A DNA stretch of 64,000 bases, from UHGV virus genome UHGV-1374396; one strand, written 5' to 3'. The notes beneath the pieces are model-generated. The model saw only the letters and a list, made by a program, of their open reading frames with translations. It had not been told where the DNA came from and did not search any database. Each line of letters starts with the position of its first letter. Position 1 is the stretch's first letter. The translations under genes were made by a program, and so were the position numbers. Below are positions 1-64,000 of the stretch, piece by piece. Source of the DNA: a virus.

Positions 1-433
1 GTACCAAAGCTTCTCCAGCTTTTAGTTGAACTGGTCTGCATGATGTATTATATACACATAGGTTATATTCTCCAGTATAAGGTGAATCACCTACTTGAGC
101 AGTGAATATTAAACCTTGTTTAGAACTTCTACCTGATTTATTTGCTACTATCAGAGCTGAATTAATAGGCTCTGCCAATATTCTAATACCACTTGGTAGA
201 TTGATTCTTGTGTTTGGTCCAAGGAAGATATCAGTAACATTACCTTCATTGTAAGCTAGACTTACTGTGTTTTCTGTATTTGCTACTTCTGATATTTCTA
301 AATGAGGGTTACTCAATGCAATATCAGACAGTTTAAAATCCTCTGGTATGTAGAAATCCAAACCAGCATCACCAACATTATTTCTTGTTGGTTCATGTAC
401 TTTACGTACTTTTACGAATCTAATTCTTTCCAT
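1..433 (-). CDS. dut: dUTP diphosphatase (dUTPase), partial: N-terminus in window, C-terminus beyond window start
   Basis: Manual translation of the minus strand from the ATG (plus cat 431-433) gives MERIRFVKVRKVHEPTRNNVGDAGLDFY...ILAEPINSALIVANKSGRSSKQGLIF..AQVGDSPYTGEY. The DAGLD and G(V/Q)(I/V)D..Y.GE motifs are typical of the dUTPase/dCTP-deaminase fold. Not in the ORF track because it is truncated. Confidence 0.55.
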   Translation of the reverse strand, partial: MERIRFVKVRKVHEPTRNNVGDAGLDFYIPEDFKLSDIALSNPHLEISEVANTENTVSLAYNEGNVTDIFLGPNTRINLPSGIRILAEPINSALIVANKSGRSSKQGLIFTAQVGDSPYTGEYNLCVYNTSCRPVQLKAGEALV

Positions 434-698
434 GTTGTAAACTTTTTATGTTTGAAAAATTATGAACTTTATCTATAAGGTCTCCATAGGTAATACCATC
501 ATGGTATGTAAATTTCAAATCGAATACAGTCTTATCCAATTCATCATTTATACTTTTTATGATATGAACCATATCTTTCTTATTACCTATGATATCTTCT
601 AATTTGCATTCTCTACCAACCCATTGATTTGGGTTGTTCATATACCTTGAAAGTATTCGTGTTATTATAGGGATAACAATTTCTGTAACTTTGTACAT
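420..698 (-). CDS. hypothetical protein (92 aa)
   Basis: ORF in co-directional minus-strand gene train; no recognisable motif. Confidence 0.4.
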   Translation of the reverse strand: MYKVTEIVIPIITRILSRYMNNPNQWVGRECKLEDIIGNKKDMVHIIKSINDELDKTVFDLKFTYHDGITYGDLIDKVHNFSNIKSLQHGKN

Positions 699-1078
699 CA
701 GCTTATCTCCTTATATATTTTACGTATTATCTTAGTTGGTACTTCAAACTTATTACTAGCTTTGCTTATACACTCTTTACGTGTATACCCTTTTCTTTTA
801 TATATTCGTAAGTATTTTTTAATACCTGTTACATCTTCTAATACGTCTAAATCCTTATACTGATTTTCTTCTTCTAACTCTTTACGAGTTTTATTAAGTA
901 GTTGGCTCATTCTGTAAGCACATAATTCAGAATCACCACATAACTTACACTCTTTAGTACTTAAGTCATATGCTTTACCAAAGCAAGGGTCTCCATTACC
1001 ACCTATTGATGTTAGGTCTATAGGTACTAATGGGTCATGACTACTTAAATCTGGTAATTGTTTTTGTTTCTTTGCCAT
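698..1078 (-). CDS. hypothetical protein with a Cys cluster (CxxC..C)
   Basis: ORF tightly packed with neighbours (stop/start overlap at 698); CFGKAYDLSTKECKLCGDSELC segment. Confidence 0.45.
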   Translation of the reverse strand: MAKKQKQLPDLSSHDPLVPIDLTSIGGNGDPCFGKAYDLSTKECKLCGDSELCAYRMSQLLNKTRKELEEENQYKDLDVLEDVTGIKKYLRIYKRKGYTRKECISKASNKFEVPTKIIRKIYKEIS

Positions 1079-1120
1079 TGTATATGTTGTTATTTTATTT
1101 ACTTATTATATAATTGATAC

Positions 1121-2953
1121 CTAGTACTCCTTAACTGTAAGACCTAATTTCTTAGCTTTCAGCATTTTACTTGAGGTAGAGTTTATGTCTCCAGTAAATA
1201 TAATCTTGGCTTCACTAAAAGACGAGGTTTCCTTATATTCGGGATTAGCTTTTAAAAACTCAGCTTTAGTTTTATATTGTTTTGGACTACCAGTAAGTAT
1301 ACATAAAGTTTGATTTGATTCCTCTAGATGAAAATCTTCTATGCCCTTGTGCATTGATTTTAGTAACTTATTTAATTTTCTAAATTCTTTGGAATCCTTT
1401 GATAAAACCCATTCGGTTTTATAATTAGGTAGTTTACCCTCTCCGGTAAGTATTATACGTTCTAATATATTGCATACCTTTGGTCCGTGTGAATCAAGGC
1501 ACATAGTTTGTATTATCTTAGCAAGAGTAATATCCTGGAGTATCTTCTTGAATTCAGTGTATATTTTCTTACCTAATAAAGTAGGTATAGCTCTTTTTAT
1601 AACCTTAGGTTTTACTCTAAGTATATTTGAGACAACTTTGCCATTCTCTTTTAGGTATTCATATAATTGTTCTGATAATGCAGGACCTAACCCTGGTACA
1701 GATAGTATATCACATGAATTTAAGAATTTATTCTTTATACCTTGGTCTTTTGATAGTACAGCATAAGCATGACAATCTTTAACTGTAAATTCTCTTTTTG
1801 GTAGAGGTAGATTCTCTCCAAAGGTTTTTACCTTATAAATAAAAGGTATAATATCTCCAGCTAATGAGATAACTATCTTTGAACCTATTCCAATGACCTT
1901 ATCTACTAAGAAACCATAGTTATGACCTGATACATTGGTTATAGTTTTACCATCAAGTACTACTGGTTTTACCTGCAGTGTTGGGTAGTATTCTCCAGTT
2001 TTACCAAGATTCCAGTTTATATTAACTACCGTAGTCTCGGCTACCATTGGTTCAAACTTGATAGCTATACAATCTGAAGGATATTCTGTTGGTACCTTAT
2101 CTCTATGATTTGAACTTGGTTTTATTACGAACCCATCTAATGGGAATTTATACTCAGACCTGAAGTTTGATAGAGTGTAGTATACTTCCTTGAACGAAGA
2201 TTTTAATAGTCCATCAGAGAAGATAAATGTTGCTGGATAAGGTATACCAGTTTTACCTACCCTAGATACTACATCTTTATCATCTAAGTCAACTAAGGTA
2301 TTATCTTTGATGTATCTGTAATCATAAATAACGTACTCAAGGTCAGAAGCTTTCTTGAATTCTACTTCGTTAGAATCATCATAATCAGAGTTTACCATAC
2401 CCGATACGAAAGACCTTGGGTTCTTAAACTCCTCTGAGTATTTCTTTTCGAAGGTATCTTTACTTATTAATACCTCTCCTCTGAGAATAAAGCATTCATA
2501 GTCTTTAAACGCATTAAAGTCAATTGGTTGTTTGATTAGCATAGTTCTCATCAAACTATAAATATCTTTTCCCCAATTACCATCACCTCGAGTTGATACC
2601 GAGAAGAGTTTTCCGTACTTTACTACCATTTCAAAAGAACACCCATCATACTTGGGTGTAACAATTACTGAGTGTTTCTTAATTACGTCTGGTAATTGTT
2701 TATACAGATCACCCCAATCTGATGTTTTATGTACCTGTATCTTATTTAATGAGCCCATAATAAATGGGTGAGGTACAGTATAATTATTACTGGTAGAAGG
2801 TGCACCAATCAATCTATTTTCCATGCCTAGCTTTTTCTCTAGAGCATCGAATTCAATATCGGGCATTATCTCTTCTCCATTATAGTAAGCTTCTCTGGCC
2901 TTTATATATAATTTAAGGTCTTTCTTTAAGTTTGACTTTGTCATAATATCCAC
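1121..2953 (-). CDS. ligA: NAD-dependent DNA ligase (LigA family)
   Basis: N-terminal Ia-like segment AREAYYNGEEIMPDIEFDALEKKL; HPFIMGSLNK (LigA HPxPMLSL motif); adenylation motif TPKYDGCSF (KxDG); 610 aa. Confidence 0.8.
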   Translation of the reverse strand: MDIMTKSNLKKDLKLYIKAREAYYNGEEIMPDIEFDALEKKLGMENRLIGAPSTSNNYTVPHPFIMGSLNKIQVHKTSDWGDLYKQLPDVIKKHSVIVTPKYDGCSFEMVVKYGKLFSVSTRGDGNWGKDIYSLMRTMLIKQPIDFNAFKDYECFILRGEVLISKDTFEKKYSEEFKNPRSFVSGMVNSDYDDSNEVEFKKASDLEYVIYDYRYIKDNTLVDLDDKDVVSRVGKTGIPYPATFIFSDGLLKSSFKEVYYTLSNFRSEYKFPLDGFVIKPSSNHRDKVPTEYPSDCIAIKFEPMVAETTVVNINWNLGKTGEYYPTLQVKPVVLDGKTITNVSGHNYGFLVDKVIGIGSKIVISLAGDIIPFIYKVKTFGENLPLPKREFTVKDCHAYAVLSKDQGIKNKFLNSCDILSVPGLGPALSEQLYEYLKENGKVVSNILRVKPKVIKRAIPTLLGKKIYTEFKKILQDITLAKIIQTMCLDSHGPKVCNILERIILTGEGKLPNYKTEWVLSKDSKEFRKLNKLLKSMHKGIEDFHLEESNQTLCILTGSPKQYKTKAEFLKANPEYKETSSFSEAKIIFTGDINSTSSKMLKAKKLGLTVKEY

Positions 2954-3443
2954 AGTTTATTAATTCATGACAACCATTACGGTATAAACAATCAGGTACC
3001 ATAACCTTAGCAACATGAGGGTCTACTAATTTTATGGCTTTCTTTAATAGATGAGTGAACTTTCTTGTTTCTGGTGAAGCATGAAAGCAAAGTCTCTTCC
3101 TACCTATAAAGATTAGAGCTTGAGCATTAATTAGGAAGCTCAGATTAACTGGGTCTGTTTGTCTACGTTCTTCTCGTTTAACTCCAGTACGGTCTTCTCT
3201 TGAGGTACCTACAAACCATTCAACCCCTAACTTATGTCTTACTAAGTGATTCTGAACATAATAAGGGATTCCTTCACATTGTACTAGAAAGGTTAATGCT
3301 CTAATAGGAGAATGTTCTGCCTGGAGCATTTTATCTTTCCATACATCTGCAACTGTATTAGTTACTACTTTCTTGTTAACTGTTTGCAATGCAAGCTCTT
3401 TAACTACATCCCAACCAATTAACTGTCTAGCTGTTATTTTCAT
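2913..3443 (-). CDS. compact ThyX-like (flavin-dependent thymidylate synthase family) protein
   Basis: By-eye alignment to the ThyX core: EHSPIRALTF vs FEHIVFTF; VQNHLVRHK vs ARQWFRHR; TSRE vs SGRY; NLSFLINAQALIFIGRKRLCFHASPETRKF vs [31 protein letters not shown]. Only 176 aa (lacks the ThyX N-terminal segment). Confidence 0.5.
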   Translation of the reverse strand: MKITARQLIGWDVVKELALQTVNKKVVTNTVADVWKDKMLQAEHSPIRALTFLVQCEGIPYYVQNHLVRHKLGVEWFVGTSREDRTGVKREERRQTDPVNLSFLINAQALIFIGRKRLCFHASPETRKFTHLLKKAIKLVDPHVAKVMVPDCLYRNGCHELINCGYYDKVKLKERP

Positions 3444-3682
3444 CTCTTCTTGTATATTAAACTTTTTAGATATAGTTCTAATTTATTCTTATCGTTACTG
3501 AGTTGTTGTAACTTATCTAGCATATCATCCTCTAAAACTCTTTTAGTTACTGTATGTAATTTAAGGCTTTGTGATATATTCTGTGTTACAAAAGAGAACC
3601 TCATCTGTGTAACAAATCCTGTATTAGTAACGGTATAGATAATAGGTACTCCATTAATCTCTATTTGAGTTGGTTTAGCCAT
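3440..3682 (-). CDS. hypothetical protein (80 aa)
   Basis: ORF with start/stop overlap to both neighbours (operon-like packing). Confidence 0.4.
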   Translation of the reverse strand: MAKPTQIEINGVPIIYTVTNTGFVTQMRFSFVTQNISQSLKLHTVTKRVLEDDMLDKLQQLSNDKNKLELYLKSLIYKKR

Positions 3683-4305
3683 TATTCGTATGATATAGAT
3701 TTTAGTTGTTGCATAAATATTTTCACAGAAGTCTGTAGGTTGTTTCTCCAGTATTCTGGAATCTCATCTAGTGGACTACCTTCTCCTGGTATATATGCTA
3801 GCATTATAGCTCCGATAGCATCTAACATCTTATGATGAGGTGATACATGTCTTTCCCAATCTGGTAATCGTTGTTGGATTAGAGCATTCATGTCTCTGTT
3901 GTATTGCTTAGCAACTTGTATCATCATTATCGCTGTTAGAGCATTGTTGATTACCTCTAAGTATTCCTGAGATTCATATACCTTGAGTAGAGCATTGTTC
4001 ATTGTGTAGAAGAGTTGAGTAAGGTGTATGTTCATTAGTCCTCTCCACTCTTCTGATTTAACCTTGATGTAATCGATGTTCTTTTGGTCTAGATTTAGAC
4101 GTAGTTCATAGTACCAGTTAGCTTTGATATCGTTAAGCCTACGGCTTAGTTTGATGGTATCTGGTACTCTGTGATCTCTACACCAAGATTGAACCTTGTC
4201 TGAATAATATAGTACTGTATCGATTATCATGTTAGGTGTAAAACATATACGCATGTGTTCATCAAACGTAAATGAATCTAACATACTCTTTAAGTCTTTG
4301 TTCAT
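3682..4305 (-). CDS. hypothetical protein (207 aa)
   Basis: Long ORF in minus-strand train; no motif recognised. Confidence 0.5.
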   Translation of the reverse strand: MNKDLKSMLDSFTFDEHMRICFTPNMIIDTVLYYSDKVQSWCRDHRVPDTIKLSRRLNDIKANWYYELRLNLDQKNIDYIKVKSEEWRGLMNIHLTQLFYTMNNALLKVYESQEYLEVINNALTAIMMIQVAKQYNRDMNALIQQRLPDWERHVSPHHKMLDAIGAIMLAYIPGEGSPLDEIPEYWRNNLQTSVKIFMQQLKSISYE

Positions 4306-4308
4306 AGT

Positions 4309-4380
4309 CTATTTATTTGGGTTATTTAGTAGTGTTATTATACCTAACACTAATGTTATAAATATTAATACGTAGTGCAT
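4309..4380 (-). CDS. tiny hydrophobic peptide (23 aa, MHYVLIFITLVLGIITLLNNPNK)
   Basis: Manual translation; one predicted TM helix; member of a tandem run of four tiny ORFs. Could be AT-richness artefact. Confidence 0.2.
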   Translation of the reverse strand: MHYVLIFITLVLGIITLLNNPNK

Positions 4381-4392
4381 TATACACATAAT

Positions 4393-4527
4393 CTAATCCT
4401 CCTTATCTTTAGAGATACTATCTATGTATCCCTTGAATGCTAAAAATAAAATCAATGTACCCATTAAAGCCATTAACCCTAAGAGTACATATATTAAAGT
4501 TAATTCTAACGAAGTTGGTTGTTCCAT
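4393..4527 (-). CDS. tiny membrane peptide (44 aa, MEQPTSLELTLIYVLLGLMALMGTLILFLAFKGYIDSISKDKED)
   Basis: Manual translation; single TM helix with a charged C-terminus. Confidence 0.3.
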   Translation of the reverse strand: MEQPTSLELTLIYVLLGLMALMGTLILFLAFKGYIDSISKDKED

Positions 4528-4530
4528 ATC

Positions 4531-4614
4531 TTATCTATTAGAGTCGTCAATAATAATGATAAATAGTACAATGAATATAAGTGTTATTAGTAAACATAGT
4601 AATACAGGTCCCAT
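4531..4614 (-). CDS. tiny membrane peptide (27 aa, MGPVLLCLLITLIFIVLFIIIIDDSNR)
   Basis: Manual translation; the ATG lies 2 nt after the stop of the upstream tiny ORF. Confidence 0.25.
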   Translation of the reverse strand: MGPVLLCLLITLIFIVLFIIIIDDSNR

Positions 4615-4616
4615 AG

Positions 4617-4733
4617 TTAATCCTTTCTTTTATAAATATCTCTTAATGTGCAAAATACTAATAAGCTAATCATTAAGCTTATGGTACCCATGAAACCGTA
4701 GACTAGTACGTAATCTAATGTTGTTGCTTTCAT
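4617..4733 (-). CDS. tiny membrane peptide (38 aa, MKATTLDYVLVYGFMGTISLMISLLVFCTLRDIYKRKD)
   Basis: Manual translation; single TM helix plus a basic tail. Confidence 0.3.
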   Translation of the reverse strand: MKATTLDYVLVYGFMGTISLMISLLVFCTLRDIYKRKD

Positions 4734-4932
4734 ATTTATTTAATTTAATGTTTATATATTCCTATAGAAATGAAAAGAACTACTTGAGTAGAGATTGTTA
4801 CTCTATTCTTGTAGTCCTTAATATTTAACGTTATTGCTTAGTGCCTTATGCCTTGGCTTTAGCGATTAGCCCTTAGCCTTACTTATTTATCTCCTACGGA
4901 AATAAATATGTAATCATTTAGTCATCAAGAAT

Positions 4933-6420
4933 CTAGAACGGTAAGTAGAGATCTGAGTATCTTTTATATCTATTCCAGATCTTGCGTAGATTGATGACTT
5001 TTAATTTTTCTCTTCTATAATATCGGGCTCTTCGTTTACTATGCCTTGATAAATAATTATTACCGTTATACTGTATATCATCTAGGTATACTTTATTCTT
5101 ACCTTCGAATAAACGAACCAATCTACCTAATAACTGTATGGTTTTTTCTTCGGATGACATACCTGCAGCATTTACCATATAACGTAGTTTAGGGAAGTTT
5201 TTACCTCTTGATATAAGTGTAGTTGAAACCAATATGTCTATGTCTCCATCCCTAAACCTTTTCATTATTTGGTTTCTCTTTACTTTATTAGTATTTACGT
5301 GTACATATTCTATCTTATATTTGCTTCCTAGTTCTTTATAAATATAATTATATAACTTCTCACAGTGTTTAATATGCTTGCATACTATGAGTGCTGGTAA
5401 ATTGCCATATTTGATAGCTTTCTTTAATCTATCGTATACGCATTTATAACCATATACGTTATTGGTTATGTATTTATCGTATTCCTCCTTATAATCTCTA
5501 ATGTACTCATTTGAAGGTAAGTACCAAGGTTCTGTATCTACTAATTTAACGATTACGTTAGTAGAATAACCTTTCTTTATTGAATCTTTTAATCTGAATT
5601 CCGATATCTTCTGCCCGAAGTAAGCTTCCAGGTTCATATTCTTTAATAAGTCTCTCTTCAAGGCAGATACATAGATTGTACCTGATAAACCTAACCTTAC
5701 TCTAGTGTTATACAAATGAGATAATACTGATTGATAAGATTTACTTCCTGCTAAATCTGCCTCGTCGACTAGTACCATATCTACCTTGGCTAATTCTCTC
5801 TGATAAACCTTTATGTTTCTAGATATGGATTGAACCATACCTATACTGAAGTTAGACCAGTTAGTAACCTTACTACCTTGAACGAAAGTTATATCTTCTC
5901 CAGGTAAGTATTCCTTAAATTCTGATTTAGCTTGTTGTAACCAATCGGAATCGTTAGTTATCAATAAAGTCCTAAGCTTCTTACCAAAACTGTAGTATAG
6001 TGCTGACATTATTAGAGTTTTTCCAAAACCTACGTTCAAATCTAGAACACCAATATAATAAGGTACGTTATCTATTTTATTAGCTAATATTTGTTCCAAT
6101 ACTTTAAACTGTTCGGCTCTTAGTTTAAAGTCTCCTACAGTTTTTACTGCCTTAGCATTTGGGATAGGTAAACGTTTATCTATTACGTTTACTTTTAATT
6201 TTTGCTCTTTACACCATTTATATATTCTTGGTAGTAGACCTATCTTGAACTTACCATATTTATTTAAGAAGTGAACTTTACCGTCCCATTCTTTTATCTT
6301 ACCTCTTAGATAAAAGGCATTAGGGTGTCTTACTGATAGTTCTTGATACAACTTTAGAGCATACTTCTGTGGTATGTCTAAGGTACACTCGTTACAGTTA
6401 TTAATTATTATATTACTCAT
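4933..6420 (-). CDS. superfamily-2 DEAD/DEAH-type helicase
   Basis: Walker A GFGKT; literal DEAD box (VLVDEADLAG); motif III LGLSGT; motif VI QLLGRLVR. Confidence 0.7.
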   Translation of the reverse strand: MSNIIINNCNECTLDIPQKYALKLYQELSVRHPNAFYLRGKIKEWDGKVHFLNKYGKFKIGLLPRIYKWCKEQKLKVNVIDKRLPIPNAKAVKTVGDFKLRAEQFKVLEQILANKIDNVPYYIGVLDLNVGFGKTLIMSALYYSFGKKLRTLLITNDSDWLQQAKSEFKEYLPGEDITFVQGSKVTNWSNFSIGMVQSISRNIKVYQRELAKVDMVLVDEADLAGSKSYQSVLSHLYNTRVRLGLSGTIYVSALKRDLLKNMNLEAYFGQKISEFRLKDSIKKGYSTNVIVKLVDTEPWYLPSNEYIRDYKEEYDKYITNNVYGYKCVYDRLKKAIKYGNLPALIVCKHIKHCEKLYNYIYKELGSKYKIEYVHVNTNKVKRNQIMKRFRDGDIDILVSTTLISRGKNFPKLRYMVNAAGMSSEEKTIQLLGRLVRLFEGKNKVYLDDIQYNGNNYLSRHSKRRARYYRREKLKVINLRKIWNRYKRYSDLYLPF

Positions 6421-7267
6421 CGTCTTTATTTATTAAGTTCCACAAACTGTCTTGGACCTTAGGTCCATCTACTTTCGATTTTTGTTTATATTTGAATATG
6501 TATTTTACATAATACTGTTTCATTTTATCTGTTAAGAATCTTGAAGGTTCAGGTAGACCATTGCACCAAGCCAAACCTTCAAACATTGCATCTATATAAT
6601 CCTTGTAGTCTATGTTGTTAGATAAGCAGTAGTCTTTTAATTGTACAAAGTGGGAGTACTCTGAGGGGTTGTTACGATAGTCTTCTCTTAACCCTGTTCT
6701 TTCTGCTATGACTGATACATAGTAATTATGTATCTTCTCTGTAAGATCTCTGTCTGTATCTGAGTGTAGATTATGTTTAGCTTCCTTGTAGTCTACTATA
6801 TCTTGATACATATTAGGTAATAGGTTTATAGCTCTCTTGGTATTCTTACCTAATAATATGAAACCCGTCTTAATGTAATCTATGAAACCTTCTCTTGGTT
6901 TCATATTGTACTCTTTACTATACTCATTACATATATCGGCTAATTTCTTACATTGAAGCCAAGCTCTTCCACTGTTCTGATTAGGTTTTCTAACACCTCT
7001 ATGATTAAGAGATTTTCTTACAGTGTAATAGATGTCTGCTGCCAAGTAAGCATCTCCTGTAGTAGATTTAGTTAACCGTTCAGCTACCCTTTCAGATACT
7101 TTATTGGTTACTACCATTGCTCTTGAATTGTTGTTATATTTAACGGCTAATTCGAAGAATTTATTAATAGGAAACCTTTTCTTACCCAGTTCCATTAACA
7201 CAGAACGAAAGTCTTCACGGGTAAGATGAAGACTTGGTTCTCTTTCTATTTTCTGTTTCTTTGCCAT
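6413..7267 (-). CDS. hypothetical protein (284 aa), replication-module neighbour
   Basis: Long ORF between the helicase and primase genes; no motif recognised. Confidence 0.5.
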   Translation of the reverse strand: MAKKQKIEREPSLHLTREDFRSVLMELGKKRFPINKFFELAVKYNNNSRAMVVTNKVSERVAERLTKSTTGDAYLAADIYYTVRKSLNHRGVRKPNQNSGRAWLQCKKLADICNEYSKEYNMKPREGFIDYIKTGFILLGKNTKRAINLLPNMYQDIVDYKEAKHNLHSDTDRDLTEKIHNYYVSVIAERTGLREDYRNNPSEYSHFVQLKDYCLSNNIDYKDYIDAMFEGLAWCNGLPEPSRFLTDKMKQYYVKYIFKYKQKSKVDGPKVQDSLWNLINKDDE

Positions 7268-7295
7268 ATTTAGTATATTATATAATTATATAAAA

Positions 7296-8246
7296 TCATA
7301 GTTCATTTTTAAGCTTTTGTAGCTCTCTATATGATTGATACTTAGTATTATATATGTACTTAAGAGTTTTTTTCTTGCCTAAATCATTAACATCTTTACC
7401 TTCTGGTAAGTATACTACCTTTACCGATTTATAATGAACTAATTTCATTGCTAATTCTATGGCATATTTCTTTGCATCGGGGTCTAGTAGTATTATTATT
7501 CTTTCTACGGGAGATTTTATTATCTCATTTATTTGATAAGCCGATACAGCCTTACCCATAGTAGCTATACCTTGTTCTCCCATAGTTAAAGCATTTATAG
7601 CTCCCTCGCATAGAAATACCTTCTTATACATACCAAGTGCATCATGATTAAATATGATAAACTCCTTTCCGAGACCCGTTATATCTTTGTTTGGGTTATT
7701 GTATCTTGGACCATTACTCATTACAGCTCTGGCATTATAGTACCTTAGTTCTCCATTGTAATAAAAAGGTATAACCAAGTAACCATAAAGAGAACCAGTA
7801 GTACAATAACCAATACCAACTCTACTGGCATATTTAATATCAAATCCTCGTTTCTTAACATAACCTCTCATTGATTTAGCTAATTGTGATTTACCTATTG
7901 CTATGTTCTTGAAACCTTCTGGTAGATATACAGGTTTCTTTTCCAATAGTTCAACCTTCTCTTCCTTGAAGGTTAGTTCAGTAAAATCACCGTTATTTAA
8001 AAATGCAGTTAACTCAGCCCAGGTATCAAAACCCTCTATATCCATTACGAGTTGTGCTGGTGATACGTGAGCATTACATCTGAAACAGTTAGTTCTATAC
8101 ATAGTAAGGTTAACACCAAGCTTTTCATCTCTACCACAATAAGGGCAATGGTATAACCTTAACCAACCTTTCCTATATTCATGAGCTAACCCTCTCTTTA
8201 TAAAATATGTATAAAGTTTAGATTTAAACTGATTGGTAATTTTCAT
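7296..8246 (-). CDS. DNA primase (DnaG-type zinc ribbon plus TOPRIM)
   Basis: CPYCGRDEKLG...CFRCNAH zinc-binding cluster; TOPRIM-like FLCEGAINALT and ILLDPDAKK acidic motifs. Confidence 0.65.
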   Translation of the reverse strand: MKITNQFKSKLYTYFIKRGLAHEYRKGWLRLYHCPYCGRDEKLGVNLTMYRTNCFRCNAHVSPAQLVMDIEGFDTWAELTAFLNNGDFTELTFKEEKVELLEKKPVYLPEGFKNIAIGKSQLAKSMRGYVKKRGFDIKYASRVGIGYCTTGSLYGYLVIPFYYNGELRYYNARAVMSNGPRYNNPNKDITGLGKEFIIFNHDALGMYKKVFLCEGAINALTMGEQGIATMGKAVSAYQINEIIKSPVERIIILLDPDAKKYAIELAMKLVHYKSVKVVYLPEGKDVNDLGKKKTLKYIYNTKYQSYRELQKLKNEL

Positions 8247-8249
8247 ATA

Positions 8250-8477
8250 TTATATCCTTTGATGTAATTCTTTTATACGTTTACGTACTACCTTTCTTAA
8301 CTCTTTAAGATCACCTAACGTAAGATTATCTATAACTGAAATCTCTTTGTTATGTGTGAACTTTATATCAACAGATTTAACCTTTGCCTCATGTCTACAC
8401 TCATTGAAAGAGAACTTAATAATTTTACCTTTACCAGAAGAGGTTATCTTGTAATAATTTAGTTTATATGTCGCCAT
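8250..8477 (-). CDS. hypothetical protein (75 aa)
   Basis: Small ORF overlapping the helicase gene start by 14 nt. Confidence 0.4.
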   Translation of the reverse strand: MATYKLNYYKITSSGKGKIIKFSFNECRHEAKVKSVDIKFTHNKEISVIDNLTLGDLKELRKVVRKRIKELHQRI

Positions 8478-9900
8478 GTTTCAATTCATTAGCTTTGTTA
8501 GGGTCAGCATTAGGGTTTTTACCAGATTTATTAAATGATTCATCTAGTTTATTACCATATACTTCATCATATTTCTTACGTTGTTCTATGGTAAACTCTT
8601 TAGCTCTTTGCTTATCGATATCAACATGAAATAAAGCTCTACCCGTAGGTTGGCCATCACGTTGAACTACTAATTCTAGTCTTTGGATATTATCTTGCTC
8701 CTCTTGTTCTGTTGCATTCAAACCATATATTACTTGAGCATGTCTTACGATATCTACACATTTAGCAATATCGTTCTCATCGTATTTAGTAGTACGATGT
8801 TTCTTACCTTCTCGAGTGATATGGTTAGCAGTCCAAATCATGTCTAAATTCTCTGATTCTGCAAGATTCTGTAAATCTATGAACACATTAGAGATTCTTT
8901 CAAAGTCATCTCTATCACCTGCAATAGATGCCAACTTTGCAGCATAGTCCACCATTACAATGTCTATATGAATATTACGTTCTGATAACTTCTTTAAAAG
9001 TCTAGATATGTAATTACAATCTGTTACCATAGCAGGAACTCTTTCAACTACTAGTTCAACACCAAAACGTTGTAGTTTACGTATATGAGATAATTCCTGT
9101 TTATCATATTCTCCAGTGTATAAATCCTTTTTAGATTTATTAATAGAAGACTGTACTATACGGTCCATTATCTGATCTTTACCATTCTCAGTATCTATGT
9201 ATAGTACCGATTTTTTCATTCTTAGATAACCTAATGCCATATTAACTAAGAAGAATGTCTTTCTAGCTTTAGGTTTATCAAGTAACACACCTATTGAATG
9301 TACTGGAAACCCTCCTGCATTGGTTAACTTATTTAATTGTCTATAAGGTGAAGGTACTATAGCAGGGTCTGCCTGTCTCTTAAATTGTCGTTCTACTACA
9401 TCCCTAGTTAAGAATAAAGGCTCATCTTCTGATTTAGGTTTAGCCTGAGATATAATCTTATCCAGTTTCTTTTGGTATTCCTCATACTGATTGAAGTCAT
9501 TTAAATCGAATGATTCATTTAAATTCTTCATCGATACGTATGTAGCAAACTGATATACCTTTTCATTTATATATTCACTATCCCTTAAAGGGTTGCCATA
9601 AATATTATCTATTATATTATATATATTTGGTATATCATCTTTAGTTACCAAATCAACGTAATCCTTGCCTTCTAGTATATCCTTTATTACTTCTTTAAGA
9701 ATATTCTTAGAAGGTACTTTACCGTTTTTCTTGTAATACTTATTTAAACCTTCAACTATTACCGAGTGTTCTATTAGAGTAAAGTAACTTGATTTTACCT
9801 TACCTAAAGCTAAACCTCCTTTATTATCTTGTACGATAAACCGGATTATCTCAAGTTGGAAGTTTGGGTCAAATTCGAATTTGTGTTTATTATTCCTCAT
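8464..9900 (-). CDS. DnaB-family replicative DNA helicase (RecA-fold C-terminal domain)
   Basis: P-loop-like KPKARKTFFLVNMALG; H2-like IVMVDYAAKL; H4-like VVQRDGQPTG (DnaB QRNGPTG). Confidence 0.65.
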   Translation of the reverse strand: MRNNKHKFEFDPNFQLEIIRFIVQDNKGGLALGKVKSSYFTLIEHSVIVEGLNKYYKKNGKVPSKNILKEVIKDILEGKDYVDLVTKDDIPNIYNIIDNIYGNPLRDSEYINEKVYQFATYVSMKNLNESFDLNDFNQYEEYQKKLDKIISQAKPKSEDEPLFLTRDVVERQFKRQADPAIVPSPYRQLNKLTNAGGFPVHSIGVLLDKPKARKTFFLVNMALGYLRMKKSVLYIDTENGKDQIMDRIVQSSINKSKKDLYTGEYDKQELSHIRKLQRFGVELVVERVPAMVTDCNYISRLLKKLSERNIHIDIVMVDYAAKLASIAGDRDDFERISNVFIDLQNLAESENLDMIWTANHITREGKKHRTTKYDENDIAKCVDIVRHAQVIYGLNATEQEEQDNIQRLELVVQRDGQPTGRALFHVDIDKQRAKEFTIEQRKKYDEVYGNKLDESFNKSGKNPNADPNKANELKHGDI

Positions 9901-10045
9901 ATATGTTTCGTTGTTTATATTTCTATAGTATATATAGTTATATAATAGATCACCAATATCTACACTACTATAGTACTACTAGTAGATTCCTCAGCTTCTT
10001 GGTGAATATTTCTATCAAATATTTTGTAGAATTAAAAATAATAAT

Positions 10046-10053
10046 TATATTTG
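10046..10053 (+). promoter_or_regulatory. Bacteroidota-type -7 box TATATTTG upstream of the plus-strand gene at 10080
   Basis: TAnnTTTG match 26 nt before the ATG. Confidence 0.45.
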
Positions 10054-10079
10054 CAATATCAAATTAAATAAGAATAGTT

Positions 10080-10730
10080 ATGATAGAATCAGAAAAGAAC
10101 GGGTCAGAATTACACAGACTAAGACCTATGCAAGAAGGTTATGACGAAAACCTATTTAGGGAATTATACAAGGTTTGCCAACCTATAATAAGAAACTTAG
10201 TTCGTCAGATTGATTGTAAAAGATTTAACTTATCGCCAGATATTATAAAATCTCAATTCGATGATAAGTTATTATTTGTATTTAATAAATACTACGGGTC
10301 AGTTAGCAAAGACCAGTTAAAGTATACTATAATAAGAGCTTTAACTACTTATAAACTACACCTATTAAAATATGCTTATTCAGATAAGGCAAGTTTTTAT
10401 CAACACCAAGTATCACTTGATACTTTATTCGATAATGATAAAGAGTTATTTGATGATTCTGAAGAACAGATTAAGAAAGAGAATTTAATTAAAGAAGTAG
10501 ATAAGTATATGGAAGAACACTTATCTATGGATGCTTATCTAGTATGGGAAGCATTAAACCACCAGCCACCCTATATACGTAAAAGATTACACGGTGAAAG
10601 AGTTACTAACAGATTACTTGCAGAATTCTTCGATTTACCTAAGTCACGTAATTCAGTTAAGTATATTTCTAAACTAAGAGATGAAGTTCATCATTGGATG
10701 AAACAAGCTTCGAAAGATATAAAGTTATAA
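10080..10730 (+). CDS. hypothetical protein; possible divergent sigma-70-family/ECF-like transcription factor
   Basis: Plus-strand ORF with its own promoter-like box and a downstream terminator. N-terminal ENLFRELYKVCQPIIRNLVRQ resembles sigma region 2. C-terminal LLAEFFDLPKSRNSVKYISKLRDEV resembles a region-4 HTH. Similarity judged by eye only. Confidence 0.5.
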   Translation: MIESEKNGSELHRLRPMQEGYDENLFRELYKVCQPIIRNLVRQIDCKRFNLSPDIIKSQFDDKLLFVFNKYYGSVSKDQLKYTIIRALTTYKLHLLKYAYSDKASFYQHQVSLDTLFDNDKELFDDSEEQIKKENLIKEVDKYMEEHLSMDAYLVWEALNHQPPYIRKRLHGERVTNRLLAEFFDLPKSRNSVKYISKLRDEVHHWMKQASKDIKL

Positions 10731-10736
10731 CACAGA

Positions 10737-10767
10737 AATAGGGGCCAGAATTAACTGAACCCCTATT
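10737..10767. terminator. hairpin AATAGGGG-N15-CCCCTATT between convergent genes (bidirectional terminator candidate)
   Basis: Perfect 8-bp GC-containing stem between the stop of the plus gene (10730) and the stop of the minus gene (10801). Confidence 0.55.
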
Positions 10768-10800
10768 AGTGAACATATTTAATGAAAGAACAAGAAAGCC

Positions 10801-12336
10801 TTATTCAACTTTTATAATATAATATAGAGTGTAGTAAGGTGGTCTATTCTCATGAGCTTGGCCATTACCCGTTTTACCTGTTAGGTAGATAGTTCCATTA
10901 CCTTCATTTTTAGCAGAAGAAGTTCTTAAACCTTCATACTGTCTGGTTGCTGTAAAATTACCTCCAGCTTCATTTATACCTTCTTCCTCCAAAGCTTTAG
11001 GTACTGGGAAAGAATTACCGTCAGCTTTAGTATCATCTGCATAGATGTGGCTGTGTGATGGGATCTCCTGAACATTTAACGTATGTTTCTCTTCTCCACC
11101 TGTTGAACCAAGGTTGTAATCTGGTAAACTATCCTTAACTCCAACGATAAATCTACCTTTTAAATCTGGTAATCTGAAGTAACCCTCTGCAGTATTATAA
11201 GGCTTTCCCTCGGAAGATACTGCTTCGTTATACTTATTACCTAATACTGCGTATAATTTAGGGTAATCTTTTATGGATAAATATCTTCCATCGCATACCA
11301 TATAACCGTTTGGAGTAGTTGAACCAGCATACATTGTTACTGAACCAATCGGTACACTTATGAGTGATTTAAGTGTTTCTTCGATATACTTATTTAAATC
11401 ATCTATACGATTATTTATTGCTTTTAAACTACTTCGAGTAAGCTCTTGTATTAGTTCACTAAGATTATGGTAGCTAGATTTAGTATTACTAATTCCGCTA
11501 TATATAAAGTTCATTAATGACTTTATACTATTCTTGAATAGGTTATGGGTGAATAGTGTATAAGGTGCTTCACCCATAACGCTTCCTTGGTAGGGTACTA
11601 TAGCGAAAGGTTCTAATTTATTATTTACCTCATTTACTCCTGTACCATATATACCAACGAGTACCATAGAGTTTTTGTTCTTAGCAAATTCTGGGTAAGC
11701 TCTCATTACTGTATCCTCTAAACTACTGAATGAAACCTTATCCTTTACAACGGGTATGTTATCGTTGCTGCTAGTATTATACCATTTATATAAATCTCCT
11801 GTTGGATAGTATGGGTCTCTTGATTCTCTATATATAGAGTAGAAGTCATAGGGTGAGTTATTGAATATAGCTACTAGAGTTACTGGGTTATCTACCTTCT
11901 CTGGTATATGTTCATGATGTGCAAATAAGAATACCTCGTTACTCTCAGTACCTTCTATGGGTACTGTGATTGACCCTTGGCCAAGTCTTAGTATAGTTCC
12001 ATCTCTAGCTATCAGAGATTGCATTGGTTCCTCACCAGTAGATGAAGATGTGGTTCTATGTGAGTTTATCTTACTACGTACTACATGACGTAGTTGGTCT
12101 ACGTTTTCTTCTTTTGCAGATATTGAGTTCTCATCACCTGAGGCATAAGGGTAAACCACTAATTGTTTAATACCTCCACTATCTACAACTTTTGCAGAAC
12201 CAAATCCCGATATAGGTCCTACACCGGAAGTAATTCCGAAAGTTTCGCATAACCTCTTAGATGATAAACTATCACCATAATTGAAAAATGTTTCTTGTGC
12301 TGCCATATTATTCTTCTTTGTTAGTTTCTTGTTCAA
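10801..12336 (-). CDS. tail fiber protein with C-terminal tail-collar domain
   Basis: GSTTPNGYMVCDGRYLSIKDYPKLYAVLGNKY matches the phage tail-collar-fibre motif (GxLxCDGR...Y..L....G..YG). Confidence 0.65.
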   Translation of the reverse strand: MNKKLTKKNNMAAQETFFNYGDSLSSKRLCETFGITSGVGPISGFGSAKVVDSGGIKQLVVYPYASGDENSISAKEENVDQLRHVVRSKINSHRTTSSSTGEEPMQSLIARDGTILRLGQGSITVPIEGTESNEVFLFAHHEHIPEKVDNPVTLVAIFNNSPYDFYSIYRESRDPYYPTGDLYKWYNTSSNDNIPVVKDKVSFSSLEDTVMRAYPEFAKNKNSMVLVGIYGTGVNEVNNKLEPFAIVPYQGSVMGEAPYTLFTHNLFKNSIKSLMNFIYSGISNTKSSYHNLSELIQELTRSSLKAINNRIDDLNKYIEETLKSLISVPIGSVTMYAGSTTPNGYMVCDGRYLSIKDYPKLYAVLGNKYNEAVSSEGKPYNTAEGYFRLPDLKGRFIVGVKDSLPDYNLGSTGGEEKHTLNVQEIPSHSHIYADDTKADGNSFPVPKALEEEGINEAGGNFTATRQYEGLRTSSAKNEGNGTIYLTGKTGNGQAHENRPPYYTLYYIIKVE

Positions 12337-12805
12337 ACTCTGAAATCATATCCCTTAAACTAGAGAACCTTAGTGTTATGATGTATACTAGTACTTTCCA
12401 TACACTAAAACCTTTCTTAACACCGTGTAGTACACAGATGTGTGAATAGATGCTATCTATCTCAAAACCATAACATAGGATTAGTACTATTGAAGCTAGG
12501 GTTTTTGGTTCTATGCCCATTGGTTTACCAAAGGACATTCCTAGAAAAGAAGCAACTAAAATATAACATAAATAATCTACTGTCTTATTTAAAGTTCTTC
12601 TACATGCTCTAGAACGTCTTACTGGTTTATTTAAATGTATACTTTCTGATATGCCAAACCAAAAGTCTGCACCTATTAATACAAAAGCTAACATTAACAT
12701 CCAACGTAGTTCAAAAAATATATATTGAGCTTCTACACCAAGGGTTAAGGCTAATCCGCCTCGTACCCCTTGTGAAGTTAAGTGTTCTCCAATGTTGCTG
12801 TCCAT
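12308..12805 (-). CDS. polytopic membrane protein (3-4 TM helices) embedded in the tail-fiber cluster
   Basis: Hydrophobic stretches LALTLGV, MLMLAFVLIGADFWFG, YLCYILVASFLGM, LASIVLILCYGF. Confidence 0.5.
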   Translation of the reverse strand: MDSNIGEHLTSQGVRGGLALTLGVEAQYIFFELRWMLMLAFVLIGADFWFGISESIHLNKPVRRSRACRRTLNKTVDYLCYILVASFLGMSFGKPMGIEPKTLASIVLILCYGFEIDSIYSHICVLHGVKKGFSVWKVLVYIITLRFSSLRDMISEFEQETNKEE

Positions 12806-15510
12806 TCTTGATCTGTATTTATAAATAAGTTAATTATTATACCTCCTGTCTCAGGATCATATTGGTAATGGTCCTTATTTGTTCCATCAATAGACATCGA
12901 ATCTAATACACCGTTTGAGTTATTGAATATTGCCTTACTTGGTGTTGACTTAACTACTGGTTGTATATCATCTGGTAAGTGAGTAGAACCATCTCTAATT
13001 TCTAGGGTATGTACTATATCACCTACTTTGAATATATACTTTCCAGGCTTGTTAAGTGTGTAAGATTCTTGATTAGAGCCCTCTTCTGTTATATCATCAG
13101 GGTCTGTTAAGTATATGTCATATCTTTGTCTTAACAACTCTCTATCAATACCTAATACCTCTACTTGGAAGAACATACGGTCATCAAGGTTATTCATAGT
13201 AATAGAACTATAACTATCACTTGTTGACCAGGTTGTGTTCTCTGCCGTTTCTGTACCAGGTATTGGTACTAATCTTAGGTAATAAGGTTCTGGTAAAGTA
13301 GGTTCTGGTATTAAAGGACGTTTCACTTCAAAGCTTAATACCTTAGAACCTTCTGTATCTTTAATAGATATAAACCATGAACCTATGTAACTAGTTGTAA
13401 TAGCTACTACGTTAAAGTTTTCATCAACCTGTTCATATAGTATAGAATATTCTGGTATCTCGAATACACCTGGATTATCTGGGTTTAATGTTAATGTTTT
13501 CGTATCACCCTGCGGTGTTGTAACTTTTACAACTACATCTCTTAAATCAAAGGTTAAATCATTAGTCTCATCTACCCTTATCTTAGTAAAGAATTGAGCC
13601 TTTCCATTGCCCTCTGATATATACCTTGTATGTGTATCATAACCATAGAATTTTAGAATAGTTCTAGGAACTAAATTACATTGTACTGTAGCAGGGTTGA
13701 TAATGGTTGGGTGAGTTTTTGACATTAGTGTAAATGTACCAAGGCTTGGTAATGTAACTGGTGCTGAATCACTGTTTTTCCAACTATCTCCTGTTATAAC
13801 CGTACCCGATATTAGCCACTTAGTGTCATTATTAATAATATCTTTCCAATCCGAGAAAGCTAATATATTATCTGGCCTTGAAGATATATGTTTACCGTTT
13901 ATAGTGTTAGTACCGTAGGTTATACCCTTACCTTGTAATAACTTAATTACATCGTTAGGTGTTAGTTGAGTATCATCCTCAAATGATATAACTGGTAGGT
14001 TTGGATTTAATACTAGTATATCTATTTCTGGCATAGTTATACTATTTACAGAATCACCAGTCACATTGATAACTAAATTATCTGACCAGGGCAATTCTTT
14101 ATTACGTTCTCTTACTAATATCTTACCAGGTTGTAACGGTTGTACTGATTTATCATTCTCAACATTTAATGTTACTGATTTACTCTTGTTTAGTGAATGA
14201 TAGAATATGTTGGTTGATTCTTTGAATATATGGAAAATAGATACATTTTCTAATTTCTCATAGGTACCAGAAACAGGTTTGGTGTATGATATCTTGCCAT
14301 TTACTTTATCAAACCATACTGTGGTTGGCCATACAACTTCACCAGTATTAGAGTTAACTACACCTAAATACCTCTTTATACCATTACTGTATGTTCTTAT
14401 AGCAGTTACTCCAACTACTGAAGTGTGATACCTTCCCTTAGTTATTGACCAAGTATTAGATGATAAAGGCTCTAATGTATCGAATAGTGATTTTATAGAG
14501 ATATCGTCAGTATACTGTAGGCTATTATCGATTTTTATATATTCTACAGATACTTCAGTTCCGATATTTTCTCCAGATTGAGGTATAGTAGGTTCTGGTA
14601 CAAAAGTTCTGGTCCAATTGTTTAATCCAATCGGTAGTGAATCAATTTCGTAATAGTAAGGGGTTACAAGAATATTACCCTTGTTTTCACCAGTAAATTC
14701 TGATTTATTACCCTTGTATTTAGTAGTAAATCTAACTCCAGCTACCTCTTTATGTGTATTGTTATTATAGGCCACTACTCTAAAGTAATTAGTGTTCTGA
14801 CCTACATTGAAAGTTGAACCACTAGTTTTCCAACGTTTATTTACTGTATCGAAATATTCGATGTATAATTGATAAGGTAAGTCTAACCTTGATTGGAATT
14901 CACCTTTTATATATACTAAAGGTATCACATTGAAAGGTGAATATTCTGTTAACATGTCACATATAGTCTTATATACTGATTTCGGTATATTACCGTCTAC
15001 CTTATATATAACCGTAGGCACATTCTGTAAAGTATAATCTACATCTAAGCAGGTACTGTCTGATTCTGTATCATAGTCCATTATACTTTCTTTCAAAGGG
15101 TTTTGATTTGATACGTTCTCAGTAATGCTTAGTGATAGATTGTTTTCTTTATTGTGTAATTTCTTAAACAGAGTAATGAAGAACTCTTTACTGCCCCGGT
15201 TCTTTATAAACCACGTAGACATAGATATTATCTCTCTACGTTGTCTATTTGTTAACTTAAGTGATTCAATTGAGTTACTTCCGGTAAAAGGTATACTGCC
15301 TAACTGTTTAGCCAGTAAATCTAAGTTCTTTTCATCTGTATTATCTATAGATATTACGTTTAAGAACTTATCAATATTTTCTTTTACTTTATACAAGGCA
15401 TCGCCTATCAACTCAAGGAAGCTTTCGAGTAAACCTTTGCCTTTTACCTTATAAGAATCGAATTCCTTATAATAGCTTGGTAGTAGATTTATAAGTTGTT
15501 TTATATCCAT
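12778..15510 (-). CDS. baseplate protein I-like N-terminal domain fused to a long fiber/receptor-binding region (910 aa)
   Basis: N-terminus LLPSYYKE...LDLLAKQLGSIPF...RQRREIISMSTWFIKNRGSKEFFITLF resembles P2 gpI-family tail protein. Sits immediately downstream of the J-like gene. Confidence 0.5.
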   Translation of the reverse strand: MDIKQLINLLPSYYKEFDSYKVKGKGLLESFLELIGDALYKVKENIDKFLNVISIDNTDEKNLDLLAKQLGSIPFTGSNSIESLKLTNRQRREIISMSTWFIKNRGSKEFFITLFKKLHNKENNLSLSITENVSNQNPLKESIMDYDTESDSTCLDVDYTLQNVPTVIYKVDGNIPKSVYKTICDMLTEYSPFNVIPLVYIKGEFQSRLDLPYQLYIEYFDTVNKRWKTSGSTFNVGQNTNYFRVVAYNNNTHKEVAGVRFTTKYKGNKSEFTGENKGNILVTPYYYEIDSLPIGLNNWTRTFVPEPTIPQSGENIGTEVSVEYIKIDNSLQYTDDISIKSLFDTLEPLSSNTWSITKGRYHTSVVGVTAIRTYSNGIKRYLGVVNSNTGEVVWPTTVWFDKVNGKISYTKPVSGTYEKLENVSIFHIFKESTNIFYHSLNKSKSVTLNVENDKSVQPLQPGKILVRERNKELPWSDNLVINVTGDSVNSITMPEIDILVLNPNLPVISFEDDTQLTPNDVIKLLQGKGITYGTNTINGKHISSRPDNILAFSDWKDIINNDTKWLISGTVITGDSWKNSDSAPVTLPSLGTFTLMSKTHPTIINPATVQCNLVPRTILKFYGYDTHTRYISEGNGKAQFFTKIRVDETNDLTFDLRDVVVKVTTPQGDTKTLTLNPDNPGVFEIPEYSILYEQVDENFNVVAITTSYIGSWFISIKDTEGSKVLSFEVKRPLIPEPTLPEPYYLRLVPIPGTETAENTTWSTSDSYSSITMNNLDDRMFFQVEVLGIDRELLRQRYDIYLTDPDDITEEGSNQESYTLNKPGKYIFKVGDIVHTLEIRDGSTHLPDDIQPVVKSTPSKAIFNNSNGVLDSMSIDGTNKDHYQYDPETGGIIINLFINTDQEWTATLENT

Positions 15511-15511
15511 A

Positions 15512-17224
15512 TTACATTACTTCTTTAATATCAAGATTAAGACCTTCTCCAGTAAATACTATAGATGAGAATTTATTAGCTTCAAAATCATGGCCAGGTT
15601 CATTTACTGTAAATTGGAACTTACTGCCATTAGGTATATCATGTATGTTATATAATTTAAGATTGAAACTAATATGGTTTTTAGTATCATCTATAGTTAC
15701 CAATGTTTGATTTTTATCGAAATTTCCTGAACTATAACCTCCAGTTGTAGAGTATAATCTATAGCCTTCAGAGCTGAAAGTTATTAGGTAGGTTACTGAT
15801 TTTGAATTCCTGATACTACCCGTACCAACTCTGGTATAGTCTAGATTCAAGTATGTATGTCCGTATATAGATTTAACATAAGGTGTTATATACATATCCT
15901 TGATATATAAATAATCTACCTCTTTAAGGTTATCAATTAATGAATATATATCTGAAAGCCTTACAGAATTGCCTAAACCATAATTACTAGAGTTATATTC
16001 ATTATATAGAGCAGATAGTATAGCATTTTTAATACTTACTTCACTAGAACCAGGTTTACCAGTTACCTGCATATCTAATTTTAACTTGGTTATATTAGCA
16101 GGTAATACTGTAATAGAATCACCAATAGTTGACCTATCGGTTATATATTTCTTTACATTACTTATCAATTGAGAAGAAGGTGATACACCGGGAGTTAGTG
16201 AAGTTATATACAGCACTTTGTCCAATACATTGGTTGTATCTATTGCAGCATCTTTAACGCCAGGTACTTGTTTAGCCAGGTCTACGAAATCTTTATTTGT
16301 AATGGCTTTTCCTTGTGTTCTAGAGAATGAAGATATTACTTCTCGTAGTACTTCTATGTTGTCTTCTGTAAAACCATCTGCAGAAGCTTCTGGGTTATTA
16401 ACAGTTACGTTTTCACCTAATACCTTTATACTATCAGGTACTTTAGTTATACTACCTTGTTGAATGTTACCGTACTCTCCCAGGGTTATATAATAATTTA
16501 TCGTAATGTCTTTACCAGAGGGTAGCCTATGACCTAGTGGGAATTTTATATAAGTGCCTGTGTTGTTTGTATACAATCTGTATACTTTATCAGTTAGTGG
16601 ATTGTAATTAGCAAAGGTATCAACCAAGGTATACTTATCAGTACCTACATACATTGTAAAACCTACAGTACTGATATGTTTAGTTGTATCTGAGTTTGGT
16701 ACTCTTATATCTATACCATTAATTATATCTGTTGAAGGTATATTTATATTACTAACTAACTCTATCTGAGATAGTGACATCTTTAATTGTGTAGTATACT
16801 TAGGCCATACTATATCAGATAGAGTTTGCCAAGTGTTACCGTTACTATCATAGAAAATGGTACCTGAAGGTATATTATTATCTACCTGAGAAGTGTCTGG
16901 GTGTATACATCTAGTTAGTATAACGTTTACTGTAGCAGGGTTTGCTCCTCTTGGTAAGTAGTCTACTAAAGCTCCATGTGATAATACTGATGAGTATAAT
17001 CTTGCTGAATCTAAGAAAGATTCTCTTGCAGCATTATCTATGTAATAATGTAACATCTCTACTACAGCAGCTACTGCAGAGATTATGATAACCAAGATAT
17101 TACCTTCAGATATATCCGTTATTAGTTTACCTCCCGTCGGACTTGGTATAGATGTAAGAGCAGATATCATATCTCTCTTTATATCTTGGAAAGATCTGCT
17201 ATAAGGGTTTGTCCATTTATTCAT
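15512..17224 (-). CDS. baseplate J-like protein
   Basis: N-terminal FQDIKRDMISAL...GNILVIIISAVAAVVEMLHYYIDNAARESFLDSA pattern of the Baseplate_J family; position between W-like and I-like genes. Confidence 0.55.
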   Translation of the reverse strand: MNKWTNPYSRSFQDIKRDMISALTSIPSPTGGKLITDISEGNILVIIISAVAAVVEMLHYYIDNAARESFLDSARLYSSVLSHGALVDYLPRGANPATVNVILTRCIHPDTSQVDNNIPSGTIFYDSNGNTWQTLSDIVWPKYTTQLKMSLSQIELVSNINIPSTDIINGIDIRVPNSDTTKHISTVGFTMYVGTDKYTLVDTFANYNPLTDKVYRLYTNNTGTYIKFPLGHRLPSGKDITINYYITLGEYGNIQQGSITKVPDSIKVLGENVTVNNPEASADGFTEDNIEVLREVISSFSRTQGKAITNKDFVDLAKQVPGVKDAAIDTTNVLDKVLYITSLTPGVSPSSQLISNVKKYITDRSTIGDSITVLPANITKLKLDMQVTGKPGSSEVSIKNAILSALYNEYNSSNYGLGNSVRLSDIYSLIDNLKEVDYLYIKDMYITPYVKSIYGHTYLNLDYTRVGTGSIRNSKSVTYLITFSSEGYRLYSTTGGYSSGNFDKNQTLVTIDDTKNHISFNLKLYNIHDIPNGSKFQFTVNEPGHDFEANKFSSIVFTGEGLNLDIKEVM

Positions 17225-17225
17225 A

Positions 17226-17615
17226 TTAATATAGGTTATAAGAAAGTCCTAAACTATGTTCACTACCGTTACTTATTAAATTATAGGTTATAACCATGTT
17301 CACGGTACTACCATCTTTGATAGTGTTAATATCTTTTATTTTAATGCGTGGCTCGTATTTACTTATTGCTATACGTAGGTAAGTGTATACAGCACGGTCT
17401 AGTACTAAATTATTAGGTTCTTCTATTATACTAATTAATTTATTACCGAAATCTTCTTGTCTTATACGTTGACCTACTGTATATTGCAATATCGATACGA
17501 GGTTATCTTGTATAAGTTGTATATCACCTTCTACTGGATATACACCTGAATGCCCTTTAAACTCTGTTACTTTTAAAGGGAATGTAACACCAACGCCTAT
17601 GTTTATATCTTCCAT
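17226..17615 (-). CDS. baseplate wedge protein gpW/gp25-like
   Basis: VSILQYTVGQRIRQEDFGNKL...ISKYEPRIKI (GPW/gp25 signature with EPRI). Confidence 0.65.
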   Translation of the reverse strand: MEDINIGVGVTFPLKVTEFKGHSGVYPVEGDIQLIQDNLVSILQYTVGQRIRQEDFGNKLISIIEEPNNLVLDRAVYTYLRIAISKYEPRIKIKDINTIKDGSTVNMVITYNLISNGSEHSLGLSYNLY

Positions 17616-17618
17616 AAT

Positions 17619-18332
17619 TTAATGTTTGAAATCGGGGTTTTCGAAGTCTGTTTTATTTATAGGTGATACCGGTTTCGTTACCTGCTGTGTAGTTGGTGAT
17701 GTTAATCCTGGACCAGGAGTAATACCGGGGTGTGTATGAGTGTTAAAAGCTAATCTCAAACTATCTACCTCTTTCACTAATTTATTTAGTACACTCTCTA
17801 AATCCTCAGACCTTGGTACGCATTGTTTACCTTTATTAATTGATACCTTATCATTGGTAAGTATTTGTACACTAGAACCTGATACAATATTTATACCAGT
17901 TTTACCTTCTCCGTGTATAGTAATACCGTCTGGTGCTTCTATAAACATTGTACCTGTTTCATCATCAATCAATACTCTAGTACCTCTTGGTGTAATTATA
18001 CCGCATACTGATTTAGATTTAAAATCGTCTGGCATTTCGTCCTGAGCCCAACTATGCCAACCCCATAATGGTTTTCCAGGGTCACCGTTTTCAAATGAGA
18101 CATATACTACATCGTTAAACTCGGGTAAAGGGTGAGATCTAAACCCACCCTTATTGTATCCGAAATTACATATTGGTAATGCCCAATCTATTATTTGTAA
18201 TTCAGGTATATATACTTTTAACCTATCCATATTAACCTCGTCATCGTTTGAAACCACTATGCCTCGGTATACGGAGTAGTATCTACCTAGTGCTTCTAGG
18301 CCATTATCTACTATTTCTGAAATTGCTGACAT
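17619..18332 (-). CDS. baseplate spike/assembly protein V-like (gpV/VgrG-like OB domain)
   Basis: GIVVSNDD...RLKVYIPEL...VVYVSFENGDPGKPLWGW matches the Phage_base_V pattern. Confidence 0.55.
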   Translation of the reverse strand: MSAISEIVDNGLEALGRYYSVYRGIVVSNDDEVNMDRLKVYIPELQIIDWALPICNFGYNKGGFRSHPLPEFNDVVYVSFENGDPGKPLWGWHSWAQDEMPDDFKSKSVCGIITPRGTRVLIDDETGTMFIEAPDGITIHGEGKTGINIVSGSSVQILTNDKVSINKGKQCVPRSEDLESVLNKLVKEVDSLRLAFNTHTHPGITPGPGLTSPTTQQVTKPVSPINKTDFENPDFKH

Positions 18333-18342
18333 AATCTATGTT

Positions 18343-20373
18343 TTAATTACCTTTGTTTTTTGCCCAAGAATTTACGAACCGTTCAACATATTTCTTTATA
18401 TTACCGCTTCGTATTACTTGTTCTTTAAACTTATTATCCGATAACTTATTTCTACTATTCATAACAGCCACGTGGTCTTTACGTGTAGCTCCATGGCTAT
18501 CAACACTAATAGGGCTTTTTCCAGTTGCAGTCTTAGTAACCTGTATATCGTATAGCTCTCTAGTTAATACCTGTTTAACATCATCAACGTTCTTTAATGG
18601 TTTAGTGATATTTACTAACCAATCCACTTCGAAAGCGTCTAGATATAAGGTTTGTTTACCTCCTGATGTAGTTCCATTCTTTGGTTTACTACTATTATCA
18701 CCTTGCGGTGTTGGTTTAGGATATCTTGATTCTAGTTTGTTTTCTGAGTTTGTATTACTAGTTTCTTGTGTTGGTTGAGTAGACATCTCTGATGTACCTT
18801 CCGTTTTCTTCTTAGGCATACTACGTATTAATAAACATTCGGTTGTATAACCTGAGGAAGGTTCTAGTTTGTGTATTGCTTTTGCAATATACCATAAGCC
18901 AGAGTAATCTTTACTTACATTACTTAGGTATACCTGTTGACAAGTTTCTAAGTGTGGGTTACCTACAACTAATAGATTACATTCAAGACGTTTCTCTTTT
19001 TTATGTCTACCTAAATTGTTCTTGGCATTATTGAGAAAGTTACCTACATTTATTGGAGTATAGGGAGTACTTCTTGGTATACCACCATTGATTACCTTTG
19101 ATATGTCTTCATATACATCCATACCATAGTAACCTTTGAATTTTACTTTTACTACGGCCTTGTATTTCATATACATACCAGTTTCGAAGGCACTATACCA
19201 ATTACCGTTTGCTTGACGAGGTGTCATCCAACCTGTAACAGGTTTCCAAGTACCCGGGGTATAACCTACATATTCCCAACCTCTCGATATATTGGTTGCA
19301 AGTAACCTATTTACTGCTTCTCTAACCTTGGCATCCATTGCACCTTTACCGGGAGCTCCACTGTTTATAGCTTCTGCCGTTGGGCCAACTGTATTAGCTC
19401 CACTACTACCTGAATGTGCAAAATCATATATGGTTATGTACTTATAAAACTCTCCATATAATCCTCTTGATGTACCAGCTAATACTTTCTTACCATTGGC
19501 AACTTTGTATAGGAATTGTTTTGAAGCTTCTACTTCCCTTGGGTCAGCATTAGGGTTAGCTAATAATTGTTCATATCTCTTTAAGGCTTTATCTATTTCT
19601 GGGTTCTGTCTTCTAGCTAGATTAAGAGCTGCAGTTTTATCTATGTTATCTCTTACCTCTTTTTGTTTCAAAGCTATCTCTGCTGCTCTCTGTTCTTTAC
19701 TAGAAAACTTATGTCTCAACCTAGCCTGTTTTACATCGTTTCTTTCTCTTGTTCCTTTTGCATTAGATGCCTCTATTTCAACGCCTTGTCTATCAACTCT
19801 AGTCTTATCTGGTTGATGGGTTAAGTAGCCTTTAGTTTGGCTCTCTAATCTCTTCTTTGGTGCATTGTAATAGTTATCTAATTCCTTCCTCTCATCCATT
19901 TGAACTCTTATCTGTTCTTGTATAGAGTTCTGAAGGTTACCAACGAAACTTTGTAGACCCTTGGTAAGGTTATCAACGAAAGATTTCACAGAACCTAAGC
20001 TTTTATATTGCTCTACTTCTCTGAAAGTTGCGGTTAATACCTCACCGTTTTCTGATTGATATGAATAATAACTTACTGGCTCACTTGTATATCTTCTGTT
20101 GTGTATGTGTATTACACCATTTATCAAATCTATATACCAAGGCCCTCCTTCTAATAGGGTGAGTTTCTGTTTAAGTTGTACTAATACGTTAGTACCTGCA
20201 CTACCTATGGAACTATTTAGTATCTGTAATAATTCACCCGTAGGTTCTACTGGCGAAGTTGAAGCGAATCTGTTAGAGTATAAGATGGTACTCTTAAAGT
20301 CAGGCTCAATCCGAAGAGTAGCAGGTTGTACAGAACGAAATACTTCTTGGTTACTTACTAGTTTTTGATTCAT
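18343..20373 (-). CDS. tail/baseplate hub protein with gpD (late control D)-like C-terminal domain
   Basis: C-terminal LLVVGNPHLETCQQVYLSNVSKDYSGLWYIAKAIHKLEPSSGYTTECLL resembles the gpD family; charged K/R/E-rich coiled segment in the N-terminal half. Confidence 0.45.
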   Translation of the reverse strand: MNQKLVSNQEVFRSVQPATLRIEPDFKSTILYSNRFASTSPVEPTGELLQILNSSIGSAGTNVLVQLKQKLTLLEGGPWYIDLINGVIHIHNRRYTSEPVSYYSYQSENGEVLTATFREVEQYKSLGSVKSFVDNLTKGLQSFVGNLQNSIQEQIRVQMDERKELDNYYNAPKKRLESQTKGYLTHQPDKTRVDRQGVEIEASNAKGTRERNDVKQARLRHKFSSKEQRAAEIALKQKEVRDNIDKTAALNLARRQNPEIDKALKRYEQLLANPNADPREVEASKQFLYKVANGKKVLAGTSRGLYGEFYKYITIYDFAHSGSSGANTVGPTAEAINSGAPGKGAMDAKVREAVNRLLATNISRGWEYVGYTPGTWKPVTGWMTPRQANGNWYSAFETGMYMKYKAVVKVKFKGYYGMDVYEDISKVINGGIPRSTPYTPINVGNFLNNAKNNLGRHKKEKRLECNLLVVGNPHLETCQQVYLSNVSKDYSGLWYIAKAIHKLEPSSGYTTECLLIRSMPKKKTEGTSEMSTQPTQETSNTNSENKLESRYPKPTPQGDNSSKPKNGTTSGGKQTLYLDAFEVDWLVNITKPLKNVDDVKQVLTRELYDIQVTKTATGKSPISVDSHGATRKDHVAVMNSRNKLSDNKFKEQVIRSGNIKKYVERFVNSWAKNKGN

Positions 20374-20932
20374 CTATTGATACATTTACTGGTTCGTATT
20401 TCTCTATAACTATTGGTTGACCTACCTCAAAACCGTCATCCATAAAGTTTTTAAACGTATAACCTTCTGAAGATAGTTTAAATGGGCTCATCTTTCTCAA
20501 GTCACTGGTTTTATCTTTTAATAAAACACTAACGTGTGTGCCGGTTTGGTCGAATGTTACTTCTTTACCTTTTACTTGTAAACTGTATGTTTTAGATGAT
20601 TCGAATGAACCATCTGCAAATACATATCCATATTGTATTAATACATCTTCTCCACTTTTAATACCTGAAACATCTACTGTATCTGGGTTGCCAGTATCAA
20701 TAGTGAACTTACATTCGTTCTCTTGTTCCTGGTCTAATTTATATGAAAATGTTGATATATATTCACTTAACGGTAGACCTGAATTTGTCTCTATTATAGG
20801 TGTTTGGTCATCGTGGAATATAGCCAAATAAGGTGTACCTGTACCACTATAAAGTATATGACCTTGAGATCTAAATTCCCTATTAGATTGGTCGTTTCCT
20901 TTATTTGTAGTTTTATCCTTTACTTCTGCCAT
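20351..20932 (-). CDS. tail-module hypothetical protein (193 aa)
   Basis: ORF in tail operon, overlaps the downstream gene by 23 nt. Confidence 0.45.
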   Translation of the reverse strand: MAEVKDKTTNKGNDQSNREFRSQGHILYSGTGTPYLAIFHDDQTPIIETNSGLPLSEYISTFSYKLDQEQENECKFTIDTGNPDTVDVSGIKSGEDVLIQYGYVFADGSFESSKTYSLQVKGKEVTFDQTGTHVSVLLKDKTSDLRKMSPFKLSSEGYTFKNFMDDGFEVGQPIVIEKYEPVNVSIDESKTSK

Positions 20933-20943
20933 AGAAATTTATA

Positions 20944-21198
20944 TTATATAGGTATAATAATACTAGAATTAACCTGTATATTGAAAGGGTCATGTATATT
21001 ATTGATATCGGCAATATCTGCCCATCTACCGGAATCTCCAAAATATATAGCTGATATCTCTTGGAGAGTTTGACCTTCTAATACGGTATGTAAGATACCA
21101 GAATCTTCTAGGTTTGATGGCCATCTTTCTAATGATACATCATTGTTCTGGTATCTTACTCTATAGCTATTGCTGTGATAAGGTGAAGTTTTACTCAT
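20944..21198 (-). CDS. LysM-domain tail protein (P2 gpX-like)
   Basis: C-terminal TLQEISAIYFGDSGRWADIADINNIHDPFNIQVNSSIIIPI matches LysM; small size and position after the tape measure as in P2 gpX. Confidence 0.55.
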   Translation of the reverse strand: MSKTSPYHSNSYRVRYQNNDVSLERWPSNLEDSGILHTVLEGQTLQEISAIYFGDSGRWADIADINNIHDPFNIQVNSSIIIPI

Positions 21199-22225
21199 AC
21201 TTAATACCTTTCGTTAACTTTAGCATTTCCATAGATACTATCTCTGAATGCCTTAGGTTAGTTAAACTTACTCTCTTGAATATTAGTTCTTGTGTAGCTA
21301 CTGAAGGTTGTAATCCAGGTTGTTTGCCAACCTCTTTGAGCTTCTTAGTATTCTTATCGTAAGCCCTAGAAGCTACTCTCCAGTTAGATAATTTATAATC
21401 TGCTTTCACTAATATAAAGAACTGGTCCTTGAATACATCAGCTGAGCCCCATCGAATTTGTAATATCGGTGGAGCCTTAACATAACCATCAGCTTTAGAC
21501 CAAGCTTCAAGTAATCTACATTTAGTTAATACATCGTCTGGGTTATTTCTATCATCAGAGTACCAACTTATACTGAATGTTATCGAAGTTTCTGAACCAG
21601 TGTAATGGTACATAGGTAAGTTTCTACCCATAGAATTAATCACTGCCCAGGTATTTTCTGATGTGTGTTGTAATTCTGTTGGTATAGTTTGTAGTTCTAT
21701 ATACTGTAACTTTTCAGATGAGAAGTTAATTATCTGTATAGAGTTATCTTTACGTAATTGATTACCTAAGATACTTCTGTTGGTATGCTTTTCACTATCC
21801 TGTGACCAAGATGTTACTAATGGGTCTGAATCTCCAAGTACCCACATACCCTGATGAGCTGTACGGTTTAACCTTGCTGAATTACGATTCAGTATGTTAA
21901 CTACAGTACTTCTACTCTTCTTAGCAGCTATTAAATCATTCTTACTACTACCTTCTAGTGATTTAAATTGTTGACCGTACTTTACACTATTTCTCTTTGG
22001 GTCGAAAGACTTGGTAGATTGAGATGTAGTTACTCTGGCTAATGGTTTGGTAACTCTATCTAATAATATCTTGGCTCTCCATAATTTATTAAGAGGGCCT
22101 GATATAACTTCGCTAACGTTTTCATTAGCCAATATATCATTATACCCTTTTAATACTTTACCTACTGGAGTACCAATAGGGTGGTGTAACCCAGACCTAC
22201 GTTCTTCTAATATATGTTTTGCCAT
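21191..22225 (-). CDS. tail protein (distal-tail/DNA-circulation or gpU-like position)
   Basis: 344-aa ORF directly downstream of the tape measure gene; call by synteny only. Confidence 0.4.
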   Translation of the reverse strand: MAKHILEERRSGLHHPIGTPVGKVLKGYNDILANENVSEVISGPLNKLWRAKILLDRVTKPLARVTTSQSTKSFDPKRNSVKYGQQFKSLEGSSKNDLIAAKKSRSTVVNILNRNSARLNRTAHQGMWVLGDSDPLVTSWSQDSEKHTNRSILGNQLRKDNSIQIINFSSEKLQYIELQTIPTELQHTSENTWAVINSMGRNLPMYHYTGSETSITFSISWYSDDRNNPDDVLTKCRLLEAWSKADGYVKAPPILQIRWGSADVFKDQFFILVKADYKLSNWRVASRAYDKNTKKLKEVGKQPGLQPSVATQELIFKRVSLTNLRHSEIVSMEMLKLTKGIKYE

Positions 22226-22236
22226 ATTACATATTT

Positions 22237-24297
22237 TTAAAATCCATATAATGAATCATCAGAACCTCCTGACATAGGTAAGTTAGTTGATACTGTATCT
22301 CCATTGGTGAAAGTACCTAATGTCTGACCGTTTATATTAACTTGTATACGGGCTAAGGTACCATCTCTAACTGCTTTCTCTAATCTAGCCATTTCACTAG
22401 CTTCCTGTGCTGCCCTCTTTTCTTCTTCTGACCTGTGGTCGCCTTGTAACCAATCAAATATCATGGGTAAGAAAGATATTCCTGCAGTAATAGCTAATCC
22501 CCATGGACCACCTAAGAATCCCATTATACCTCTACCAACTGTACCAAGAACTCCGATACCAGCAGATACTCCTCTAATACCAGTTTGGATAGCTCTACTT
22601 GATGTACCTATCATAGAAGCCATACGTATACTTCTAGCTCTGTTTACTACCTCTGCTCCGTGTGTCATATTCTTAACACCACTAGCAACTGATGCTGCCG
22701 AAGCTGCTGTATTACCACCATATATTGAACCTACTGGTACAACTCTACCCATTGCATTGGTATATCTTGGGTTACCGTTCTTATCTATTGAGTATCTGTA
22801 ACCATTACCTAATGGTAAGAAAGGTTGACCATTCTTTGCTCTAGCTAGATTATTACCTACTACACCAGAATTAAATGCCATACGTTGTAACAATTCATTA
22901 CACATACGTAGGTGTAATTCTAGAGCAGTAGATGCTGCTCCTGTTCCTCTTACAGCGGTTAATGTTTTTGTTGCATTACTTGCAGTTGATAAGAAGTCTC
23001 CTCTTATCACTCTTAGGCTCATTTTTATAAAGCCTAAAGCTGCACGAGCAGTACCAAAGAATATACCTATACCAACTCCGGATATTAACCATTTACCAAA
23101 ACCTGATTGGCTTATACTATCCATGATATTGGCTACATTGGACATTACCCTCATTATTGGTATAAATACGTTTGATAAAGCAGCTCCTATGTTTACTTTC
23201 AAGTTTTCAAATGCAGAGTTCAATGTATCTATTCTACCTTGGGGTGTATTTAGATAATCTTGCATTGATTTATCCAGGGTACCTGTAGAACCCTTTATCT
23301 TATTTAATAATGATAGATATTCTTTGCTACCATTATTAACATCTTCGATAAGAATACTTGCAGCACGCAAACCTCTTGTACCAAATAAACCTTGTAGAGC
23401 AGAGAATCTATCTACAGAGTTAAGGTGATTAGTTGCACTGGCTACCTTCTGTAAAATCTCTTGTAGTGGTAAAGCATTACCTGCAGCATCAGTGAAATCC
23501 TTCTTTGTAAGGCCCATGAGTTTCATGGCATTTCCACCAGTCTTAGTTTGTCCTGTGATACCTTTTAACATCTGGCTTATGGCTTGTGCAAAGTTAGTAC
23601 CAGCCATTGAACCTTGAATACCTCGGTTACCAAGTACACCAATATAGGCAGATAGTTGTTGATAATCTACACCGGCTATCTTTGCAGTAGAAGCAGAGTA
23701 TTTGATTGATTGAGCTAAGTCCTGTAATGACATATTAGCAGAAGTGGTAGCAGTAAACATACCATCTGCAATTTCGGTTGCTCTACTAGCTTCTATGTTA
23801 AAGGTAGACATGATATTAGTCATCAAGTCGGCAGTACCTCCTTTACCTCCGATATCCATATCGAAGATGGCTGCTAGTTGAGCTGCAGGTTCTGAAGCTT
23901 CTTTGATTTTATCAAATGTCATACCGGCCATAGCCATAAACTTCTGACCTGAGGTTATATCCTGAGCTGTTAGAGGGTTTCGTAAGTTTATCTCCTGAGC
24001 TGACTTCATCAAATCAGCTTGGTGATTCATACCATCATTTATCATGGTATTAGTTAGCCAGGTATTTTTCTGAACTTGGGCAGAGTACTCGAAAGCTTCT
24101 TTCATAGAGTTAATCATACCTATACCCATATTTAGGTTATTAGTATAGGCTCCGGTTAATCCTCTCTGATAAGTACCGATATCACCAAGCATTTTATTCC
24201 AACTAGAGACAACATTGCCTGCCGGTCCAGAAAAATGATCCTGTAATACCATTGATACACCAACATTTATCAATGCTGAATTACTTGAACTAAACAT
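22237..24297 (-). CDS. tail tape measure protein
   Basis: 686 aa, G/A/S/T/M-rich low-complexity segments with hydrophobic GxxxG-type stretches; located between chaperone-position gene and baseplate genes. Confidence 0.65.
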   Translation of the reverse strand: MFSSSNSALINVGVSMVLQDHFSGPAGNVVSSWNKMLGDIGTYQRGLTGAYTNNLNMGIGMINSMKEAFEYSAQVQKNTWLTNTMINDGMNHQADLMKSAQEINLRNPLTAQDITSGQKFMAMAGMTFDKIKEASEPAAQLAAIFDMDIGGKGGTADLMTNIMSTFNIEASRATEIADGMFTATTSANMSLQDLAQSIKYSASTAKIAGVDYQQLSAYIGVLGNRGIQGSMAGTNFAQAISQMLKGITGQTKTGGNAMKLMGLTKKDFTDAAGNALPLQEILQKVASATNHLNSVDRFSALQGLFGTRGLRAASILIEDVNNGSKEYLSLLNKIKGSTGTLDKSMQDYLNTPQGRIDTLNSAFENLKVNIGAALSNVFIPIMRVMSNVANIMDSISQSGFGKWLISGVGIGIFFGTARAALGFIKMSLRVIRGDFLSTASNATKTLTAVRGTGAASTALELHLRMCNELLQRMAFNSGVVGNNLARAKNGQPFLPLGNGYRYSIDKNGNPRYTNAMGRVVPVGSIYGGNTAASAASVASGVKNMTHGAEVVNRARSIRMASMIGTSSRAIQTGIRGVSAGIGVLGTVGRGIMGFLGGPWGLAITAGISFLPMIFDWLQGDHRSEEEKRAAQEASEMARLEKAVRDGTLARIQVNINGQTLGTFTNGDTVSTNLPMSGGSDDSLYGF

Positions 24298-24393
24298 ATT
24301 ATTTATGTGTTTTACTTAGTTTATCTCTATATTCATAATAAGCCTCTGCAGCTTTTCGGAATTGTTCTCTTACCCTCAACGGAAGACGCAAAA

Positions 24394-24425
24394 AGCAGAA
24401 ATAGTCTCCGACAACTATTTCTGCT
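24394..24425. other. perfect 12-bp-stem hairpin (AGCAGAAATAGT-N8-ACTATTTCTGCT) in the chaperone-tape measure intergenic region
   Basis: Seen directly; lies in a 192-bp gap between ORFs 24490..25269 and 22237..24297. Confidence 0.5.
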
Positions 24426-24489
24426 CTCTGTATGTATATAAATTGGGCTACGATTGAACTGTGTACATCTTTGCCATTGTCATCGTCTA

Positions 24490-25269
24490 CTACGCTTCCG
24501 TCAGAAAGAAAAAACGAGGTGCTCCTATGATAGAATACTTAGCCTTTTCTCCTGTTCTTGGGTTTTCTATATCAGTTACACCGGTAAATACTGGGTCTAT
24601 GGTTGATACTATTTCTCGTATCTCTGCCATATCTTTAATTGAGAATAGATTAAATCTTTCAACTCTTTCCCATTTTTCTCCTACCAATAGCATTAGATTA
24701 CGAGCTAATAGGTCTGAGTTTCTTGTTTGTTTCTCTAATGGCATAGTAACTAGATATTTCTCTGCATTACCATCCATTAGGTCAAACTTAATTTGTTTAC
24801 CTGATTCTAGTGTAGCTGCATATCCTTTGAAACCTAATTCCAAGCAAGCTTCTCTAGCTGGGTAGAAAGGTATAGCATTGGGCTTTTCGTTAATCTCTTC
24901 TTCAGTGATGTCCTTTGAATAATCCAATAACATTTCTCTTAAATCTTGAGAGTAGTATGTAGGTACACTTTCACCTGGCCATACATATTGGAATTCAACC
25001 TCTTCTCCTAAGGAGAATATTCTTGATTGGAACAAGATAGCGTATCTGTCCAATAAAGGCATATCCAAGGCATCTTGAATACTTAGTTTACGTCTAGTAG
25101 TATAATCTGTATCTACTACGATTGAGGCAATGAATTTAGTGATATTCATCAACCCTTTAGCATCAGCTGGGTTTGATAGAATTTCTTCGTCTTCACCATT
25201 CTCCTCACGAATTGTGTAACTGTACCCAGATGGGGCAATAAATTGAAATGTTCTTAATTGTTCTTCCAT
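24490..25269 (-). CDS. tail assembly chaperone candidate (position-based)
   Basis: 259-aa acidic ORF between the tube and tape measure genes, the canonical chaperone position. Confidence 0.35.
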   Translation of the reverse strand: MEEQLRTFQFIAPSGYSYTIREENGEDEEILSNPADAKGLMNITKFIASIVVDTDYTTRRKLSIQDALDMPLLDRYAILFQSRIFSLGEEVEFQYVWPGESVPTYYSQDLREMLLDYSKDITEEEINEKPNAIPFYPAREACLELGFKGYAATLESGKQIKFDLMDGNAEKYLVTMPLEKQTRNSDLLARNLMLLVGEKWERVERFNLFSIKDMAEIREIVSTIDPVFTGVTDIENPRTGEKAKYSIIGAPRFFFLTEA

Positions 25270-25346
25270 GTTTAATATGTCTGTTTGGTTGTTAATAACA
25301 AGAAAAGGTAAGTCCTGGTTAATACCCAGAGCCTACCTTTAATATC

Positions 25347-25811
25347 TTAATACTGATCTACAGTTCCTACAGAGAACTCGATTCTTTCGATAGTATTTTC
25401 TGAAGCAGTTCTATCGAAGTTGATACCATCAACCTTAGTTGGCCAAACTTCTTCAAGGTGCCACGTATTAAGTACTGTAGTACCATCTTCTGCTAGTTCG
25501 TTAACTATTGCAGTTTCCCAGTAATCAGAAGGAACTAATCCACCTCCTAATATGGGATCTTGAGCAGAGAACAACCAGTCCCAAATCCAGGTATCAGAAC
25601 CCGATGTTACTTTTAATTTCTCTACTTTCATATTGCCTACCTTAACTCGACCGGCAGTTTTAACATCTCTATTAATGTCTCCGTGTTCTACCTGGTCAAC
25701 TGTAATATCTGGCAAATCACATTTCTGGCACAGATAAGTATTGATTGGGTGTTTTGGGAAACTAATTGAGAATAGAAACTTTTTACGAGGGTTTTTAACT
25801 TTTGCTCCCAT
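25347..25811 (-). CDS. tail tube protein candidate
   Basis: 154-aa ORF immediately downstream of the sheath-size gene; size and position typical of contractile-tail tube. Confidence 0.45.
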   Translation of the reverse strand: MGAKVKNPRKKFLFSISFPKHPINTYLCQKCDLPDITVDQVEHGDINRDVKTAGRVKVGNMKVEKLKVTSGSDTWIWDWLFSAQDPILGGGLVPSDYWETAIVNELAEDGTTVLNTWHLEEVWPTKVDGINFDRTASENTIERIEFSVGTVDQY

Positions 25812-25822
25812 TCTAGTATATT

Positions 25823-27511
25823 TTATTTAGTTGTTGTTGAATTATTATTCACATCCATAGTAATTGATTTACTAGCTTTCTCAAGAACTACATCTACGTT
25901 AATTTGTTGCATAGATACAATGTCCTTGAATGAGAAGATAATATGGTACTTACCTTGGCGTACATCTTCTTCGGTATTTACCTTTAAATCTTTCCAAGAT
26001 GAAGCATGTTGGTCACCTTGCCATACTGGGTCAGTTAAAGCATTATTATCTACCCAAGAACTGATTAGTGGTTTAACTCTTGCATAGATGTCTGCCCAAG
26101 TGTTCCAGATATTAGGTTCTTCTATATAAGACTCTAATATAGGTCTTAGGGTCTTCTTTATATTAAGGATAAGTCCAGTGTTGCCTATGAAACGGAATGA
26201 ATCCTGTTTTACTTGTGATGTAAAGTTATGCCATAGGACTGTACGTTTTCCAAAGCTAGGTGTATCTTTTACTACGAAGATGTTGATGTAGTTGTTAGCT
26301 AATAACTCCAAATCATTAGTTCTAGCTGGAGAACCGAAGTTAGCAACCGCAGGACCTGCAGCATCACTAACAACTCCTCGGTTTACTCCGGCAAATGAAT
26401 AGTTATATCCAAAACCAGTAGCAGATGAATCCGCTAAACCTAATACTGTACCGAGAACATCAGCATTCTGAGGTAGTCCGAAAGAGTTTGCATATTTTAA
26501 TCCTCCTGCGAAGTAAGATATCCACTTTGAATGGCCTATTGCTGCTTGCAATTGTGAAGCTGCCTGAACTATTTTCTCTAAAGTTTTTGGTGTTACTTTA
26601 TCAGAATCATACCAAGGTATCTCAATGTATGATCTGAACTCATTTACTTCATCAAGTAGTTGTCTCAACTTGATATACACTTTTAGAGATTCAGATGTTC
26701 CTAAGTGTTGGTCGATATGAGATAGTCCTACGTTGTAGCTATCAGTGTAGTCCTTTACAAACTCCAAAGCATTTATCCATTCTGCACTAGTAGCAGCTGA
26801 AGTTTCTGCTTTACCAATAGTACCAGCAGCAGTTGCAGCCTTGATAACTACAGCTATTGCAGTTGCAGTGTTATCTATTTTAGCTAATCTGTTAAGGAAT
26901 GATTCTACAGATACAGCTTCAGCTTCAGCTTCGGCATTCATTTTAACCATACTTACCTTGAAGTAGTTATTGTTTTGAATCCAATTTGCCAAAGCAAGGT
27001 AATCTACTGATGTAAGGTTATTAGCATCCTTTGTTTTATATGTGAATATTGGTCCAGCTTCAACTGTGGTACCGTTGCCACCAATCACTTCATAATATAA
27101 AGTGTTATTGTTTGTGGTAAATTTAACACTGAAGGTATCAGATGTACCAATAGGTTCTCCAGCTCTACGAGTAGTTAGTTTAACACCAACAGTAACATTA
27201 TCAGCTTGGATAGTGAAACAAGGTTTATTCAAGTTTACTGCACCTGGTTGTGAACCTGGTCCAACAACTCTAACGATTCTTAACTTTGAACCACCCATTA
27301 GGGCAGCCTGTATATTAGACATAGAACCATCTGGTACTATTTCTTCACCAAACACTCTAGCAAAGTGAGTAGTTGAATTGATTAATACAGATGGGTCTAG
27401 TACTGGGCCTTTAGTAGTACGGGCCAGTACTGTTGATACTCCATTTACAGGAGTACTTACTTCAACGTTATTATTGATAAAGTTGAAGTTAATCTTTGGT
27501 GTACTAGACAT
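25823..27511 (-). CDS. tail sheath protein candidate
   Basis: 562-aa ORF heading the sheath-tube-chaperone-tape measure order; called by size and synteny, no family signature recognised by eye. Confidence 0.5.
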   Translation of the reverse strand: MSSTPKINFNFINNNVEVSTPVNGVSTVLARTTKGPVLDPSVLINSTTHFARVFGEEIVPDGSMSNIQAALMGGSKLRIVRVVGPGSQPGAVNLNKPCFTIQADNVTVGVKLTTRRAGEPIGTSDTFSVKFTTNNNTLYYEVIGGNGTTVEAGPIFTYKTKDANNLTSVDYLALANWIQNNNYFKVSMVKMNAEAEAEAVSVESFLNRLAKIDNTATAIAVVIKAATAAGTIGKAETSAATSAEWINALEFVKDYTDSYNVGLSHIDQHLGTSESLKVYIKLRQLLDEVNEFRSYIEIPWYDSDKVTPKTLEKIVQAASQLQAAIGHSKWISYFAGGLKYANSFGLPQNADVLGTVLGLADSSATGFGYNYSFAGVNRGVVSDAAGPAVANFGSPARTNDLELLANNYINIFVVKDTPSFGKRTVLWHNFTSQVKQDSFRFIGNTGLILNIKKTLRPILESYIEEPNIWNTWADIYARVKPLISSWVDNNALTDPVWQGDQHASSWKDLKVNTEEDVRQGKYHIIFSFKDIVSMQQINVDVVLEKASKSITMDVNNNSTTTK

Positions 27512-27557
27512 TTTTACTTATTTTTAAATGTTATTTAATAAATACATTTGAGTATCG

Positions 27558-28262
27558 TTATATACCCTTTACATCTAACTCTACACTGCTTATATTACTG
27601 TTTAATAAGGTTGATATATCCTTTATAGGTTTTATGATATCTTGGTTTGACTTCTCTAGAAGTAAGCCATCTTTAACATGATAAGCATATACCTTTTCTA
27701 GCATACCATGTGTTAAGTCAGGCATATCATAATAATTACCTATCTCTATAAATAGATTACCGCTTGGTGATAGAGTTCCTTTTCTCCATTCTTTAAGGTC
27801 ATTGAAATAAGGTTTTATGTAACCTACTGCAGGTAATGCTCTGTACATAATATCGTGTAGCACCCTCATTTGATTTTGAGTATCTGCCACTAGGTGTACG
27901 TCTATTACTGTATCTTTACTAGTAAAATCATATTCTACAGTTTGGAAACCATCATTATCTCCCTCTAATTTCTCTAGTTCATATTTATTTAAGCCTATAT
28001 CTCCAGGATAGTAAGCTTTTAATTCTACTGTAATTCTAGGGTTATCTTTTATACCTCTAGATTGGTTATTACCTATACCAAATACGTATACGAACTTATC
28101 ACCTATTCGCTCCTTATCAGCTTTGTATTTGTCATATAACTCTTTAGTTGGTGCACCGTCTACTAAGTAATCTTCAGGGTTAATGGTTAAACCTTTGTTG
28201 ATTGCCTCATGTAAAAGGGATACATAAAAAGTTCTTTCTATTATTTCTTCTGATGTTACCAT
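27558..28262 (-). CDS. structural hypothetical protein (neck/tail-completion position)
   Basis: 234-aa ORF between head and tail modules. Confidence 0.4.
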   Translation of the reverse strand: MVTSEEIIERTFYVSLLHEAINKGLTINPEDYLVDGAPTKELYDKYKADKERIGDKFVYVFGIGNNQSRGIKDNPRITVELKAYYPGDIGLNKYELEKLEGDNDGFQTVEYDFTSKDTVIDVHLVADTQNQMRVLHDIMYRALPAVGYIKPYFNDLKEWRKGTLSPSGNLFIEIGNYYDMPDLTHGMLEKVYAYHVKDGLLLEKSNQDIIKPIKDISTLLNSNISSVELDVKGI

Positions 28263-28265
28263 AGG

Positions 28266-28535
28266 CTATCTTTTTGGTATGTACTCTACTGGGATAGTTA
28301 AAACAGTTTGACCTTTTACCTTTATAACTATCGTCTTCTTAACTTTTAAATTATTCGAAGTGATATCAGATTTGTTAGGGTATAAAGGTCCTGGACCTAT
28401 ACCTTCCAATAGTACTGATATACTTCCTTTACCTCTACCAGATTGATTAACAAGTGAAAACTTTATATCTCGAAATCTTGGTTGTCCTAGATTGTTTTCA
28501 CTTATACCATTACCTGTAGTTGATTCTCCATTCAT
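28266..28535 (-). CDS. structural hypothetical protein (89 aa)
   Basis: ORF overlapping the upstream gene by 4 nt. Confidence 0.4.
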   Translation of the reverse strand: MNGESTTGNGISENNLGQPRFRDIKFSLVNQSGRGKGSISVLLEGIGPGPLYPNKSDITSNNLKVKKTIVIKVKGQTVLTIPVEYIPKR

Positions 28536-29086
28536 TTTGTATACCTCCTTACTTTACTTCTTATTACTTTTATTAATTCTGATTTAAACTTCTCTTTACC
28601 ACCTACAGATTTAAATAGAGGTGCCCAGAGAGGTCTTGGTGGTATTCTACCTGAGTGATCACCATACTCTAAAACTTTGGCTACATTACTAAGACTAATG
28701 CGGTATTTTGCATTATCAGGTCTAGTTTTAATTGTAGAACTTGGTACTCCCACATATATATTACGACCTCTTCTTCTAACAGCTATAGAGCGGTAGTACT
28801 GAGAAGACCAATATAAAAGTGTGTGGGCCCCCAATTGTTTTATTGTAGATTCTGTGTGAGGTGGCCAAGATACACCTGAACCGCTTGGTGGCATACCTTG
28901 CCTCAGACATTTTTTAGCCATTCTTGATAAACGTTCACCAAACTTATAAGCTGCTTCTTCGTATGAACTTGTAAATATATGAGGTATATTCTTAAGTAAA
29001 TTTGTAGCTTTAGCTTGTTGAGTAGGATTTACGTATATCTTTAAATCACCAACTGCAGTTGGTAGTGTAATACCTAATGATGGCAT
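28532..29086 (-). CDS. structural hypothetical protein (184 aa, basic)
   Basis: ORF in head-tail joining region. Confidence 0.4.
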   Translation of the reverse strand: MPSLGITLPTAVGDLKIYVNPTQQAKATNLLKNIPHIFTSSYEEAAYKFGERLSRMAKKCLRQGMPPSGSGVSWPPHTESTIKQLGAHTLLYWSSQYYRSIAVRRRGRNIYVGVPSSTIKTRPDNAKYRISLSNVAKVLEYGDHSGRIPPRPLWAPLFKSVGGKEKFKSELIKVIRSKVRRYTK

Positions 29087-29104
29087 ATGTTGAATTACAT
29101 ACTA

Positions 29105-29140
29105 ATGAAGCCTACTAGATATTACACTAATAGGCTTCAT
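29105..29140. terminator. 10-bp perfect-stem hairpin (ATGAAGCCTA-N16-TAGGCTTCAT) downstream of the membrane-protein gene
   Basis: Seen directly, between the stop at 29144 and the start at 29086. Confidence 0.4.
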
Positions 29141-29143
29141 GCG

Positions 29144-29605
29144 TTAATAATAAGTTAATAGGTTAAAATATATGATAGCCAGAACTAATACTTCTCCTAC
29201 ATACATTGATTTTTTACCTATTGTAAAGTGGTATATAATGTACGATGTTATTACCCAACCAGTTATGTATGGGTGAAATATTGCTGACCATATAACAGAT
29301 GATATACAAGCTGTCCAAGCACCTATATTATGTGCAAGTTTACCGTGTGTTTTATAATGAGGTTCTGTTCCTACAAGTATCAAACCTATACAAGAAAAGA
29401 AAGCAAAACACCCATAATCCTCTGACATATTTACCATAGGTAAGAATAGTAAACCAGCAGTTATTACCATTACTACAGAGAAAAGCCATTTCTCTTTTGT
29501 GATGTAGTAATTATCCGAAATATACTCTCCGATACCATACCGTATAGCTGAATATGATAACCAACTACTCATGAGTAATAAGCTTATTAGTACTAGTGCT
29601 TGCAT
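29144..29605 (-). CDS. polytopic membrane protein (4 predicted TM helices) inside the structural module
   Basis: LVLISLLLMSSWLSY, LFSVVMVITAGLLFLPMV, CFAFFSCIGLILVG, ISSVIWSAIF and VLVLAIIYFNLL hydrophobic segments. Confidence 0.5.
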   Translation of the reverse strand: MQALVLISLLLMSSWLSYSAIRYGIGEYISDNYYITKEKWLFSVVMVITAGLLFLPMVNMSEDYGCFAFFSCIGLILVGTEPHYKTHGKLAHNIGAWTACISSVIWSAIFHPYITGWVITSYIIYHFTIGKKSMYVGEVLVLAIIYFNLLTYY

Positions 29606-29611
29606 AACTTA

Positions 29612-30133
29612 CTAAGTTTTAAAATTTAACTTCTCTGGGTAGTTAACTCTGTAATCATATGCTCTAACCTCTTGTATATTAGTAAGAGCCTTTACGTTTG
29701 CCTTATGTTCTTCGGTTGTATCAAAACAGCTTAAGGCATACTCCTCTAATTTGGATAATATACCTATAACAATATCACAGTTTAGTGTTACCTTTTGTCC
29801 CATAACCCATAGGGTTGTATCTGTTTTACCGAGATACTTAAGTCTAGCCGTAGAGTGCATCAAACCAACTCTAGTTTCTCTGTCTAACCAGAGAGGTATA
29901 CCATTTAGGAAGAACTGATTAACTTCATTACTTTGGTCATATACCTCTATGTCTAATAGTTTTGCCTCTTTCTCTTCGTTGAGTAATTCTGCCTCAGTCT
30001 TCTCTAGTTTAACTTCTTCAACGAAGCCAGCTGCCTTTAATTGGTCAGCTGAAGGGTTGAATATTACCATATCATTTATGGTAATTCTATTTGTTGCGTA
30101 AACTTTTACGCCGTCTACTTCTTTATACCACAT
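29612..30133 (-). CDS. structural hypothetical protein (173 aa)
   Basis: ORF in minus-strand structural train. Confidence 0.45.
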   Translation of the reverse strand: MWYKEVDGVKVYATNRITINDMVIFNPSADQLKAAGFVEEVKLEKTEAELLNEEKEAKLLDIEVYDQSNEVNQFFLNGIPLWLDRETRVGLMHSTARLKYLGKTDTTLWVMGQKVTLNCDIVIGILSKLEEYALSCFDTTEEHKANVKALTNIQEVRAYDYRVNYPEKLNFKT

Positions 30134-30135
30134 AG

Positions 30136-31320
30136 TTATCTTCTCTTCTTTAAAATTACTCTTTTATCTCTAGCAGCTCTACTTATTAAGTCACTTGGTA
30201 TTCTGTTTACCAATGACTCTGCTAATATAACACTACAAGTTGAATTATCTGGTACTGCACTGTTATCTACCATATAGGTAATACTATCTATATCAAGTTC
30301 AGCACAAGGTTCTAAGTCTAATAAGGTTAGTTTAGCACCTAGATTCTGTAACTTTATAGACTTTAACTTACGGCACAAGAAACTCACCCACGTTACATGG
30401 TTAATCATGAATATATTCATCTTATCAACGTAAGTTAAACGGTCACAGCCATAGAATGTACTGTATAAACTTGTACCATTACCTACTGGGTTCTCACTTA
30501 TACTGATACCATAACAAGATATTAACCTATTACATAGTTTAAATAAATCTTGTGGATCTCTTATCTTTACATTACCTAAGTCGGCCCATACTATCGGGTG
30601 CGACTTATTGTCTTTACTAACAGGAGTATTGAAAGTTAAGTACCTAATTTCTTCAGGTAAAGTTATTGTATTAAGTCCAGGTGTTAAAGGTATATCCTTA
30701 TTCTCACCACTGTTAAGTCTTATCTTAAGTACTGAATCGTCTCCACTTACAAGTATACGAGCTGGTCTAAGATTATCATCCTTTATTATTGGTGGAAAAA
30801 ACTCTTCCTTCAATACAAAGTTTCCAAACGTGAATGTAGGTGTTTGGTTATCGTTGATAGCAGTTAAAGGCATATGTAATATTATACTATCACTTTTAGT
30901 AATGAAATATAATATTACACTTTTCTTCTCTGGTTCAGTTGATATAGTATGATAAGCTAATGAATATTCTTCTCTTCTGCCGTATGACAGTATATCTCTA
31001 GAACTTTTTCCATCAAACACTATTATACCGAAAAGGTCTCCATACATAGTATAACTAGTTAACACTTCATAATCAAAGGTTAACTTATATAATGTGTTAG
31101 GTTTTACCTTTATTTTTTTCTCTAAAGCATCTACTCCAGGCACTAGACGTTTGATTTTCATAGTAGAGATATCGTCTTTCTTTACTATATCTATCAATGT
31201 GTTATTCCAGCCTCTATAATTTTCCCAGGACAAAAGATTGTTGATAGAACTAAATTCGCCACTATCATTCATATAACGTCTTCTACTCATAATTAATAGG
31301 ATTATTAAGCTAATACCCAA
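30136..31320 (-). CDS. structural hypothetical protein (394 aa)
   Basis: ORF in minus-strand structural train. Confidence 0.45.
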   Translation of the reverse strand: MGISLIILLIMSRRRYMNDSGEFSSINNLLSWENYRGWNNTLIDIVKKDDISTMKIKRLVPGVDALEKKIKVKPNTLYKLTFDYEVLTSYTMYGDLFGIIVFDGKSSRDILSYGRREEYSLAYHTISTEPEKKSVILYFITKSDSIILHMPLTAINDNQTPTFTFGNFVLKEEFFPPIIKDDNLRPARILVSGDDSVLKIRLNSGENKDIPLTPGLNTITLPEEIRYLTFNTPVSKDNKSHPIVWADLGNVKIRDPQDLFKLCNRLISCYGISISENPVGNGTSLYSTFYGCDRLTYVDKMNIFMINHVTWVSFLCRKLKSIKLQNLGAKLTLLDLEPCAELDIDSITYMVDNSAVPDNSTCSVILAESLVNRIPSDLISRAARDKRVILKKRR

Positions 31321-32231
31321 CTTGATATTAACACCGTATATTTGCCCATAATGGGGTTATACTTAAAGTGCATTTCATATACTCTGTTGATTTCTATCAC
31401 CATGTCCTTAGGTAGTAGAACTCCAGTGAAACTTATAGAGGGTGGTTGCATATTATCTGGGTACTTGTATAGATTATTACTTCTATAATCACAAGTATGT
31501 AGATACAATAGTATATCTGCTACCTCATCTCTATTCTCAGGCTGAGCTATTTCTTTTATCAGAAGCTTTGGAGTAAAGGGTAATAGCTTATAAACCTTTC
31601 CTGGTTGTAGTGTAATTTCCTTGGTACCAGCATTTTCAACAGGTGTTATAATCTCTGCTAATACCTTTTTGTTTTTAATCTCTCTAATAGAATCGTTGAT
31701 AGCATTGACTGCTCTTTCTCTAGTAGTAGTTTCAGTATTAATACTACCTCTTACTGTACCTAGTTCATTTCTTACAACTGATACCTTAGATTCTATTGCT
31801 GAGTTTAAACTTTCTGTCTTTACATAGCCAGATAAATCTACCTCTGGTGAGAAATTACCGAATACTTCCCACTTATTAGATTTGGGTAACCAGATATATT
31901 CCTTATGGTTTTGACCTTCTGTTCCTTCTGGTATAACAACGAATATCTTGTTTATATCAGCTTCTGAGGGTTTTGTTGGTAAGGCCAAAACTACCTTGAA
32001 TAATGTAGTATCAAGTGTAACAGATAGTTCTCCTGTTGGAGAAAGTGTTAGACCTTTACCCATTATTAGGGCATCTTGTTTGGTGTTTATAGTAGAAGTT
32101 AGAGAAGCCCTTAGCTTCTCTATATTACTATTTACAAACTTCTTGATAATTCTAACTACTATTTGTAAACCAGTAGCACTTAGGAATTTGCCCTTTTCCT
32201 TAGATTCTTGAATAATTGTTTCTTTACTCAT
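31305..32231 (-). CDS. structural hypothetical protein (308 aa), possibly fiber-associated
   Basis: ORF immediately downstream of the coiled-coil fiber gene. Confidence 0.45.
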   Translation of the reverse strand: MSKETIIQESKEKGKFLSATGLQIVVRIIKKFVNSNIEKLRASLTSTINTKQDALIMGKGLTLSPTGELSVTLDTTLFKVVLALPTKPSEADINKIFVVIPEGTEGQNHKEYIWLPKSNKWEVFGNFSPEVDLSGYVKTESLNSAIESKVSVVRNELGTVRGSINTETTTRERAVNAINDSIREIKNKKVLAEIITPVENAGTKEITLQPGKVYKLLPFTPKLLIKEIAQPENRDEVADILLYLHTCDYRSNNLYKYPDNMQPPSISFTGVLLPKDMVIEINRVYEMHFKYNPIMGKYTVLISSWVLA

Positions 32232-32243
32232 ATGTGTAGTTTA

Positions 32244-34601
32244 TTATGATTCTAGAATATCATTAACTAATGTATCAACTTCTTCTTCAGTTAAAGATTT
32301 TATTTTCTCTAGCCCAGAATTTAAGTCTGTGATACCTTGTTTGTTAGTATCAATCAACTGATTCATACGGGCCTCTACTGCTCTTGAAGTACTTGATTCA
32401 GAAGCTAAGTCCTTAGTTAACTTATTAACCTGATTAGTTAGTGTTTGGTCCTTATTGGTAAATCCTTCAGAACGTCTCTCTTCTGCAGATAATCTACTTT
32501 GTAAAGAAGATATTTCAGTATCCTGTTGTCTTACCTTCTCCTCAAGTGTATGTATAGTTTCAGTATATGCGGTTCTAAGACTATCTAAACCGTTTTTAAT
32601 ACTGTTTATCTTATCTGAGCTTTCTAATGTACTTAGTACGTACTGTTTTAAAGATCTATCAAGGTCTGTTAATCCTTGTGTATAACTATTTACTGCACTA
32701 GTTAATTGTTCACGTAACTCAGCAGCAGTACTGTTTAAAGAAGTATTTACACCTTTTATCTTAGTGAGAATATCTTCTTTGGTATCATTAAGCTCTTTCT
32801 CCCAACGTTGTATTAATGTAAGGTTACGTTGGATAGCAGCTGTATTCTCTGTAACTTGAGGAGTATTATTTGTGTTACTCTGTAGTTGTTTATATAGATC
32901 TCCTAACTTAGTTAAGATACCATTATTAACCTTCTCCTGGTCTAGTTTATTAGAAGATATAATTTGTTTTAAAACATTGTCTGCAGATATGTATCTAGAT
33001 TCTAAGGCAGATATTTCTCTAAGTAGCTCTGTTTTAATTAGATTGGTATACTGTTTAGATACATCGTTAGAATTCTTTACATCTGATATTACACCATCAA
33101 TTGAAAGCTTATTCTGATTCAATTGTTCTGCTATTGCTGTAATACGTGAAATTATTGTAGCACTTGTGTTACTACCATCCTCAAGAGATTTTGATAACTC
33201 TTTAAGTGTATTGATAGTATCAGGGGCTACGCCCATAACCTTTTGTATAGATGCTTCTACTTCTTCTAAAGTTTGGAAATTTAAATCGTTTTGAAGTTGA
33301 GATACTTTACTTACCTTATTAGCTAATGCTTCTATACCCTCTAATTTTGCTTTATGCGCATCTGTAAAATCATTAGATGATAATACCTTGCCTGCTTGTT
33401 TATCTACCTTACCATTCTTAAGCTCTGTATAAGCATTAGTTCTGGCAGTAGATTCTTCTGATATCTTGTCTGTTAGTTCGGTTTTAATACTTTCTACCTT
33501 ACCTTTTAAATCAGAAGTTGTTTTGGTATTCTCAGTATCAGCTGCAATTCTCTGTTTGGTTTCCTCAGCAATTTTCTTATCTAATTCAGAAAAGCTGGTT
33601 TTTCTATCTTGTATTTCCTTATCTACTTTGGCATTAGTAGCAGTATCTTTTGTGTTTAACTTATTAGTTAAGGAACTTTCAAGAGCAGTAATAGCTTGTC
33701 TACGTTCAGTTACTTCTGTTACTAAACGATTATCTAAATCCTTATCTGCAGCAGTACGTTTTGAAGTCTCAGAATCTAGTTTAGATGTTAACTCTGAATC
33801 AGCTGCAATACGGTTAAGTTTCTCTTCTTGAATAGCTGAATCTATTCTTGAGTTATTGTTTTGTACAGTTGATTCTAACTGAGTTATCTTCTCCTTGTTT
33901 GTATTCTCAGCCTGTGTAGCTCTATTGGCTTCATTTGATACCAATTCAAGAGCTTGGTCTTTTAACTCCTGTACTTTTTCTGTTACAGTAGTACTCAATG
34001 AAGATAGGGTCTTTTCATTTGAATCAATACGTTTATTTGATTCTTTCAATGACTGCTTTATCTCCTCAGTAGTTCTACGTAAGTTACCTGATACTTTTTC
34101 GTGATTAGTATCTACTTTGGCTGCAAGAGAATCTATACTTTTATCTAATCTATAACGGTCTTCTCTTGACTTATCTACTTCTTTGTCGATAGTTTTTTGT
34201 AGAGCTGTTAACTTGTTAACTGTCTCAGTAGCAAAATTAGGGTTACCTGCTAGAGTATCTGCCAACTCTTTTAGAGCTTCTAGTGCTCTTGGAGAACCTT
34301 CTACTAATCTGTCTAAAGCTCTCTTTACATCATACTCTGTTTGGAAATTTAAATCGTTTTGAAGTTGAGATACTCGGTTAATTTCTTCTAACCGTTCTAG
34401 TTTACTTTTAAGTGTATCATTAAAGTCATTCTTTGAAAGTCCATAACCTTCTTTCTTAGATACTTTATCTGATACACTTATAACTGATTTCCAGAATTCT
34501 ACAATAGTACCGGTAAAACCGTTAGCTACTGCATCATCATAATAACCCTGAAGCAGTCTCTGGTCTATCTGCTCACCGGTATAGTGTTTACTAGTGTACA
34601 T
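32244..34601 (-). CDS. large coiled-coil fibrous protein (head/neck/tail fiber or whisker-like), with internal domain duplication
   Basis: 785 aa, heptad-like low-complexity throughout. Carries a duplicated GLSKNDFNDTLKSKLERLEEINRVSQLQNDLNFQT / VLSSNDFTDAHKAKLEGIEALANKVSKVSQLQNDLNFQT block. The NDFT.A.K.KL.GI motif is common in phage fiber repeats. Confidence 0.55.
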   Translation of the reverse strand: MYTSKHYTGEQIDQRLLQGYYDDAVANGFTGTIVEFWKSVISVSDKVSKKEGYGLSKNDFNDTLKSKLERLEEINRVSQLQNDLNFQTEYDVKRALDRLVEGSPRALEALKELADTLAGNPNFATETVNKLTALQKTIDKEVDKSREDRYRLDKSIDSLAAKVDTNHEKVSGNLRRTTEEIKQSLKESNKRIDSNEKTLSSLSTTVTEKVQELKDQALELVSNEANRATQAENTNKEKITQLESTVQNNNSRIDSAIQEEKLNRIAADSELTSKLDSETSKRTAADKDLDNRLVTEVTERRQAITALESSLTNKLNTKDTATNAKVDKEIQDRKTSFSELDKKIAEETKQRIAADTENTKTTSDLKGKVESIKTELTDKISEESTARTNAYTELKNGKVDKQAGKVLSSNDFTDAHKAKLEGIEALANKVSKVSQLQNDLNFQTLEEVEASIQKVMGVAPDTINTLKELSKSLEDGSNTSATIISRITAIAEQLNQNKLSIDGVISDVKNSNDVSKQYTNLIKTELLREISALESRYISADNVLKQIISSNKLDQEKVNNGILTKLGDLYKQLQSNTNNTPQVTENTAAIQRNLTLIQRWEKELNDTKEDILTKIKGVNTSLNSTAAELREQLTSAVNSYTQGLTDLDRSLKQYVLSTLESSDKINSIKNGLDSLRTAYTETIHTLEEKVRQQDTEISSLQSRLSAEERRSEGFTNKDQTLTNQVNKLTKDLASESSTSRAVEARMNQLIDTNKQGITDLNSGLEKIKSLTEEEVDTLVNDILES

Positions 34602-34617
34602 ATATTAAAATGTTTTA

Positions 34618-35034
34618 TTAGTTTTTACCTGCAAATATTTCACCATCTCTACTTAGGAAGTATGTACCTTCACTACCAGCAAAACCATTTTGAATACTTT
34701 CAGGATTATCTGGGTTAGTATCTCCAGCATCTTGTAACTCTTCACCAATTATAGTACCACGTATTGGTAATTTATTTATTCTAAACTTTACTATCTGACC
34801 CACACCTAAGAAAGGTTCAGGTGTTATGTGAAGCTTACCAAAATAATCTTGATAAAAAGAATCGAATTTCTCTCCTGTTAAACTTCTTAGATAGCTGATA
34901 TCTATACCAACATCTTCAGAAGCATCGATTTGTAGTAATGTAGGTCCAGTTACTTTCACTAAGTTACTTTCATAGTAAAACTTATCATTGTTAGCTTTAA
35001 CTTTTGTCCACCTTAGTGTAAGGAACTTTGCCAT
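34618..35034 (-). CDS. head-tail connector region hypothetical protein (138 aa)
   Basis: ORF, stop/start abutting neighbours. Confidence 0.45.
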   Translation of the reverse strand: MAKFLTLRWTKVKANNDKFYYESNLVKVTGPTLLQIDASEDVGIDISYLRSLTGEKFDSFYQDYFGKLHITPEPFLGVGQIVKFRINKLPIRGTIIGEELQDAGDTNPDNPESIQNGFAGSEGTYFLSRDGEIFAGKN

Positions 35035-35531
35035 TATTTTAAAAATTTAATAACTGAATTACTATCCACTTTTAGGATAATCATATATACTATCGCTTCG
35101 TCTTTAGCTTGTGCAACTTGAGTATCACCTGAAGGCCTATAGACTTTACCATTGATTAGGAATCTATCTTCTGCCCAGTTTAAATCAAGTTTATAAGAAC
35201 CATCACCTAAATCTACATAATACTTACCACCTTGTAATTCTCTTAAATAATCCTGTGATATTAAGATAGATAAGTTTTCTTGGTTATTTTCTCCAGCTAC
35301 AGTACTTTCGTTGATTGGCCAGTTTCTAAAATAGTTATAGAAACATAATGCCTCTATATCAATCTTCTCATAGTATGGTGTAAAGTCTTCACCATGTGAA
35401 AGCATCTGGTCTACGTGTCTTGCCCATACTATAGATTGCCTTCCAGCGTCTAGGTCTAAAAAAGCTTTAATGTGTTTTTTATACCTATCCCAAGATTTAT
35501 TACTAACTAGATGTCTACCGCTTTTAGTCAT
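35034..35531 (-). CDS. head-tail connector region hypothetical protein (165 aa)
   Basis: ORF in train. Confidence 0.45.
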   Translation of the reverse strand: MTKSGRHLVSNKSWDRYKKHIKAFLDLDAGRQSIVWARHVDQMLSHGEDFTPYYEKIDIEALCFYNYFRNWPINESTVAGENNQENLSILISQDYLRELQGGKYYVDLGDGSYKLDLNWAEDRFLINGKVYRPSGDTQVAQAKDEAIVYMIILKVDSNSVIKFLK

Positions 35532-35533
35532 AA

Positions 35534-36433
35534 TTAACCTTTTGATACTATGTTGAATTCTTCACTACCTGATGATATAGGGTATGTTGGGTTTGGTCCA
35601 CTTAACTTAGTAGGTACTCTACGATTTACTACTCTTGGTACTACTGGTATAAGTGGTTTATTACATATAGGTAAGAATATTTCTAATCTTGAAGCCAACA
35701 TACATAAGTTCTGCCTAAGCAGATCTATAACCCCACCAGGTTTAAGAGCTGTAAGATAATGGTTAATCAAACCATCTGTTGATTCGGTTACTGTATCATA
35801 ATACTCTATCTCAGTAGGTCCAGTAGTAATATGTTTAATACGGTCTCCTCTAGCTGAATCTTCTTCGCCTGATTCGTTTGTCTTTGTTGAGATTACTTCC
35901 TTTATATAATGACCAGTTCCCATTAATAAATTTAATATCTTTACATATAGATAATCAAACGCAGCCAATTCCATTATTAGTTGGTTCTCTAGACCTTCAT
36001 AATATAATTCATTGTTGTATTGCTCTAGCGGTATTTCATTTTCACTAGAACGTACAACTAATGGTTGGATATATAATTGCCATTTGTTGATATATAAAGA
36101 TTTATCAGCCTGTGTCATACCCTTAACTAATTCCTCTGGTATATATGAATCTATCAAATTATATATACTATCAGATAGATGTGTTTTTACTACATCAGAT
36201 ATTAAGAGTGTTTTAGTTACCTCTCCAACTACACCATCAGTTGAATTCTCTAATTTTAGATTTATATGATATATACCTGGTCTACTGTAAGTATGTGAAG
36301 GAGTTCTTTTATTGTATTCCCCACCCGTATCATCACCAAAGTCCCAACTAGGTATTAAACTAGCAGGGACTTTTGATAATAATTGGAAATTTGCAGTTAG
36401 ACCTTCGGTTATAATCTGAAAGTCTATGCTCAT
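35534..36433 (-). CDS. head-tail connector region hypothetical protein (299 aa)
   Basis: ORF in train. Confidence 0.45.
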   Translation of the reverse strand: MSIDFQIITEGLTANFQLLSKVPASLIPSWDFGDDTGGEYNKRTPSHTYSRPGIYHINLKLENSTDGVVGEVTKTLLISDVVKTHLSDSIYNLIDSYIPEELVKGMTQADKSLYINKWQLYIQPLVVRSSENEIPLEQYNNELYYEGLENQLIMELAAFDYLYVKILNLLMGTGHYIKEVISTKTNESGEEDSARGDRIKHITTGPTEIEYYDTVTESTDGLINHYLTALKPGGVIDLLRQNLCMLASRLEIFLPICNKPLIPVVPRVVNRRVPTKLSGPNPTYPISSGSEEFNIVSKG

Positions 36434-36438
36434 AATTG

Positions 36439-36867
36439 TTATTTATTAGATTCCATCTCTTCAATTACAGCAGTAAGTAGAGTGTCTACTGTATCACCTT
36501 CTTCAGCTTCTATTCCGTATACTTCAGAAGCAATTAGTGATAACTCCTCTAAAGTGAAGGCTTTAGCAATCTTTTTAATCTCCATTCCTTCTGAATGTAA
36601 TTTATGAAGTTTAGCGTTCAAAGTGTTTGCTCTGTCTTCATCGATAGTGTTTTGAGTTTCTTCCTCAGTCACATATTCCAAGTGACCTGAGGTTAGAGCT
36701 CTTCTTACTTTTATTGAGTTAATTTGGTTTGGTTTTAATTCCTTAACCTCACCTCTTGATACTTGTAAGCCTAATGAAGCATCATAGAAACTGTAAGCTT
36801 CTGAACCTAATTTTACTTTACGTAAGTTTGTTTTTGCCATATTCTTTATATTTGTTATGTTATACAA
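36439..36867 (-). CDS. head-associated hypothetical protein (142 aa)
   Basis: ORF directly downstream of the capsid-candidate gene. Confidence 0.45.
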   Translation of the reverse strand: MYNITNIKNMAKTNLRKVKLGSEAYSFYDASLGLQVSRGEVKELKPNQINSIKVRRALTSGHLEYVTEEETQNTIDEDRANTLNAKLHKLHSEGMEIKKIAKAFTLEELSLIASEVYGIEAEEGDTVDTLLTAVIEEMESNK

Positions 36868-36887
36868 CTTGATTAAAGTTAAATAGT

Positions 36888-38006
36888 CTAATCAAGATTA
36901 ACTGACAAGAATGGGTCGATGTTCATGAAGCTTGGGAAGCTATGAGCTGTAAACATCTTACTTGAATCAAGTAACAAAGCAGCATCTTGGTACATCTTAC
37001 AGAATCCAGTTGTAAGAGAAGCATATGTTGCTTGTGTTTGGTTAGATACGATTCTTTCAGATTCAAGCATAAGCTCCTTAGCTGTAAGCTTAATAAGAGC
37101 AGCAGATCTGTCTACCAATAGTAATTGGTTATCTGGTGTATTTGGGTGAATCCAGAAGTTAGCTTGGTTTGGTACTGGGCTCTTAACGTTAAGAGTTGCA
37201 TCAGTAGTACCGCTCTTACGTTCTTTGAATTCCTTCAAATCCAACATCTCAATTGCTTGGTCTTCGCCACCGATTAAGTTTTGGTAGTTACGGCCAAGTC
37301 GAGAACCTCTTACCCAGATGTGTAATAGGTCTTTATATTGAATACCCTTGGTAGTATCATATACACCAATTACTGGAGCAGATTCAGCACCGTTAGCCAT
37401 GTTACCGTTCATTAGTACATCCATTGCCAATGAATCAAGAGCATAACCTAATTGGATACCGAAATCACGAAGGTAGATACCCAATACGTCGATTGAAACG
37501 TAGTTACGAACTTCGTCGGTTAGTTTGAAACCCTTACCAATCTTAAAGATTGATACTGACTTCTCGCCATAGCTGATGTCTCCCAATGGGATAGTTTCAG
37601 CTTCGTTAACTTTAGCTGGAGCAGCATCAGACATGTTGATGTGTGGCATTGTAACTTTAAGGTTACTTACCTTCTCATCATGTGCAATAAGATTTGGATA
37701 GAATGGAGCCTTTCTGATACCTGATACGATAGCAGTACGGATGATTTCTGGAACCAACCAACGTACTGAAGAATCTGGCATAGTGAATAGGTTCTCCATA
37801 GTAGTCATTCTAGGGTTGATACCTAACTTGTCGTAGTAGTCTTCAACTGAAAGACCATACTTTTCCTTTACCATCTCTTCTAGAGAGATATCGCAGCATA
37901 CGTTATCTTTAGTACCTGTACGAGCAGAATCCATGAACTTAACCAACTCTGGAAGTTCTTTGATAAAATCACCTGCTTTATAATTTTCGATATTTACTTT
38001 TGACAT
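36888..38006 (-). CDS. major capsid protein candidate
   Basis: 372-aa ORF downstream of the portal and protease/scaffold-position genes; called by size and synteny only. Confidence 0.45.
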   Translation of the reverse strand: MSKVNIENYKAGDFIKELPELVKFMDSARTGTKDNVCCDISLEEMVKEKYGLSVEDYYDKLGINPRMTTMENLFTMPDSSVRWLVPEIIRTAIVSGIRKAPFYPNLIAHDEKVSNLKVTMPHINMSDAAPAKVNEAETIPLGDISYGEKSVSIFKIGKGFKLTDEVRNYVSIDVLGIYLRDFGIQLGYALDSLAMDVLMNGNMANGAESAPVIGVYDTTKGIQYKDLLHIWVRGSRLGRNYQNLIGGEDQAIEMLDLKEFKERKSGTTDATLNVKSPVPNQANFWIHPNTPDNQLLLVDRSAALIKLTAKELMLESERIVSNQTQATYASLTTGFCKMYQDAALLLDSSKMFTAHSFPSFMNIDPFLSVNLD

Positions 38007-38035
38007 AATTCTTTTCTTTTGTTGTGTTACTTTAC

Positions 38036-38488
38036 TTATCGGATTAATACTCGTACAACCTCATTAGCATCAGTTGCTTCTGTAATAGCAATGAAGTTGG
38101 TTTTGTCAGTAGACTTAGTTACTTCTACAAAGTGACCAGACTTAATCTGACCTGTTGGTTTAACGTAGCCTGGTTTAAGAGCAGCATCTGATACATAGTT
38201 ACATGTAGCAAAAGCTTCTACCATTACAGTTACTTCAATTGGGAAATTACGTTGACCTGGGTAAGCAGGGTGTTCACTATTTGTTACAGCAATTCCAAGG
38301 TATACTTGGTTTGCTGCTCCAGTATATGGAGTAATTTCACCTGCATCAGTAATAGCTACTGGCATACCTTTGTAGATCTTTTCACCTTGTTTTACACAGA
38401 ATGCTTCGTGTAGTTTGTGAGATTCACTCTTATAGATAACTACTCTGGGAGTTTTTTCACCCATAAGGGTTAATGGTTTTTGTTCCAT
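38036..38488 (-). CDS. head decoration/structural protein candidate (150 aa)
   Basis: Position between scaffold-like and capsid-candidate genes (as lambda D before E). Confidence 0.3.
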   Translation of the reverse strand: MEQKPLTLMGEKTPRVVIYKSESHKLHEAFCVKQGEKIYKGMPVAITDAGEITPYTGAANQVYLGIAVTNSEHPAYPGQRNFPIEVTVMVEAFATCNYVSDAALKPGYVKPTGQIKSGHFVEVTKSTDKTNFIAITEATDANEVVRVLIR

Positions 38489-38525
38489 AATTTAGATATA
38501 TTATTTAATTAATATTACTTGTTTG

Positions 38526-40070
38526 TTACTCAGCCTTATAACGCTGTTTGTTACGCATAATTGAAGAGACAGCTTCCTTGGTGTCCTTTACATCACCGCT
38601 GTTTTCTTCGTTCTTGGTAGTTTCTGGGTCTGGGTCTGAAACTGAAGATGCTCTACTAACGTCTTTAGAACCGCAGCTAGAGCAGTGCAATGGGAATAGC
38701 TCTTCCAATCTTGCTTCATAAGATTTGTTTAATGCTTCCAATTGAGCAGCTCCTGTTGTTTCACTGTTGAGCATTGTAAGGATAGGGTCATTCTCATCGA
38801 ATTTATCACCTTGCATCTTACGGTAGTTTGCTACAGATGTTTCACGAAGTTTAGTGATGTAAGTTGTTCCAAGTTCTGCCTTAGCAGAAAGAGATACTTT
38901 CTCAGCTTCAAGGTTTGTTACTTTCTCAGTTAGAGAAGCCTTTTCAGCTTCAAGGTTTGTTACTTTCTCTGATAAGCTTGCCTTCTCAGAGACCATGTTA
39001 GAAATAAGAGAAAGGGCTTCATCTACTGAAGCTTCTTTGCCCTCCGAAAGGACAAGCATATCTTTTCCGAAAAGCTTATCCAAGAATTCTTGAAGTTCTT
39101 TGTTCATTTGTGAATTACTTGTTGTTTGTGTATTAATATTATTATTATTATTATTAACTGGAGTATCGTTGTTTTTCTCTTGATAATAATCAGTATCTTG
39201 CTTCATATCAAAGAAAAAATAATCCTTTGCCTTATTATCAGAATACTCACTGAATGAGTTCCAGGTCTTATGAGCAAAGCCTGGGTTTACTATCTGTCCG
39301 TCTTCTCCAACCTTTTGAGCAAAACTATCTGCTCCATGTGATACTAGGGATGTTTCTAGATATCTTACGATGTCAGTAGCTATACGACATATTAAGTTAC
39401 CTTTTTCATCATAGGTACCTAATCTGTTATAGAATTCAGCATCACTAAGTTGTGGGTGAGATTTTTCCCATCTAAACTGTACAGTTACTGAATTACTATG
39501 AATTGATGGTGGGTCCATTAGTATACCTCTTGCTATACGAGGATTAGCCTTACCATCGATTTTAAGTACTCCATTTATACCGGCAGGAATTTTAAAACCG
39601 TCATTGGTTTCATAGGCTTCTTGCCATAATACTTTAGATACAGCTCCGATAGCATTACCAACATCTGTACTGTGGTCACAGTTAACTGTTTGGCCAAGTA
39701 ACATTTTCATTGAGTTGCGTAGTACACCGTTCTTACTAAAGTCTGTAGGGTTGTAATTCTTAGATACTACCGTAGCAGATAGTAATCTAAACATTGGTGT
39801 AATAAACTCCTTATCCTGAGGAGTAAGATCTTTTACATCTAAGTCAGGATAATAAGTATGGTAATTGAGTGAATTACCGAATAAACCAAATGATTGAACC
39901 GATTCTTTGCTGGCTTCTCTCCAAGAAAAGAGGTTCTCATTTAGTTTTAGTAGGTTCTCATCGTCATTATTAACATTATCAGGTATATCACCTAACATGA
40001 TTGTATGACCTTGGCCAATCACCATCTGAGATAGATGACTGGTGTTTTTACTAGTTATTGGCTTTGTCAT
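38526..40070 (-). CDS. prohead protease/scaffolding fusion candidate
   Basis: 514 aa. Globular N-terminal ~300 aa, then an Asn-rich linker (NNNNNNINTQTT), then a coiled-coil with near-identical heptad repeats KASLSEKVTNLEAEKASLTEKVTNLEAEKVSLSAK. Sits between portal and capsid-candidate genes. Confidence 0.4.
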   Translation of the reverse strand: MTKPITSKNTSHLSQMVIGQGHTIMLGDIPDNVNNDDENLLKLNENLFSWREASKESVQSFGLFGNSLNYHTYYPDLDVKDLTPQDKEFITPMFRLLSATVVSKNYNPTDFSKNGVLRNSMKMLLGQTVNCDHSTDVGNAIGAVSKVLWQEAYETNDGFKIPAGINGVLKIDGKANPRIARGILMDPPSIHSNSVTVQFRWEKSHPQLSDAEFYNRLGTYDEKGNLICRIATDIVRYLETSLVSHGADSFAQKVGEDGQIVNPGFAHKTWNSFSEYSDNKAKDYFFFDMKQDTDYYQEKNNDTPVNNNNNNINTQTTSNSQMNKELQEFLDKLFGKDMLVLSEGKEASVDEALSLISNMVSEKASLSEKVTNLEAEKASLTEKVTNLEAEKVSLSAKAELGTTYITKLRETSVANYRKMQGDKFDENDPILTMLNSETTGAAQLEALNKSYEARLEELFPLHCSSCGSKDVSRASSVSDPDPETTKNEENSGDVKDTKEAVSSIMRNKQRYKAE

Positions 40071-41536
40071 CTTGTTTTTATATTTTGGTCACCTCTTTTA
40101 GGGTTGATTTTTGACTTATCTCTTTGTCTACGAGCAGATTTGTTTTTGGTATCCTTATCACTATCTTCATCTATGCCTTGTTTAGTACCAGCCTGTTGGT
40201 CTATTGGAACTCGAGGTTCATCTTGGTCTGGTGTATCATAACCCATAGCTTGGGCATACTGTTGAAGTGAAATAATACCATCTCTGTATAGAGCATTAAG
40301 ATTCTGTACCTTATATTGGTTCGCTTGTTGAATCTTTACATCATCTGATACAGTGGCAGGATACCATATAATAGATATGCCTTTTGGATTAAATCCAGCC
40401 AAAGTAAGTTCTAAATTATATAAGAATTCAAGTACATAACCAATAGTTCTCTGGATATTCTTTAATTGAGCCAGTAGAGTTGATAAACTTACACCAGCTC
40501 CACCTTCTGTATTTGCAGAAGTAACCCCGATAAGTGAACTGTTAATACCTAAACCATTAGCAACTGATTGTTGGTTCATAGTCCAGGGTACATCTAAGTT
40601 AGCCATATCCTTAGTAGTAGAGTTTAGCTTAAACTCATGGTCATCTTTGTAACCAACTACTAAACCATCTTTCATACCTTCTTTTAGACGTAACTTCATT
40701 TTCTTAAGTTCTCTATCTAATCTGGCCTGATATCTGGGGATATTCTCATTTGGTTGAATGTCTGGTTTTTCCATCAAAGCTTCCATGAAACCTAACATAC
40801 CCGCATTTTCCATGATATGTTTCATGTTCACTTTCATATCTGATTGGGTCTTAAGAGAATCTAAAGCAGACATGAAAGGTGGTATACCGTAAGGTTCATC
40901 CGTATCATTAATATAACCAACATACTTGTAAGTACGGGTATTTAATTTTATAAAAGCTTTATCAGGGTCTGTTTGACCAATATTTCTTTGATATGGTTGG
41001 TATACACCATCATTTTCTCTTTTGAAAACAATGTTATCAGGGTTTACAAATACTATGGTAGATAAGCCATCTAAATTAGAATTAGGTACACCTTCTACTG
41101 ATAGTGAACCACTTACCATTAGTTGTACTGCCATCTTATTTACATAACCATCTATACCTGCCATACAGTTTGACCATCTTTTAGTTTTATCTGAAAGATG
41201 ATCTCTCATTAAATCTGCTTCTCTATCCGTATTGTTTGGAAACTGTACTCTATGTCCAGTATTGGTTAACTGGAACATATCTTGTAAAGCTTTTCCAACA
41301 TCAGGGTTAACCTTATAGAGATCTCTGATAAGTTTTATTATCTCAACTCTAAAAGAAGGTTTAACAGTTTTAACAAAGTCTGTTAGCATTAGATTATTAC
41401 TACTAACAGAATCATCTGGTACTGATACTCTACCAGGCTCCACACTAGTAATAGAGGGTTTCTTCACAGGCCTTTCCTTTTGGATTGGAGGAGTACGCCC
41501 TCTATTTACCGTTATGTTATAACCGAATATATTCAT
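40067..41536 (-). CDS. portal protein candidate
   Basis: 489-aa ORF immediately downstream of the large terminase gene; charged C-terminal tail. Confidence 0.5.
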   Translation of the reverse strand: MNIFGYNITVNRGRTPPIQKERPVKKPSITSVEPGRVSVPDDSVSSNNLMLTDFVKTVKPSFRVEIIKLIRDLYKVNPDVGKALQDMFQLTNTGHRVQFPNNTDREADLMRDHLSDKTKRWSNCMAGIDGYVNKMAVQLMVSGSLSVEGVPNSNLDGLSTIVFVNPDNIVFKRENDGVYQPYQRNIGQTDPDKAFIKLNTRTYKYVGYINDTDEPYGIPPFMSALDSLKTQSDMKVNMKHIMENAGMLGFMEALMEKPDIQPNENIPRYQARLDRELKKMKLRLKEGMKDGLVVGYKDDHEFKLNSTTKDMANLDVPWTMNQQSVANGLGINSSLIGVTSANTEGGAGVSLSTLLAQLKNIQRTIGYVLEFLYNLELTLAGFNPKGISIIWYPATVSDDVKIQQANQYKVQNLNALYRDGIISLQQYAQAMGYDTPDQDEPRVPIDQQAGTKQGIDEDSDKDTKNKSARRQRDKSKINPKRGDQNIKTR

Positions 41537-41587
41537 ATCTTTAACTAATTATATTATTCTATAGTGATTTAACTACATCGTTTTGCA

Positions 41588-43090
41588 TTATATTGGTGAT
41601 ATGACAGTGTTACTTTTACCTTTACGAATGTGGTTAGTTATAGCTTTACCCATAATATCATCATCAGCAAATACATCTTCTGATAAGGCATCTTCTCCTT
41701 CAGAGTTAGATTTATGTTTACCCATAGCTACCGGTCTATTGAAACTATCATAGATGAAGGTTTTGGATTCGTATATAAAGAAAGGGTCTTTTACGATTAT
41801 GTTATCATTTCTTATATCTTCCTCTAAACCATTTATAATAACAGATCTGTTTTTTGCAGTAGTAAGCCAACCTGGAGCCTTATCAACTTCGGGTCTGGTT
41901 TTACCCTTTTTCTTAATCATTTTCTGATAGTAGTACAACCTTGGGTAACCTTCAGTCTGTAACATTGATGTTACAGCTAAACCTACGTCATTAGATTCTG
42001 GTGCTAGAGTAGCCCAGTTAAATAATTGACCAGTATCACCTAATAGTCTAGCATATTTTTCAATTGGCATTCTACCTTTATATACTGCATTCTCTTCACC
42101 ATCTTTATCCATACAGGTAAATGATGAGTAGTCGGAAGCTCTACCAGTTGCAACGTCTGCTCCTATAAAATAAGATTTAGTTTCGTCTGGTAAATTGAAT
42201 TGTAAATACTGACCGTTATATCTACGTTTTATTACTGGGTATTCTGATAGACAATCTTCGATAGCTTTGATATCCATCAAATCAAATACTGAGTTACCAG
42301 AACTAAGGAAGTCTCCATCAATCTCTTGGGCAGTACGTTTTGGTCCAAGGTTTTTTGACATAACATTATACCATTCCTGGTCACGTTCTGGGTGCATTTC
42401 CCAGAAAAGACGTATAGCATTAAAGTTATTACCTCCAGATATTGCATCTTGCCAAGTCTTATAATAGAAGCCTTGAGAACCGTATGGTGTACTGTTAACA
42501 ATAGCACTACCTCCAGTAGATAGTGTTGGTAGAGCTGCTGCCCAAATTTGACCTGCCCATCTTACAATAGCGGCTTCGTCTATAACCAATAGAGATAGTG
42601 ATTCAGAACGACCTGCTTCAGAAGATGTTGGAATTGATTCTATAAATGAACCATTCGCAAATTCAATCATTGAAGAACTACCATACTCACCTGGACGACC
42701 GTTTGTAATGGGTACCTGCATATACCAAGGTAAGTTCTTGTACATGAACTTGATCTTCTTAAGTACTTTCTTAGCAGTAGTATCTTTAATAGATATAATA
42801 TTTACCTTCTTATTGGGATGGTACATTGTTAACCAAAGACAATATGCCGATATAAGCTCAGTAATACCAGCCTGTCTAAACTTGAGTATGATGTTGAATC
42901 TCTGTAAGACAAACTGGTATAAAACTGATTTTTGATAAGGGTATAGGTCGAATCTAACCTTACCTCTTACCGGGTGTATAAGCCATAAGAATTGTGTAAA
43001 ATAGAATACATCTTTACTAACTTTAGCTAAGTTTGATATCTCATCTTTGGTAAGACCTTGTGTTGAAGTATCAATTTTTATTTTAGCCAT
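41588..43090 (-). CDS. terminase large subunit
   Basis: N-terminal ATPase: P-loop-like LKFRQAGITE; Walker B LSLLVIDEAAIV; 500 aa; followed by the portal-candidate gene. Confidence 0.7.
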   Translation of the reverse strand: MAKIKIDTSTQGLTKDEISNLAKVSKDVFYFTQFLWLIHPVRGKVRFDLYPYQKSVLYQFVLQRFNIILKFRQAGITELISAYCLWLTMYHPNKKVNIISIKDTTAKKVLKKIKFMYKNLPWYMQVPITNGRPGEYGSSSMIEFANGSFIESIPTSSEAGRSESLSLLVIDEAAIVRWAGQIWAAALPTLSTGGSAIVNSTPYGSQGFYYKTWQDAISGGNNFNAIRLFWEMHPERDQEWYNVMSKNLGPKRTAQEIDGDFLSSGNSVFDLMDIKAIEDCLSEYPVIKRRYNGQYLQFNLPDETKSYFIGADVATGRASDYSSFTCMDKDGEENAVYKGRMPIEKYARLLGDTGQLFNWATLAPESNDVGLAVTSMLQTEGYPRLYYYQKMIKKKGKTRPEVDKAPGWLTTAKNRSVIINGLEEDIRNDNIIVKDPFFIYESKTFIYDSFNRPVAMGKHKSNSEGEDALSEDVFADDDIMGKAITNHIRKGKSNTVISPI

Positions 43091-43944
43091 TTGTTGAATT
43101 TATAAGTAACTTCTACTTGTATATCTGTATAAATATTTTTCTCTAATCGAGGATCTCTGTTTAATGAAATACCCAGGTTATAATCTAACCGCCTAGTCTT
43201 GAAGGAAATTCCCGGTGTTATAGATAATGATTTCGAAAATACATTATACCGTACTGAAGTAAAAGGTTGTACATATAGGTAGCTAGATTTATTTCTAGTT
43301 AAACCGTTTGGAGTCCAATTGTATTTATAACGTTCAAAATCAACTGAGTAATCTTTGGTTTGATATACATCAGCTGATTTGTTATAACTAGTGAATTGTA
43401 TGTTATTCCGATTTAATAGTACCTGAACTAAAGAATCCTTTGTGGGGCTAAAGTTACCAAAATCTGTAGATGTAAAATCTCTGAAGTAATAATCCTGTGG
43501 AAAATCTCTATTGACCTGTTTACTATGAATGTTACTATCTACGACTTTAAAGCTATTACTTGAAGATGGCAAATCAGAATTACTACTTCCAGATTTGATA
43601 TCTTTAGTACCCCAATAAAGGATCTTTGTTGGCATCATCGTTTGACTGTACTTAGGGATCTCTTTAAAACTATCTTCTGTGGTATGTATCTTAGTTTCCT
43701 GTTCTACAACTTTGGAAGAATTGTTTTCCTTAGTTTTAGTTACAACGACTACTGAAGTAGGATTTAACTTCGGTTGATAAGCTGTTAACTGTTTGCTAAG
43801 TGAATAATTCCTGAAGCAAAGATATATAGTTACTCCAAGTAAAATCATGATGATAGAATTCTTGAGAAAATCTCTTAAATTTGAACCAACATATCTTCCC
43901 TCATCTGAGTAGTATCTATGTATGTACTTTTTTAGTTTCTTCAT
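43078..43944 (-). CDS. hypothetical protein with N-terminal TM anchor (288 aa)
   Basis: IIMILLGVTIYLCF hydrophobic segment after a basic N-terminus; overlaps the terminase start by 13 nt. Confidence 0.45.
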   Translation of the reverse strand: MKKLKKYIHRYYSDEGRYVGSNLRDFLKNSIIMILLGVTIYLCFRNYSLSKQLTAYQPKLNPTSVVVVTKTKENNSSKVVEQETKIHTTEDSFKEIPKYSQTMMPTKILYWGTKDIKSGSSNSDLPSSSNSFKVVDSNIHSKQVNRDFPQDYYFRDFTSTDFGNFSPTKDSLVQVLLNRNNIQFTSYNKSADVYQTKDYSVDFERYKYNWTPNGLTRNKSSYLYVQPFTSVRYNVFSKSLSITPGISFKTRRLDYNLGISLNRDPRLEKNIYTDIQVEVTYKFNKWLK

Positions 43945-43966
43945 ATTATTTCAATTACTGTTCACT

Positions 43967-43985
43967 AAAACAGCCTGGCTGTTTT
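43967..43985. terminator. bidirectional intrinsic terminator AAAACAGCC-T-GGCTGTTTT
   Basis: Perfect 7-bp GC-rich stem flanked by A4 on one side and T4 on the other, between genes ending at 44019 and starting at 43944. Confidence 0.55.
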
Positions 43986-44018
43986 AGTCTAAACGAGGCG
44001 TAGCCGAGTTTAGAAACC

Positions 44019-44297
44019 TTAAACTGTTCTTTTCAAAAGTTCTTTAACTACTGCAGAATCTTCTTGACTAAGATCACTCTTAAGAATGTATATCTTGATA
44101 CTGAATGTATGTCTAGATTCTACAGTTTCAAACTTAACCTTAAAACCATCAACCAATAGTTTCATGGTTTTATACAACTTCTTAAGTGTTTCAGTTGTTA
44201 AGTAACTTTTAGAGAATATCTCTCTTGTAAATTCTGATTTATCCATATTCTTGTTCTTTGTTTGTAAACATATAGTTCCTTGGTAGCTAGAAGGCAA
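44019..44297 (-). CDS. hypothetical protein (92 aa)
   Basis: ORF followed by terminator hairpin. Confidence 0.4.
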   Translation of the reverse strand: MPSSYQGTICLQTKNKNMDKSEFTREIFSKSYLTTETLKKLYKTMKLLVDGFKVKFETVESRHTFSIKIYILKSDLSQEDSAVVKELLKRTV

Positions 44298-44347
44298 CCT
44301 TAATAACTCTAGGTACCTTTCAAAAGTTGAAAGTTAGTACTAGTTTT

Positions 44348-44396
44348 AAAGCTACGTAGTTCAGTTTTTAAGCTAAAATACTACACGTAGCTTTTT
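44348..44396 (+). terminator. plus-oriented intrinsic-terminator-like hairpin (AAAGCTACGT-N27-ACGTAGCTTT followed by TTT)
   Basis: 10-bp stem followed by a T-run on the plus strand only; no plus-strand ORF upstream. Confidence 0.35.
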
Positions 44397-44494
44397 CAAA
44401 AAGTTGTAAAAAAGGCTACTTTTTGCCAAGAGCTAGGCATACATAACTAGTTCATTATCAATTAGTTACGAAGAAAACGGAGCGGCAAGCGAAT

Positions 44495-44529
44495 TAAGAC
44501 TTGAATTACTTTAGTAATTCTAAGTCTTA
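44495..44529. other. imperfect 16-bp-arm palindrome TAAGACTTGAATTACT-TT-AGTAATTCTAAGTCTTA
   Basis: Seen directly in the noncoding spacer. Confidence 0.5.
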
Positions 44530-44583
44530 TAACCTATACCTTATACGTTATTAGTTACCAGATAACGTTATTATGCTATATAT

Positions 44584-44639
44584 AAAAAAAGAAAAAAAGG
44601 TATATATTTATATATATATACCCAAAAAAAGAAAAAAAA
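44584..44639. repeat. direct repeat AAAAAAAGAAAAAAA x2 flanking a (TA)n tract
   Basis: Copies at 44584-44598 and 44624-44639 with GGTATATATTTATATATATATACCC between them. Confidence 0.7.
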
Positions 44640-44667
44640 TACAATACCCGGCTCTAGAGACGAAAGG

Positions 44668-45699
44668 CTAACGATTAAGGCAATTGATGAACCATAAACC
44701 CACTTCGTACACAGAGCCCTTTGCTAAGGCATACCTTGCCTTATTGAGGTAGTAATTGTAATTCGATGTATTCATGTAAACCTTAAACTCATTCGGAAAG
44801 CCCATTATGTTTTTGAAGTCCTTAATCCCAATAGGCCAACCATCAGGTCTAAATTGCCTATCTGCAGGTCTTAAGGTTAATGGAGCCTTATCCCATTCCA
44901 ATCTGTAAACTCCAGGTAATGTTGACATCTTAGCTGTTTTGATTGGCCACTTCTTTTCATGTTTGAAATCATTAACCCAAAGGTCATGTATCTGACCTAC
45001 ACTGAGATTAATCTTCTTTGGGAGTTTACGGTAGTCATACATTGCAAGTACTTTATCTGACTTCGGTATCCAGTTACAGGACTCATTGATGTTAGAACAT
45101 AAGTCTAAGTCCATAACTAGAGGTTCTAATACACCTTTGGTATCTTTCAAACTATTAACTTTAAACAACGTATCAAATTTGTTCAACAGCTTTGCTTTCT
45201 TCTTAAGCACTCCAACTATTACTAAACGTTTTCTAGATAGTTGAGAATTACCAAACTCGGATACTGAACAACAATGATAGATTAGTTTATACTCAGGTAA
45301 TGATTCTTCAAAGTAAGTCTTAGGTAGTAGACTTAATAATCTGGGTAGATTCTCTAAAAGAAACATCTTAGGTTTGAAATGATTGATAGCTTCTAATACT
45401 AGATTCAAACTCTTATTCTTCTCGGGTTTACCAAGTTGTTTAACCTTTGAAAGTCTCATAATAGAAGATGCTCCACAGTCTGGAGAACTAACTATTACAT
45501 CAACTTTCTTATCAATCACATCTTCTAAGTTTCTTGTAAACAATGAACTACCAAAGTTACCTTTCCATTGTTCTTCTTTCTTAGTATGAAATACTGCTCT
45601 TGGTTCTACGTTACCAATGATATTATGTTTAGCCAGTTTCCAAGGGAATAATAAAGCTCCCTGACCAGCTGATACACCTAAAACGTTATACTTTCTCAT
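44668..45699 (-). CDS. DNA C5-cytosine methyltransferase-like protein
   Basis: Motif I-like LGVSAGQGA; motif IV-like IVSSPDCGASS (catalytic Cys present, PDC instead of PCQ); motif VI LLENLP (ENV-like); motif VIII QLSRKRLVIVG (Q.R.R...G). Confidence 0.55.
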   Translation of the reverse strand: MRKYNVLGVSAGQGALLFPWKLAKHNIIGNVEPRAVFHTKKEEQWKGNFGSSLFTRNLEDVIDKKVDVIVSSPDCGASSIMRLSKVKQLGKPEKNKSLNLVLEAINHFKPKMFLLENLPRLLSLLPKTYFEESLPEYKLIYHCCSVSEFGNSQLSRKRLVIVGVLKKKAKLLNKFDTLFKVNSLKDTKGVLEPLVMDLDLCSNINESCNWIPKSDKVLAMYDYRKLPKKINLSVGQIHDLWVNDFKHEKKWPIKTAKMSTLPGVYRLEWDKAPLTLRPADRQFRPDGWPIGIKDFKNIMGFPNEFKVYMNTSNYNYYLNKARYALAKGSVYEVGLWFINCLNR

Positions 45700-46292
45700 C
45701 CTGGAAATTGTTTTACGAACTGATTATAAGCTGCCTGTAATTTAGTATCATAACTATTTTGTTTATAACCCGGTCCATTATATCTTCTAGCAAATTCTGA
45801 CCACTGTCTAGTGTTCAAATACTTAATAATACCAGTAGTATTAAGAAAATTAATCAATAACTCTAGCTGGTTATCTTCTGATTGGGTGTTTAGGTTTACA
45901 AACTCATCAACGTTTTTACATTTACAAGCGGCATAATTTAGGCCCATTATTTGGAATAATCCCCAACTAGCAGATTTTAATGCTGCCTCCCTATCAATAA
46001 CCATAGCTCTTTTAAGACGTGTCCATTCTAATTCTCCGCCTTTGTACTTAGCTTTATTCCATGTAGGATACACTATATCGGGTTCGGTTTTTAACAGTCT
46101 TTGTAAGTCTTTATTACCTTTCTTCTTCAACTCTGCATAAAACACATGGCCTTCAAATAGTATTTTACAACGTTTTGAGGGTAAAAATCCACCTCCAACT
46201 CCTGATTCTACCAGTTTTACAGCTAGCAATGATGCTGGATGTATACCGTGTTGTCTAGCAATTTCTGCTATTCGATTATTAGTTAAACTCAT
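45696..46292 (-). CDS. endolysin, N-acetylmuramidase family (PF11860-like)
   Basis: SWGLFQIMGLNYAACKC...VDEFV...QLELLINFL...WSEFARRYNGPGYKQNSYDTKLQAAY matches the muramidase signature (SWG.FQIMG...FAR.YNGP.Y..N.YD.KL). Confidence 0.7.
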   Translation of the reverse strand: MSLTNNRIAEIARQHGIHPASLLAVKLVESGVGGGFLPSKRCKILFEGHVFYAELKKKGNKDLQRLLKTEPDIVYPTWNKAKYKGGELEWTRLKRAMVIDREAALKSASWGLFQIMGLNYAACKCKNVDEFVNLNTQSEDNQLELLINFLNTTGIIKYLNTRQWSEFARRYNGPGYKQNSYDTKLQAAYNQFVKQFPG

Positions 46293-46455
46293 ATACTATA
46301 ATTTTATGTTAATTAATATGTAGAATACAAGGGAGTATTGCTATAAGGCCTGTCTGTTACAGATTTATAGGTAATATTTTCAACGCATTTAGTTAATAAA
46401 CTGTTAAATAGGCTTACAGTAAAGCTACCTCAAGCCGGAGAAAGGTATTTCAAGA

Positions 46456-46487
46456 TTTGCATAATTAAAAAAATATTAGTATATTTG
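46456..46487 (+). promoter_or_regulatory. Bacteroidota-type promoter: TTTG (46456-46459), 20 bp, TATATTTG (46480-46487)
   Basis: Consensus TTTG/TAnnTTTG with canonical spacing, 35 nt upstream of the ATG at 46523. Confidence 0.55.
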
Positions 46488-46522
46488 CAATATAAAATAA
46501 AACAATAATAATTTTATAATTT

Positions 46523-46924
46523 ATGGAGAAAATAAAACTAACAAGTAGAGATCAAGTACTATTCTACGATGGTAAATCAATCATTGAATTAGTATCAGTA
46601 AAGAGTTTAATCAAGGACAGTGATGAAATACTGCTTTCCAATGGGGTTAAAATAAAGATGGAATCCAATAAAACTGGTGATTTCAGAAGAACCGATTATA
46701 AGAGAACTGAATTTAGAAAAGAAGGTTATCTTGGTTTCATTAGAAAATACGAAGAAGGTTCAACTGATAAATACCATCAGTTTTATAATGCTATCTTAGC
46801 TAAGATAGGGTTAAAGGTAAAGCTTAATAAGATAATGAATTTATTAACTTCAACTCCAAATGAGCTTATATTAGATACAGAAAGCCAGGAATATTTAATC
46901 AAACTTAATAAAAAGATAAAGTAA
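46523..46924 (+). CDS. hypothetical protein (133 aa), first gene of plus-strand accessory cassette
   Basis: ORF with promoter match upstream. Confidence 0.5.
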   Translation: MEKIKLTSRDQVLFYDGKSIIELVSVKSLIKDSDEILLSNGVKIKMESNKTGDFRRTDYKRTEFRKEGYLGFIRKYEEGSTDKYHQFYNAILAKIGLKVKLNKIMNLLTSTPNELILDTESQEYLIKLNKKIK

Positions 46925-47102
46925 ATGTACATCATTTTAATAATATACGTAATGTGTTTGCCTATCAGTTTAATGTTACTGGCAAATAGGGATTCACTCC
47001 AAGCAGTAGATAAAAGAGAAAACTCTTTACTGTTATTCTTCAAAATATGGTTAATATCACCATTCTTTATACTCAGAATGATAATCAATAAATTCTTCTA
47101 AT

Positions 47103-47396
47103 ATGTATTTACACTTTAATCACAAAGGTCAGTTTAAGGGTTACTCTCAAAAGGTACCCTTCTGGCTATTCTGGCCAGTTTGGATTTATATAATAGCCTT
47201 TCCTTTATTCCTATTTATAGGAGGTCACTTATTACCATTCATAATATTCTATGCCTGGAATCATATTATAATTCCTTGGGAACCCTGGATAAAGAAAGGC
47301 CCTGATGCTGAATATAGGCTTTGGTTAATAACTATGCTATTGGTTTGCTCATTGCCTTTATGGATATTAACTTTAACTGGGTATTGGTGGCATTAA
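47103..47396 (+). CDS. membrane protein (97 aa, 3 predicted TM)
   Basis: VPFWLFWPVWIYIIAFPLFLFIGGHLLPFIIFYAW and LWLITMLLVCSLPLWILTL segments. Confidence 0.45.
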   Translation: MYLHFNHKGQFKGYSQKVPFWLFWPVWIYIIAFPLFLFIGGHLLPFIIFYAWNHIIIPWEPWIKKGPDAEYRLWLITMLLVCSLPLWILTLTGYWWH

Positions 47397-47434
47397 CCCT
47401 TGCCAGATGTGTAATATAATTTAATTCTAGTAAT

Positions 47435-47704
47435 ATGTATAATCTTATTTGGAATATCTATATAGGTAAATATATTAAAGGTTCTAGTAATACACTCCGG
47501 TTATTATTTAATAAGGATGAATCCGACCCTTTATTCGAGGACATTTGGCCTAACGAATATTTCCTAAGTGGTTCAATCGAATCCATAGAGGAACAGATTA
47601 TCGATATATCTACCAGCTACATTAGGTCCTTAGACCCTTATAATAAGTTAATCGATAGTACTAACATCAACTTTAATTATATCAACGATGAACAAAACCT
47701 TTAA
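47435..47704 (+). CDS. hypothetical protein (89 aa)
   Basis: ORF; its end overlaps the next gene start by 17 nt. Confidence 0.4.
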   Translation: MYNLIWNIYIGKYIKGSSNTLRLLFNKDESDPLFEDIWPNEYFLSGSIESIEEQIIDISTSYIRSLDPYNKLIDSTNINFNYINDEQNL

Positions 47705-48209
47705 TCACTGCGCTATTCCCTTTAACCCTTTTAGTTCTATGGTTAGGGATAGAGAACGTTTAGTAGCAACCAAAATCGGCAATCACCTCAAAGAGATATC
47801 TTTCTTCAGAAAGGTCCTTAATGTTTTCCTTATGCCTTTTTGCACTAGTAGGCAGAAACCTTTGGCTAATCAGATGCTCCAAGATATAGAGCACTTTGAT
47901 ATAGGCTTATCCTATTATCGAGGACGATGGGTAATCACTAATGGATTATACATTACACCTTACACTATGGAGGATGTGCTTAGGGTAATTAGGTTAACCT
48001 TTAAGAATTACCCTTTTAGTATGAGAAATTCAATCGTTACCCTTACCCTAAGATTAGATTATTCCTTTTGTCCTAGAAGGCATATTAGAGTATTATTCGA
48101 TAACTATGTGGAAATACTTACTGCAGAGGGATCCCTAATCTCTAAGGTTGAATATAAATGGAAAGGTAATAATATTATTAAGAGGGTAAGAAGATGGTTT
48201 GGTTATTGA
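47688..48209 (+). CDS. hypothetical protein (173 aa)
   Basis: ORF translationally coupled (overlaps) on both sides. Confidence 0.5.
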   Translation: MNKTFNHCAIPFNPFSSMVRDRERLVATKIGNHLKEISFFRKVLNVFLMPFCTSRQKPLANQMLQDIEHFDIGLSYYRGRWVITNGLYITPYTMEDVLRVIRLTFKNYPFSMRNSIVTLTLRLDYSFCPRRHIRVLFDNYVEILTAEGSLISKVEYKWKGNNIIKRVRRWFGY

Positions 48210-48391
48210 TGGCATTAGGTATATTATTTATCCTATCGTTAAGGGTAATGTTTAGGCTTTACCAGTTGAAGAAATTAGGCTATGGGTTTAGGATTAATTG
48301 GTTCTGGTTTTGGTCTGTATTTATTGCCTTCTATGCTGTATTGGCTGTAATTGTTTTGCTTCATAGGTTCATAGCTTGGTGCCTTGGCTAG
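48194..48391 (+). CDS. small membrane protein (65 aa, 2 TM)
   Basis: WLLMALGILFILSL and FWSVFIAFYAVLAVIVLL helices. Confidence 0.45.
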   Translation: MVWLLMALGILFILSLRVMFRLYQLKKLGYGFRINWFWFWSVFIAFYAVLAVIVLLHRFIAWCLG

Positions 48392-48464
48392 GTACCTCTT
48401 AACATAGGGCCCAAAAACCTGGGGCAGTAAAAACGGGGTACGGTTACCCATTAAAAAAATTAAA

Positions 48465-48500
48465 GAGTGTTAAAAATAAGGGATAATATTTTTAACACTC
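48465..48500. terminator. 14-bp perfect-stem hairpin GAGTGTTAAAAATA-N8-TATTTTTAACACTC between convergent genes (bidirectional terminator)
   Basis: Seen directly between the plus-strand stop at 48391 and the minus-strand stop at 48510; T-run follows on the plus strand. Confidence 0.6.
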
Positions 48501-48509
48501 AATTTTCAT

Positions 48510-48899
48510 TTATTTATTATCGAAAATTTTATAATATAGTTTAGTATAATTTTCTTTTAGGTTTGGGAGGTCTTCACTATAATAATAATATTTTCTTAAT
48601 AGCTTTGAAATAAAATATTTCTTAAATAAATATTCACTTAGATATATATAATAATTGCTTAACTCTATTTCATTATAATCAAGTTGAATATTATTTAATT
48701 GTTCGTTAAAAATTTCTAAATGTTCTATAAAATCTATATTTGCTAAATATCTAAATTCGTACATATTTGCAAATACTAAAATACTATTATTTGCTTTTTT
48801 ATTTAAGTAATAATGTGTATAAGTTACAGCTACAAAAGCAAACACTACAAATAAAACTATTGAAAAAAGTACACCTAATATAATAAATAAAACGTTCAT
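48510..48899 (-). CDS. membrane-anchored hypothetical protein (129 aa)
   Basis: N-terminal VLFIILGVLFSIVLFVVFAFVAV TM segment. Confidence 0.45.
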   Translation of the reverse strand: MNVLFIILGVLFSIVLFVVFAFVAVTYTHYYLNKKANNSILVFANMYEFRYLANIDFIEHLEIFNEQLNNIQLDYNEIELSNYYIYLSEYLFKKYFISKLLRKYYYYSEDLPNLKENYTKLYYKIFDNK

Positions 48900-48979
48900 A
48901 ATTTTTAATTTTAAAGATTGATTTTAATTTGATTTTTTAAATAAGTAGGTAGAATTAATTCTACCTACTTAAATACTTA

Positions 48980-49390
48980 TTATTTGCTTTCTAATTCTTT
49001 TTTACAGAGGTTCAAAGCATTTGATAAAATTTCTTTTTTCTCTGTTTTTAAATTTTCATTGCAAACGCTATTTAATGAATAATCATTAATTAAATAACAT
49101 TCTTTGTAAAAATCATTAAACGCTTTAATAAGTGCTTTTTGATTTTCTTTGTTCTTCTCATTTAAAAGAGAAGAAGCACACGAAAATAACATATTTCTTA
49201 ACTTCTTTCTTAAAGATTTTTTTTCTTTTTCGTTGCAATCTAAAAAAATCTCATCTTTATAAATAGATGCTTTTTTCGTTCCTAATGAAGTTTTAAGAAG
49301 TCCTTTTGTGTTATTTGCAAAATTTTCAATAATTGATTTTGCATTAACTACTTGCTTTGCACTCTCTAAATTTACATTTTGTTTTTTCAT
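48980..49390 (-). CDS. hypothetical protein (136 aa, Lys/Glu-rich)
   Basis: ORF with two consensus promoters upstream. Confidence 0.5.
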   Translation of the reverse strand: MKKQNVNLESAKQVVNAKSIIENFANNTKGLLKTSLGTKKASIYKDEIFLDCNEKEKKSLRKKLRNMLFSCASSLLNEKNKENQKALIKAFNDFYKECYLINDYSLNSVCNENLKTEKKEILSNALNLCKKELESK

Positions 49391-49502
49391 TTTTGTTATA
49401 GCTCTTTTTTCATTTTATTATTACTATTATTTAAGTTCTTCAAGGAGTGAAAAAAAGCTACTTAAAAATAACCCCCTTTCTAAACTTTTATTATTTACAT
49501 TG

Positions 49503-49534
49503 CAAAGTTACGAATAATATTTTAAACCTGCAAA
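49503..49534 (-). promoter_or_regulatory. Bacteroidota-type promoter (minus strand TAACTTTG at 49503-49510; -33 TTTG at 49531-49534)
   Basis: Reverse complement of plus CAAAGTTA and CAAA, 20-bp spacer. Confidence 0.5.
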
Positions 49535-49597
49535 TTTTTTCAATGTTTTTTTTTTAAATATTTTTTTGATTGAATTATTATTTTTATTTTGACAATG

Positions 49598-49628
49598 CAA
49601 AGTTATGAATAATTTTTTAATCTACAAA
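49598..49628 (-). promoter_or_regulatory. second tandem Bacteroidota-type promoter (TAACTTTG at 49598-49605; TTTG at 49625-49628)
   Basis: Same motif, 19-bp spacer; the flanking ~40 bp nearly duplicate the first copy. Confidence 0.45.
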
Positions 49629-49984
49629 GAAAAATCTAATTTTTTTTTGAGATTAATTTTTATAAACATAAATAATAAAAATTCTAAAAAGAATTATTTT
49701 TTAATACAAAAAATTTGGTTATATAAAATATTTGTATTATTTGCGTGCGTACATATATAATATATAAGAGTTCAAAAATTTGTATATTTGCATTATTAAA
49801 TTTTAATAATGCAAAATTTTGGGGCCTATAAGTTGTGTAGGCGGCCGCGTTGTTGTGTAGCCCCTATACTACTTTTCTAAAGGTACTCCAGGGGCCATAG
49901 ACAGTATATTGATATACATTAGGAATAGGCCAATAAGGCCCAGCCAACATTTTTGTTCTCCAGTAAACCGTGAATGGCCGGGAA

Positions 49985-50310
49985 CTATAATAGGGCCTTG
50001 AAAAGAACTTGGTAAGCCCAGAGGGCCCTGGATGGTTGCCTATTCGCTTCATTGTTGTGAAATTGGTAAGCGAAATTCGTTAGGCCTAGTGGATATGAAA
50101 TCGGAAACGCCTATTGCATATTGTAGCGTTACACGGAAAGGCCCGGATGGTTAGTTAAGCTTATTCAAAATCAGTAGGGCCTTGAAGACATAAGGCAAGT
50201 CACGGAAGAGATCAAATACATTAGTGGCCATTCAGGGTTATCTAAAAGGACCTCGAGGTAGAGAAATCGGAAATGTGTAAGTGATTTTGTAGCGTATATA
50301 CACAGAGAAA
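49985..50310. repeat. imperfect tandem duplication of a ~165-bp unit (each begins TAGGGCCTTGAA and contains GAAATCGGAAA...TTGTAGCGT...ACAC.GA.AAAGCC.GG)
   Basis: Aligned by eye; GC content far above the genome background. Confidence 0.55.
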
Positions 50311-50312
50311 AA

Positions 50313-50333
50313 GCCTGGGTTGTGAGCCCAGGC
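50313..50333 (-). terminator. intrinsic terminator of the acidic-protein gene (GCCTGGG-TTGTGA-CCCAGGC; on the minus strand followed by TTTTTC)
   Basis: 7-bp GC stem 26 nt downstream of the stop at 50359, A-run on the plus strand equals T-run on the coding strand. Confidence 0.6.
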
Positions 50334-50358
50334 CTAAGACCTATGATTTGAATAAGGA

Positions 50359-50874
50359 TTATTGTTGATCCTGAGGGAATTTAGAAAGGATTTCCTGGAT
50401 AGTGTTTTGTTCAGAGATTATTTGAGTAAAGTCTGGGTCGCAGAATTCGCATTGATCCTGGAGTAGTTCGTCCTGATCCTCTTTTTGTTTATCGTAGTTG
50501 ATAATGTATTGTTTTACTGGATTGATATCGATTGGGTCTTTGCCTTCGCAGTTATAGTTGTAGCAGAAGGCAATATGTTGCATTTGGTTAAATAGGTCTG
50601 GAATGTAATCGTAGAAATCGTCGTCTCCGATGAAACCGCTTTGTAGAATTTCGGTTAATTGTTTTAGGAGTTCATCGAAGGCAATTCGAGCTTCTTTGAT
50701 ATTAACCGAGTAGATGATTTGGATTCCGTTATCCATGAGTTCATCGAATAGTTCTGGGTTGGAATCTTCCAGTTCGAAGGCTTCGTAAATCCTTGTGATG
50801 TTAGTTGGGAGGTATTCTCCTGTTGTACTTGGGATAAGGAATTCGTTGGTGTTTAAGAAATTTAATTTGTTCAT
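50359..50874 (-). CDS. highly acidic hypothetical protein (171 aa), isolated between two long noncoding regions
   Basis: Roughly a quarter of residues are D/E; own promoter (50921-50952) and own terminator. Confidence 0.55.
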   Translation of the reverse strand: MNKLNFLNTNEFLIPSTTGEYLPTNITRIYEAFELEDSNPELFDELMDNGIQIIYSVNIKEARIAFDELLKQLTEILQSGFIGDDDFYDYIPDLFNQMQHIAFCYNYNCEGKDPIDINPVKQYIINYDKQKEDQDELLQDQCEFCDPDFTQIISEQNTIQEILSKFPQDQQ

Positions 50875-50920
50875 AATGACTATAAAATTTAATTATTAAT
50901 ATTGATTTATTATTACAATG

Positions 50921-50952
50921 CAAAGATACGAATAATATTTTTATTCTACAAA
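50921..50952 (-). promoter_or_regulatory. Bacteroidota-type promoter (TATCTTTG at 50921-50928; TTTG at 50949-50952)
   Basis: 20-bp spacer; about 47 nt upstream of the ATG at 50874. Confidence 0.5.
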
Positions 50953-51410
50953 TATTTTTCTAATAAAATTATTAGTGGCTGGAGATCTTAGATATAGTCA
51001 AACTGATAAGTATGAACATAAGTATCAAATTATAGGTAGTTTTCGATTAATTCTAGAGCTCTAGTATAAGTTAAGTAATATATTTATATGTTTGATTATA
51101 GGAATAATTCTTGATATAGGTAAAACTTGGGGCCATGAACGGTATCCTTGAAATCGAAAATGTGATTAAATTTACACGTACACATACGCCTTGTTGTGTA
51201 AACCTTAAAGCCCAAAGGCAAGGCCCAAATCGTAATCCTTAATCCTAAAAGGCCTAACCCCAAACACAAATAATACATAATATAAACATATCGAATAGTG
51301 TAACCTATATACATATCTAGTAATATATAATACATATACGAATATTCTTATCAATACTGAAACAACTATATTCTAGTTGTGGCCATGTACTGTAACGCAG
51401 TTAGCGAATT

Positions 51411-51421
51411 GAAATCGGAAA
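51411..51421. repeat. GAAATCGGAAA 11-mer (other copies at 50097-50107, 50263-50273 and variant 51150-51160)
   Basis: Exact and near-exact copies, each preceded by a GGCCAT-containing segment. Confidence 0.5.
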
Positions 51422-51463
51422 GCGAATCTCAAATCACCTAATCTCCTTGCCCCAAACAAACCA

Positions 51464-51655
51464 ATATATATATATATATATAATATAAACTAATACGATT
51501 AGGCTCTAGGCAATACGATTAGAGATTACGATTTAAAGTTCTACTCTACTAGCTTAGCTACTACTAGCTACTCTACACACAACGAATAATATATTCAAAT
51601 CGAATCACCTAAATCGAAAGCCTAGACCATTCTATTATATATATATATATTATAA
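51464..51655. repeat. two (TA)8-10 microsatellite tracts (about 51464-51484 and 51636-51654), each preceded by an AATCACCTAA element
   Basis: Seen directly. Confidence 0.6.
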
Positions 51656-51659
51656 AAGG

Positions 51660-51970
51660 GGCCGTTTTAGGACTACGTGTTCATTTTAGGCTTTTCGTAG
51701 CTTCCTAACGTCTGCCTTTTAGCTCTTTTTCGATTTCAAGGATTTGACGATTTCGATGACGATTAGGCTCTGGGATTTGACGATTTTATCGAAAATCTCC
51801 TCGAAAAAGTGAACGATTTGAGGCCATTTTAGGTACATTTTTATCGAAAAATAGAGCGAATTTCGTTCGAAAAAAGGCCTAAAAATGAGCGAAAAATGTA
51901 CCTTTTTAGGCTCCAAAAAGGCTCCAAAAATTGCCTAAAATAGGCAAAAAAACGGCCTTTTTAGGGCATA
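51660..51970. repeat. cluster of short direct repeats: TTTTAGG(C) about 8 times, ACGATT/GACGATTAGGCTCT, ATCGAAAA
   Basis: Seen directly; no credible ORF. Confidence 0.55.
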
Positions 51971-52376
51971 GCGGAAGGGGCTCGAAATTAGGGCCCCAAG
52001 GATTGAGAGTCGAGCTGGAAGTATAGTGTGTGTATAGTGACGTTAGGCAAACCCAAAATTTCGAAGAGCCCAGGGCCCCGGCACCGCCACCCCCGATCTG
52101 ACAAGTAGCTGTTTTTGAACTAGCTGAAGTATGTTGATAAGATACGTGTCGAGTTTTTAGTTCGAATTTTGGGGCTTATTTTCAAAGGGCAACGTTTACG
52201 ATTAAAAGGTAACGTTATCGAATACGTTTAAAGTATATATTTGGATTGGTTATATTAGGTTAGGTTTATTATGTATTCGTATATGTATAATGTGTATTGA
52301 TATTATTTAGGGATTTTCTTTGTTGGGAGTGGGGTTTGGTTGTGTATTAGGTTTAGTGTATATGTATTTACACATT

Positions 52377-52411
52377 AATAGGATCTCTATTGGTGATGTA
52401 GAGATCCTATT
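52377..52411 (-). terminator. 13-bp perfect-stem hairpin AATAGGATCTCTA-N9-TAGAGATCCTATT immediately downstream of the last gene of the right-hand gene block
   Basis: Ends 9 nt after the stop at 52420; no U-run. Confidence 0.45.
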
Positions 52412-52419
52412 CGATTGAA

Positions 52420-52731
52420 TTATTTCTGTGTTTCGTGTAGCATGTGTTTGTATACCTTTTGTAGTATTTCTGTAGAAATCGTATTGAAAGGAATACCTTG
52501 TACTAGTTCCGAGTTTCTAGATGAGCATATATATTCTAGGTTGTTGGTGACTTTGTTGATTCCGATTTCATCTATCCAGTGATAATGATTACCTTCGAAG
52601 ACTATATCGGTTGGTAGTTCGATACTCTTTTCGAATCTGTATATCCAGGTGCCACTGTATTCTTGATACTTTAGGTGGGTTATTATGTAATCTAGTATCT
52701 CTAGTGTTACTATCATATCTGTTTGTGTCAT
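52420..52731 (-). CDS. hypothetical protein (103 aa); paralogue of the C-terminal domain of the adjacent 262-aa protein
   Basis: ILDYIITHLKYQEYSGTWIYRFEKSIELPTDIVFEGNHY parallels VVNEIISHLKYKEPEEVLFYRFEQPIKLETQITHEGKHY. Confidence 0.45.
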   Translation of the reverse strand: MTQTDMIVTLEILDYIITHLKYQEYSGTWIYRFEKSIELPTDIVFEGNHYHWIDEIGINKVTNNLEYICSSRNSELVQGIPFNTISTEILQKVYKHMLHETQK

Positions 52732-52737
52732 AGTGAT

Positions 52738-53526
52738 TTATGGGTTTTCTTTTGTTATTTGTTCGTGTACCTTTTGAAGAAGCATTGGGCTTTGGGTGTT
52801 AACTGGGACGTATGATAGGTATTTAGGACTTGTAGGGTCGTGGCATACGTAGCTTAGTTTTCTCCAATATGGGAAGTATACTATTGCATTGATTTGGTCA
52901 TAGTGTTTGCCTTCGTGGGTTATTTGGGTTTCTAGTTTGATTGGTTGTTCAAATCTGTAGAATAGTACCTCTTCCGGTTCTTTGTATTTTAGGTGAGATA
53001 TTATTTCGTTTACTACCTGTATGAATGATAATTTTGATGAATCTGTCATATTCTTTTGTTTGTTGAGACTGTACCAGTAATGAAAGTAAGTATGTGAGTA
53101 ATTAAGCACTTTATCGAGGAATGGGTGATCTTCCGGGTTATCCTCGAATTGTTGTTCGTAGAGACTAATCTTATCGTATAGCCTTGGAATGTATTTGTCT
53201 ACTAGAGTTGCCCATTCCTCTTTATTGTTATCTAATTGGAACCTTATTAGCATAGTAGTCATGTATAAGGCCTGGAAGAATTCTGCTTTGTCTTTTCCTT
53301 GCAGTTTGATTTTCCGATTTAGTTGTTGGGCAAGGTAGTCGTAGTAGAATTGAACGTATTCTTTTATTGATTCTGAAGCTAGTTCGATTATCCAGGTATC
53401 ATCTCCCATGTATTCTTTTAGTACATTGAATTCGAATACCTCTTTGCCTTTGTATACCTTGCAGTATAGGTTGTTATTAGGCAGAACCTCTGTCTCTATT
53501 GAGGGTAGTATTATTGTTTCTTTCAT
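52738..53526 (-). CDS. hypothetical protein (262 aa)
   Basis: ORF; shares its C-terminal domain with the downstream gene. Confidence 0.5.
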   Translation of the reverse strand: MKETIILPSIETEVLPNNNLYCKVYKGKEVFEFNVLKEYMGDDTWIIELASESIKEYVQFYYDYLAQQLNRKIKLQGKDKAEFFQALYMTTMLIRFQLDNNKEEWATLVDKYIPRLYDKISLYEQQFEDNPEDHPFLDKVLNYSHTYFHYWYSLNKQKNMTDSSKLSFIQVVNEIISHLKYKEPEEVLFYRFEQPIKLETQITHEGKHYDQINAIVYFPYWRKLSYVCHDPTSPKYLSYVPVNTQSPMLLQKVHEQITKENP

Positions 53527-53882
53527 TGTAGTATCCTTTTAATTTCTTGTTGGAGTACTTCTAGTTGTTGGAGTACCTCGTCTTGCTTTTCATAAGATAC
53601 CCTTGATAATTTAGTTTCGATGTCAGAAGAAAGATCTGATATAATTTGTTGAGCCTCCTGAGTATAATCTACGTTTGTTATGTAAGTTAGCAAGGGTATG
53701 TTGACTTGTTGTTTAACCTCTAATGGTAAATCATCTAATGTAGGTTTATCATCCTGGGTTTTTAGGGTAGATATGTACCTATCCGCTAATACTAGTAAGT
53801 TGAGTACTAATTCCGATTGGATTGTTCGGTTGTTGAATGTTAATTCTTTAAGCCTATCTAAGTTGAATGTTTCTAGTTTCAT
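53523..53882 (-). CDS. hypothetical protein (119 aa)
   Basis: ORF overlapping neighbour by 4 nt. Confidence 0.45.
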   Translation of the reverse strand: MKLETFNLDRLKELTFNNRTIQSELVLNLLVLADRYISTLKTQDDKPTLDDLPLEVKQQVNIPLLTYITNVDYTQEAQQIISDLSSDIETKLSRVSYEKQDEVLQQLEVLQQEIKRILQ

Positions 53883-53883
53883 A

Positions 53884-54210
53884 TTATTTTACGTTAAAGT
53901 AGTTAGGGTCTTGGACTAATTTTACCTCTCTTGCAGTTGATAAATATTCGGAACCGGCATCAGTTTCTAATATTGGAGCATCTTCTCCTACTCCTAAGGA
54001 ATCTAGTAGAGTTTCTGTAGCCTTCATGTAAGCTTCGTATTTATGAAGGTTTTCTTGAGCCTTGTTGTAATACTTTTTGTAACAGTAGAGAGAATCTCTT
54101 GATGATTTTAGCATCTGATATAATTCGGATTCTGTTGTTTTACTGTTTGAGCATCCTGTTGTTAGTGTTCCTAAGAGGATGGCCGATAAGATAAATTTTA
54201 ATTTTTTCAT
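53884..54210 (-). CDS. putative lipoprotein (108 aa)
   Basis: Signal peptide MKKLKFILSAILLGTLTTGC with lipobox-like Cys; own promoter. Confidence 0.5.
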   Translation of the reverse strand: MKKLKFILSAILLGTLTTGCSNSKTTESELYQMLKSSRDSLYCYKKYYNKAQENLHKYEAYMKATETLLDSLGVGEDAPILETDAGSEYLSTAREVKLVQDPNYFNVK

Positions 54211-54247
54211 TTTGACTATAATTTAATTATTAATATTATTTACATTG

Positions 54248-54255
54248 CAAATTTA
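54248..54255 (-). promoter_or_regulatory. -7 box TAAATTTG (minus strand) with weak -33 element, upstream of the lipoprotein gene
   Basis: TAnnTTTG match 38 nt before the ATG. Confidence 0.4.
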
Positions 54256-54324
54256 ATCATTTTCTTTTAATTATGCAATGAACCTCGAATACAAGTTGTA
54301 ATACTTCTAGAGCTTCTAGAGAGG

Positions 54325-54684
54325 CTATTCATCGATTCTAGTTTCTACTGTACCATCTGAATACCTTCTATATGTTACATTTGGGCGACTGTTATCAATA
54401 TATGTAGCTATGGTTCTTAGTACTTCCAACTGCTGTTTTAGCTGATTTACCTGGCTCATATAGTAATCATATTCTTCTTTGGTAATCTCTTTACCTTTAA
54501 AGTAATACTTTCTATCTGCTTCAGAGTATTCATCTATATTTAGTTCATTAATACTATCGGTTTGTACCGTAGATATACTGTCTTCAGATACTATGATGTA
54601 CCTATCCTTTGGTTTATTCCACTTAAATGATAATGCTACACCTATTAAGATAATTAAACCTATACCTAAAAATATATTTCTCAT
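54325..54684 (-). CDS. membrane-anchored hypothetical protein (119 aa)
   Basis: N-terminal IFLGIGLIILIGVALSF TM helix. Confidence 0.45.
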   Translation of the reverse strand: MRNIFLGIGLIILIGVALSFKWNKPKDRYIIVSEDSISTVQTDSINELNIDEYSEADRKYYFKGKEITKEEYDYYMSQVNQLKQQLEVLRTIATYIDNSRPNVTYRRYSDGTVETRIDE

Positions 54685-54700
54685 AATAATTGGTTTTAAT

Positions 54701-54747
54701 ACTAAGTGAATTAGCTAGTTTCCTTTTGCTCTAGTAATTCACTTAGT
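54701..54747. other. 13-bp perfect inverted repeat ACTAAGTGAATTA-N21-TAATTCACTTAGT
   Basis: Between the stop at 54762 and the start at 54684. Confidence 0.5.
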
Positions 54748-54761
54748 ATAGTTATATAAAC

Positions 54762-55259
54762 TTATTGCTTTGTTAATTCTTTAATCTCTAGCATAATGCT
54801 TTTACAGGTTTGTCTGAAACCTCTTGAGGATTTTATCCATTCGTCATAGTAGATATGTCTATTACTACCTTTGATGTTCTTATACTTTGCCATTAGTCTA
54901 GCATCAAATATGAGGTCAGTGTCGGTAGTTGCTATGGCTATCATTAAAGCTTGTACCTTAGAGAGTTCATCGTCGTAAGGATCTTCTGATAGTTCTAGTT
55001 CTGAGATATTATGTTCTATGTAACTAAGAGCCTGTTTCATTGATTTGAATATAAGTATCCTCTTAGGACTTAGCAAGAATTCCAGATCTTCATATTCTGT
55101 TGATAGTTTGGACCTTACTTTCGAATGAACTGGTATTATGTGTTCTACAAATTTCTGGCCAGCCCAATTAGTTATGGTAGTACCTTCTTCCTCTATTGTG
55201 AAGTACTTATTAGAAGATATTACTTCTATGTATTCTTTAATTGTTTTAATTTTTTCCAT
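54762..55259 (-). CDS. hypothetical protein (165 aa)
   Basis: ORF. Confidence 0.45.
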   Translation of the reverse strand: MEKIKTIKEYIEVISSNKYFTIEEEGTTITNWAGQKFVEHIIPVHSKVRSKLSTEYEDLEFLLSPKRILIFKSMKQALSYIEHNISELELSEDPYDDELSKVQALMIAIATTDTDLIFDARLMAKYKNIKGSNRHIYYDEWIKSSRGFRQTCKSIMLEIKELTKQ

Positions 55260-55935
55260 ATCTATTTACCGTTATGTTGTTAGCTTCAATATTAGCATAC
55301 ATTGCTTCTACATATTTAACTAATCTCCTATATTCTTGCCCTTTGATTTTACTTTCTCCCTTGGCTTTTGCTATTAGTTCTTCTCCTGTACCGTAGAAGC
55401 ATCCAACCTTCCACATCTTATTTGAACGTGTATAAGTGATATACCTTCCACTAGACCAATAATTCTTACATATGTAGTAATCCTCTGTTACAGCTAATAT
55501 AGCATCTCCACCAATTTCTGCCCAATCATCTATGATAGTATCACCCTCTATTATAGAGTTACCATGTACTAAGGAATGCCCTTGTACAATACAGTAATCA
55601 CCAAGTTGAGAATTATCAGTTACACTAGCATTCTCTCCTATATTGCAGTAATCACGTATTTTAGAATTCCCTCGTATTCGGCAATTATCATAAGCCTTAA
55701 CTTCATTGTATAGTTTAGCATCCATAGATACTCTAGCATTATCATAAGCCATAGAGTAATCATATAACCAGCAAGTATATAGGTGACTAAGATTATATTC
55801 TCCTTCTACATAACCTCCGAGGTCACCTTTCTTTACATCATCGAAATCTTTTAAAGCCTCAATCCTATATAACTTTTTACCGTGGTAGTATATATAGAGG
55901 TCTTCTCTTAGTTTATATTTCTTTTTAAGCATCAT
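55246..55935 (-). CDS. beta-helix-like repeat protein (229 aa)
   Basis: Degenerate repeats YDNARVSMDAKL / YDNCRIRGNSKI / DYCNIGENASV / DNSQLGDYCIVQGHSLVHGNSIIEGDTII. Confidence 0.45.
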   Translation of the reverse strand: MMLKKKYKLREDLYIYYHGKKLYRIEALKDFDDVKKGDLGGYVEGEYNLSHLYTCWLYDYSMAYDNARVSMDAKLYNEVKAYDNCRIRGNSKIRDYCNIGENASVTDNSQLGDYCIVQGHSLVHGNSIIEGDTIIDDWAEIGGDAILAVTEDYYICKNYWSSGRYITYTRSNKMWKVGCFYGTGEELIAKAKGESKIKGQEYRRLVKYVEAMYANIEANNITVNRYGKN

Positions 55936-55940
55936 AATAT

Positions 55941-56378
55941 TTAATCAATTCTAAAACTAACTTCTATTGTACCTCTATCTTCTTTGATTGATATAAGTGT
56001 TACTTCAGTAACATCATGTTCTGCTATAAGTTCTTTAATTGAACTTGGAATTTCCCAGGGCATTTCTACCCAAGTAAAGTTGACTTGTATTAGTCCATCT
56101 GGTCTACCCAAGTAGTCTATACTTTGTAATTGTAAGTAAGTCCTGATAGTTTTATGGTTATCATATATATAACCAAGTAGTAAACCAATTGAATCAGCTA
56201 TTGGTGATAGAAGATCTTCTTCAATAGCAACTTCTGGTTCTATCTCCTCTAAAGGCCTATCCAATAGCATTAAGTGATTTAATACGTCCTCATCAACGTT
56301 AATTGAGAAGTTAGGAGTAACTCTGAATCCTTGTAGAGTTTCAGGTTCTTTGATGTAATTTAAAACGTTCTTTTTCAT
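55941..56378 (-). CDS. hypothetical protein (145 aa)
   Basis: ORF with own promoter. Confidence 0.45.
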   Translation of the reverse strand: MKKNVLNYIKEPETLQGFRVTPNFSINVDEDVLNHLMLLDRPLEEIEPEVAIEEDLLSPIADSIGLLLGYIYDNHKTIRTYLQLQSIDYLGRPDGLIQVNFTWVEMPWEIPSSIKELIAEHDVTEVTLISIKEDRGTIEVSFRID

Positions 56379-56414
56379 TTTGACTATAATTTAATTATTA
56401 ATATTTTTACAATG

Positions 56415-56446
56415 CAAATTTAATACTTTTATTTTAATTATGCAAA
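56415..56446 (-). promoter_or_regulatory. Bacteroidota-type promoter (TAAATTTG at 56415-56422; TTTG at 56443-56446)
   Basis: 20-bp spacer. Confidence 0.5.
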
Positions 56447-56628
56447 TCCAGAAATACCTTTCTGATGACACGAAAAGAGCTAGCAAGAGTGGGTCCTGCT
56501 AGCTCCATAATAAATGTTACCTAAAAGCATCTTGTACCTTAATGAACACCTATTACATAAACCTTAAACAAAGTAGTACATTAACATATAGTCATACCCT
56601 ATTAGGTTTAGTGTAATACTCTAGAGAA

Positions 56629-57573
56629 TTATTGTAAAAAGTTTTGGGCAGAGAATCCTTCTGGCTCTTCAGGTAATCTATCATCTATTTCTTCATATTG
56701 GTCTAATTCAGGGTCATCTGCATCTAAATCAACCTTCATTTCTATCTCTCTACGCATTTCATGATGGTCTTTCTCTGAGTGTCTTACTGCTTCTTTTAGA
56801 TTCTCTAAAGAATTACTCATCTCAACATAGTTTATTGTTTCCCCTAAGGATTCTTTAGCTCTTAAACCACCATTCTGATTAACTGCTACTACTTCTGGTA
56901 AACTACCTATGTCATAACGTGTTTCTAATAACTTAGCCTCTTGAGGTTTATCTAATAGTTTATCCTCTTGAGTAAGTATATCTAATACTTGAGCTTGAGT
57001 AACGTATTGGTTATTTACTTCCTGGGTGTTATTCTGTTGGAACATATTGAATATGTTAGTTGTACCTGAACCACCCATAAACTTCTGAACCATCGACTGC
57101 ATAGAAGTAGTAGAATCTATACCCATCTTTAAAGCCTTATTAACTTCTGCACTAATAAAAGGTGTATATCTACCTCCCTGAGAAGCCATAAGTAATTCTA
57201 TTTGGTTATTAACTCTCATTCTATCCTCTATAGTCCATGACATCATAGTACCCATAAGTCCAGTGATAATCTGTTCTTGGGCATCTTTATCCCAGATACG
57301 AGAGTTCATTACCTGATCTCTCATCTTAACTCTGATGTCATCTATACTAACTCCAAGGCTTGAAGCAAAAGTACCTATATCATACCTTTTACCGCAAAGT
57401 ACCATATTACCTATAAGCCATTGGTTTATCATCATATCAATGAATTGTTGTTTGATTGAGGTATCCTGGGTTACATGATATTGAGCAGCTAGGGTAGTAC
57501 TACCATACGGCCGAGGTATTCGGTTTATTTTTAGCTTGCCAAGCTTTGAGCTCTTTTTTATATTTCCATTCAT
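56629..57573 (-). CDS. hypothetical protein (314 aa; true start may be an internal Met)
   Basis: Long ORF; its first 74 nt overlap the upstream ORF. Confidence 0.45.
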   Translation of the reverse strand: MNGNIKKSSKLGKLKINRIPRPYGSTTLAAQYHVTQDTSIKQQFIDMMINQWLIGNMVLCGKRYDIGTFASSLGVSIDDIRVKMRDQVMNSRIWDKDAQEQIITGLMGTMMSWTIEDRMRVNNQIELLMASQGGRYTPFISAEVNKALKMGIDSTTSMQSMVQKFMGGSGTTNIFNMFQQNNTQEVNNQYVTQAQVLDILTQEDKLLDKPQEAKLLETRYDIGSLPEVVAVNQNGGLRAKESLGETINYVEMSNSLENLKEAVRHSEKDHHEMRREIEMKVDLDADDPELDQYEEIDDRLPEEPEGFSAQNFLQ

Positions 57574-57826
57574 ATCTAATATCTAAATAAGGTATATATT
57601 CTATATATTCTAGAGGATATAGTGCATAGCAATCTAAATGCTTGATATGATGCAATGCAAAAGACTTGTCACCATTAAAAATTAATGTGAAAGGTTTATC
57701 CGATAAACGGTCCCGATTATAAGACCATTGACCCTTAATATTTAGGTCAGGTTTAGGTAAAAATTTAAACCTTTTTGGCCCATTTTTTAACCTAAACCTT
57801 TGCCCAGTTAGAGCAATAATTTCCAT
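57500..57826 (-). CDS. hypothetical protein (108 aa)
   Basis: ORF. Confidence 0.35.
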   Translation of the reverse strand: MEIIALTGQRFRLKNGPKRFKFLPKPDLNIKGQWSYNRDRLSDKPFTLIFNGDKSFALHHIKHLDCYALYPLEYIEYIPYLDIRYEWKYKKELKAWQAKNKPNTSAVW

Positions 57827-57828
57827 AT

Positions 57829-58197
57829 CTATTTAACGTTATCTTGTTGACTGATGTTCTTAAATGCTTTCCTAATCTGTATTCGTTTTTCAGATTCTGG
57901 AAAGTACTTCTGCCTTACGGGTACTACATGTAAACTATAAAATGCTGCCCATAAACCTTTTGAAAGACTTGAGCCCTTTTTAGTATCAGAGATATTATAG
58001 TATTTTTTCCTATAAGCTTTTACTGTATCTTTAAACCAATTATAAGGCATCCTTTTACCTGATAATTCGAAACTTTCTTTTATTGCTTCGATGTCTTCTC
58101 TAAATTCTTGGCCGAATGCTTTAATGAATTCTATTCGATTAAATTCGTAATTTGGTTGTTCCATTCGAAAAACTGAAATGTATTCTTGTACTGTCAT
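57829..58197 (-). CDS. hypothetical protein (122 aa)
   Basis: ORF. Confidence 0.4.
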   Translation of the reverse strand: MTVQEYISVFRMEQPNYEFNRIEFIKAFGQEFREDIEAIKESFELSGKRMPYNWFKDTVKAYRKKYYNISDTKKGSSLSKGLWAAFYSLHVVPVRQKYFPESEKRIQIRKAFKNISQQDNVK

Positions 58198-58198
58198 A

Positions 58199-58582
58199 TT
58201 ATTTTCTCTTTGAGGGGTATTTAATAAATTCTAAGGGTTTGTCATCGGATATTATTTGGAATAGATAACCTCTATGATTATCTTCATAGTAACTTTCCCA
58301 CATTACGTAGGGTAATTTATAGGGTTCTAGTGTATCTCTTTTAGGAATACCTGTAACTACTAATTTAACTAGATTAAGTTTTTCTAGACCTTCAGGAGTT
58401 AGGTTAATTATCCCTTTATGATAACTGCCGAATATTACCAAGTCAGGTTGATATTTGGTTTTCTTTATTAAGGGTAAACCTATATCACCCATTAGTGTTT
58501 GAGGTGATATTACCTTCCCATCTTTTATGAGAGTAAGTTTACTTTTTCCGATGTATTGATTTTTTACGATATGTGCGAACAT
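58199..58582 (-). CDS. hypothetical protein (127 aa)
   Basis: ORF. Confidence 0.4.
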   Translation of the reverse strand: MFAHIVKNQYIGKSKLTLIKDGKVISPQTLMGDIGLPLIKKTKYQPDLVIFGSYHKGIINLTPEGLEKLNLVKLVVTGIPKRDTLEPYKLPYVMWESYYEDNHRGYLFQIISDDKPLEFIKYPSKRK

Positions 58583-58838
58583 TTGGTATGGCTCCTTTAT
58601 AAAACAGTGATTTTAAATCATCCTTTACTAACTTTTGAACGAATAACCATATAGGTATATTCCAATAATGATTAATATTCTTCTCAGATACTGATAGGGA
58701 GTATAGTTTGAAGAATTTTATACGAGTACTGTATTTAACTCCCCTTGAGACTAAGTATGATTTAATACACCTTTCATGTAATTGTTTAAGTTCGAGAAGG
58801 TGTTTAAGGTAAACCTTCTCTGGTAATCCAGGTAACAT
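58539..58838 (-). CDS. hypothetical protein (99 aa)
   Basis: ORF. Confidence 0.35.
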   Translation of the reverse strand: MLPGLPEKVYLKHLLELKQLHERCIKSYLVSRGVKYSTRIKFFKLYSLSVSEKNINHYWNIPIWLFVQKLVKDDLKSLFYKGAIPNVRTYRKKSIHRKK

Positions 58839-58902
58839 TGACTAAATTTAGTATTTGAATATAAAGGGCTCTGTTATTTATGAGCCCTTTATAGATTATG
58901 AA

Positions 58903-59352
58903 CTATGCTGATTTTGCATCTTGAAAAACTTCTGAGCAGTAATCTTTGTAAGCTTTTAAAGCCTTCTTGAATTCCTTAGAACTTTGGTCTTCAATTCTTG
59001 CCTTTGCAAGTTCTAATTGGCGAAGCTTACTTCTAACTTTTTGTCTCCAAGTTTTTCTTGAAAGAGAATCTGTTACATCCTCTGGGTATTTATATTTTAC
59101 TACCCTTTCTTTTGCAACCTTCTCTACTATTTCTACTGCTTGTTGTAAAGCCAACTTCTTAGTAAGTTTATCTTCTTTAGAGGTCTTAACTTTAATCTTT
59201 ACCTCCTTCTTATCTTTTACTTCATCTAGAGGTTTTTGATTCTTAGCCTTGGTTTCCTTCTTCTTATCTTTAGAAACCTTTGCCTTGTTTTCTACTGAAG
59301 GGTTAGTTACCTTGTTTGAACTCTCTACCTTGTTTAATTTTGCTTTTTTCAT
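58903..59352 (-). CDS. highly basic Lys-rich protein (149 aa), DNA-binding candidate
   Basis: KKETKAKNQKPLDEVKDKKEVKIKVKTSKEDK composition; own promoter. Confidence 0.5.
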   Translation of the reverse strand: MKKAKLNKVESSNKVTNPSVENKAKVSKDKKKETKAKNQKPLDEVKDKKEVKIKVKTSKEDKLTKKLALQQAVEIVEKVAKERVVKYKYPEDVTDSLSRKTWRQKVRSKLRQLELAKARIEDQSSKEFKKALKAYKDYCSEVFQDAKSA

Positions 59353-59402
59353 TTTGACTATAATTTAAATTAATGATTTATTATTTATTTAGTTTGATAA
59401 TG

Positions 59403-59434
59403 CAAAATTACAAATAATATTTTTATAATGCAAA
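59403..59434 (-). promoter_or_regulatory. Bacteroidota-type promoter (TAATTTTG at 59403-59410; TTTG at 59431-59434)
   Basis: 20-bp spacer. Confidence 0.5.
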
Positions 59435-59490
59435 TATTTTAATAAAAAATTCAATAATAGCTGTGGAACAAGTAGTAGCTATAGTAAGAG

Positions 59491-59775
59491 TTACTTTATC
59501 TCATAGGCTTCAACAGATAATTGTTTATTATTAACCAATGAGCTGTTAACCCATTTGCCTTTACTCTCTGAGGATAAACCTTCGATAAAGGTATTATATA
59601 AATTCGTAGATTTATTACCTCTATATGAATAGAGAGAGTTGTTCTTGAATAATACCCATATTTTATCAGCTCTAACGTCATAGCCAAAACTAATTATGTT
59701 AGATGATTCAACGGGTATCATTACAGTATCTAATTTCTTAGATAATGATTGTAGATTTACTGTTTTGTTCTCCAT
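59491..59775 (-). CDS. KTSC-domain protein (94 aa)
   Basis: SNIISFGYDVRADKIWVLFKNNSLYSYRGNKSTNLYNTFIEGLSSESKGKWVN matches the KTSC pattern (GYD..s..L.V.F.nG.vY.Y..V....Y..l..a.S.G.yfn). Confidence 0.5.
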   Translation of the reverse strand: MENKTVNLQSLSKKLDTVMIPVESSNIISFGYDVRADKIWVLFKNNSLYSYRGNKSTNLYNTFIEGLSSESKGKWVNSSLVNNKQLSVEAYEIK

Positions 59776-59783
59776 ACCCCATA

Positions 59784-60392
59784 TTATTTAAATATTAACC
59801 TATTTTCATAAATAGCTCTGATTACTTTCGCATCTTCTTCTGCTTGGTCTCTGTGTTTAAGTAAATAATAGTTACCTGAATTATAGTTGTTGTTATCAAA
59901 ATGACCATATTCCTCACGTAACTCAATAATATTTCCTAAATTATCTATGAATAAATAATTTTCGCCACGTTTTGCTCTCTCTCTGATTTTCTCCATTTGC
60001 TTTGTTTCAGCATTCCAGCGCAAACCTTTTGCGTATAGTTTACTGAAGAAGGAATCCTTTTCTCTCTGAGTAGCGTGGCGAAAGCAATCTGTATACCAAC
60101 CGTCAGTGTAATCTTCTGTGCTACTGAAATAAGAATCAAACAGACCTTTATCGTTTGGGCTATACTTTGAAAAAATAACAATGCGGTCGTGATTTTTTGA
60201 CATTAAAATATCTCCGTCTTTGAACTCTCTTGGTTCCTCTTTTTTCTCTTCGATAATAATTTGATTATCTCTGATAATTGCTTTGCAACCTGTTGGGGTG
60301 TTAAACGTATCCCCTGCGTTTAGTTTAATTTCCATAGTTGTAATATTATTATAAATTGTTAAGATACCTATCACAAGAAATAACTCTAGCAT
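59784..60392 (-). CDS. hypothetical protein (202 aa)
   Basis: ORF. Confidence 0.45.
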   Translation of the reverse strand: MLELFLVIGILTIYNNITTMEIKLNAGDTFNTPTGCKAIIRDNQIIIEEKKEEPREFKDGDILMSKNHDRIVIFSKYSPNDKGLFDSYFSSTEDYTDGWYTDCFRHATQREKDSFFSKLYAKGLRWNAETKQMEKIRERAKRGENYLFIDNLGNIIELREEYGHFDNNNYNSGNYYLLKHRDQAEEDAKVIRAIYENRLIFK

Positions 60393-60500
60393 TATTTCTC
60401 GTTAACTTACTTACTACTTTATCCATAAATTTCTTTGAACCTTTTAAAGCAATAGATTGGTCCCATGTCCACCAATACTCCTTAGACTTCCTCCTATCAA

Positions 60501-60692
60501 CTAACATAAGCGGAGTACCCCCTTTCTATTATCTTGTATTACCATATAAAGGTCAGTACTGCCACCGTTGTTGAAGACCTTAGAATTGTTAAATCTTCTT
60601 TTGAAAGCAAGGTCATCTAAGTAACCTTCGTCCATACATCCATCTAAGCCTTCTGCTTCTGAACAATAATCACCAAACATACTCATTACCAT
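60501..60692 (-). CDS. small acidic hypothetical protein (63 aa)
   Basis: ORF overlapping the upstream gene stop by 7 nt. Confidence 0.3.
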   Translation of the reverse strand: MVMSMFGDYCSEAEGLDGCMDEGYLDDLAFKRRFNNSKVFNNGGSTDLYMVIQDNRKGVLRLC

Positions 60693-61027
60693 TTACTATT
60701 CTTGATTAACTTATCTATTAATTCAAAAGCTCCGTGAACACCTTCTATGTTATCTAAGCTCCAAGTATCATAGTTACTTGATAGTATACTAGAACATAGG
60801 CGTAGTTGGTAACCTGGTAGTAGACGTATAGTTTCAGGTAAATCTATTAACTGCCTATACATCTCTACCAATCTCCTTACTACTAGGTCTATGTCCTTAT
60901 TGTATACTGTATAACCCCATAAATCTTTTAACTTATCTTTATTTAGGTGTTCTTCTTTAGCTATTTTAATTGCATCTAGTTGAATTTCAGCTATTTGAAT
61001 AATAACTTTCTCAGTAGCTTTATCCAT
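60686..61027 (-). CDS. hypothetical protein (113 aa)
   Basis: ORF. Confidence 0.45.
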   Translation of the reverse strand: MDKATEKVIIQIAEIQLDAIKIAKEEHLNKDKLKDLWGYTVYNKDIDLVVRRLVEMYRQLIDLPETIRLLPGYQLRLCSSILSSNYDTWSLDNIEGVHGAFELIDKLIKNSKW

Positions 61028-61028
61028 A

Positions 61029-61874
61029 TTATCTTTGTAATGCTTGAGCTAGAGGTTCAACTAACTTATCAGGGAACTTACAATCTGGGTACCATCTAAT
61101 AAAGAACTTAGAAGGCTTCTTATTTGGATTGTTAAGCAATTGACGTATCTCTGTAGAGAACTTCAATCTCTCTTCTTCAGTCATATATACTGGGTACTTA
61201 GTGAAACCTACAGTACTGAATGACATATTCTTCTCAGCTGGTTTTATTCTAAGTGGCTTCTTACGTTCTCTGTATAAGTAAGGTACAACCTTCTTAGAAG
61301 GGCCTTCTAGTATAGAGAATCCGAATAGAATCTGTGGGTCGAACTTATCTGCCTTAGGATCTTTAGCTCTCTTGATACATCTTACCATCCAAGATAGTGA
61401 TTTAAGATATTGACCGTTACTTGTTGGTTCTCCAATATCCTTGGTATCAAATTCAAAATCTGGGAAGTGCATCTTGAACTCTTCTGTGAGAATAAAGATG
61501 AAACCTAATTCTCTTAGGTATTTTATTACATCTTTCTGTGTCTTACCTTGGTTTACCATTTGAATAACATCTTCTAAGATATCTTCTCTTGGAGAATTCA
61601 ACTCTACAGCAGTACTTGCAGTAGAAGGTCTACCTCTACCAGCAGTAGGTTGCTTAATTGGTAAGGTGCCAGAAAGTTGGTCTAAGTAATTCTTAAACTG
61701 GTCTACTTCTGTTTTATTACTAAGGGTTATTTCTACTCTTATAGGTCCGTCATGTTTAACCTTTGAACCCATATTTAATTCTGTATAAGCATCCACTAAT
61801 CTATCTGAAGTAGGGCAACCATTTTCTGATAGTAGTGTTACTCTCATCTTTGGCTTGAATATTTCTTTTTCCAT
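61029..61874 (-). CDS. hypothetical protein (281 aa)
   Basis: ORF. Confidence 0.5.
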   Translation of the reverse strand: MEKEIFKPKMRVTLLSENGCPTSDRLVDAYTELNMGSKVKHDGPIRVEITLSNKTEVDQFKNYLDQLSGTLPIKQPTAGRGRPSTASTAVELNSPREDILEDVIQMVNQGKTQKDVIKYLRELGFIFILTEEFKMHFPDFEFDTKDIGEPTSNGQYLKSLSWMVRCIKRAKDPKADKFDPQILFGFSILEGPSKKVVPYLYRERKKPLRIKPAEKNMSFSTVGFTKYPVYMTEEERLKFSTEIRQLLNNPNKKPSKFFIRWYPDCKFPDKLVEPLAQALQR

Positions 61875-61896
61875 AATGTGTTAAATTATACAATTA

Positions 61897-61927
61897 AGGG
61901 CTAAGATATCTATGTTACCTTAGCCCT
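61897..61927. terminator. hairpin AGGGCTAAG-N13-CTTAGCCCT downstream of the H1-like gene
   Basis: 9-bp perfect stem 34 nt after the stop at 61961. Confidence 0.45.
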
Positions 61928-61960
61928 ATCAAACATTTATGTGAATAGTTAAAGCTAAGT

Positions 61961-62578
61961 TTAATCTTCTTCCTTCTTAGCTTTCTTAGAGGTTTTACCC
62001 TTAGCTTTCTTCTCTACTTTAGCTGGAGCTTCTTTTGAAACCTTTTCTTTCTTAGCTTTCTTCTCCACCTTAGCAGTTTCTTCCTTCTTAGCTTTAGGTT
62101 TACCACCGTTAGCAAGTTTACGTTGCTCAATTCTGTACTTCTTCTTCTCTGCTGAAGTCATCTCTTTACCATTTACTAATGGATAGTCATACTTCATTAC
62201 TCTTGGAGAAGCAGCCTTCTTTTCCTTCTTTACTACTTGAGGTTCTTCAGAATTCTCAACTTTAGCAGCCTTCTTTGCTTTCTTAGCCTTTGCTGCTTTT
62301 ACTTCAGCCTCTGCAGCTTTAAGTTGCTCAGCCTTTTTTGCTTTCTTTTCTTTTTTCATTTTTATATACTTTTTTAGACCTTTTAGGTCAGTTAATGGAT
62401 ATATCTTCTGTAGTTTATCTCTTTCCTTTTGTAGAGAGAATAACAAATCCCTATATTCTTTACCATATGTAGGATGTTTAGAATAATCCTTTTCTGGTTT
62501 GAGATTATTATCTATTATGAATTTCCTTAATAACCTTAAGTACTTCATAACTCCAGGGGTTTTGGTTTCTATTGCCAT
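61961..62578 (-). CDS. histone H1/Hc1-like Lys/Ala-rich protein (205 aa)
   Basis: KKEKKAKKAEQLKAAEAEVKAAKAKKAKKAAK and AKVEKKAKKEKVSKEAPAKVEKKAKGKTSKKAKK low-complexity repeats typical of linker-histone-like nucleoid proteins. Confidence 0.55.
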   Translation of the reverse strand: MAIETKTPGVMKYLRLLRKFIIDNNLKPEKDYSKHPTYGKEYRDLLFSLQKERDKLQKIYPLTDLKGLKKYIKMKKEKKAKKAEQLKAAEAEVKAAKAKKAKKAAKVENSEEPQVVKKEKKAASPRVMKYDYPLVNGKEMTSAEKKKYRIEQRKLANGGKPKAKKEETAKVEKKAKKEKVSKEAPAKVEKKAKGKTSKKAKKEED

Positions 62579-62660
62579 GTTTTGAATATTATTTATATAA
62601 ACCTATAGTAGAGATTTAATCAACTTAGGCAAGAAATATTCGAAAAATTCTAGAATGACC

Positions 62661-63017
62661 CTACTTTATAAAGGTTGGTGAAGTTGATGCCTTTATAACC
62701 GTTACACTTTCTCCAGGAAATATCTGTGAAAAATTATTATATAAATAATTCACTTCAGCCTTCGTCATATTGGTTAGTAAACCTCTTGTACGATTCCTAT
62801 TTACTTCTAGGTCTAGTATATGTACGTTACCAGATACTCTTTCACTAACCTCTTTACGGAGTTTATCTAATCTTGAATTAAGTTGTTTAACCCTAATCTT
62901 AGAATCCTGTGTATTAAGCCCTGTTGACTTAATTATATTCTCTATCTGTTCATTAGTACTAATGATACGATTGATAATATCTATTAAAGACTTCCTTTCT
63001 ATTAAAGATTTTCCCAT
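62661..63017 (-). CDS. hypothetical protein (118 aa)
   Basis: ORF. Confidence 0.4.
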   Translation of the reverse strand: MGKSLIERKSLIDIINRIISTNEQIENIIKSTGLNTQDSKIRVKQLNSRLDKLRKEVSERVSGNVHILDLEVNRNRTRGLLTNMTKAEVNYLYNNFSQIFPGESVTVIKASTSPTFIK

Positions 63018-63217
63018 ATAGGCTTATTTATAGGTTTATCAGTCTCTGTATCTTGAGACATATTATATAATATCTCTTTGGCTTTATCTATTGTGAATTG
63101 AATAAGCTGTAATTCCTCTTCATTTTGGCAAGTATCCTTATTTTCTAGTGCAATAGAATAAGTATTTATAAGATTATCTAATGCAAGAATTATGATACTT
63201 CTTTCTGTGGGTTCCAT
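63002..63217 (-). CDS. hypothetical protein (71 aa)
   Basis: ORF. Confidence 0.35.
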   Translation of the reverse strand: MEPTERSIIILALDNLINTYSIALENKDTCQNEEELQLIQFTIDKAKEILYNMSQDTETDKPINKPIWENL

Positions 63218-63296
63218 ATTATAAAATAAAAGCCCACTACCTTTATCGGATAGTGGGCCAAACCATTAGCTTAGTGATGTATTGAGAATTTAGTGA

Positions 63297-63695
63297 TTAG
63301 TCTTCAGCTTCTTCCTCTTCCTCATCATCTTCTTCGTCATTTGAACCTCTACCAGGTTTTTGACCTCCGATTACTCCGTGACCTTTCTTTGCCTTGATAG
63401 TAAGTTCTCCTGGAATGAATGAGTTAGATACTGAAACTACCTCTCCTGCGTTGTTATATGCAACGGTAGTAGTGTAGATTCCTACTGAACGACCCTTAAC
63501 CTTTACTACGTAACCGTAAGTTTCAACCTTACCAGTTTCTGTAACAATTACATCGAATTGTTTTGAGTTACAACGTTGGCCTGCTGGGCGGTTCTTAAGA
63601 GCTTCCATACGTGCTTTTCTCTTTGCTGCCTTTTCTTCAGCAGACATCTTTGTTTTGTTCTCCTTCTTAACAGGAGCAGCTTTCTTTGTTGCCAT
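63297..63695 (-). CDS. protein with basic N-terminal region and poly-acidic C-terminal tail (132 aa)
   Basis: MATKKAAPVKKENKTK...AAKRKARMEALK at the N-terminus; GSNDEEDDEEEEEAED at the C-terminus. Confidence 0.5.
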   Translation of the reverse strand: MATKKAAPVKKENKTKMSAEEKAAKRKARMEALKNRPAGQRCNSKQFDVIVTETGKVETYGYVVKVKGRSVGIYTTTVAYNNAGEVVSVSNSFIPGELTIKAKKGHGVIGGQKPGRGSNDEEDDEEEEEAED

Positions 63696-63767
63696 AATTT
63701 AATTTAATTTTTAATTGTGTGAAAAATGTTATATATGAGTGTTATGATAACCTATAGTAGGGTAAGA

Positions 63768-64000
63768 TTACTTCTTACCCTTTTTAGTTGTTTTCTTAGG
63801 AAGTTTGATACCTAATTCCTTTGCAACTGCAGCACGGAGTTTTTCTACTTCGTCCTCATCAAAGTCATCTGGGTCTGTATCCAAATTCTTGTCGTCGCAG
63901 ATATCTTCCAATTCTTCAAAGTCAGCACCTGCAAGAACTTCTGGAGTTACTTCGTCTTCCTCTTCGTCGTCTTCGTCGTCTTCCTCTTCGTCTTCCTCTT
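63768..64000 (-). CDS. partial CDS (3' end only) of a protein with a long poly-D/E region
   Basis: Manual translation of the minus strand ends ...PKKTTKKGKK-stop at 63768-63770. Upstream codons give EEDEEDDEDDEEEDEV...; start lies beyond the window. Confidence 0.4.
   Translation of the reverse strand, partial: EEDEEEDDEDDEEEDEVTPEVLAGADFEELEDICDDKNLDTDPDDFDEDEVEKLRAAVAKELGIKLPKKTTKKGKK

Follow-up and report, generated by a model that had tools for sequence, protein, structure and literature searches.

The window analysed here, the whole 64,000-nucleotide stretch of the UHGV virus genome UHGV-1374396, harbors a gene-free, GC-shifted block of ~500 bases (49821-50335) that is rich in GGCC. More than 60 related uncultured phages, whose promoters are of the Bacteroidota type, keep it in the same position with its motifs in the same order. 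The block, in the early-gene cassette region of this tailed phage, is conserved, untranslated intergenic DNA and is probably not transcribed. We tentatively favor the reading, suggested by its motif content, that it acts in cis as a DNA array to which proteins bind, and that it possibly belongs to an origin or early-control region. Phages of this group are common in gut metagenomes, and their early genes are almost all without a known function; a noncoding block present in every member, with a specific 5- to 10-fold GGCC excess, offers a handle on how replication is started or early transcription organised. It also marks the hyperplastic early region, in which anti-defence cassettes are exchanged.

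Position, composition and conservation of the block

GC content rises from 0.14 at 49500-49799 to 0.42-0.45 at 49800-50299, and the step itself (~14% to ~43%) sits at 49820. An earlier sequence-only reading had seen this jump but placed it near 49840, with a level above 45%. The flank of the block has 14-20% GC, and the compositional outlier is the AT-rich cassette to the left (48440-49820); the block, at 43%, is nearer the genome average of 33% than is that cassette. From the start of the minus-strand gene at 48980-49390 to the stop of the minus-strand gene at 50359-50874 there is no credible ORF, in agreement with the ~970 bp first proposed to be noncoding. The sole long ORF (Table 1) is disrupted by a 1-nt indel frameshift in a 96%-identical relative (L001), lacks a counterpart in six other homologues (L005, L006, L068, L071 and L030 among them) and has no Pfam match.

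On one side of the block there is invariably the terminator of an early gene, and on the other the twin promoters of the gene that follows; the order of early gene, terminator, block, AT-rich zone with two outward promoters and 136-aa gene is shared by lineages A, B and C and by the L068, L071 and L030 clades. Homology to the block was found in 15 window-type sequences and in 48 of 80 loci with ~77% identical TerL, the conserved parts being islands of 8-15 nt separated by variable spacers. Between close relatives, the block (96-98% identical, compared with 93.6-94.5% overall) is conserved at least as well as coding DNA. A similar GGCC-rich noncoding stretch adjoins the homologous gene in MT121964.1. 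The wider group is large: IMG/VR contains 484 TerL relatives, and the neighbouring gene has 480 homologues there, many of them carried by ~80-kb contigs.

Blastn of the block against INPHARED, a check proposed with the sequence-only reading, returned only a chance Microviridae match in the AT-rich part and nothing outside the phage group. The block pattern gave five matches in GTDB genomes, where ~8 were estimated by chance; none was homologous by nhmmer or blastn, and the scan found no host or prophage copy. That the block is a functionless relic, either a decayed gene or a horizontally acquired remnant as the same reading had allowed, is highly improbable and largely refuted by the conservation data. 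Its GC content, unlike that of both flanks, and the presence of the 62-aa ORF would suit such an origin, but the ORF is not conserved, the block is better conserved than the genome as a whole in close relatives, its motif islands reach relatives with 77% TerL identity in preserved synteny, no match lies beyond the phage group in INPHARED or GTDB genomes, and the outlier in composition is the AT-rich cassette rather than the block. Two observations had been named as capable of overturning the sequence-only reading, a conserved protein-coding frame and an absence of conservation in related genomes: no such frame was found in the homologues, and the block persists in the more than 60 genomes.

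Anatomy of the block and its two modules

Features of the block and its surroundings are listed in Table 1. Alternating pyrimidine-purine tracts of at least 16 nt occur only four times in the window, three of them within 49742-51482, and in the tract left of the block the alternation is kept across all lineages while the letters differ (CGCGCGCGTATGCGTGTGTATGTATAT in L088, for example). The right arm of the adjacent palindrome is the conserved left-edge motif AATGCAAAA(A)T, of which AATGCAAAA is retained by nearly all window-type homologues; lineage B carries a different palindrome (TTAATAGTGCAAT..ATTGCACTATTAA) at the equivalent position. The hairpin with a NotI site that the sequence-only reading had placed at 49834-49875 (GGGGCC...GCCCC) is present, but at 49821-49864 (P1). 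It contains two direct repeats of GTTGTGTAG (49832-40 and 49852-60) and the only NotI site of the window (49841-48), which is not conserved among relatives. The P1 arms vary by lineage yet stay complementary (GTGG/CCAC in B, GTGGG/CCCAC in C). All 13 sequences compared share the same GGCC cores in domain P2; their inner pair is U-A in seven, C-G in three, U-G in one and broken in two, and the central N is never paired in lineage A. Further right, AGAACTTGGTAAGC is invariant across all 15 window-type homologues in the region of the pair at 50005-50071, and TAGGCCTAGTGG extends to the distant L068 clade. Where copy A has a decayed terminator, L001, L092 and L101 have an intact hairpin, GGCC(C/A)GGA..TCCAGGCC. 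The L001 hairpin equivalent to that at 50311-35, there from the copy A position, contains U.G in the gene sense and C.A in the plus sense.

Table 1. Coordinates of features in and around the GGCC-rich block (window positions)
Feature	Position	Strand	Remarks
C5 methyltransferase	44668-45699		two genes upstream of TerL; PF00145, E=6e-12; TIGR00675 below cut-off
Two tandem Bacteroidota-type promoters	49496-49640	-	-7 boxes 49501-10 and 49596-605, each with -33 TTTG
Alternating pyrimidine-purine tract TGCGTGCGTACATATATA	49742-49759		~60 nt left of block
29-nt perfect palindrome TTTGCATTATTAAA-T-TTTAATAATGCAAA	49787-49815		
Hairpin/dyad P1, GGGGC...GCGGCCGC...GCCCC	49821-49864		arms GGGGC 49821-25, GCCCC 49860-64
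62-aa ORF	49864-50052	-	judged non-gene; sole long ORF of 49391-50358
Domain P2	49893-49979		closed by inverted GGCCATNNANNG copies: 5' arm 49893-49904, 3' arm 49968-49979
GAA(C/A)TTGGTAAGC, two copies	50005-17, 50059-71	+	
TAGGCCTAGTGG, then copy A core GAAATCGGAAA-N13-TTGTAGCGT	50081-92, 50097-50129	+	
Decayed terminator of copy A	50136-50155	-	5' arm GGCCCGGA present, 3' arm gone
Copy B, terminator-proximal module of acidic gene	50153-50310	+	GGCCATTCAGGGT 50226-38, GAAATCGGAAA 50263-73, TTGTAGCGT 50287-95
Intrinsic terminator of acidic-protein gene	50311-50335	-	9-pair stem, 6 GC pairs, minus-strand TTTTT
Acidic 171-aa early gene	50359-50874	-	own promoter, -7 box 50919-28
Second ORF-free zone with the block's motif set	50930-52420		missed by the sequence-only reading
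GGCCATNNANNGT in second zone	51131, 51381		
GAAATCGRAAA in second zone	51150, 51411, 51727(-)		
(AT)n in second zone	51464-87, 51636-54		
TACGATTAG iterons in second zone	51495-51545		

The block had been described as holding a ~165-bp imperfect tandem duplication whose second copy ends in the terminator of the acidic-protein gene. The latter holds (the T-run lies on the minus strand, 50335-50311), and the shared cores are real: TAGGGCCTTGAA occurs at 49991 and 50175, GAAATCGGAAA...TTGTAGCGT at 50097-50129 and 50263-50295, and GAAATCGRAAA five times against 0.05 expected. However, copies A and B align only patchily (72% column identity, with large gaps), and Tandem Repeats Finder reported nothing at this site. 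The best homologues of copy B (L088 2112-1935 and L093 1266-1377) both adjoin a homologue of the acidic gene and lie three genes away from the block of their genome. Copy B shares 77% over 80 nt with this post-acidic-gene module, against 71% with units of the copy A type. Copy B is orthologous to a separate module, which rules out an in-situ tandem duplication; relative to copy A, it is a terminator-proximal paralogue. The two modules stand ~1.4 kb apart in L088, with three extra early-gene cassettes between them, and copy B abuts copy A in the window because these cassettes are absent. A template and variable repeat pair of a diversity-generating (DGR) type, which two imperfect copies might suggest, was also rejected, since copy B lies outside any ORF and the identity is too low; no reverse transcriptase was found among the proteins scanned, a subset of the ORFs.

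GGCC density, oriented motifs and a candidate control region

The block contains 13 GGCC sites where 1.2 are expected, a ~10-fold excess overlooked in the sequence-only reading, and the second ORF-free zone, on the other side of the acidic gene, contains 10 where 1.3 are expected; elsewhere in the window, 48 sites compare with 46 expected. Homologues of the block have 3-11 sites against 0.5-1.0 expected. Across relatives, the observed-to-expected ratio of GGCC is 5.55 in the 4-kb zone and 0.68 elsewhere, with the zone higher in 39 of 39 loci, while the control palindrome CCGG shows no enrichment (1.07 in the zone and 1.28 elsewhere). Only two GGCC positions are universally conserved: it is the density of the sites that is kept, not their position. 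The motifs are also oriented. The 13-mer GGCCATNNANNGT occurs six times in the whole window against 0.18 expected, five of them within 49893-51393, and of the copies within this 1.5 kb, four are on the plus strand and one on the minus strand. In relatives, the strand asymmetry reaches 93:1 for GGCCATTA, 49:0 for AGTTAGGC and 40:0 for GGTAAGCC. A strand bias of this strength would also fit an RNA or a phage-specific promoter. The second zone also holds TTTTAGG repeats (8-mers of this type are biased 62:3 in relatives), and both its iterons and its (AT)n tracts are retained by L005 and L006.

The homotypic cluster of GGCC-core motifs, including the oriented GGCCATNNANNGT, may represent sequence-specific protein-binding sites, with GGCCATGAACGGTATC and the GGCC cores as candidate binding motifs; the further short conserved boxes, whose order is fixed, would belong to the same array. 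Together with the iterons and (AT)n tracts of the second zone, the block would most likely form a bipartite control region, which could be a replication origin plus an auxiliary site or could organise or insulate early transcription. Protein binding to the motifs, and through it control of replication or of early-region organisation, is what we infer from this arrangement. The surroundings are origin-like, comprising the AT-rich flank of 14-20% GC, the conserved pyrimidine-purine tract, the palindrome, and the iterons with (AT)n in the second zone. The replication or packaging element suggested in the sequence-only reading is therefore compatible in its anatomy (oriented motifs, GGCC cluster, AT-rich zone, pyrimidine-purine tract, iterons), and its function is putative. 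As in iteron origins, same-orientation repeats lie beside AT-rich DNA (GGCCATNNANNGT, GAAATCGRAAA, and TACGATTAG with (AT)n), but neither a family-recognised initiator among the neighbouring proteins nor a cluster of DnaA boxes was found. PHROG, Pfam and NCBIfam scans returned no matches for the neighbouring early proteins, the acidic 171-aa protein included, and identified no binding protein for the motifs. Cumulative GC skew, proposed earlier as a pointer to an origin, is dominated by gene orientation and has no global extremum at the block. The genes for replication proteins (helicase, primase, DnaB, ligase) are at window positions 1-10 kb, a distance of tens of kb from the block.

Origins with a second, distant cluster of binding sites include phage P4 ori plus crr and SPP1 oriL/oriR. 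Similarly, two noncoding clusters with the same short oriented repeats are separated here by a gene, with AT-rich, easily unwound DNA adjoining them and strong promoters nearby. Unlike in those origins, neither cluster has a recognisable initiator gene beside it, several motif families take the place of a single iteron, and DnaA boxes are lacking.

Short palindromes can also be read through methylation, as with the GATC cluster of E. coli oriC and the hexanucleotide Dam sites of phage P1 pac. The GGCC cluster might by analogy be a methylation-gated cis site, read via 5-methylcytosine deposited by the C5 methyltransferase of the phage itself, which we consider improbable. Common to both situations are a ~10-fold excess of a 4-bp palindrome within a few hundred noncoding bases (GGCC ~10 in the block and 5.55 in the zone, with CCGG at 1.07) and a methyltransferase encoded by the same genome; the C5 methylase is found here and in the relatives examined for it, beside muramidase and terminase genes. 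In the coding part, GGCC has an observed-to-expected ratio of 1.0 and GATC one of 0.23, which fits self-protection at GGCC. However, the site differs from those systems (GGCC), most of the sites are not positionally conserved, with just two positions held, and GGCC is mildly depleted outside the zone in relatives (0.68). The C5 methylase has no match in the PDB, being too divergent from solved structures, M.HaeIII included, for its target to be assigned. For packaging, a TerL of the T4 gp17 type and circular assemblies do not hint at packaging from a fixed pac site. In IMG/VR, the contig is a closed circle opened at ~49670 of the window, but reading contig ends as a pac site or genome terminus was rejected, as other contigs break at points spread over 3 kb; repeats and (AT)n tracts explain this scatter better than a fixed end.

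RNA and cassette-boundary readings

The arrangement of promoters bears on whether the block could be a gene for RNA. The tandem promoters at 49496-49640 drive the gene at 48980-49390(-) and point away from the block. Scanning of 21 homologues showed such a pair 45-305 nt to the left of the block in most (five have a single promoter and two truncated homologues were unscorable), and in none of the 21 does a full -33/-7 Bacteroidota-type promoter read into the block. A plus-strand site at 49783 has a perfect -7 box (TATATTTGCA) and was rejected as a promoter: it lacks the -33 TTTG, which is present in all eight credible promoters of the window, and is missing from lineages B and C. A search with Rfam (cmscan, gathering threshold) gave no match in the window and seven relatives, and only chance-level matches at E<=10. 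ARAGORN found no tRNA or tmRNA gene in the window and 20 relatives, which disposes of the idea that a degenerate tRNA cluster had caused the GC shift. The covariance and structure search proposed earlier was run with RNAalifold and yielded almost no consensus fold outside P1 and P2: -4.96 kcal/mol and 9 pairs with 13 homologues, -6.65 kcal/mol and 15 pairs with 46, and zero predicted pairs across the 3' two thirds in both; four sequences gave -22.8 and -20.0 kcal/mol on the two strands. Covariation of any kind is confined to the two local helices P1 and P2, whose pairing (92%, compared with 84% in shuffled alignments) was attained in none of 500 shuffles. Pairs changed on both sides number four, against a shuffled mean of 3.8. 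Since P1/P2 pairing exceeds that of shuffles and MFE z-scores are mildly negative (~-1.7 on average on the plus strand), some single-stranded structure, in RNA or DNA, may form at P1/P2; over the whole block, the z-scores are modest, alike on both strands and non-discriminating.

The structured noncoding RNA suggested in the sequence-only reading thus fares poorly, with no Rfam match, weak consensus folds and no host-type promoter facing the block; neither a consensus structure over most of the block nor a promoter and terminator of its own, as a new structured RNA family would have, was found. A broader proposal, in which the block encodes a loosely structured RNA acting as a protein sponge in the manner of CsrB and CsrA, or an antisense or late transcript from a phage-specific promoter, is unlikely, although several features would agree with it: the strong strand bias of the motifs, the maintenance of GGCC density while sites turn over and module copy number varies (traits of sponge RNAs), the pairing of P1 and P2 above shuffles, a C-G to U-A exchange between the window and L101, the preservation of P2 in L005 through two G.U pairs in the plus sense, the plus-strand z-scores, and the perfect -7 box at 49783. 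Against it stand, besides the Rfam result, the near-absence of consensus folding and the promoter evidence, the balance of G.U and A.C cells (11 and 10), which favors neither strand, the central position of the P2 inner helix, which is A.C, A.A or U.C in three near-identical genomes, and the lack of a U-tract past the hairpin in the plus sense. Sponge RNAs of the CsrB/RsmZ type carry many short protein-binding motifs, CsrB titrating CsrA. The block likewise repeats a short motif with poorly conserved spacers and a variable number of modules, but unlike those RNAs it has no recognised promoter or terminator of its own, and its GGCC is self-complementary, unlike their GGA motif. CsrA is not known from Bacteroidota.

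The locus also resembles a boundary between gene cassettes. In T4-type phages, promoter-early stem-loops (PeSLs) are composite terminator/promoter elements at such boundaries (PMC2839356, PMC4122927). In the window, too, each small early gene sits between a stem-loop terminator and an early promoter repeated many times, the latter within eight near-identical promoter-leader modules of ~90 nt, and whole cassettes are inserted or deleted at repeats between close relatives. Gain or loss is seen between the window and L088 or L110, exactly at this site in L088, where three extra genes each have their own promoter and terminator. The post-acidic-gene module has a paralogue in the right third of the block (GAAATCGGAAA..TTGTAGCGT..hairpin), and copies A and B are two boundary modules of this kind that have come to lie side by side. 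The block could then be just an enlarged boundary of this type, providing termination, promoter insulation and homology for recombination with no separate origin or binding function, an explanation we regard as doubtful. Stem-loop, repeated promoter and cassette indels are all present, but a short element with the terminator directly followed by the promoter is not: from the terminator at 50311-35 to the next promoter (-7 box 49596-605) there are ~490 nt of conserved GGCC-rich and ~200 nt of AT-rich DNA. The boundary spans 350-520 nt, compared with tens of nt in T4, and its promoters are of the Bacteroidota -33/-7 type rather than sigma-70. Other boundaries in the window measure only ~115 nt and are not GGCC-rich (54210-54325, for example), and they lack the lineage-wide GGCC cluster and the extra conserved boxes. 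The left two thirds (P1, P2 and the GAACTTGGTAAGC pair) are unique to this boundary and conserved over clades with differing flanking genes, and neither termination nor recombination calls for the 5- to 10-fold excess of GGCC seen in 39 of 39 relatives.

Alongside the favored array of protein-binding sites, there is a small chance that the block and the second zone represent a class of phage cis-element not yet described, in which GGCC cores cluster lineage-wide in a specific orientation and are selected on density rather than position, in an abundant human- and rodent-gut phage group with Bacteroidota-type promoters. Such an element might be read via 5-methylcytosine from the divergent C5 methylase of the phage to time replication or packaging, or transcribed as a protein-titrating RNA. 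Of practical relevance, assembly contigs often end in the block region, because of the repeated promoter modules and (AT)n tracts, which account for the frequent assembly breaks at this locus.

Anatomy and conservation of the block

The GC-shifted block (49821-50335) is genuine: it is noncoding and conserved throughout the lineage, and is neither a tandem duplication, nor the relic of a horizontally acquired segment that the sequence-only reading had considered, nor a recognisable or well-folded RNA. As that reading had claimed, no credible ORF exists between 49391 and 50358: the ORF at 49864-50052(-) was rejected as a gene, its frame being shifted by a 1-nt indel in a 96%-identical relative, and no conserved frame for it was found in six other homologues. 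The reported jump in GC is real (from 0.14 to 0.42-0.45), with the step placed at ~49820 rather than ~49840. The NotI hairpin is likewise present, about 13 nt from where it had been placed; its arms, GGGGC and GCCCC, enclose the sole NotI site of the window and two direct repeats GTTGTGTAG. The block does end in the terminator of the acidic gene, a 9-bp hairpin followed by TTTTT on the minus strand.

Homologues were collected by a TerL-anchored IMG/VR scan (484 relatives, 80 fetched), a metagenome pattern scan, and from contigs encoding homologues of the 136-aa gene left of the block. Fifteen window-type sequences could be sorted into three lineages with 55-60% block identity among them. An iterated nhmmer profile extended this to the 80 more distant loci, 48 of which contain a homologous element of ~240 nt. 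The order is constant: early gene, terminator, block, AT-rich zone with two outward promoters, and 136-aa gene. Conservation resides in short boxes of fixed order; the spacers between them vary and contain indels. The boxes are AATGCAAAA (left edge), GGCCAT..A..G and, 65-95 nt downstream, its inverted copy, two copies of AGAACTTGGTAAGC, TAGGCCTAGTGG, GTTACAC and, last, the terminator. Among close relatives, the block is no less conserved than coding DNA, with 96-98% identity compared with 93.6-94.5% overall. In MT121964.1, a similar GGCC-rich noncoding stretch adjoins the homologous gene. The block is 97% identical to that of L001, a close relative, outside 49905-49925, where eight substitutions fall within 20 nt of the P2 domain (TATATTGATATACATTAGGA vs TATATCAATGAACAATATGA), either a local hypervariable patch or a recombination tract.

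Features in and around the block (window coordinates)
Feature	Position	Strand	Remarks
Major head protein	36888-38006		PHROG match
TerL	41588-43090		PHROG match
C5-cytosine DNA methylase	44668-45699	-	two genes upstream of TerL
Muramidase	45696-46292		adjoins methylase, which lies between it and the terminase region
Promoter-leader modules (8)	10046, 46480, 49501, 49596, 50919, 54246, 56413, 59401		~90 nt, near-identical, intergenic
AT-rich cassette genes	48510-48899 and 48980-49390	both -	second: 136-aa gene; edges: bidirectional terminator (48465-48500) and twin promoters
Alternating pyrimidine-purine tract	49742-59		left of block
Palindrome	49787-815		after the tract
P1 hairpin	49821-25 / 49860-64		NotI site 49841-48
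P2 domain	49893-49979		closed by inverted GGCC motif copies
Copy A core / copy B	50097-50129 / 50153-50310
Acidic-gene terminator	50335-50311	-
Acidic gene	50359-50874	-	171 aa
17-nt perfect inverted repeat ATCCTTGAAATCGAAAA	51144-60 / 51727-43
TACGATTAG iterons	51495-51545		between (AT)n tracts 51464-87 and 51636-54
Hexapeptide-repeat protein	55246-55935	-	early region

A plastic early region in a tailed phage

The window covers the greater part of a tailed-phage genome (GC ~33%) whose minus strand carries nearly all genes. Portal, protease, tape measure and NAD-ligase proteins also have PHROG matches, and the stretch at 5-10 kb encodes a helicase, a primase and a DnaB-like helicase. Among deposited phages, the nearest are uncultured ones from the faeces of humans and rats, with TerL 67-77% identical (for example, MT121964.1). 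All eight promoter-leader modules have Bacteroidota promoter architecture (-33 TTTG, ~20 nt, -7 TAnnTTTGCA), which points to a Bacteroidota host, and several share the leader ...taataattaaattatagtcaaaATG; they are a PeSL-like repeated regulatory cassette. The cassette at 48440-49820 is very AT-rich (GC 14-24% vs 33% for the genome). For its 136-aa gene, which belongs to no known family, gut metagenomes contain 480 homologues. One early-region protein carries bacterial hexapeptide-repeat (acyl/acetyltransferase) motifs (PF00132).

The supposed ~165-bp tandem duplication dissolves on comparison with relatives. Its two units, copy A and copy B, have TAGGGCCTTGAA and GAAATCGGAAA-N13-TTGTAGCGT in common, the remainder aligns poorly, and Tandem Repeats Finder reported no repeat over them. 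Most relatives (L001, L092, L005, L006, L088, L090, L091, L093 and others) have one unit fused to the terminator, and the two-unit arrangement is common to L096, L097 (same genotype) and L101. The best match to copy B is in no other block: it is the module that immediately follows the acidic-gene terminator in L088 and L093. In L088, this module is set apart from the block by three further small genes, every one with a promoter and a terminator of its own. Since copy B matches the acidic-gene module, which is separated from the block in L088, the two copies are paralogous: each is the terminator-proximal module of a different early-gene cassette, and they lie side by side where intervening cassettes are absent. 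In the window, the 3' arm of the copy A hairpin has been lost.

The early region is hyperplastic: L088 holds three extra genes at 2200-3530 and the window none at 50150, and L110 and L107 carry other sets of extra small genes. The whole region behaves like the hyperplastic regions of T4-type phages, which are bounded by PeSLs (PMC2839356, PMC4122927). This PeSL-like behavior explains the juxtaposition of copies A and B and, together with the (AT)n tracts, the frequent assembly breaks. Many long contigs of the phage group, among them L007/L002 (IMGVR_UViG_3300045988_079865), L005, L006, L098 and L108, start or stop 4.9-8.9 kb upstream of TerL, inside a 3-kb noncoding region; an 81,184-bp contig is a closed circle whose opening lies at window position ~49670.

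RNA or cis-acting DNA

A structured noncoding RNA was among the roles suggested from the sequence. No Rfam or tRNA matches were found in the window or its relatives. RNAalifold detected hardly any fold, with -22.8 kcal/mol on one strand and -20.0 on the other for four sequences, -4.96 for 13 sequences and -6.65 for 46 sequences; MFE z-scores of 16 homologues averaged ~-1.7 on the plus and ~-1.2 on the minus strand. P1 keeps 4-5 complementary pairs whose letters differ among the three lineages, and in P2 two inverted GGCCAT motifs pair; one inner pair of P2 differs between the window and L101 by a C-G to U-A exchange. Across P1 and P2, 92% of cells pair vs 84% in shuffles (0/500 reach the observed value) and the covariation score is 0.226 vs 0.110, with double-change pairs not above control (4 vs 3.8). 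G.U and A.C cells are about equally frequent (11 and 10), so that neither strand is preferred. Three genomes that are almost identical have A.C, A.A or U.C at the middle of the P2 inner helix, as expected for inverted motif copies with a free N. A conserved, extensively folded RNA is thus not supported; the block may be an unstructured or phage-promoter-driven RNA. The promoter scan covered 21 homologues, 19 with enough upstream sequence, and in these 19 the only conserved full promoters are on the left, 45-305 nt from the block, and point away from it (a tandem pair in most homologues, a single one in five). The -33 TTTG is present in 8/8 credible promoters; a candidate at 49783(+), which lacks it and is missing from other lineages, was rejected.

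The best-supported reading of the block is a cis-acting DNA region. It would consist of a homotypic cluster of GGCC-core sites and several oriented boxes, and with the second ORF-free zone (50930-52420) could form a bipartite control region on either side of the acidic gene. The block has 13 GGCC sites (1.2 expected), the second zone 10 at 50980-52200 (1.3 expected) and the rest of the window 48 (46 expected). All block homologues are enriched (3-11 sites vs 0.5-1.0 expected), and in 39/39 relatives with full flank the GGCC O/E of the 4-kb zone is 5.55 vs 0.68 elsewhere; CCGG, the equal-composition control, is not enriched (1.07 vs 1.28). Only two GGCC positions are universally conserved: density is kept, not position. 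GGCCATNNANNGT occurs six times in the window (0.18 expected), five of them in 49893-51393, four of these on the plus strand, and all five copies of GAAATCGRAAA lie in 50097-51737. Enriched 8-mers in relatives are almost wholly one-stranded (GGCCATTA, 93:1; AGTTAGGC, 49:0; GGTAAGCC, 40:0; GTTTTAGG, 62:3).

A possible replication origin and possible methylation readout

Together the two regions resemble iteron-type origins with a second site cluster in their oriented repeats, AT-rich flank, iterons, alternating pyrimidine-purine tract, dyads and strong promoters firing away. The tract keeps its alternation across lineages while its letters differ, and lineage B has a different palindrome after it. 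Of the two, the second zone bears the closer likeness to an origin; it also contains TTTTAGG repeats, and L005 and L006 keep its iterons and (AT)n tracts. By this analogy the bipartite region could be a replication origin specifically, an assignment held loosely because there is no recognisable initiator gene and no DnaA-box cluster, and the replication genes are tens of kb distant.

That the GGCC cluster is read through methylation is an attractive hypothesis, because a C5-cytosine methylase is encoded in the window and kept in the relatives examined for it. The enzyme is divergent: SPDC replaces the usual PCQ catalytic motif, the ENL motif is present, and no relative of solved structure was found by sequence. 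By Markov expectation, the coding part of the window has an O/E of 1.0 for GGCC and 0.23 for GATC. In the window outside 46300-52420, GATC is strongly underrepresented (41 sites vs 182 expected, O/E 0.23) and GGCC is neutral; CGCG is absent and GCGC nearly absent there, consistent with a general CpG scarcity.

Follow-up and report, generated by a model that had tools for sequence, protein, structure and literature searches.

What does a phage keep in 1.5 kb of DNA that holds no gene? We addressed this question for positions 50875-52419 of a 64,000-nucleotide stretch of virus genome UHGV-1374396, referred to throughout as the window. An original prediction had read this region, from its repeats, as a candidate replication origin or packaging site. 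The phage family has no known origin, pac site or regulatory circuit.

Genomic setting of the region

The source phage is a myophage with a genome of roughly 81 kb, in which nearly all genes lie on the - strand and the promoters are of the Bacteroidota type; the promoter type points to Bacteroidota hosts for the family. The region is bounded by two - strand genes, 52420-52731 and 50359-50874, and the gene annotation of the window placed it, as predicted, between the early block and the accessory/lysis region. The flanking genes (50359-50874, 52420-52731 and 52738-53526) had no Pfam or PHROG match. The replication genes are located at 1121-9900, 41 kb from the region, and the phage encodes its own helicase (DnaB-like, 8464-9900), primase (7296-8246) and ligase. 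Its large terminase is T4 gp17-like, with 28-35% identity to T4-type phages over ~90% of the length.

IMG/VR contained 484 related terminase loci, a large family of uncultured gut phages. Searches with the flanking genes recovered a single near-identical contig; such searches find few relatives because the early genes are highly variable. No DNA-level similarity to GenBank phages was found, and a literature search returned nothing on this phage group or on CCTAAAG arrays. Membership of Flandersviridae was rejected: this is a different group, and its own terminase joins Ackermannviridae. A search of bacterial genomes for the host yielded only five phage contigs, situated in metagenome-assembled genomes with a Bacillota or Clostridia label, a number insufficient to identify the host.

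Coding potential

The region proved to be gene-free as claimed, and a greedy ORF map of the 64-kb window shows no larger gap. Two ORFs that had been called dubious, 51096-51335 and 51719-51916 (- strand), carried stops or frameshifts in 4/6 and 4/6 aligned relatives, respectively. We also considered recoding of stop codons, and no long frame was found within 50875-52419 with TAG, TGA or TAA read through. The longest frames with one stop codon read through comprised 116 codons (TAG, + strand), 89 codons (TGA) and ~160 codons (TAA), and a 187-codon TAA read-through frame (52498-51938) starts within gene 52420-52731. These frames overlap the repeats and are not conserved. The short read-through frames, together with the broken ORFs in relatives, rule out a hidden gene or a gene in an alternative code.

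Conserved blocks and early transcription

Comparison with related genomes showed that a large phage family preserves both the place and the architecture of the region. In 41/41 relatives with enough upstream flank, a gap of 0.7-1.4 kb without ORFs lay ~6-9 kb upstream of the terminase gene. Most had a switch from C-rich to G-rich sequence, which was seen in about 40 relatives; in the window, the local skew changes sign at ~51.65 kb. The region was 64% identical overall, and near-invariant blocks stood out. The conserved features are as follows.

52378..52412, - strand: hairpin with a 13-bp stem and a 9-nt loop (AATAGGATCTCTA / TAGAGATCCTATT), directly after the stop of gene 52420-52731
52311..52340, - strand: C/A-rich word CCCCACTCCCAACAAAGAAA, conserved in the alignment, inside the C/A-rich left arm (~52230-52375)
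52010..52188, - strand: single-copy conserved core with invariant runs of 17-20 nt
52147-52130, - strand: ACGTATCTTATCAACATA in the core, including the DnaA-box-like TTATCAACA
52119-52103, - strand: TTCAAAAACAGCTACTT in the core
52094-52073, - strand: G-run GGGGGTGGCGGTGCCGGGGCCC, first part of the G-rich block 52094-52066
52039-52021, - strand: CACTATACACACACTATAC in the core
51655..51789, - strand: most conserved block, 79% mean identity to distant relatives with runs of 88-92%, abutting (TA)n tract 1
51786-51773 and 51753-51740, - strand: two identical copies of the 14-mer AAATCGTCAAATCC, 33 bp apart (3 x 11)
51682-51673, - strand: GAACACGTAG in the block 51655..51789
50990..51200, - strand: ~200-nt conserved block (75% identity, invariant runs) lying upstream of the early promoter
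51198-51177, - strand: TACACA-N10-TGTGTA in the ~200-nt block
51146-51131, - strand: invariant GATACCGTTCATGGCC in the same block
51053-51064: perfect palindrome CTAGAGCTCTAG in the same block
50915..50952, - strand: Bacteroidota-type consensus promoter TTTG-N20-TATCTTTGCA, from a pattern scan, driving the 171-aa gene 50874-50359

The hairpin stem was retained in 7/7 aligned relatives; changes affect both of its sides, and a G-U wobble pairs on the - strand RNA only. The early operon upstream probably has its terminator or 3' hairpin here. A 19-mer of the C/A-rich word was found in 27 viral contigs of the family and matched relatives whose terminase is just 77% identical.

The core had a mean identity of 74% to four relatives whose identity across the region is ~70%. 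Its 18-mer is unique in the window, and the nearest other match to its 17-mer has at least 3 mismatches. Within the core, the order of the G-run followed by two ACTATAC copies is near-invariant, and the module GGGGGT, ~45 nt, (C)TACTATAC (ACTATAC) was present in four sequence clusters that are otherwise unalignable. A cluster of DnaA boxes was rejected, as only one box with 1 mismatch was found, without enrichment. The G-rich block was also rejected as a widespread mobile or functional motif, its two other database matches being chance hits to unrelated high-GC contigs. The 14-mer AAATCGTCAAATCC occurs exactly, within the window, in the block 51655..51789 only, which contains further ATCGT words, and CACGTAG followed by (TA)n was also seen in the L019/L066 cluster. 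These results support the view that the region is functional cis-acting DNA, neither junk nor a missed gene.

Judged by its sequence, the ~200-nt block is a candidate for holding operator or protein-binding sites; nhmmer matched it in window-type relatives only. The promoter beside it is one of 5 such - strand sites, and relatives also carry the cassette. Because this strong early promoter directly follows the region, part of the region may be regulatory. The region as a whole might serve to control early transcription, with operator sites and curved DNA binding a nucleoid-type protein of the phage or the host that would set the activity of the promoter at 50952 and insulate it from the upstream operon. 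The dyad TACACA-N10-TGTGTA and the palindrome lie in a conserved block 40-250 bp upstream of the promoter, upstream curved A-tract DNA is known to activate bacterial promoters, and the terminator-like hairpin at the far end suits an insulator. However, 1.5 kb is very long for promoter control, and the best conserved parts (52010-52188 and 51655-51789) sit 0.7-1.2 kb from the promoter. Moreover, the (TA)n dyads described below have no obvious role in transcription, and no such upstream region accompanies the cassette at the five to six further places where it occurs in the window. We consider this explanation unlikely.

RNA and internal promoters

Rfam 15 gave 0 matches in the whole window at gathering score, and matches to the region at E up to 10 were at chance level (E 3.7 to 9); ARAGORN found 0 tRNA or tmRNA genes. 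RNAalifold produced weak consensus folds for the core and the 200-nt block (-11 and -8.5 kcal/mol per 170-200 nt), with one compensatory pair each, and eight variants of the G-run/ACTATAC module folded no better than shuffles (z -1.8 to +1.3). On these grounds, namely lack of covariation and z near 0, neither the G-rich core nor the 200-nt block nor the module was accepted as a structured RNA. Compensatory structure within the region is limited to the terminator hairpin at 52378-52412.

A strict promoter scan of both strands found none inside 50975-52419, a relaxed scan found two + strand TAnnTTTG sites that are not conserved, and a sigma-70 scan of the region was at chance level. With no Rfam or tRNA match, no covariation and no internal consensus promoter, the region therefore acts as DNA. 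One might still propose that it encodes noncoding RNA, such as a long C/A-rich RNA or a small RNA starting at the G-run: the whole region folds ~6 sd better than mononucleotide shuffles, it is a GC-rich island within an AT-rich genome, and the constant spacing from G-run to ACTATAC could mark an RNA domain. However, the two strands show an equal fold excess, which dyad symmetry of the DNA would lead one to expect, and the database, folding and promoter results above all count against a transcript, which we regard as highly improbable.

Repeats, phased A/T tracts and methylation sites

The repeats and tracts on which the rest of the argument turns are listed here.

51150 and 51411: GAAATCG, with inverted copies CGATTTC at 51731 and 51748
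51432 and 51603: AATCACCTAA, found nowhere else in the window, with a (TA)n tract ~21 nt after each copy
51541-51576: CTAC/TAGC stretch, from a repeat search
51495 and 51759: ACGATTAGGCTCT[AG]GG
51790..51975, no strand: array of A/T tracts alternating with GGCC/GCC words (TTTTAGG, CCTAAAA, CGAAAA), indel-rich and 11.0-bp phased
51636-51654, no strand: (TA)n tract 1, found with TRF, centre of dyad 1 and candidate unwinding or cruciform site
51464-51487, no strand: (TA)n tract 2, found with TRF, centre of dyad 2
51488..51635, no strand: segment between the (TA)n tracts, moderately conserved, with an imperfect 56-nt inverted repeat (51468-51523 vs 51595-51650)
51492 and 51512: two copies of AATACGATTAG inside this segment
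51201..51463, - strand: G/T-rich right arm, its CGATT/GGATT words oriented oppositely to those of the left arm

Every repeat listed in the original prediction was recovered in its place, with an enrichment of 10-25x (Poisson p between 1e-7 and 1e-19, relative to the window background). TTTTAGG occurs five times and CCTAAAA three times in the region, giving 8 copies, compared with 12 in the remaining 62.5 kb (expected count 0.31), and ATCGAAAA has 5 copies in the region vs 2 elsewhere in the window. The description of 11-mers as iterons did not hold. They are merely two-copy words, and at least three direct copies of a 17-22-bp unit were not found; the region has one 14-mer twice plus words that are 5-7 nt long or two-copy. 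What is truly regular is the placement of A/T tracts, phased at 11.0 bp, and the strand orientation of AATC[GC] words, which switches at every (TA)n tract.

The phased zone extends over ~51655-52100. The Fourier power of the array at period 11.0 was 10.7-13.6, the 99th percentile over all segments scanned along the 64 kb being 5.4, and 0/500 shuffles reached the value of the array, which is the strongest phasing signal in the 64-kb window. In all six window-type relatives, 11.0 bp was the top signal despite differing numbers of units. Repeat spacings within the array were 11, 33 and 55 bp, and intrinsic curvature is predicted for the array.

Type II centromeres are typified by arrays of repeats phased at 11 bp. 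A partition site of a plasmid-like phage, at which the repeats would bind a ParR-type adaptor as in R1 parC, would fit the phasing, and assembly of whole-community metagenomes often gives relatives as closed circles. Like parC of R1 and pSK41, the region has 10-11-bp phased repeats over >100 bp, which are predicted to wrap into a superhelical protein-DNA filament. Unlike parC, it has additional conserved unique blocks and (TA)n dyads, and its units are degenerate A/T tracts with no defined iteron. Furthermore, no ParA, ParM, ParB, ParR, integrase or repressor was found among the ~60 proteins scanned with Pfam and PHROGs, a scan that some small ORFs fell outside. A partition function appears most unlikely.

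The phage has a C5-cytosine methyltransferase gene of its own at 44668-45699. Of 77 GGCC sites, 23 lie within two noncoding blocks that make up 3.5% of the window, and GGCC could, as a speculation, be the target of this enzyme; a PDB search for the specificity of the methylase gave no match. At E. coli oriC, GATC sites with Dam and SeqA time initiation, and they also act at P1 pac. By analogy, un- or hemimethylated GGCC alternating with phased A-tracts might time initiation at a methylation-gated origin or packaging site, which we think very improbable. If true, it would be a cytosine-methylation version of GATC-type control, in a dyad-symmetric origin unlike the lambda and plasmid types.

(TA)n tracts and dyads

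The AT-rich unwinding tracts claimed next to the repeats are present: (TA)n at 51636-51654 abuts the 14-mer block, and the lowest duplex stabilities lie in these tracts. Tract 2 is the least stable 20-bp duplex of the 64 kb (-14.7 kcal/mol) and tract 1 the second least stable (-15.1 kcal/mol), the window mean being -24.2 (sd 2.2). AATC[GC] words face each tract from both flanks, in the pattern > > > > > (TA)9 < < < > > (TA)7 < < < < < < < across the window. The central switch from '>' to '<' was also found in relatives, including clusters without alignable sequence. The word orientation and the local C-to-G skew switch are a single observation and not two independent ones.

Tract 1 was present in all relatives, with variable length. 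Relative L148 has no equivalent of window positions 51254-51611, which span tract 2; tract 2 is therefore dispensable. A single dyad would suffice, as L148 and other clusters indicate, and window-type phages carry two. The inverted repeat between the tracts is centred on the CTAC/TAGC stretch. The right arm was poorly conserved (44% identity to distant relatives), and its orientation pattern was retained in all clusters. These findings indicate that a cis-element can stay conserved as architecture, that is, in orientation, phasing and meltability, after its sequence has drifted beyond alignment. One giant hairpin joining the C/A-rich and G/T-rich arms was rejected, as the arms share just a 40-nt imperfect match and the fold excess is equal on both strands.

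Packaging and genome ends

The region could instead be tied to the genome end, as a pac site or terminal-repeat boundary that would enter the cell first. T7 has a comparable order at its left end, in which the terminal repeat is followed by the SRL array of CCTAAAG heptamers, strong early promoters (A1-A3) and a small acidic first gene (gene 0.3). Read along the - strand, the region has a last-operon terminator, a unique conserved core with a G-rich block, CCTAAA-type arrays, a strong host-type promoter and a 171-aa acidic protein. T7 has 11 CCTAAAG in 340 bp, compared with 8 CCTAAA-type words here, and the 10-mer AATCACCTAA is common to both. Known pac sites such as SPP1 pacL also feature curved DNA with phased sites, and contigs of several relatives break inside the region.

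However, T7 words lie on one strand at multiples of 13 bp, whereas those of the region lie on both strands with 11-bp phasing, the (TA)n dyad is absent from T7, and no terminal repeat was recognised in the present phage. The terminase here is T4 gp17-like, a type that in known phages goes with headful packaging without fixed ends. Two relatives were assembled as circles through the region (ends abutting in one, a 55-nt k-mer overlap in the other), and the contig breaks are scattered, non-homologous and beside (TA)n, as expected from assembly trouble. In addition, the region is 7-9 kb from the terminase genes, and pac sites usually lie in or next to terS. A link to packaging or a genome end is accordingly rather doubtful. 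Two specific forms of it were rejected: a cos site at the G-rich block, given the T4-type (not lambda/HK97-type) terminase, the circular assemblies through the block and the scattered contig ends, and a fixed terminus deduced from contig ends, which are scattered.

A tentative replication origin

We conclude that the region is a cis-acting element whose most likely role is that of the lytic replication origin of the phage, with a probability of about 0.4. The phage has its own helicase, primase and ligase and therefore needs an origin somewhere. Easily melted DNA flanked by oriented word arrays and putatively curved DNA would fit an origin better than the alternatives, and the closure of the upstream operon by a hairpin and the lack of an internal consensus promoter also favour it. 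The origin reading of the original prediction is partly supported: the region is conserved cis-acting DNA, holds the most meltable DNA of the window and has oriented words. Its iterons, in the classical sense, are absent, and GC skew lends no support. No initiator (Rep/O-type) or DNA-binding gene was recognisable beside the region with Pfam and PHROGs on the flanking proteins, and the distance of 41 kb to the replication genes also speaks against an origin. Cumulative GC skew had its window minimum at ~46-48 kb, not at the region, and the profile follows the transcription strand; the reversed skew is common to the genes to the left and to the right of the region, with no step change at the region.

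If an origin at this position were bidirectional, one of its forks would meet the - strand genes on the right head-on, which counts against this reading.

From these features we infer protein binding, curvature, melting and replication at the region. A putative initiator, either phage-encoded or host DnaA at the conserved TTATCAACA, would bind the AATCG/AATCC-type words. The bound words, including the two copies of AAATCGTCAAATCC three helical turns apart, would be opposed across a (TA)n tract. The adjoining block of ~300 bp with 11-bp-phased A/T tracts, if curved, would aid wrapping of the DNA around the bound proteins, and the resulting strain would open the (TA)n tract, the weakest duplex. 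The DnaB-like helicase (8464-9900) and the primase (7296-8246) could then enter.

If the region is simply the origin, such an element is expected in any phage and would be only moderately surprising. It offers a landmark-rich fragment to clone for replication and packaging assays, shuttle vectors or engineered phages for Bacteroidota, and a marker for orienting genomes of the family.

Comparison with known origins

Iteron-type theta origins (lambda ori; P1, F, pSC101 and R6K) resemble the region in being noncoding cis-elements with repeated short putative binding words, helical phasing (33 bp, or 3 turns), predicted curvature and, next to these, an AT-rich unwinding tract; one of the conserved blocks here also contains a DnaA-box-like 9-mer. 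Unlike them, the region lacks at least three direct 17-22-bp iterons and a recognisable overlapping or adjoining initiator gene, its words form inverted arrays around an AT tract, and it is 5-10x longer than lambda ori.

In the SV40/polyomavirus core origin and in archaeal ORB elements, inverted initiator sites flank an AT-rich centre. The region is similar in that opposed short words flank an easily melted AT centre, an arrangement that would suit head-to-head loading of two helicases. It differs from these dyad origins in that the initiator families are unrelated (neither an SF3 helicase nor Orc1/Cdc6 was seen) and its arms are degenerate and hundreds of bp long.

Gene context and coding status

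The genes of this myophage in the window, nearly all on the - strand, comprised the large terminase (41588-43090), head maturation protease, tail sheath, tape measure protein, baseplate and tail fibre, then a DnaB-like helicase, primase, helicase and NAD-ligase; a C5-cytosine methyltransferase gene occupied 44668-45699. A near-identical relative is an 81-kb circular contig. The region at 50875-52419, between the - strand genes 52420-52731 and 50359-50874 (171 aa), was the longest gap without an ORF in the window. No long frame was open in it under TAG, TGA or TAA read-through, and both mechanical ORFs inside it carried stops or frameshifts in relatives, which upholds the original prediction that it is gene-free. 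Every repeat listed in that prediction lay where it had been placed, with 10-25x enrichment over the rest of the window; the label "iteron" did not fit, as the region holds no classical iterons. At the DNA level, GenBank phages gave no match to the region. Judged by its sequence, the region is real as a finding and functional.

We also recorded compositional features of the surroundings. GATC was strongly avoided in the whole window (51 observed vs 196 expected from trinucleotides, ratio 0.26) and CATG mildly (ratio 0.64), which suggests host restriction systems as the pressure behind both. A second ORF-free block, dense in NGGCCN words, lay at 49810-50358, after the terminator (50335-50311) that closes the 171-aa gene; of 77 GGCC sites in the whole window, 23 fell in 49823-52074. 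A pattern scan located these copies of a conserved promoter cassette:

Bacteroidota-type promoter cassettes (TTTG-N19-21-TAnnTTTG)
59434, 56446, 50952, 49628, 49534, - strand
10023, 46456, + strand

The extended form, TTTG-N19-21-TAnnTTTGCA, has similar flanks of ~60-90 nt, and relatives carry multiple copies too. The copies at 49628 and 49534 stand in tandem within a very AT-rich stretch (GC 25%).

Anatomy of the region

The elements of the region are listed below in - strand order; both genes beside it have this strand as their sense strand.

52412-52378, - strand: hairpin after the stop of gene 52420-52731
Downstream of this hairpin, - strand: C/A-rich arm with the conserved word CCCCACTCCCAACAAAGAAA
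52188-52010, - strand: single-copy, near-invariant core with ACGTATCTTATCAACATA, TTCAAAAACAGCTACTT, the G-run GGGGGTGGCGGTGCCGGGG and two copies of CACTATAC
Between core and 14-mer block: TTTTAGG/CCTAAAA/CGAAAA block, A/T tracts alternating with GGCC/GCC words, period 11.0 bp
51789-51655, - strand: 14-mer block, the best conserved, with two exact AAATCGTCAAATCC 14-mers 33 bp apart, extra ATCGT words and GAACACGTAG
51654-51636: (TA)n tract 1
Between this tract and the next: imperfect palindrome enclosing the CTAC/TAGC stretch
51487-51464: (TA)n tract 2
Between tract 2 and the 200-nt block: G/T-rich arm
51200-50990, - strand: conserved ~200-nt block with TACACA-N10-TGTGTA, invariant GATACCGTTCATGGCC and the palindrome CTAGAGCTCTAG
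50952-50915, - strand: consensus promoter, the last element, driving the 171-aa gene

In relatives both sides of the hairpin stem have changed without loss of the stem, and one G-U wobble can pair in - strand RNA alone; the hairpin would therefore close the upstream operon, as a terminator or a 3' hairpin. The 11.0-bp periodicity of the A/T tracts was the strongest in the 64 kb (power 10.7-13.6 vs a 99th percentile of 5.4), and none of 500 shuffles reached it.

Two further regularities went beyond what the original prediction had seen. AATC[GC] 5-mers and their complements were strictly ordered, on the + strand > > > > > (TA)9 < < < > > (TA)7 < < < < < < <, so that each (TA)n tract forms a dyad centre; this orientation switch and the local change of base bias, C-rich to G-rich, are one and the same fact. 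The two tracts were also the least and second least stable 20-bp duplexes in the window (-14.7 and -15.1 kcal/mol; mean -24.2, sd 2.2).

Conservation in relatives

Pattern and protein searches yielded six relatives of the window type, whose region was ~90% (L149, L146) or ~70% (contig 156713, L145, L147, L148) identical to the window. Identity to the four distant ones was 64% overall, 74% in the core, 79% in the 14-mer block, 75% in the 200-nt block and 44% in the G/T-rich arm. Whole units of the A/T-tract array were gained or lost among these relatives; the 11.0-bp phase was kept and was the top periodic signal in all these loci. L148 lacked the second dyad (equivalent of 51254-51611), indicating that a single dyad is enough.

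IMG/VR held 484 terminase relatives. Of the 80 retrieved, 41 extended far enough upstream, and every one of these had a gap of 0.7-1.4 kb free of ORFs, located 6-9 kb 5' of the terminase gene. The gap sequences fell into seven clusters that were not mutually alignable. Gaps of the first type still shared the C-to-G switch, the word-orientation switch and a module in which ~45 nt, or 56 nt in window-type loci, separate GGGGGT from (C)TACTATAC, and on this basis selection evidently acts on the element's architecture even where sequence escapes it. CACGTAG followed by (TA)n was shared by one more cluster as well. Comparison with related genomes, proposed as a check, thus bore out the element in position, phase, orientation switch and module.

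Other observations concerned the relatives themselves. Early genes around the region were fluid: L149 lacked the 103-aa gene 52420-52731, and in the close relative L146/L002 (contig 3300045988_079865; ~L002:8486-9276) the 171-aa gene had a paralogue in tandem, equipped with a separate promoter cassette. Some relatives with a 77% identical terminase had contigs of ~153-173 kb (e.g. 3300029181_000001; L019, L121) vs the usual 80-87 kb; the ~170-kb relatives may not be simple dimers, since they carry just one copy of the CCCACTCCCAACAAAGAAA word. A 10.5-bp A/T-tract periodicity was the top signal in the distant relatives L066, L019, L048, L078 and L036 at ~6750-7400, ~3 kb 5' of the terminase gene, with no matching signal in the window.

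Function of the element

Rfam and tRNA searches of the region gave no match, and a pattern scan found no consensus promoter inside it on either strand, its last element apart. RNAalifold of the core and 200-nt block gave weak energies and no real covariation, and eight variants of the G-run module folded no better than shuffles. The whole region folded better than mononucleotide shuffles, equally on both strands, as predicted from DNA dyad symmetry. From these results we conclude that the element works as DNA. A noncoding RNA and a ParR-type centromere, neither with positive support, are each highly improbable.

The original prediction of an origin or a packaging cis-region is partly supported: a cis-element is well supported, and an origin is favoured but unproven. 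We consider a replication origin the best explanation, with a probability of roughly 40%, because several features combine: candidate binding words flank the weakest duplex on both sides in defined orientation, a long phased segment beside it is predicted to be curved, unique blocks are conserved, the element's place in the family is fixed, and the family brings its own helicase and primase. Against an origin count the lack of classical iterons in the region and of a recognisable initiator gene adjoining it, and the 41 kb separating it from the replication genes. The single DnaA-box-like 9-mer TTATCAACA (52132-52140, - strand; one mismatch to TTATCCACA), inside the invariant 18-mer ACGTATCTTATCAACATA, also counts against it, being conserved without statistical enrichment. 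Cumulative GC-skew, suggested as an origin check, lent an origin no support, giving no signal for one at the region. Coding-strand C exceeded G in the - strand genes flanking the region (50359-50874, 52420-54210; window 50001-51000, 52001-54000) and in relatives' early genes, with the opposite skew in structural and replication genes.

That the region instead controls the promoter at 50952 is quite unlikely: the 200-nt block would fit, but the far core does not, and other cassette copies lack a comparable upstream region.

A terminus or pac site is unlikely, given a terminase of T4 type (28-35% identity to gp17-type terminases), circular assemblies that run through the region, scattered contig breaks and a position remote from the terminase genes. 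Many relatives' contigs (L003, L004, L106, L024, L029, L052, L063) start inside the region at differing positions, often beside (TA)n, probably because assemblies broke where the DNA is variable or of low complexity. In favour of a terminus stands a layout like the T7 left end, where 11 CCTAAAG copies and the 10-mer AATCACCTAA precede the early promoters. This exact 10-mer occurs at 51432 and 51603, nowhere else in the window, and among the 11 heptamers of the T7 terminal repeat (NC_001604 1-340). The element belongs to a phage family that is very common in the gut and uncharacterised, and represents a variant, not described before, of a known kind of element.

Follow-up and report, generated by a model that had tools for sequence, protein, structure and literature searches.

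In T4-type phages, regulatory cassettes known as PeSLs (promoter-early stem-loops) are conserved intergenic modules of ~100 bp that carry a consensus host early promoter and are repeated in the hyperplastic regions of the genome (Arbiol et al. 2010, PMC2839356; Comeau et al. 2014, PMC4122927). The ORFans next to them vary from one close relative to another, and the cassettes serve as patches of homology for the insertion, deletion, and replacement of genes (PMC2839356, PMC4122927). PeSLs also recombine among themselves, with crossovers that were mapped between the -10 box and the ATG (PMC2839356). The expression signals of the Bacteroidota are of another kind. The housekeeping sigma factor of this phylum has a -7 consensus TAnnTTTG and a -33 TTTG, in which T-12, A-11, T-8, T-7, T-6, and G-5 are nearly invariant (PMC6847099). 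Initiation of translation that is independent of a Shine-Dalgarno (SD) sequence is favored in Bacteroidetes by A at -3, -6, -12, and -13 together with low structure (Baez et al. 2019, PMC6847099), and the known initiation rules of Bacteroidota count neither G nor C as a positive determinant, with A favored over G at -6 (PMC6847099).

The RBS of a Bacteroides phage is already used as an engineering part, and promoter/RBS modules of such phages drive very high expression in Bacteroides. Strong promoter/RBS modules of B. fragilis phages were reportedly described by Whitaker et al. in 2017 and are said to be the source of the P_BfP1E6/RBSphage parts. The strength of the native P_rpoD and P_rRNA is only ~20% of that of P_BfP1E6. 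In phage T4, the RegA operators and RegB sites are short motifs in the RBS region of many unrelated early mRNAs and serve a class-wide post-transcriptional shut-off; RegB cuts GGAG, and the RegA sites are AU-rich around the AUG.

The stretch of phage DNA analysed here, 64 kb long and called the window below, carries four copies of a cassette that invites comparison with these systems. To judge from sequence comparison, the cassettes resemble PeSLs in that they are repeated, have a host-type promoter, adjoin swapped ORFans with breakpoints at the cassette, and show evidence of exchange between copies. Unlike that of a PeSL, their promoter is of the Bacteroidota -33/-7 type and not of the sigma-70 type, a stable stem-loop is found next to a single copy of the four, and the most conserved part is a start-proximal box in the leader, which lies outside the PeSL definition. 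Because three of the four copies lack the stem-loop and the box is an extra part, we regard the cassettes as elements that work like PeSLs without being PeSLs. The cultured phage B124-14 is similar in that its separately promoted genes share promoter and leader, and five B124-14 promoters share TCAAAAGGAAACAAATTACTAACA, but its shared leader segment is TSS-proximal and of a different sequence, and the ending TTAGAATT-ATG is found in just two B124-14 leaders. Reiterated promoter-leader modules are a recurrent habit of Bacteroides phages.

Genome Context of the Cassettes

The window encodes an HK97-type major head protein, a portal, a protease, the large terminase, and tail fibre genes, together with DnaB-like and other helicases and an NAD-dependent ligase; no tRNAs were found in it. 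The phage is an uncultured tailed phage with an HK97 capsid, and the -33/-7 promoter type fits Bacteroides as its putative host. A megablast search against deposited phages did not find a close relative. The nearest deposited record is the uncultured human-gut "Phage DP SC_6_H4_2017" (MT121964), whose capsid protein has 62% amino-acid identity; just two genes are annotated in that record. An 81-kb IMG/VR relative (L001, L038, L039, L119, L127) shares 94-96% nucleotide identity across the putative early region. Between 46 and 64 kb, this region consists of small minus-strand ORFs, one after another, with next to no database annotation, as is typical of an early or hyperplastic region. Domain searches (Pfam, PHROG) of ~30 of its proteins gave no informative matches and no candidate for a regulator. 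The four minus-strand ORFs behind the cassettes were confirmed at 50359..50874, 53884..54210, 55941..56378, and 58903..59352. The product of 53884..54210 has a lipoprotein-like N-terminus.

Cassette Copies and Their Similarity

A preliminary description had claimed that the minus-strand starts at 50874, 54210, 56378, and 59352 are preceded by almost the same sequence, and this was borne out: the ORFs are present and the upstream sequences match what had been described. Each start has a Bacteroidota-type promoter upstream (-33 TTTGCA, -7 TAnnTTTGCA), and eight promoters of this type were counted in the window (Table 1). A cassette profile HMM matched over its full length at exactly four places in the window (E 4e-14 to 2e-12), while four further promoters matched its promoter half only (49510 and 49605 on the minus strand, 46480 and 10046 on the plus strand). 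The promoter at 49487..49540 has a long, different leader to the gene 48980..49390 and lacks the TAGWC box. The leader of 46444..46505 ends in ...TTTTATAATTT-ATG and is likewise without the box; that of 10011..10072 ends in GAATAGTT-ATG, a TAGTT variant that abuts the ATG and is conserved in relatives.

Table 1. Positions of the cassette copies, their parts, and related elements in the window.
Feature	Position	Strand	Basis or remark
Cassette copy 1, full length	54200..54294	-	heads 53884..54210; nhmmer E 1.2e-13
Copy 1 promoter	-33-like ATTGCA 54279-54274; -7 box TAAATTTG 54255-54248	-	sequence
Copy 1 leader	54243-54211; predicted TSS near 54243	-	TSS from G at -5 of the -7 element (PMC6847099)
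Copy 1 start-proximal box TTAAATTATAGTCAA	54212..54226; TAGTC 54218-54214; ATG 54210-54208	-	sequence
Cassette copy 2	56367..56457	-	heads 55941..56378; nhmmer E 4.3e-14
Copy 2 promoter	-33 TTTGCA 56446-56441; -7 box TAAATTTG 56422-56415; predicted TSS near 56410	-	
Copy 2 box TTAAATTATAGTCAA	56394-56380; ATG 56378-56376	-	
Terminator hairpin upstream of copy 2	56506-56476	-	-23 kcal/mol, z -3.1
Cassette copy 3	59341..59446	-	heads 58903..59352; nhmmer E 2.5e-13
Copy 3 promoter	-33 TTTGCA 59434-59429; -7 box TAATTTTG 59410-59403	-	
Copy 3 box TTAAATTATAGTCAA	59368-59354; ATG 59352-59350	-	leader longer, 50 nt
Cassette copy 4	50865..50962	-	heads 50359..50874; nhmmer E 2.3e-12
Copy 4 promoter	-33-like TTTGTA 50952-50947; -7 box TATCTTTG 50928-50921	-	
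Copy 4 box TTAAATTTTATAGTCAT	50892-50876; TAGTC 50882-50878; ATG 50874-50872	-	2-nt insertion
Promoter-less box instance	58839..58889; box 58849-58839; ATG 58838	-	hairpin ~58889-58864, then ...TACTAAATTTAGTCA-ATG; also reads TTAAATTTAGTCA-ATG after the hairpin
Promoter-only relative	49487..49540	-	-7 box TAACTTTG from 49510; model positions 9-62 only
Promoter-only relative	49579..49628	-	-7 box from 49605; in tandem with the 49487..49540 promoter
Promoter-only relative	46444..46505	+	heads 46523..46924; -7 box from 46480
Promoter-only relative	10011..10072	+	heads 10080..10730; -7 box from 10046

The 29-mer ATATTAATAATTAAATTATAGTCAAAATG occurs exactly at 54208-54236 and at 56376-56404, with a chance expectation of 0 in the window, and the 19-mer TTAAATTATAGTCAAAATG is found at three of the four sites where 0.22 matches would be expected; three matches were reached in none of 100 shuffles. 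The site at 50874 has the same sequence with a 2-nt insertion and a change from AAA to ATT ahead of the ATG. The pattern TAGWCWWWATG has four matches in the whole window, all of them at the cassette starts. In a further comparison only the leaders were aligned in all pairs, each from the base that follows the -7 box up to the last one ahead of the ATG, with 500 composition-preserving shuffles as the control. The six pairs all had scores of 19.5-32, and the shuffles 11-13 +/- 2 (z ~3.6-10). The preliminary description had named as its own refutation a similarity limited to the promoter boxes once composition is corrected for. Since all six leader-only pairs exceed the shuffles, the similarity extends past these boxes. 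The conserved leader of ~35 nt that had been claimed must be narrowed: two copies are near-identical over ~35 nt, but all four share only the start-proximal box of ~17 nt. We conclude that the repeat is real, is not a product of chance, and is functionally constrained.

Promoter and Leader Properties

All four -7 elements agree with the consensus TAnnTTTG (TAHHTTTG) of sigma-ABfr-type promoters. The -33 element lies 19-20 nt upstream of them and reads TTTGCA in copies 2 and 3, TTTGTA in copy 4, and ATTGCA, with one mismatch, in copy 1. The leaders are 36-50 nt long with ~90% A+T and have the 3' end TTAAAT(T)TATAGTCA-WW-ATG. Transcription would start ~5 nt after the G of the -7 element, which predicts 5' UTRs of about 33-46 nt.

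The leaders are unfolded (MFE -0.5 to -1.4 kcal/mol, z > 0), and between 137 and 193 of 200 shuffles fold at least as well. In the neighbouring region Rfam gave no match even at E <= 1, and no match in the whole window reached the gathering score. Of the four copies, the one at 56422 alone has a stable hairpin upstream; the regions upstream of the remaining three gave folds no more stable than those of shuffles. The SD motifs GGAG, GAGG, and AGGA are all absent from the four leaders, and SD-like motifs in the family occur at 4 of 106 promoter-proximal starts versus 145 of 1420 other starts. In the initiation context, A is found at -3 in all four copies and at -12/-13 in three, and G at -6 in all four. 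The resemblance to the context of Baez et al. 2019 (PMC6847099) is partial: the start region is open and A-rich, with A at -3 and, in three copies, at -12/-13 and no SD, but it differs from that context by an invariant TAGWC that falls outside the described rules. Because neither G nor C has a part in these rules and A is the favored base at -6, a ribosome model leaves the TAGWC core unexplained.

Conservation of the Start-Proximal Box in Related Phages

Relatives were retrieved with the 132-aa protein encoded at 63297-63695. The search gave 113 tblastn-confirmed IMG/VR stretches, of which the best 80 were kept as loci; they have 48-100% identity to the 132-aa protein, and most come from gut-phage contigs of 75-88 kb. 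In these 80 loci, a leader that follows a host-type promoter very often has TAGTC or TAGAC at its end, a few bases from the ATG and behind a TTTAAA-like run (for example ...aaattaTAGTCaaaATG, ...ttttaaaaTAGACaacaacATG, and ...aaaatttTAGACttATG). Among the best 80 of the 113 loci, TAG[AT]C lies <=14 nt from the ATG at 57 of 106 promoter-proximal starts versus 72 of 1420 others. The box is enriched at promoter-proximal starts after dereplication as well (30/75, or 40%, versus 25/761, or 3%, of the other starts). GTCAA alone is 46-fold enriched after dereplication. Most of the 72 other TAG[AT]C starts also lie behind a promoter, with an imperfect -33 element.

A position matrix of 38 dereplicated cassettes anchored on TAG reads a-W-T-T-W-A-A-W-W-W-T-A-G-W-C-A-A, and the box has the consensus TTWAA-N3-TAGWC-AA. 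Since the spacing to the ATG is 2-6 nt and the distance from the -7 box varies (mostly 15-48 nt, without phasing), the box is tied to the start codon and not to the promoter. It is conserved among relatives whereas the remaining leader, in which G makes up only 4% and C 4.7%, varies in both its sequence and its length. The core TAGWC has no symmetry and invariably reads in the sense direction. Since a single genome can contain both TAGTC and TAGAC (e.g., L053), W represents a true degeneracy. The box is carried by only 40-54% of the promoter-proximal starts in the family, and sister lineages have other short G/C-containing sequences in its place (AAGGAT, ATAAC). The sequence at the box position in L047 is the SD-like AAGGAT. 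Exact-pattern scans of IMG/VR and metagenomes returned mostly chance single matches, the exceptions being the 81-kb relative and three further relatives. The promoter-less instance sits between 58903..59352 and 58539..58838, the first and second genes of the 59352 operon, and its hairpin-box arrangement is kept in L040, L041, and L044, where the stems are maintained and the stem sequences differ.

The capsid gene and other late genes have no box upstream, nor do most internal early genes or other early genes that follow intergenic gaps. The box is also missing from the more distant DP phage, which has the same promoter type, and from B124-14, a cultured phage of B. fragilis. In the window, TAGTC, TAGAC, and their complements are about as frequent as expected, neither enriched nor avoided. 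Because the box is missing from late genes and elsewhere, and the pentamers are as frequent as expected, it is neither a general Bacteroides RBS nor a genome-wide DNA signal but a feature of early leaders that is specific to the class and to the lineage.

Several further candidates were rejected. A methylation, restriction, or avoidance motif does not agree with the frequency of TAGTC/TAGAC, nor a general strong RBS with late genes that have no box. A role as an in-frame stop codon was dismissed since TAG is found in all three frames relative to the ATG, and an antisense or sRNA partner since the window holds no further copy or complement of the box. The TAGAC-ATG at 4305 was not counted as a box; its TAG is the stop codon of a small inserted ORF that is absent in L119. 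On the opposite strand, the sequence TTGACT-16-TATTAT (54212-54239) resembles a sigma-70 promoter. It was judged a by-product of box and leader and rejected, because the promoter type of the host is not sigma-70 (PMC6847099). The reverse complement in TAGAC-type relatives would read TTGTCT, not TTGACT.

Gene Replacement at the Cassettes

In relatives that are ~78% identical in the flanking genes, the islands of nucleotide homology over the cassettes end one base before the ATG (54211 and 56379). Against L044, for instance, they run in the window from 54384 to 54211 at 82% identity and from 56632 to 56379 at 71%. The first genes behind these two cassettes (56378 and 54210) are missing in relatives or have a protein only 34-55% identical, versus 70-90% for their neighbours; both are absent or replaced in L042-L044 and L048. 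A series of replacements is found downstream of the orthologue of the 57573 gene, which is ~88% identical in L040, L041, L044, L126, and L128 and 49-55% identical in L043 and L048. Behind this one cassette, the first gene comes from one of at least five families that have no relation to each other, one of them found in the window, L038, L040, and L041, and the others in L044, in L126 and L128, in L043, and in L048.

The copies also differ in number and in their leaders. The 56378 leader of the window is identical to the 54210 leader, but in L038, which is 95% identical, the same leader has the 59352-type segment ATTAATTTAAATTATAG, a difference that points to gene conversion between copies. L038 has an extra cassette with a paralogous gene that is absent in the window, L044 has a duplicated cassette plus gene, and the 81-kb relative contains five or six cassette copies. 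Recombination or module shuffling at a common cassette had been proposed in the preliminary description as one way to account for the shared leader; the islands that end at the ATG, the swapped first genes, and the apparent conversion of a leader all argue for it.

Discussion

We think it probable that the cassette is a reiterated early-expression element that acts in cis at the level of the mRNA and of translation initiation. The host-type Bacteroidota promoter (-33 TTTGCA, ~20 nt, -7 TAnnTTTGCA) would be read by the host RNA polymerase straight after infection, and the non-folding A+T-rich 5' UTR would leave the ribosome-binding region open, a need of Bacteroidota mRNAs that have no Shine-Dalgarno sequence. 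The box TTWAA-N3-TAGWC-AA, 2-6 nt from the ATG, would act in cis on the translation-initiation region of the first cistron. Its A-run would give the adenines at -12/-13 and its trailing A the one at -3, which are known positive determinants, and the invariant G and C would most likely serve sequence-specific recognition. As ~100-bp near-identical repeats in the same orientation, the copies would be expected to recombine; in doing so they may homogenise one another and provide joints for the swapping of promoter-proximal genes between phages.

The occurrence of the box in the early class only, its absence from strongly expressed late genes, and the different motifs of other Bacteroides phages suggest a sequence-specific reader beyond the general ribosome rules. 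Tentatively, this reader might be a class-specific repressor or RNase that acts on early mRNAs with a logic like that of RegA and RegB. The position of the box inside the 30S footprint would suit a translational operator or an inactivating RNase site. The logic shared with RegA/RegB is one of analogy only; there is no sequence similarity, and domain searches of ~30 early proteins, which a novel protein could escape, did not detect a homologue of either. Ribosome docking stays a candidate because of the SD-like AAGGAT that L047 has at the box position, and we consider it rather unlikely that the box is a non-SD docking determinant. The broader proposal is that the box is a new SD-independent signal for the control of translation in a large family of uncultured gut Bacteroidota phages, either for ribosome docking or as a site at which some phage factor binds or cuts to turn off the early operons together; this is possible, and we hold it loosely. 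Of the earlier idea of a shared translational or regulatory RNA element in the leader, the part that stands is a start-anchored box enriched across the family, whose conservation beside a diverging leader argues for a role at the translation-initiation region; a structured RNA it is not, given the lack of a fold and of any Rfam match.

Other explanations place the function of the box in the DNA or deny it a function. Operators shared by several early promoters are common in phages, and a phage or host protein bound to TTWAA-N3-TAGWC could act as a switch for early shut-off by blocking, or licensing, elongation from every early promoter at once. The box does occur downstream of host-type promoters of one temporal class only, and its A/T part has short palindromes (ATAATT-A-AATTAT in copies 1 and 2, TAATTTAAATTA in copy 3). 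A roadblock, however, needs no site at the start codon, whereas the box keeps 2-6 nt from the ATG at promoter distances of 15-48 nt without helical phasing. The asymmetric core that is always in the sense orientation, one conserved instance that follows a hairpin without a recognisable promoter, and the failure to detect HTH or other DNA-binding domains among the early proteins searched also make such an operator improbable. It is a little harder still to believe that the box has no dedicated function and that the copies are recent duplicates kept alike by gene conversion, so that any open A/T-rich leader would do. Conversion and duplication among the copies are clear (the leader swap between the window and L038, the extra copy of L038, the duplicate of L044), and the plus-strand promoters 10046 and 46480 head genes without a TAGWC box. 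Yet neutral homogenisation works within one genome only, and the 17-nt box persists across phages in which the marker protein is ~50% identical and the remaining leader cannot be aligned; moreover, its G and C are invariant in leaders with G and C at ~4%, where chance would give <1% per start versus the 40% observed.

Tandem early and middle promoters are known in T4, and the box with its upstream TTWAA resembles a compact promoter; one instance even follows a terminator-like hairpin without a canonical promoter. A second, phage-specific promoter of the middle class, in tandem with the host-type promoter and with very short leaders, is nonetheless very improbable. The box is unlike TAnnTTTG, scans of ~40 ORFs, most of them from the early region or among the large genes for replication and the head, revealed neither a phage RNA polymerase nor a phage sigma factor, and only ~25 nt separate the hairpin from the ATG at 58838. 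With 2-6 nt to the ATG, the transcripts would be almost leaderless, and Bacteroidota transcripts are mostly leadered (PMC6847099). We give least credence, close to none, to a structured cis-regulatory RNA such as a riboswitch, a thermometer, or an antisense target. Conserved leaders on unrelated genes are typical of such elements, but the leaders do not fold, which contradicts this reading, no Rfam match was found, and the complement of the box does not occur elsewhere in the window.

The cassette is in itself an ordinary kind of phage feature, here met with in phages of a host phylum new for it. What is new as an element, and common to the family, is the TAGWC box, which is mechanistically unexplained. 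The genes directly behind the cassette are hypervariable and for this reason are probably host-takeover or anti-defence genes. A host-type promoter followed by a TAGWC box offers a simple signature for annotating early transcription units in uncultured gut phages. Promoter/RBS modules of Bacteroides phages are already the strongest expression parts for Bacteroides engineering, and the cassettes would be new candidate parts. The comparison extends the PeSL idea to phages of the Bacteroidota, in which regulatory cassettes may double as recombination joints that drive mosaicism. The box occurs in a phylum whose translation-initiation signals are poorly understood, and since Bacteroidota do without SD-guided initiation, a sequence-specific box in the RBS region may give a handle on what guides or controls initiation there.

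Gene Content Compared with Relatives

The cassette (host-type Bacteroidota promoter, A/T-rich leader, and TAGWC box before the ATG) heads four minus-strand genes of the window, those starting at 50874, 54210, 56378, and 59352. In an 81-kb IMG/VR relative, a fifth TAGTC cassette with a paralogue of the 50874 gene was found at L038:15027 (IMGVR_UViG_3300045988_079865, contig about 79468), and the window has neither of the two. This difference indicates that cassette and gene would have been duplicated or deleted as one unit between the two phages. The hexapeptide-repeat (LbH) protein is encoded by a conserved second gene, and two related loci (L126 and L128) carry another first gene after the equivalent cassette, their versions being 53% identical to each other.

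The 26-codon hydrophobic ORF MCIMHYVLIFITLVLGIITLLNNPNK is absent from the corresponding position in L119, a 98% identical relative. Similar mini-ORFs cluster around it at 4300-4760, and by sequence comparison this is a predicted small-membrane-protein indel within that cluster.

Lysine is abundant at the N-terminus of the 132-aa protein, whose tail is poly-Asp/Glu (…NDEEDDEEEEEAED). The protein matched 113 IMG/VR stretches, as confirmed by tblastn, some of them on contigs of ~170 kb. No Pfam or PHROG matches were obtained for this protein or for the acidic ORF that precedes its gene. It may be a DNA-mimic or nucleic-acid-binding early protein.

Leaders in Other Phages

Five promoters of B124-14 (NC_016770), a cultured B. 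fragilis phage, have in common a conserved TSS-proximal leader, TCAAAAGGAAACAAATTACTAACA; this leader cassette is unlike that of the window phage. The same promoter type as in the window is used by a sister lineage of IMG/VR relatives (L047, L049, and L052), and their leaders end in AAAAAGGAT-ATG or AAAAAGGT-ATG, with a Shine-Dalgarno-like purine box where the window phage places TAGTC.

Candidate Noncoding Elements

Positions of the features discussed (window coordinates unless stated)
Feature	Position	Strand	Remarks
26-codon hydrophobic ORF	4309-4389	-	immediately upstream of gene 3682..4305
Tandem host-type promoters (two)	49487-49628	-	95 nt apart
Host-type promoter TATATTTGCA and GC-rich hairpin	49783-49870	+	directed into ORF-poor region
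GAAATCGGAAAcGcCTA.. repeat, three copies	50072-50295		inside ORF-poor stretch
ATCGAAA/ACGATTAG repeats	scattered within 49400-52420		
Long imperfect palindrome	51463-51651		(TA)n at centre; inside ORF-poor stretch
Hexapeptide-repeat protein	55246-55935	-	Pfam Hexapep; PHROG 7964
Hairpin	58864-58889	-	between genes 1 and 2 of 59352 operon
132-aa protein gene	63297-63695	-	
ORF preceding 132-aa protein gene	63770-64000	-	likewise extremely acidic
B124-14 promoters (five)	37961, 24515, 6398, 4186, 2829 (B124-14)	-	

Few ORFs are present in the ~3 kb at 49400-52420. GC skew is locally inverted around this stretch (positive at 48-54 kb), GC content is 25% at 48-50 kb, and an Rfam search of the stretch returned no match. 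With its repeats and palindrome, the stretch is a candidate for either an origin of replication or a non-coding RNA locus. Downstream of the plus-strand promoter comes a GC-rich hairpin, ggggcctataagttgtgtaggcggccgcgttgttgtgtagcccc, and no ORF lies beyond it; this arrangement is kept in the 81-kb relative and may constitute a small RNA. From the tandem promoters, gene 48980..49390 has a leader of >110 nt, whereas leaders in the four cassettes are short.

The stem sequences of the hairpin in the 59352 operon vary in L040, L041, and L044 and the pairing is kept through compensatory changes. Since a weak U-tract lies 3' of it, this hairpin may be an attenuator that divides an immediate-early first gene from the remaining operon.
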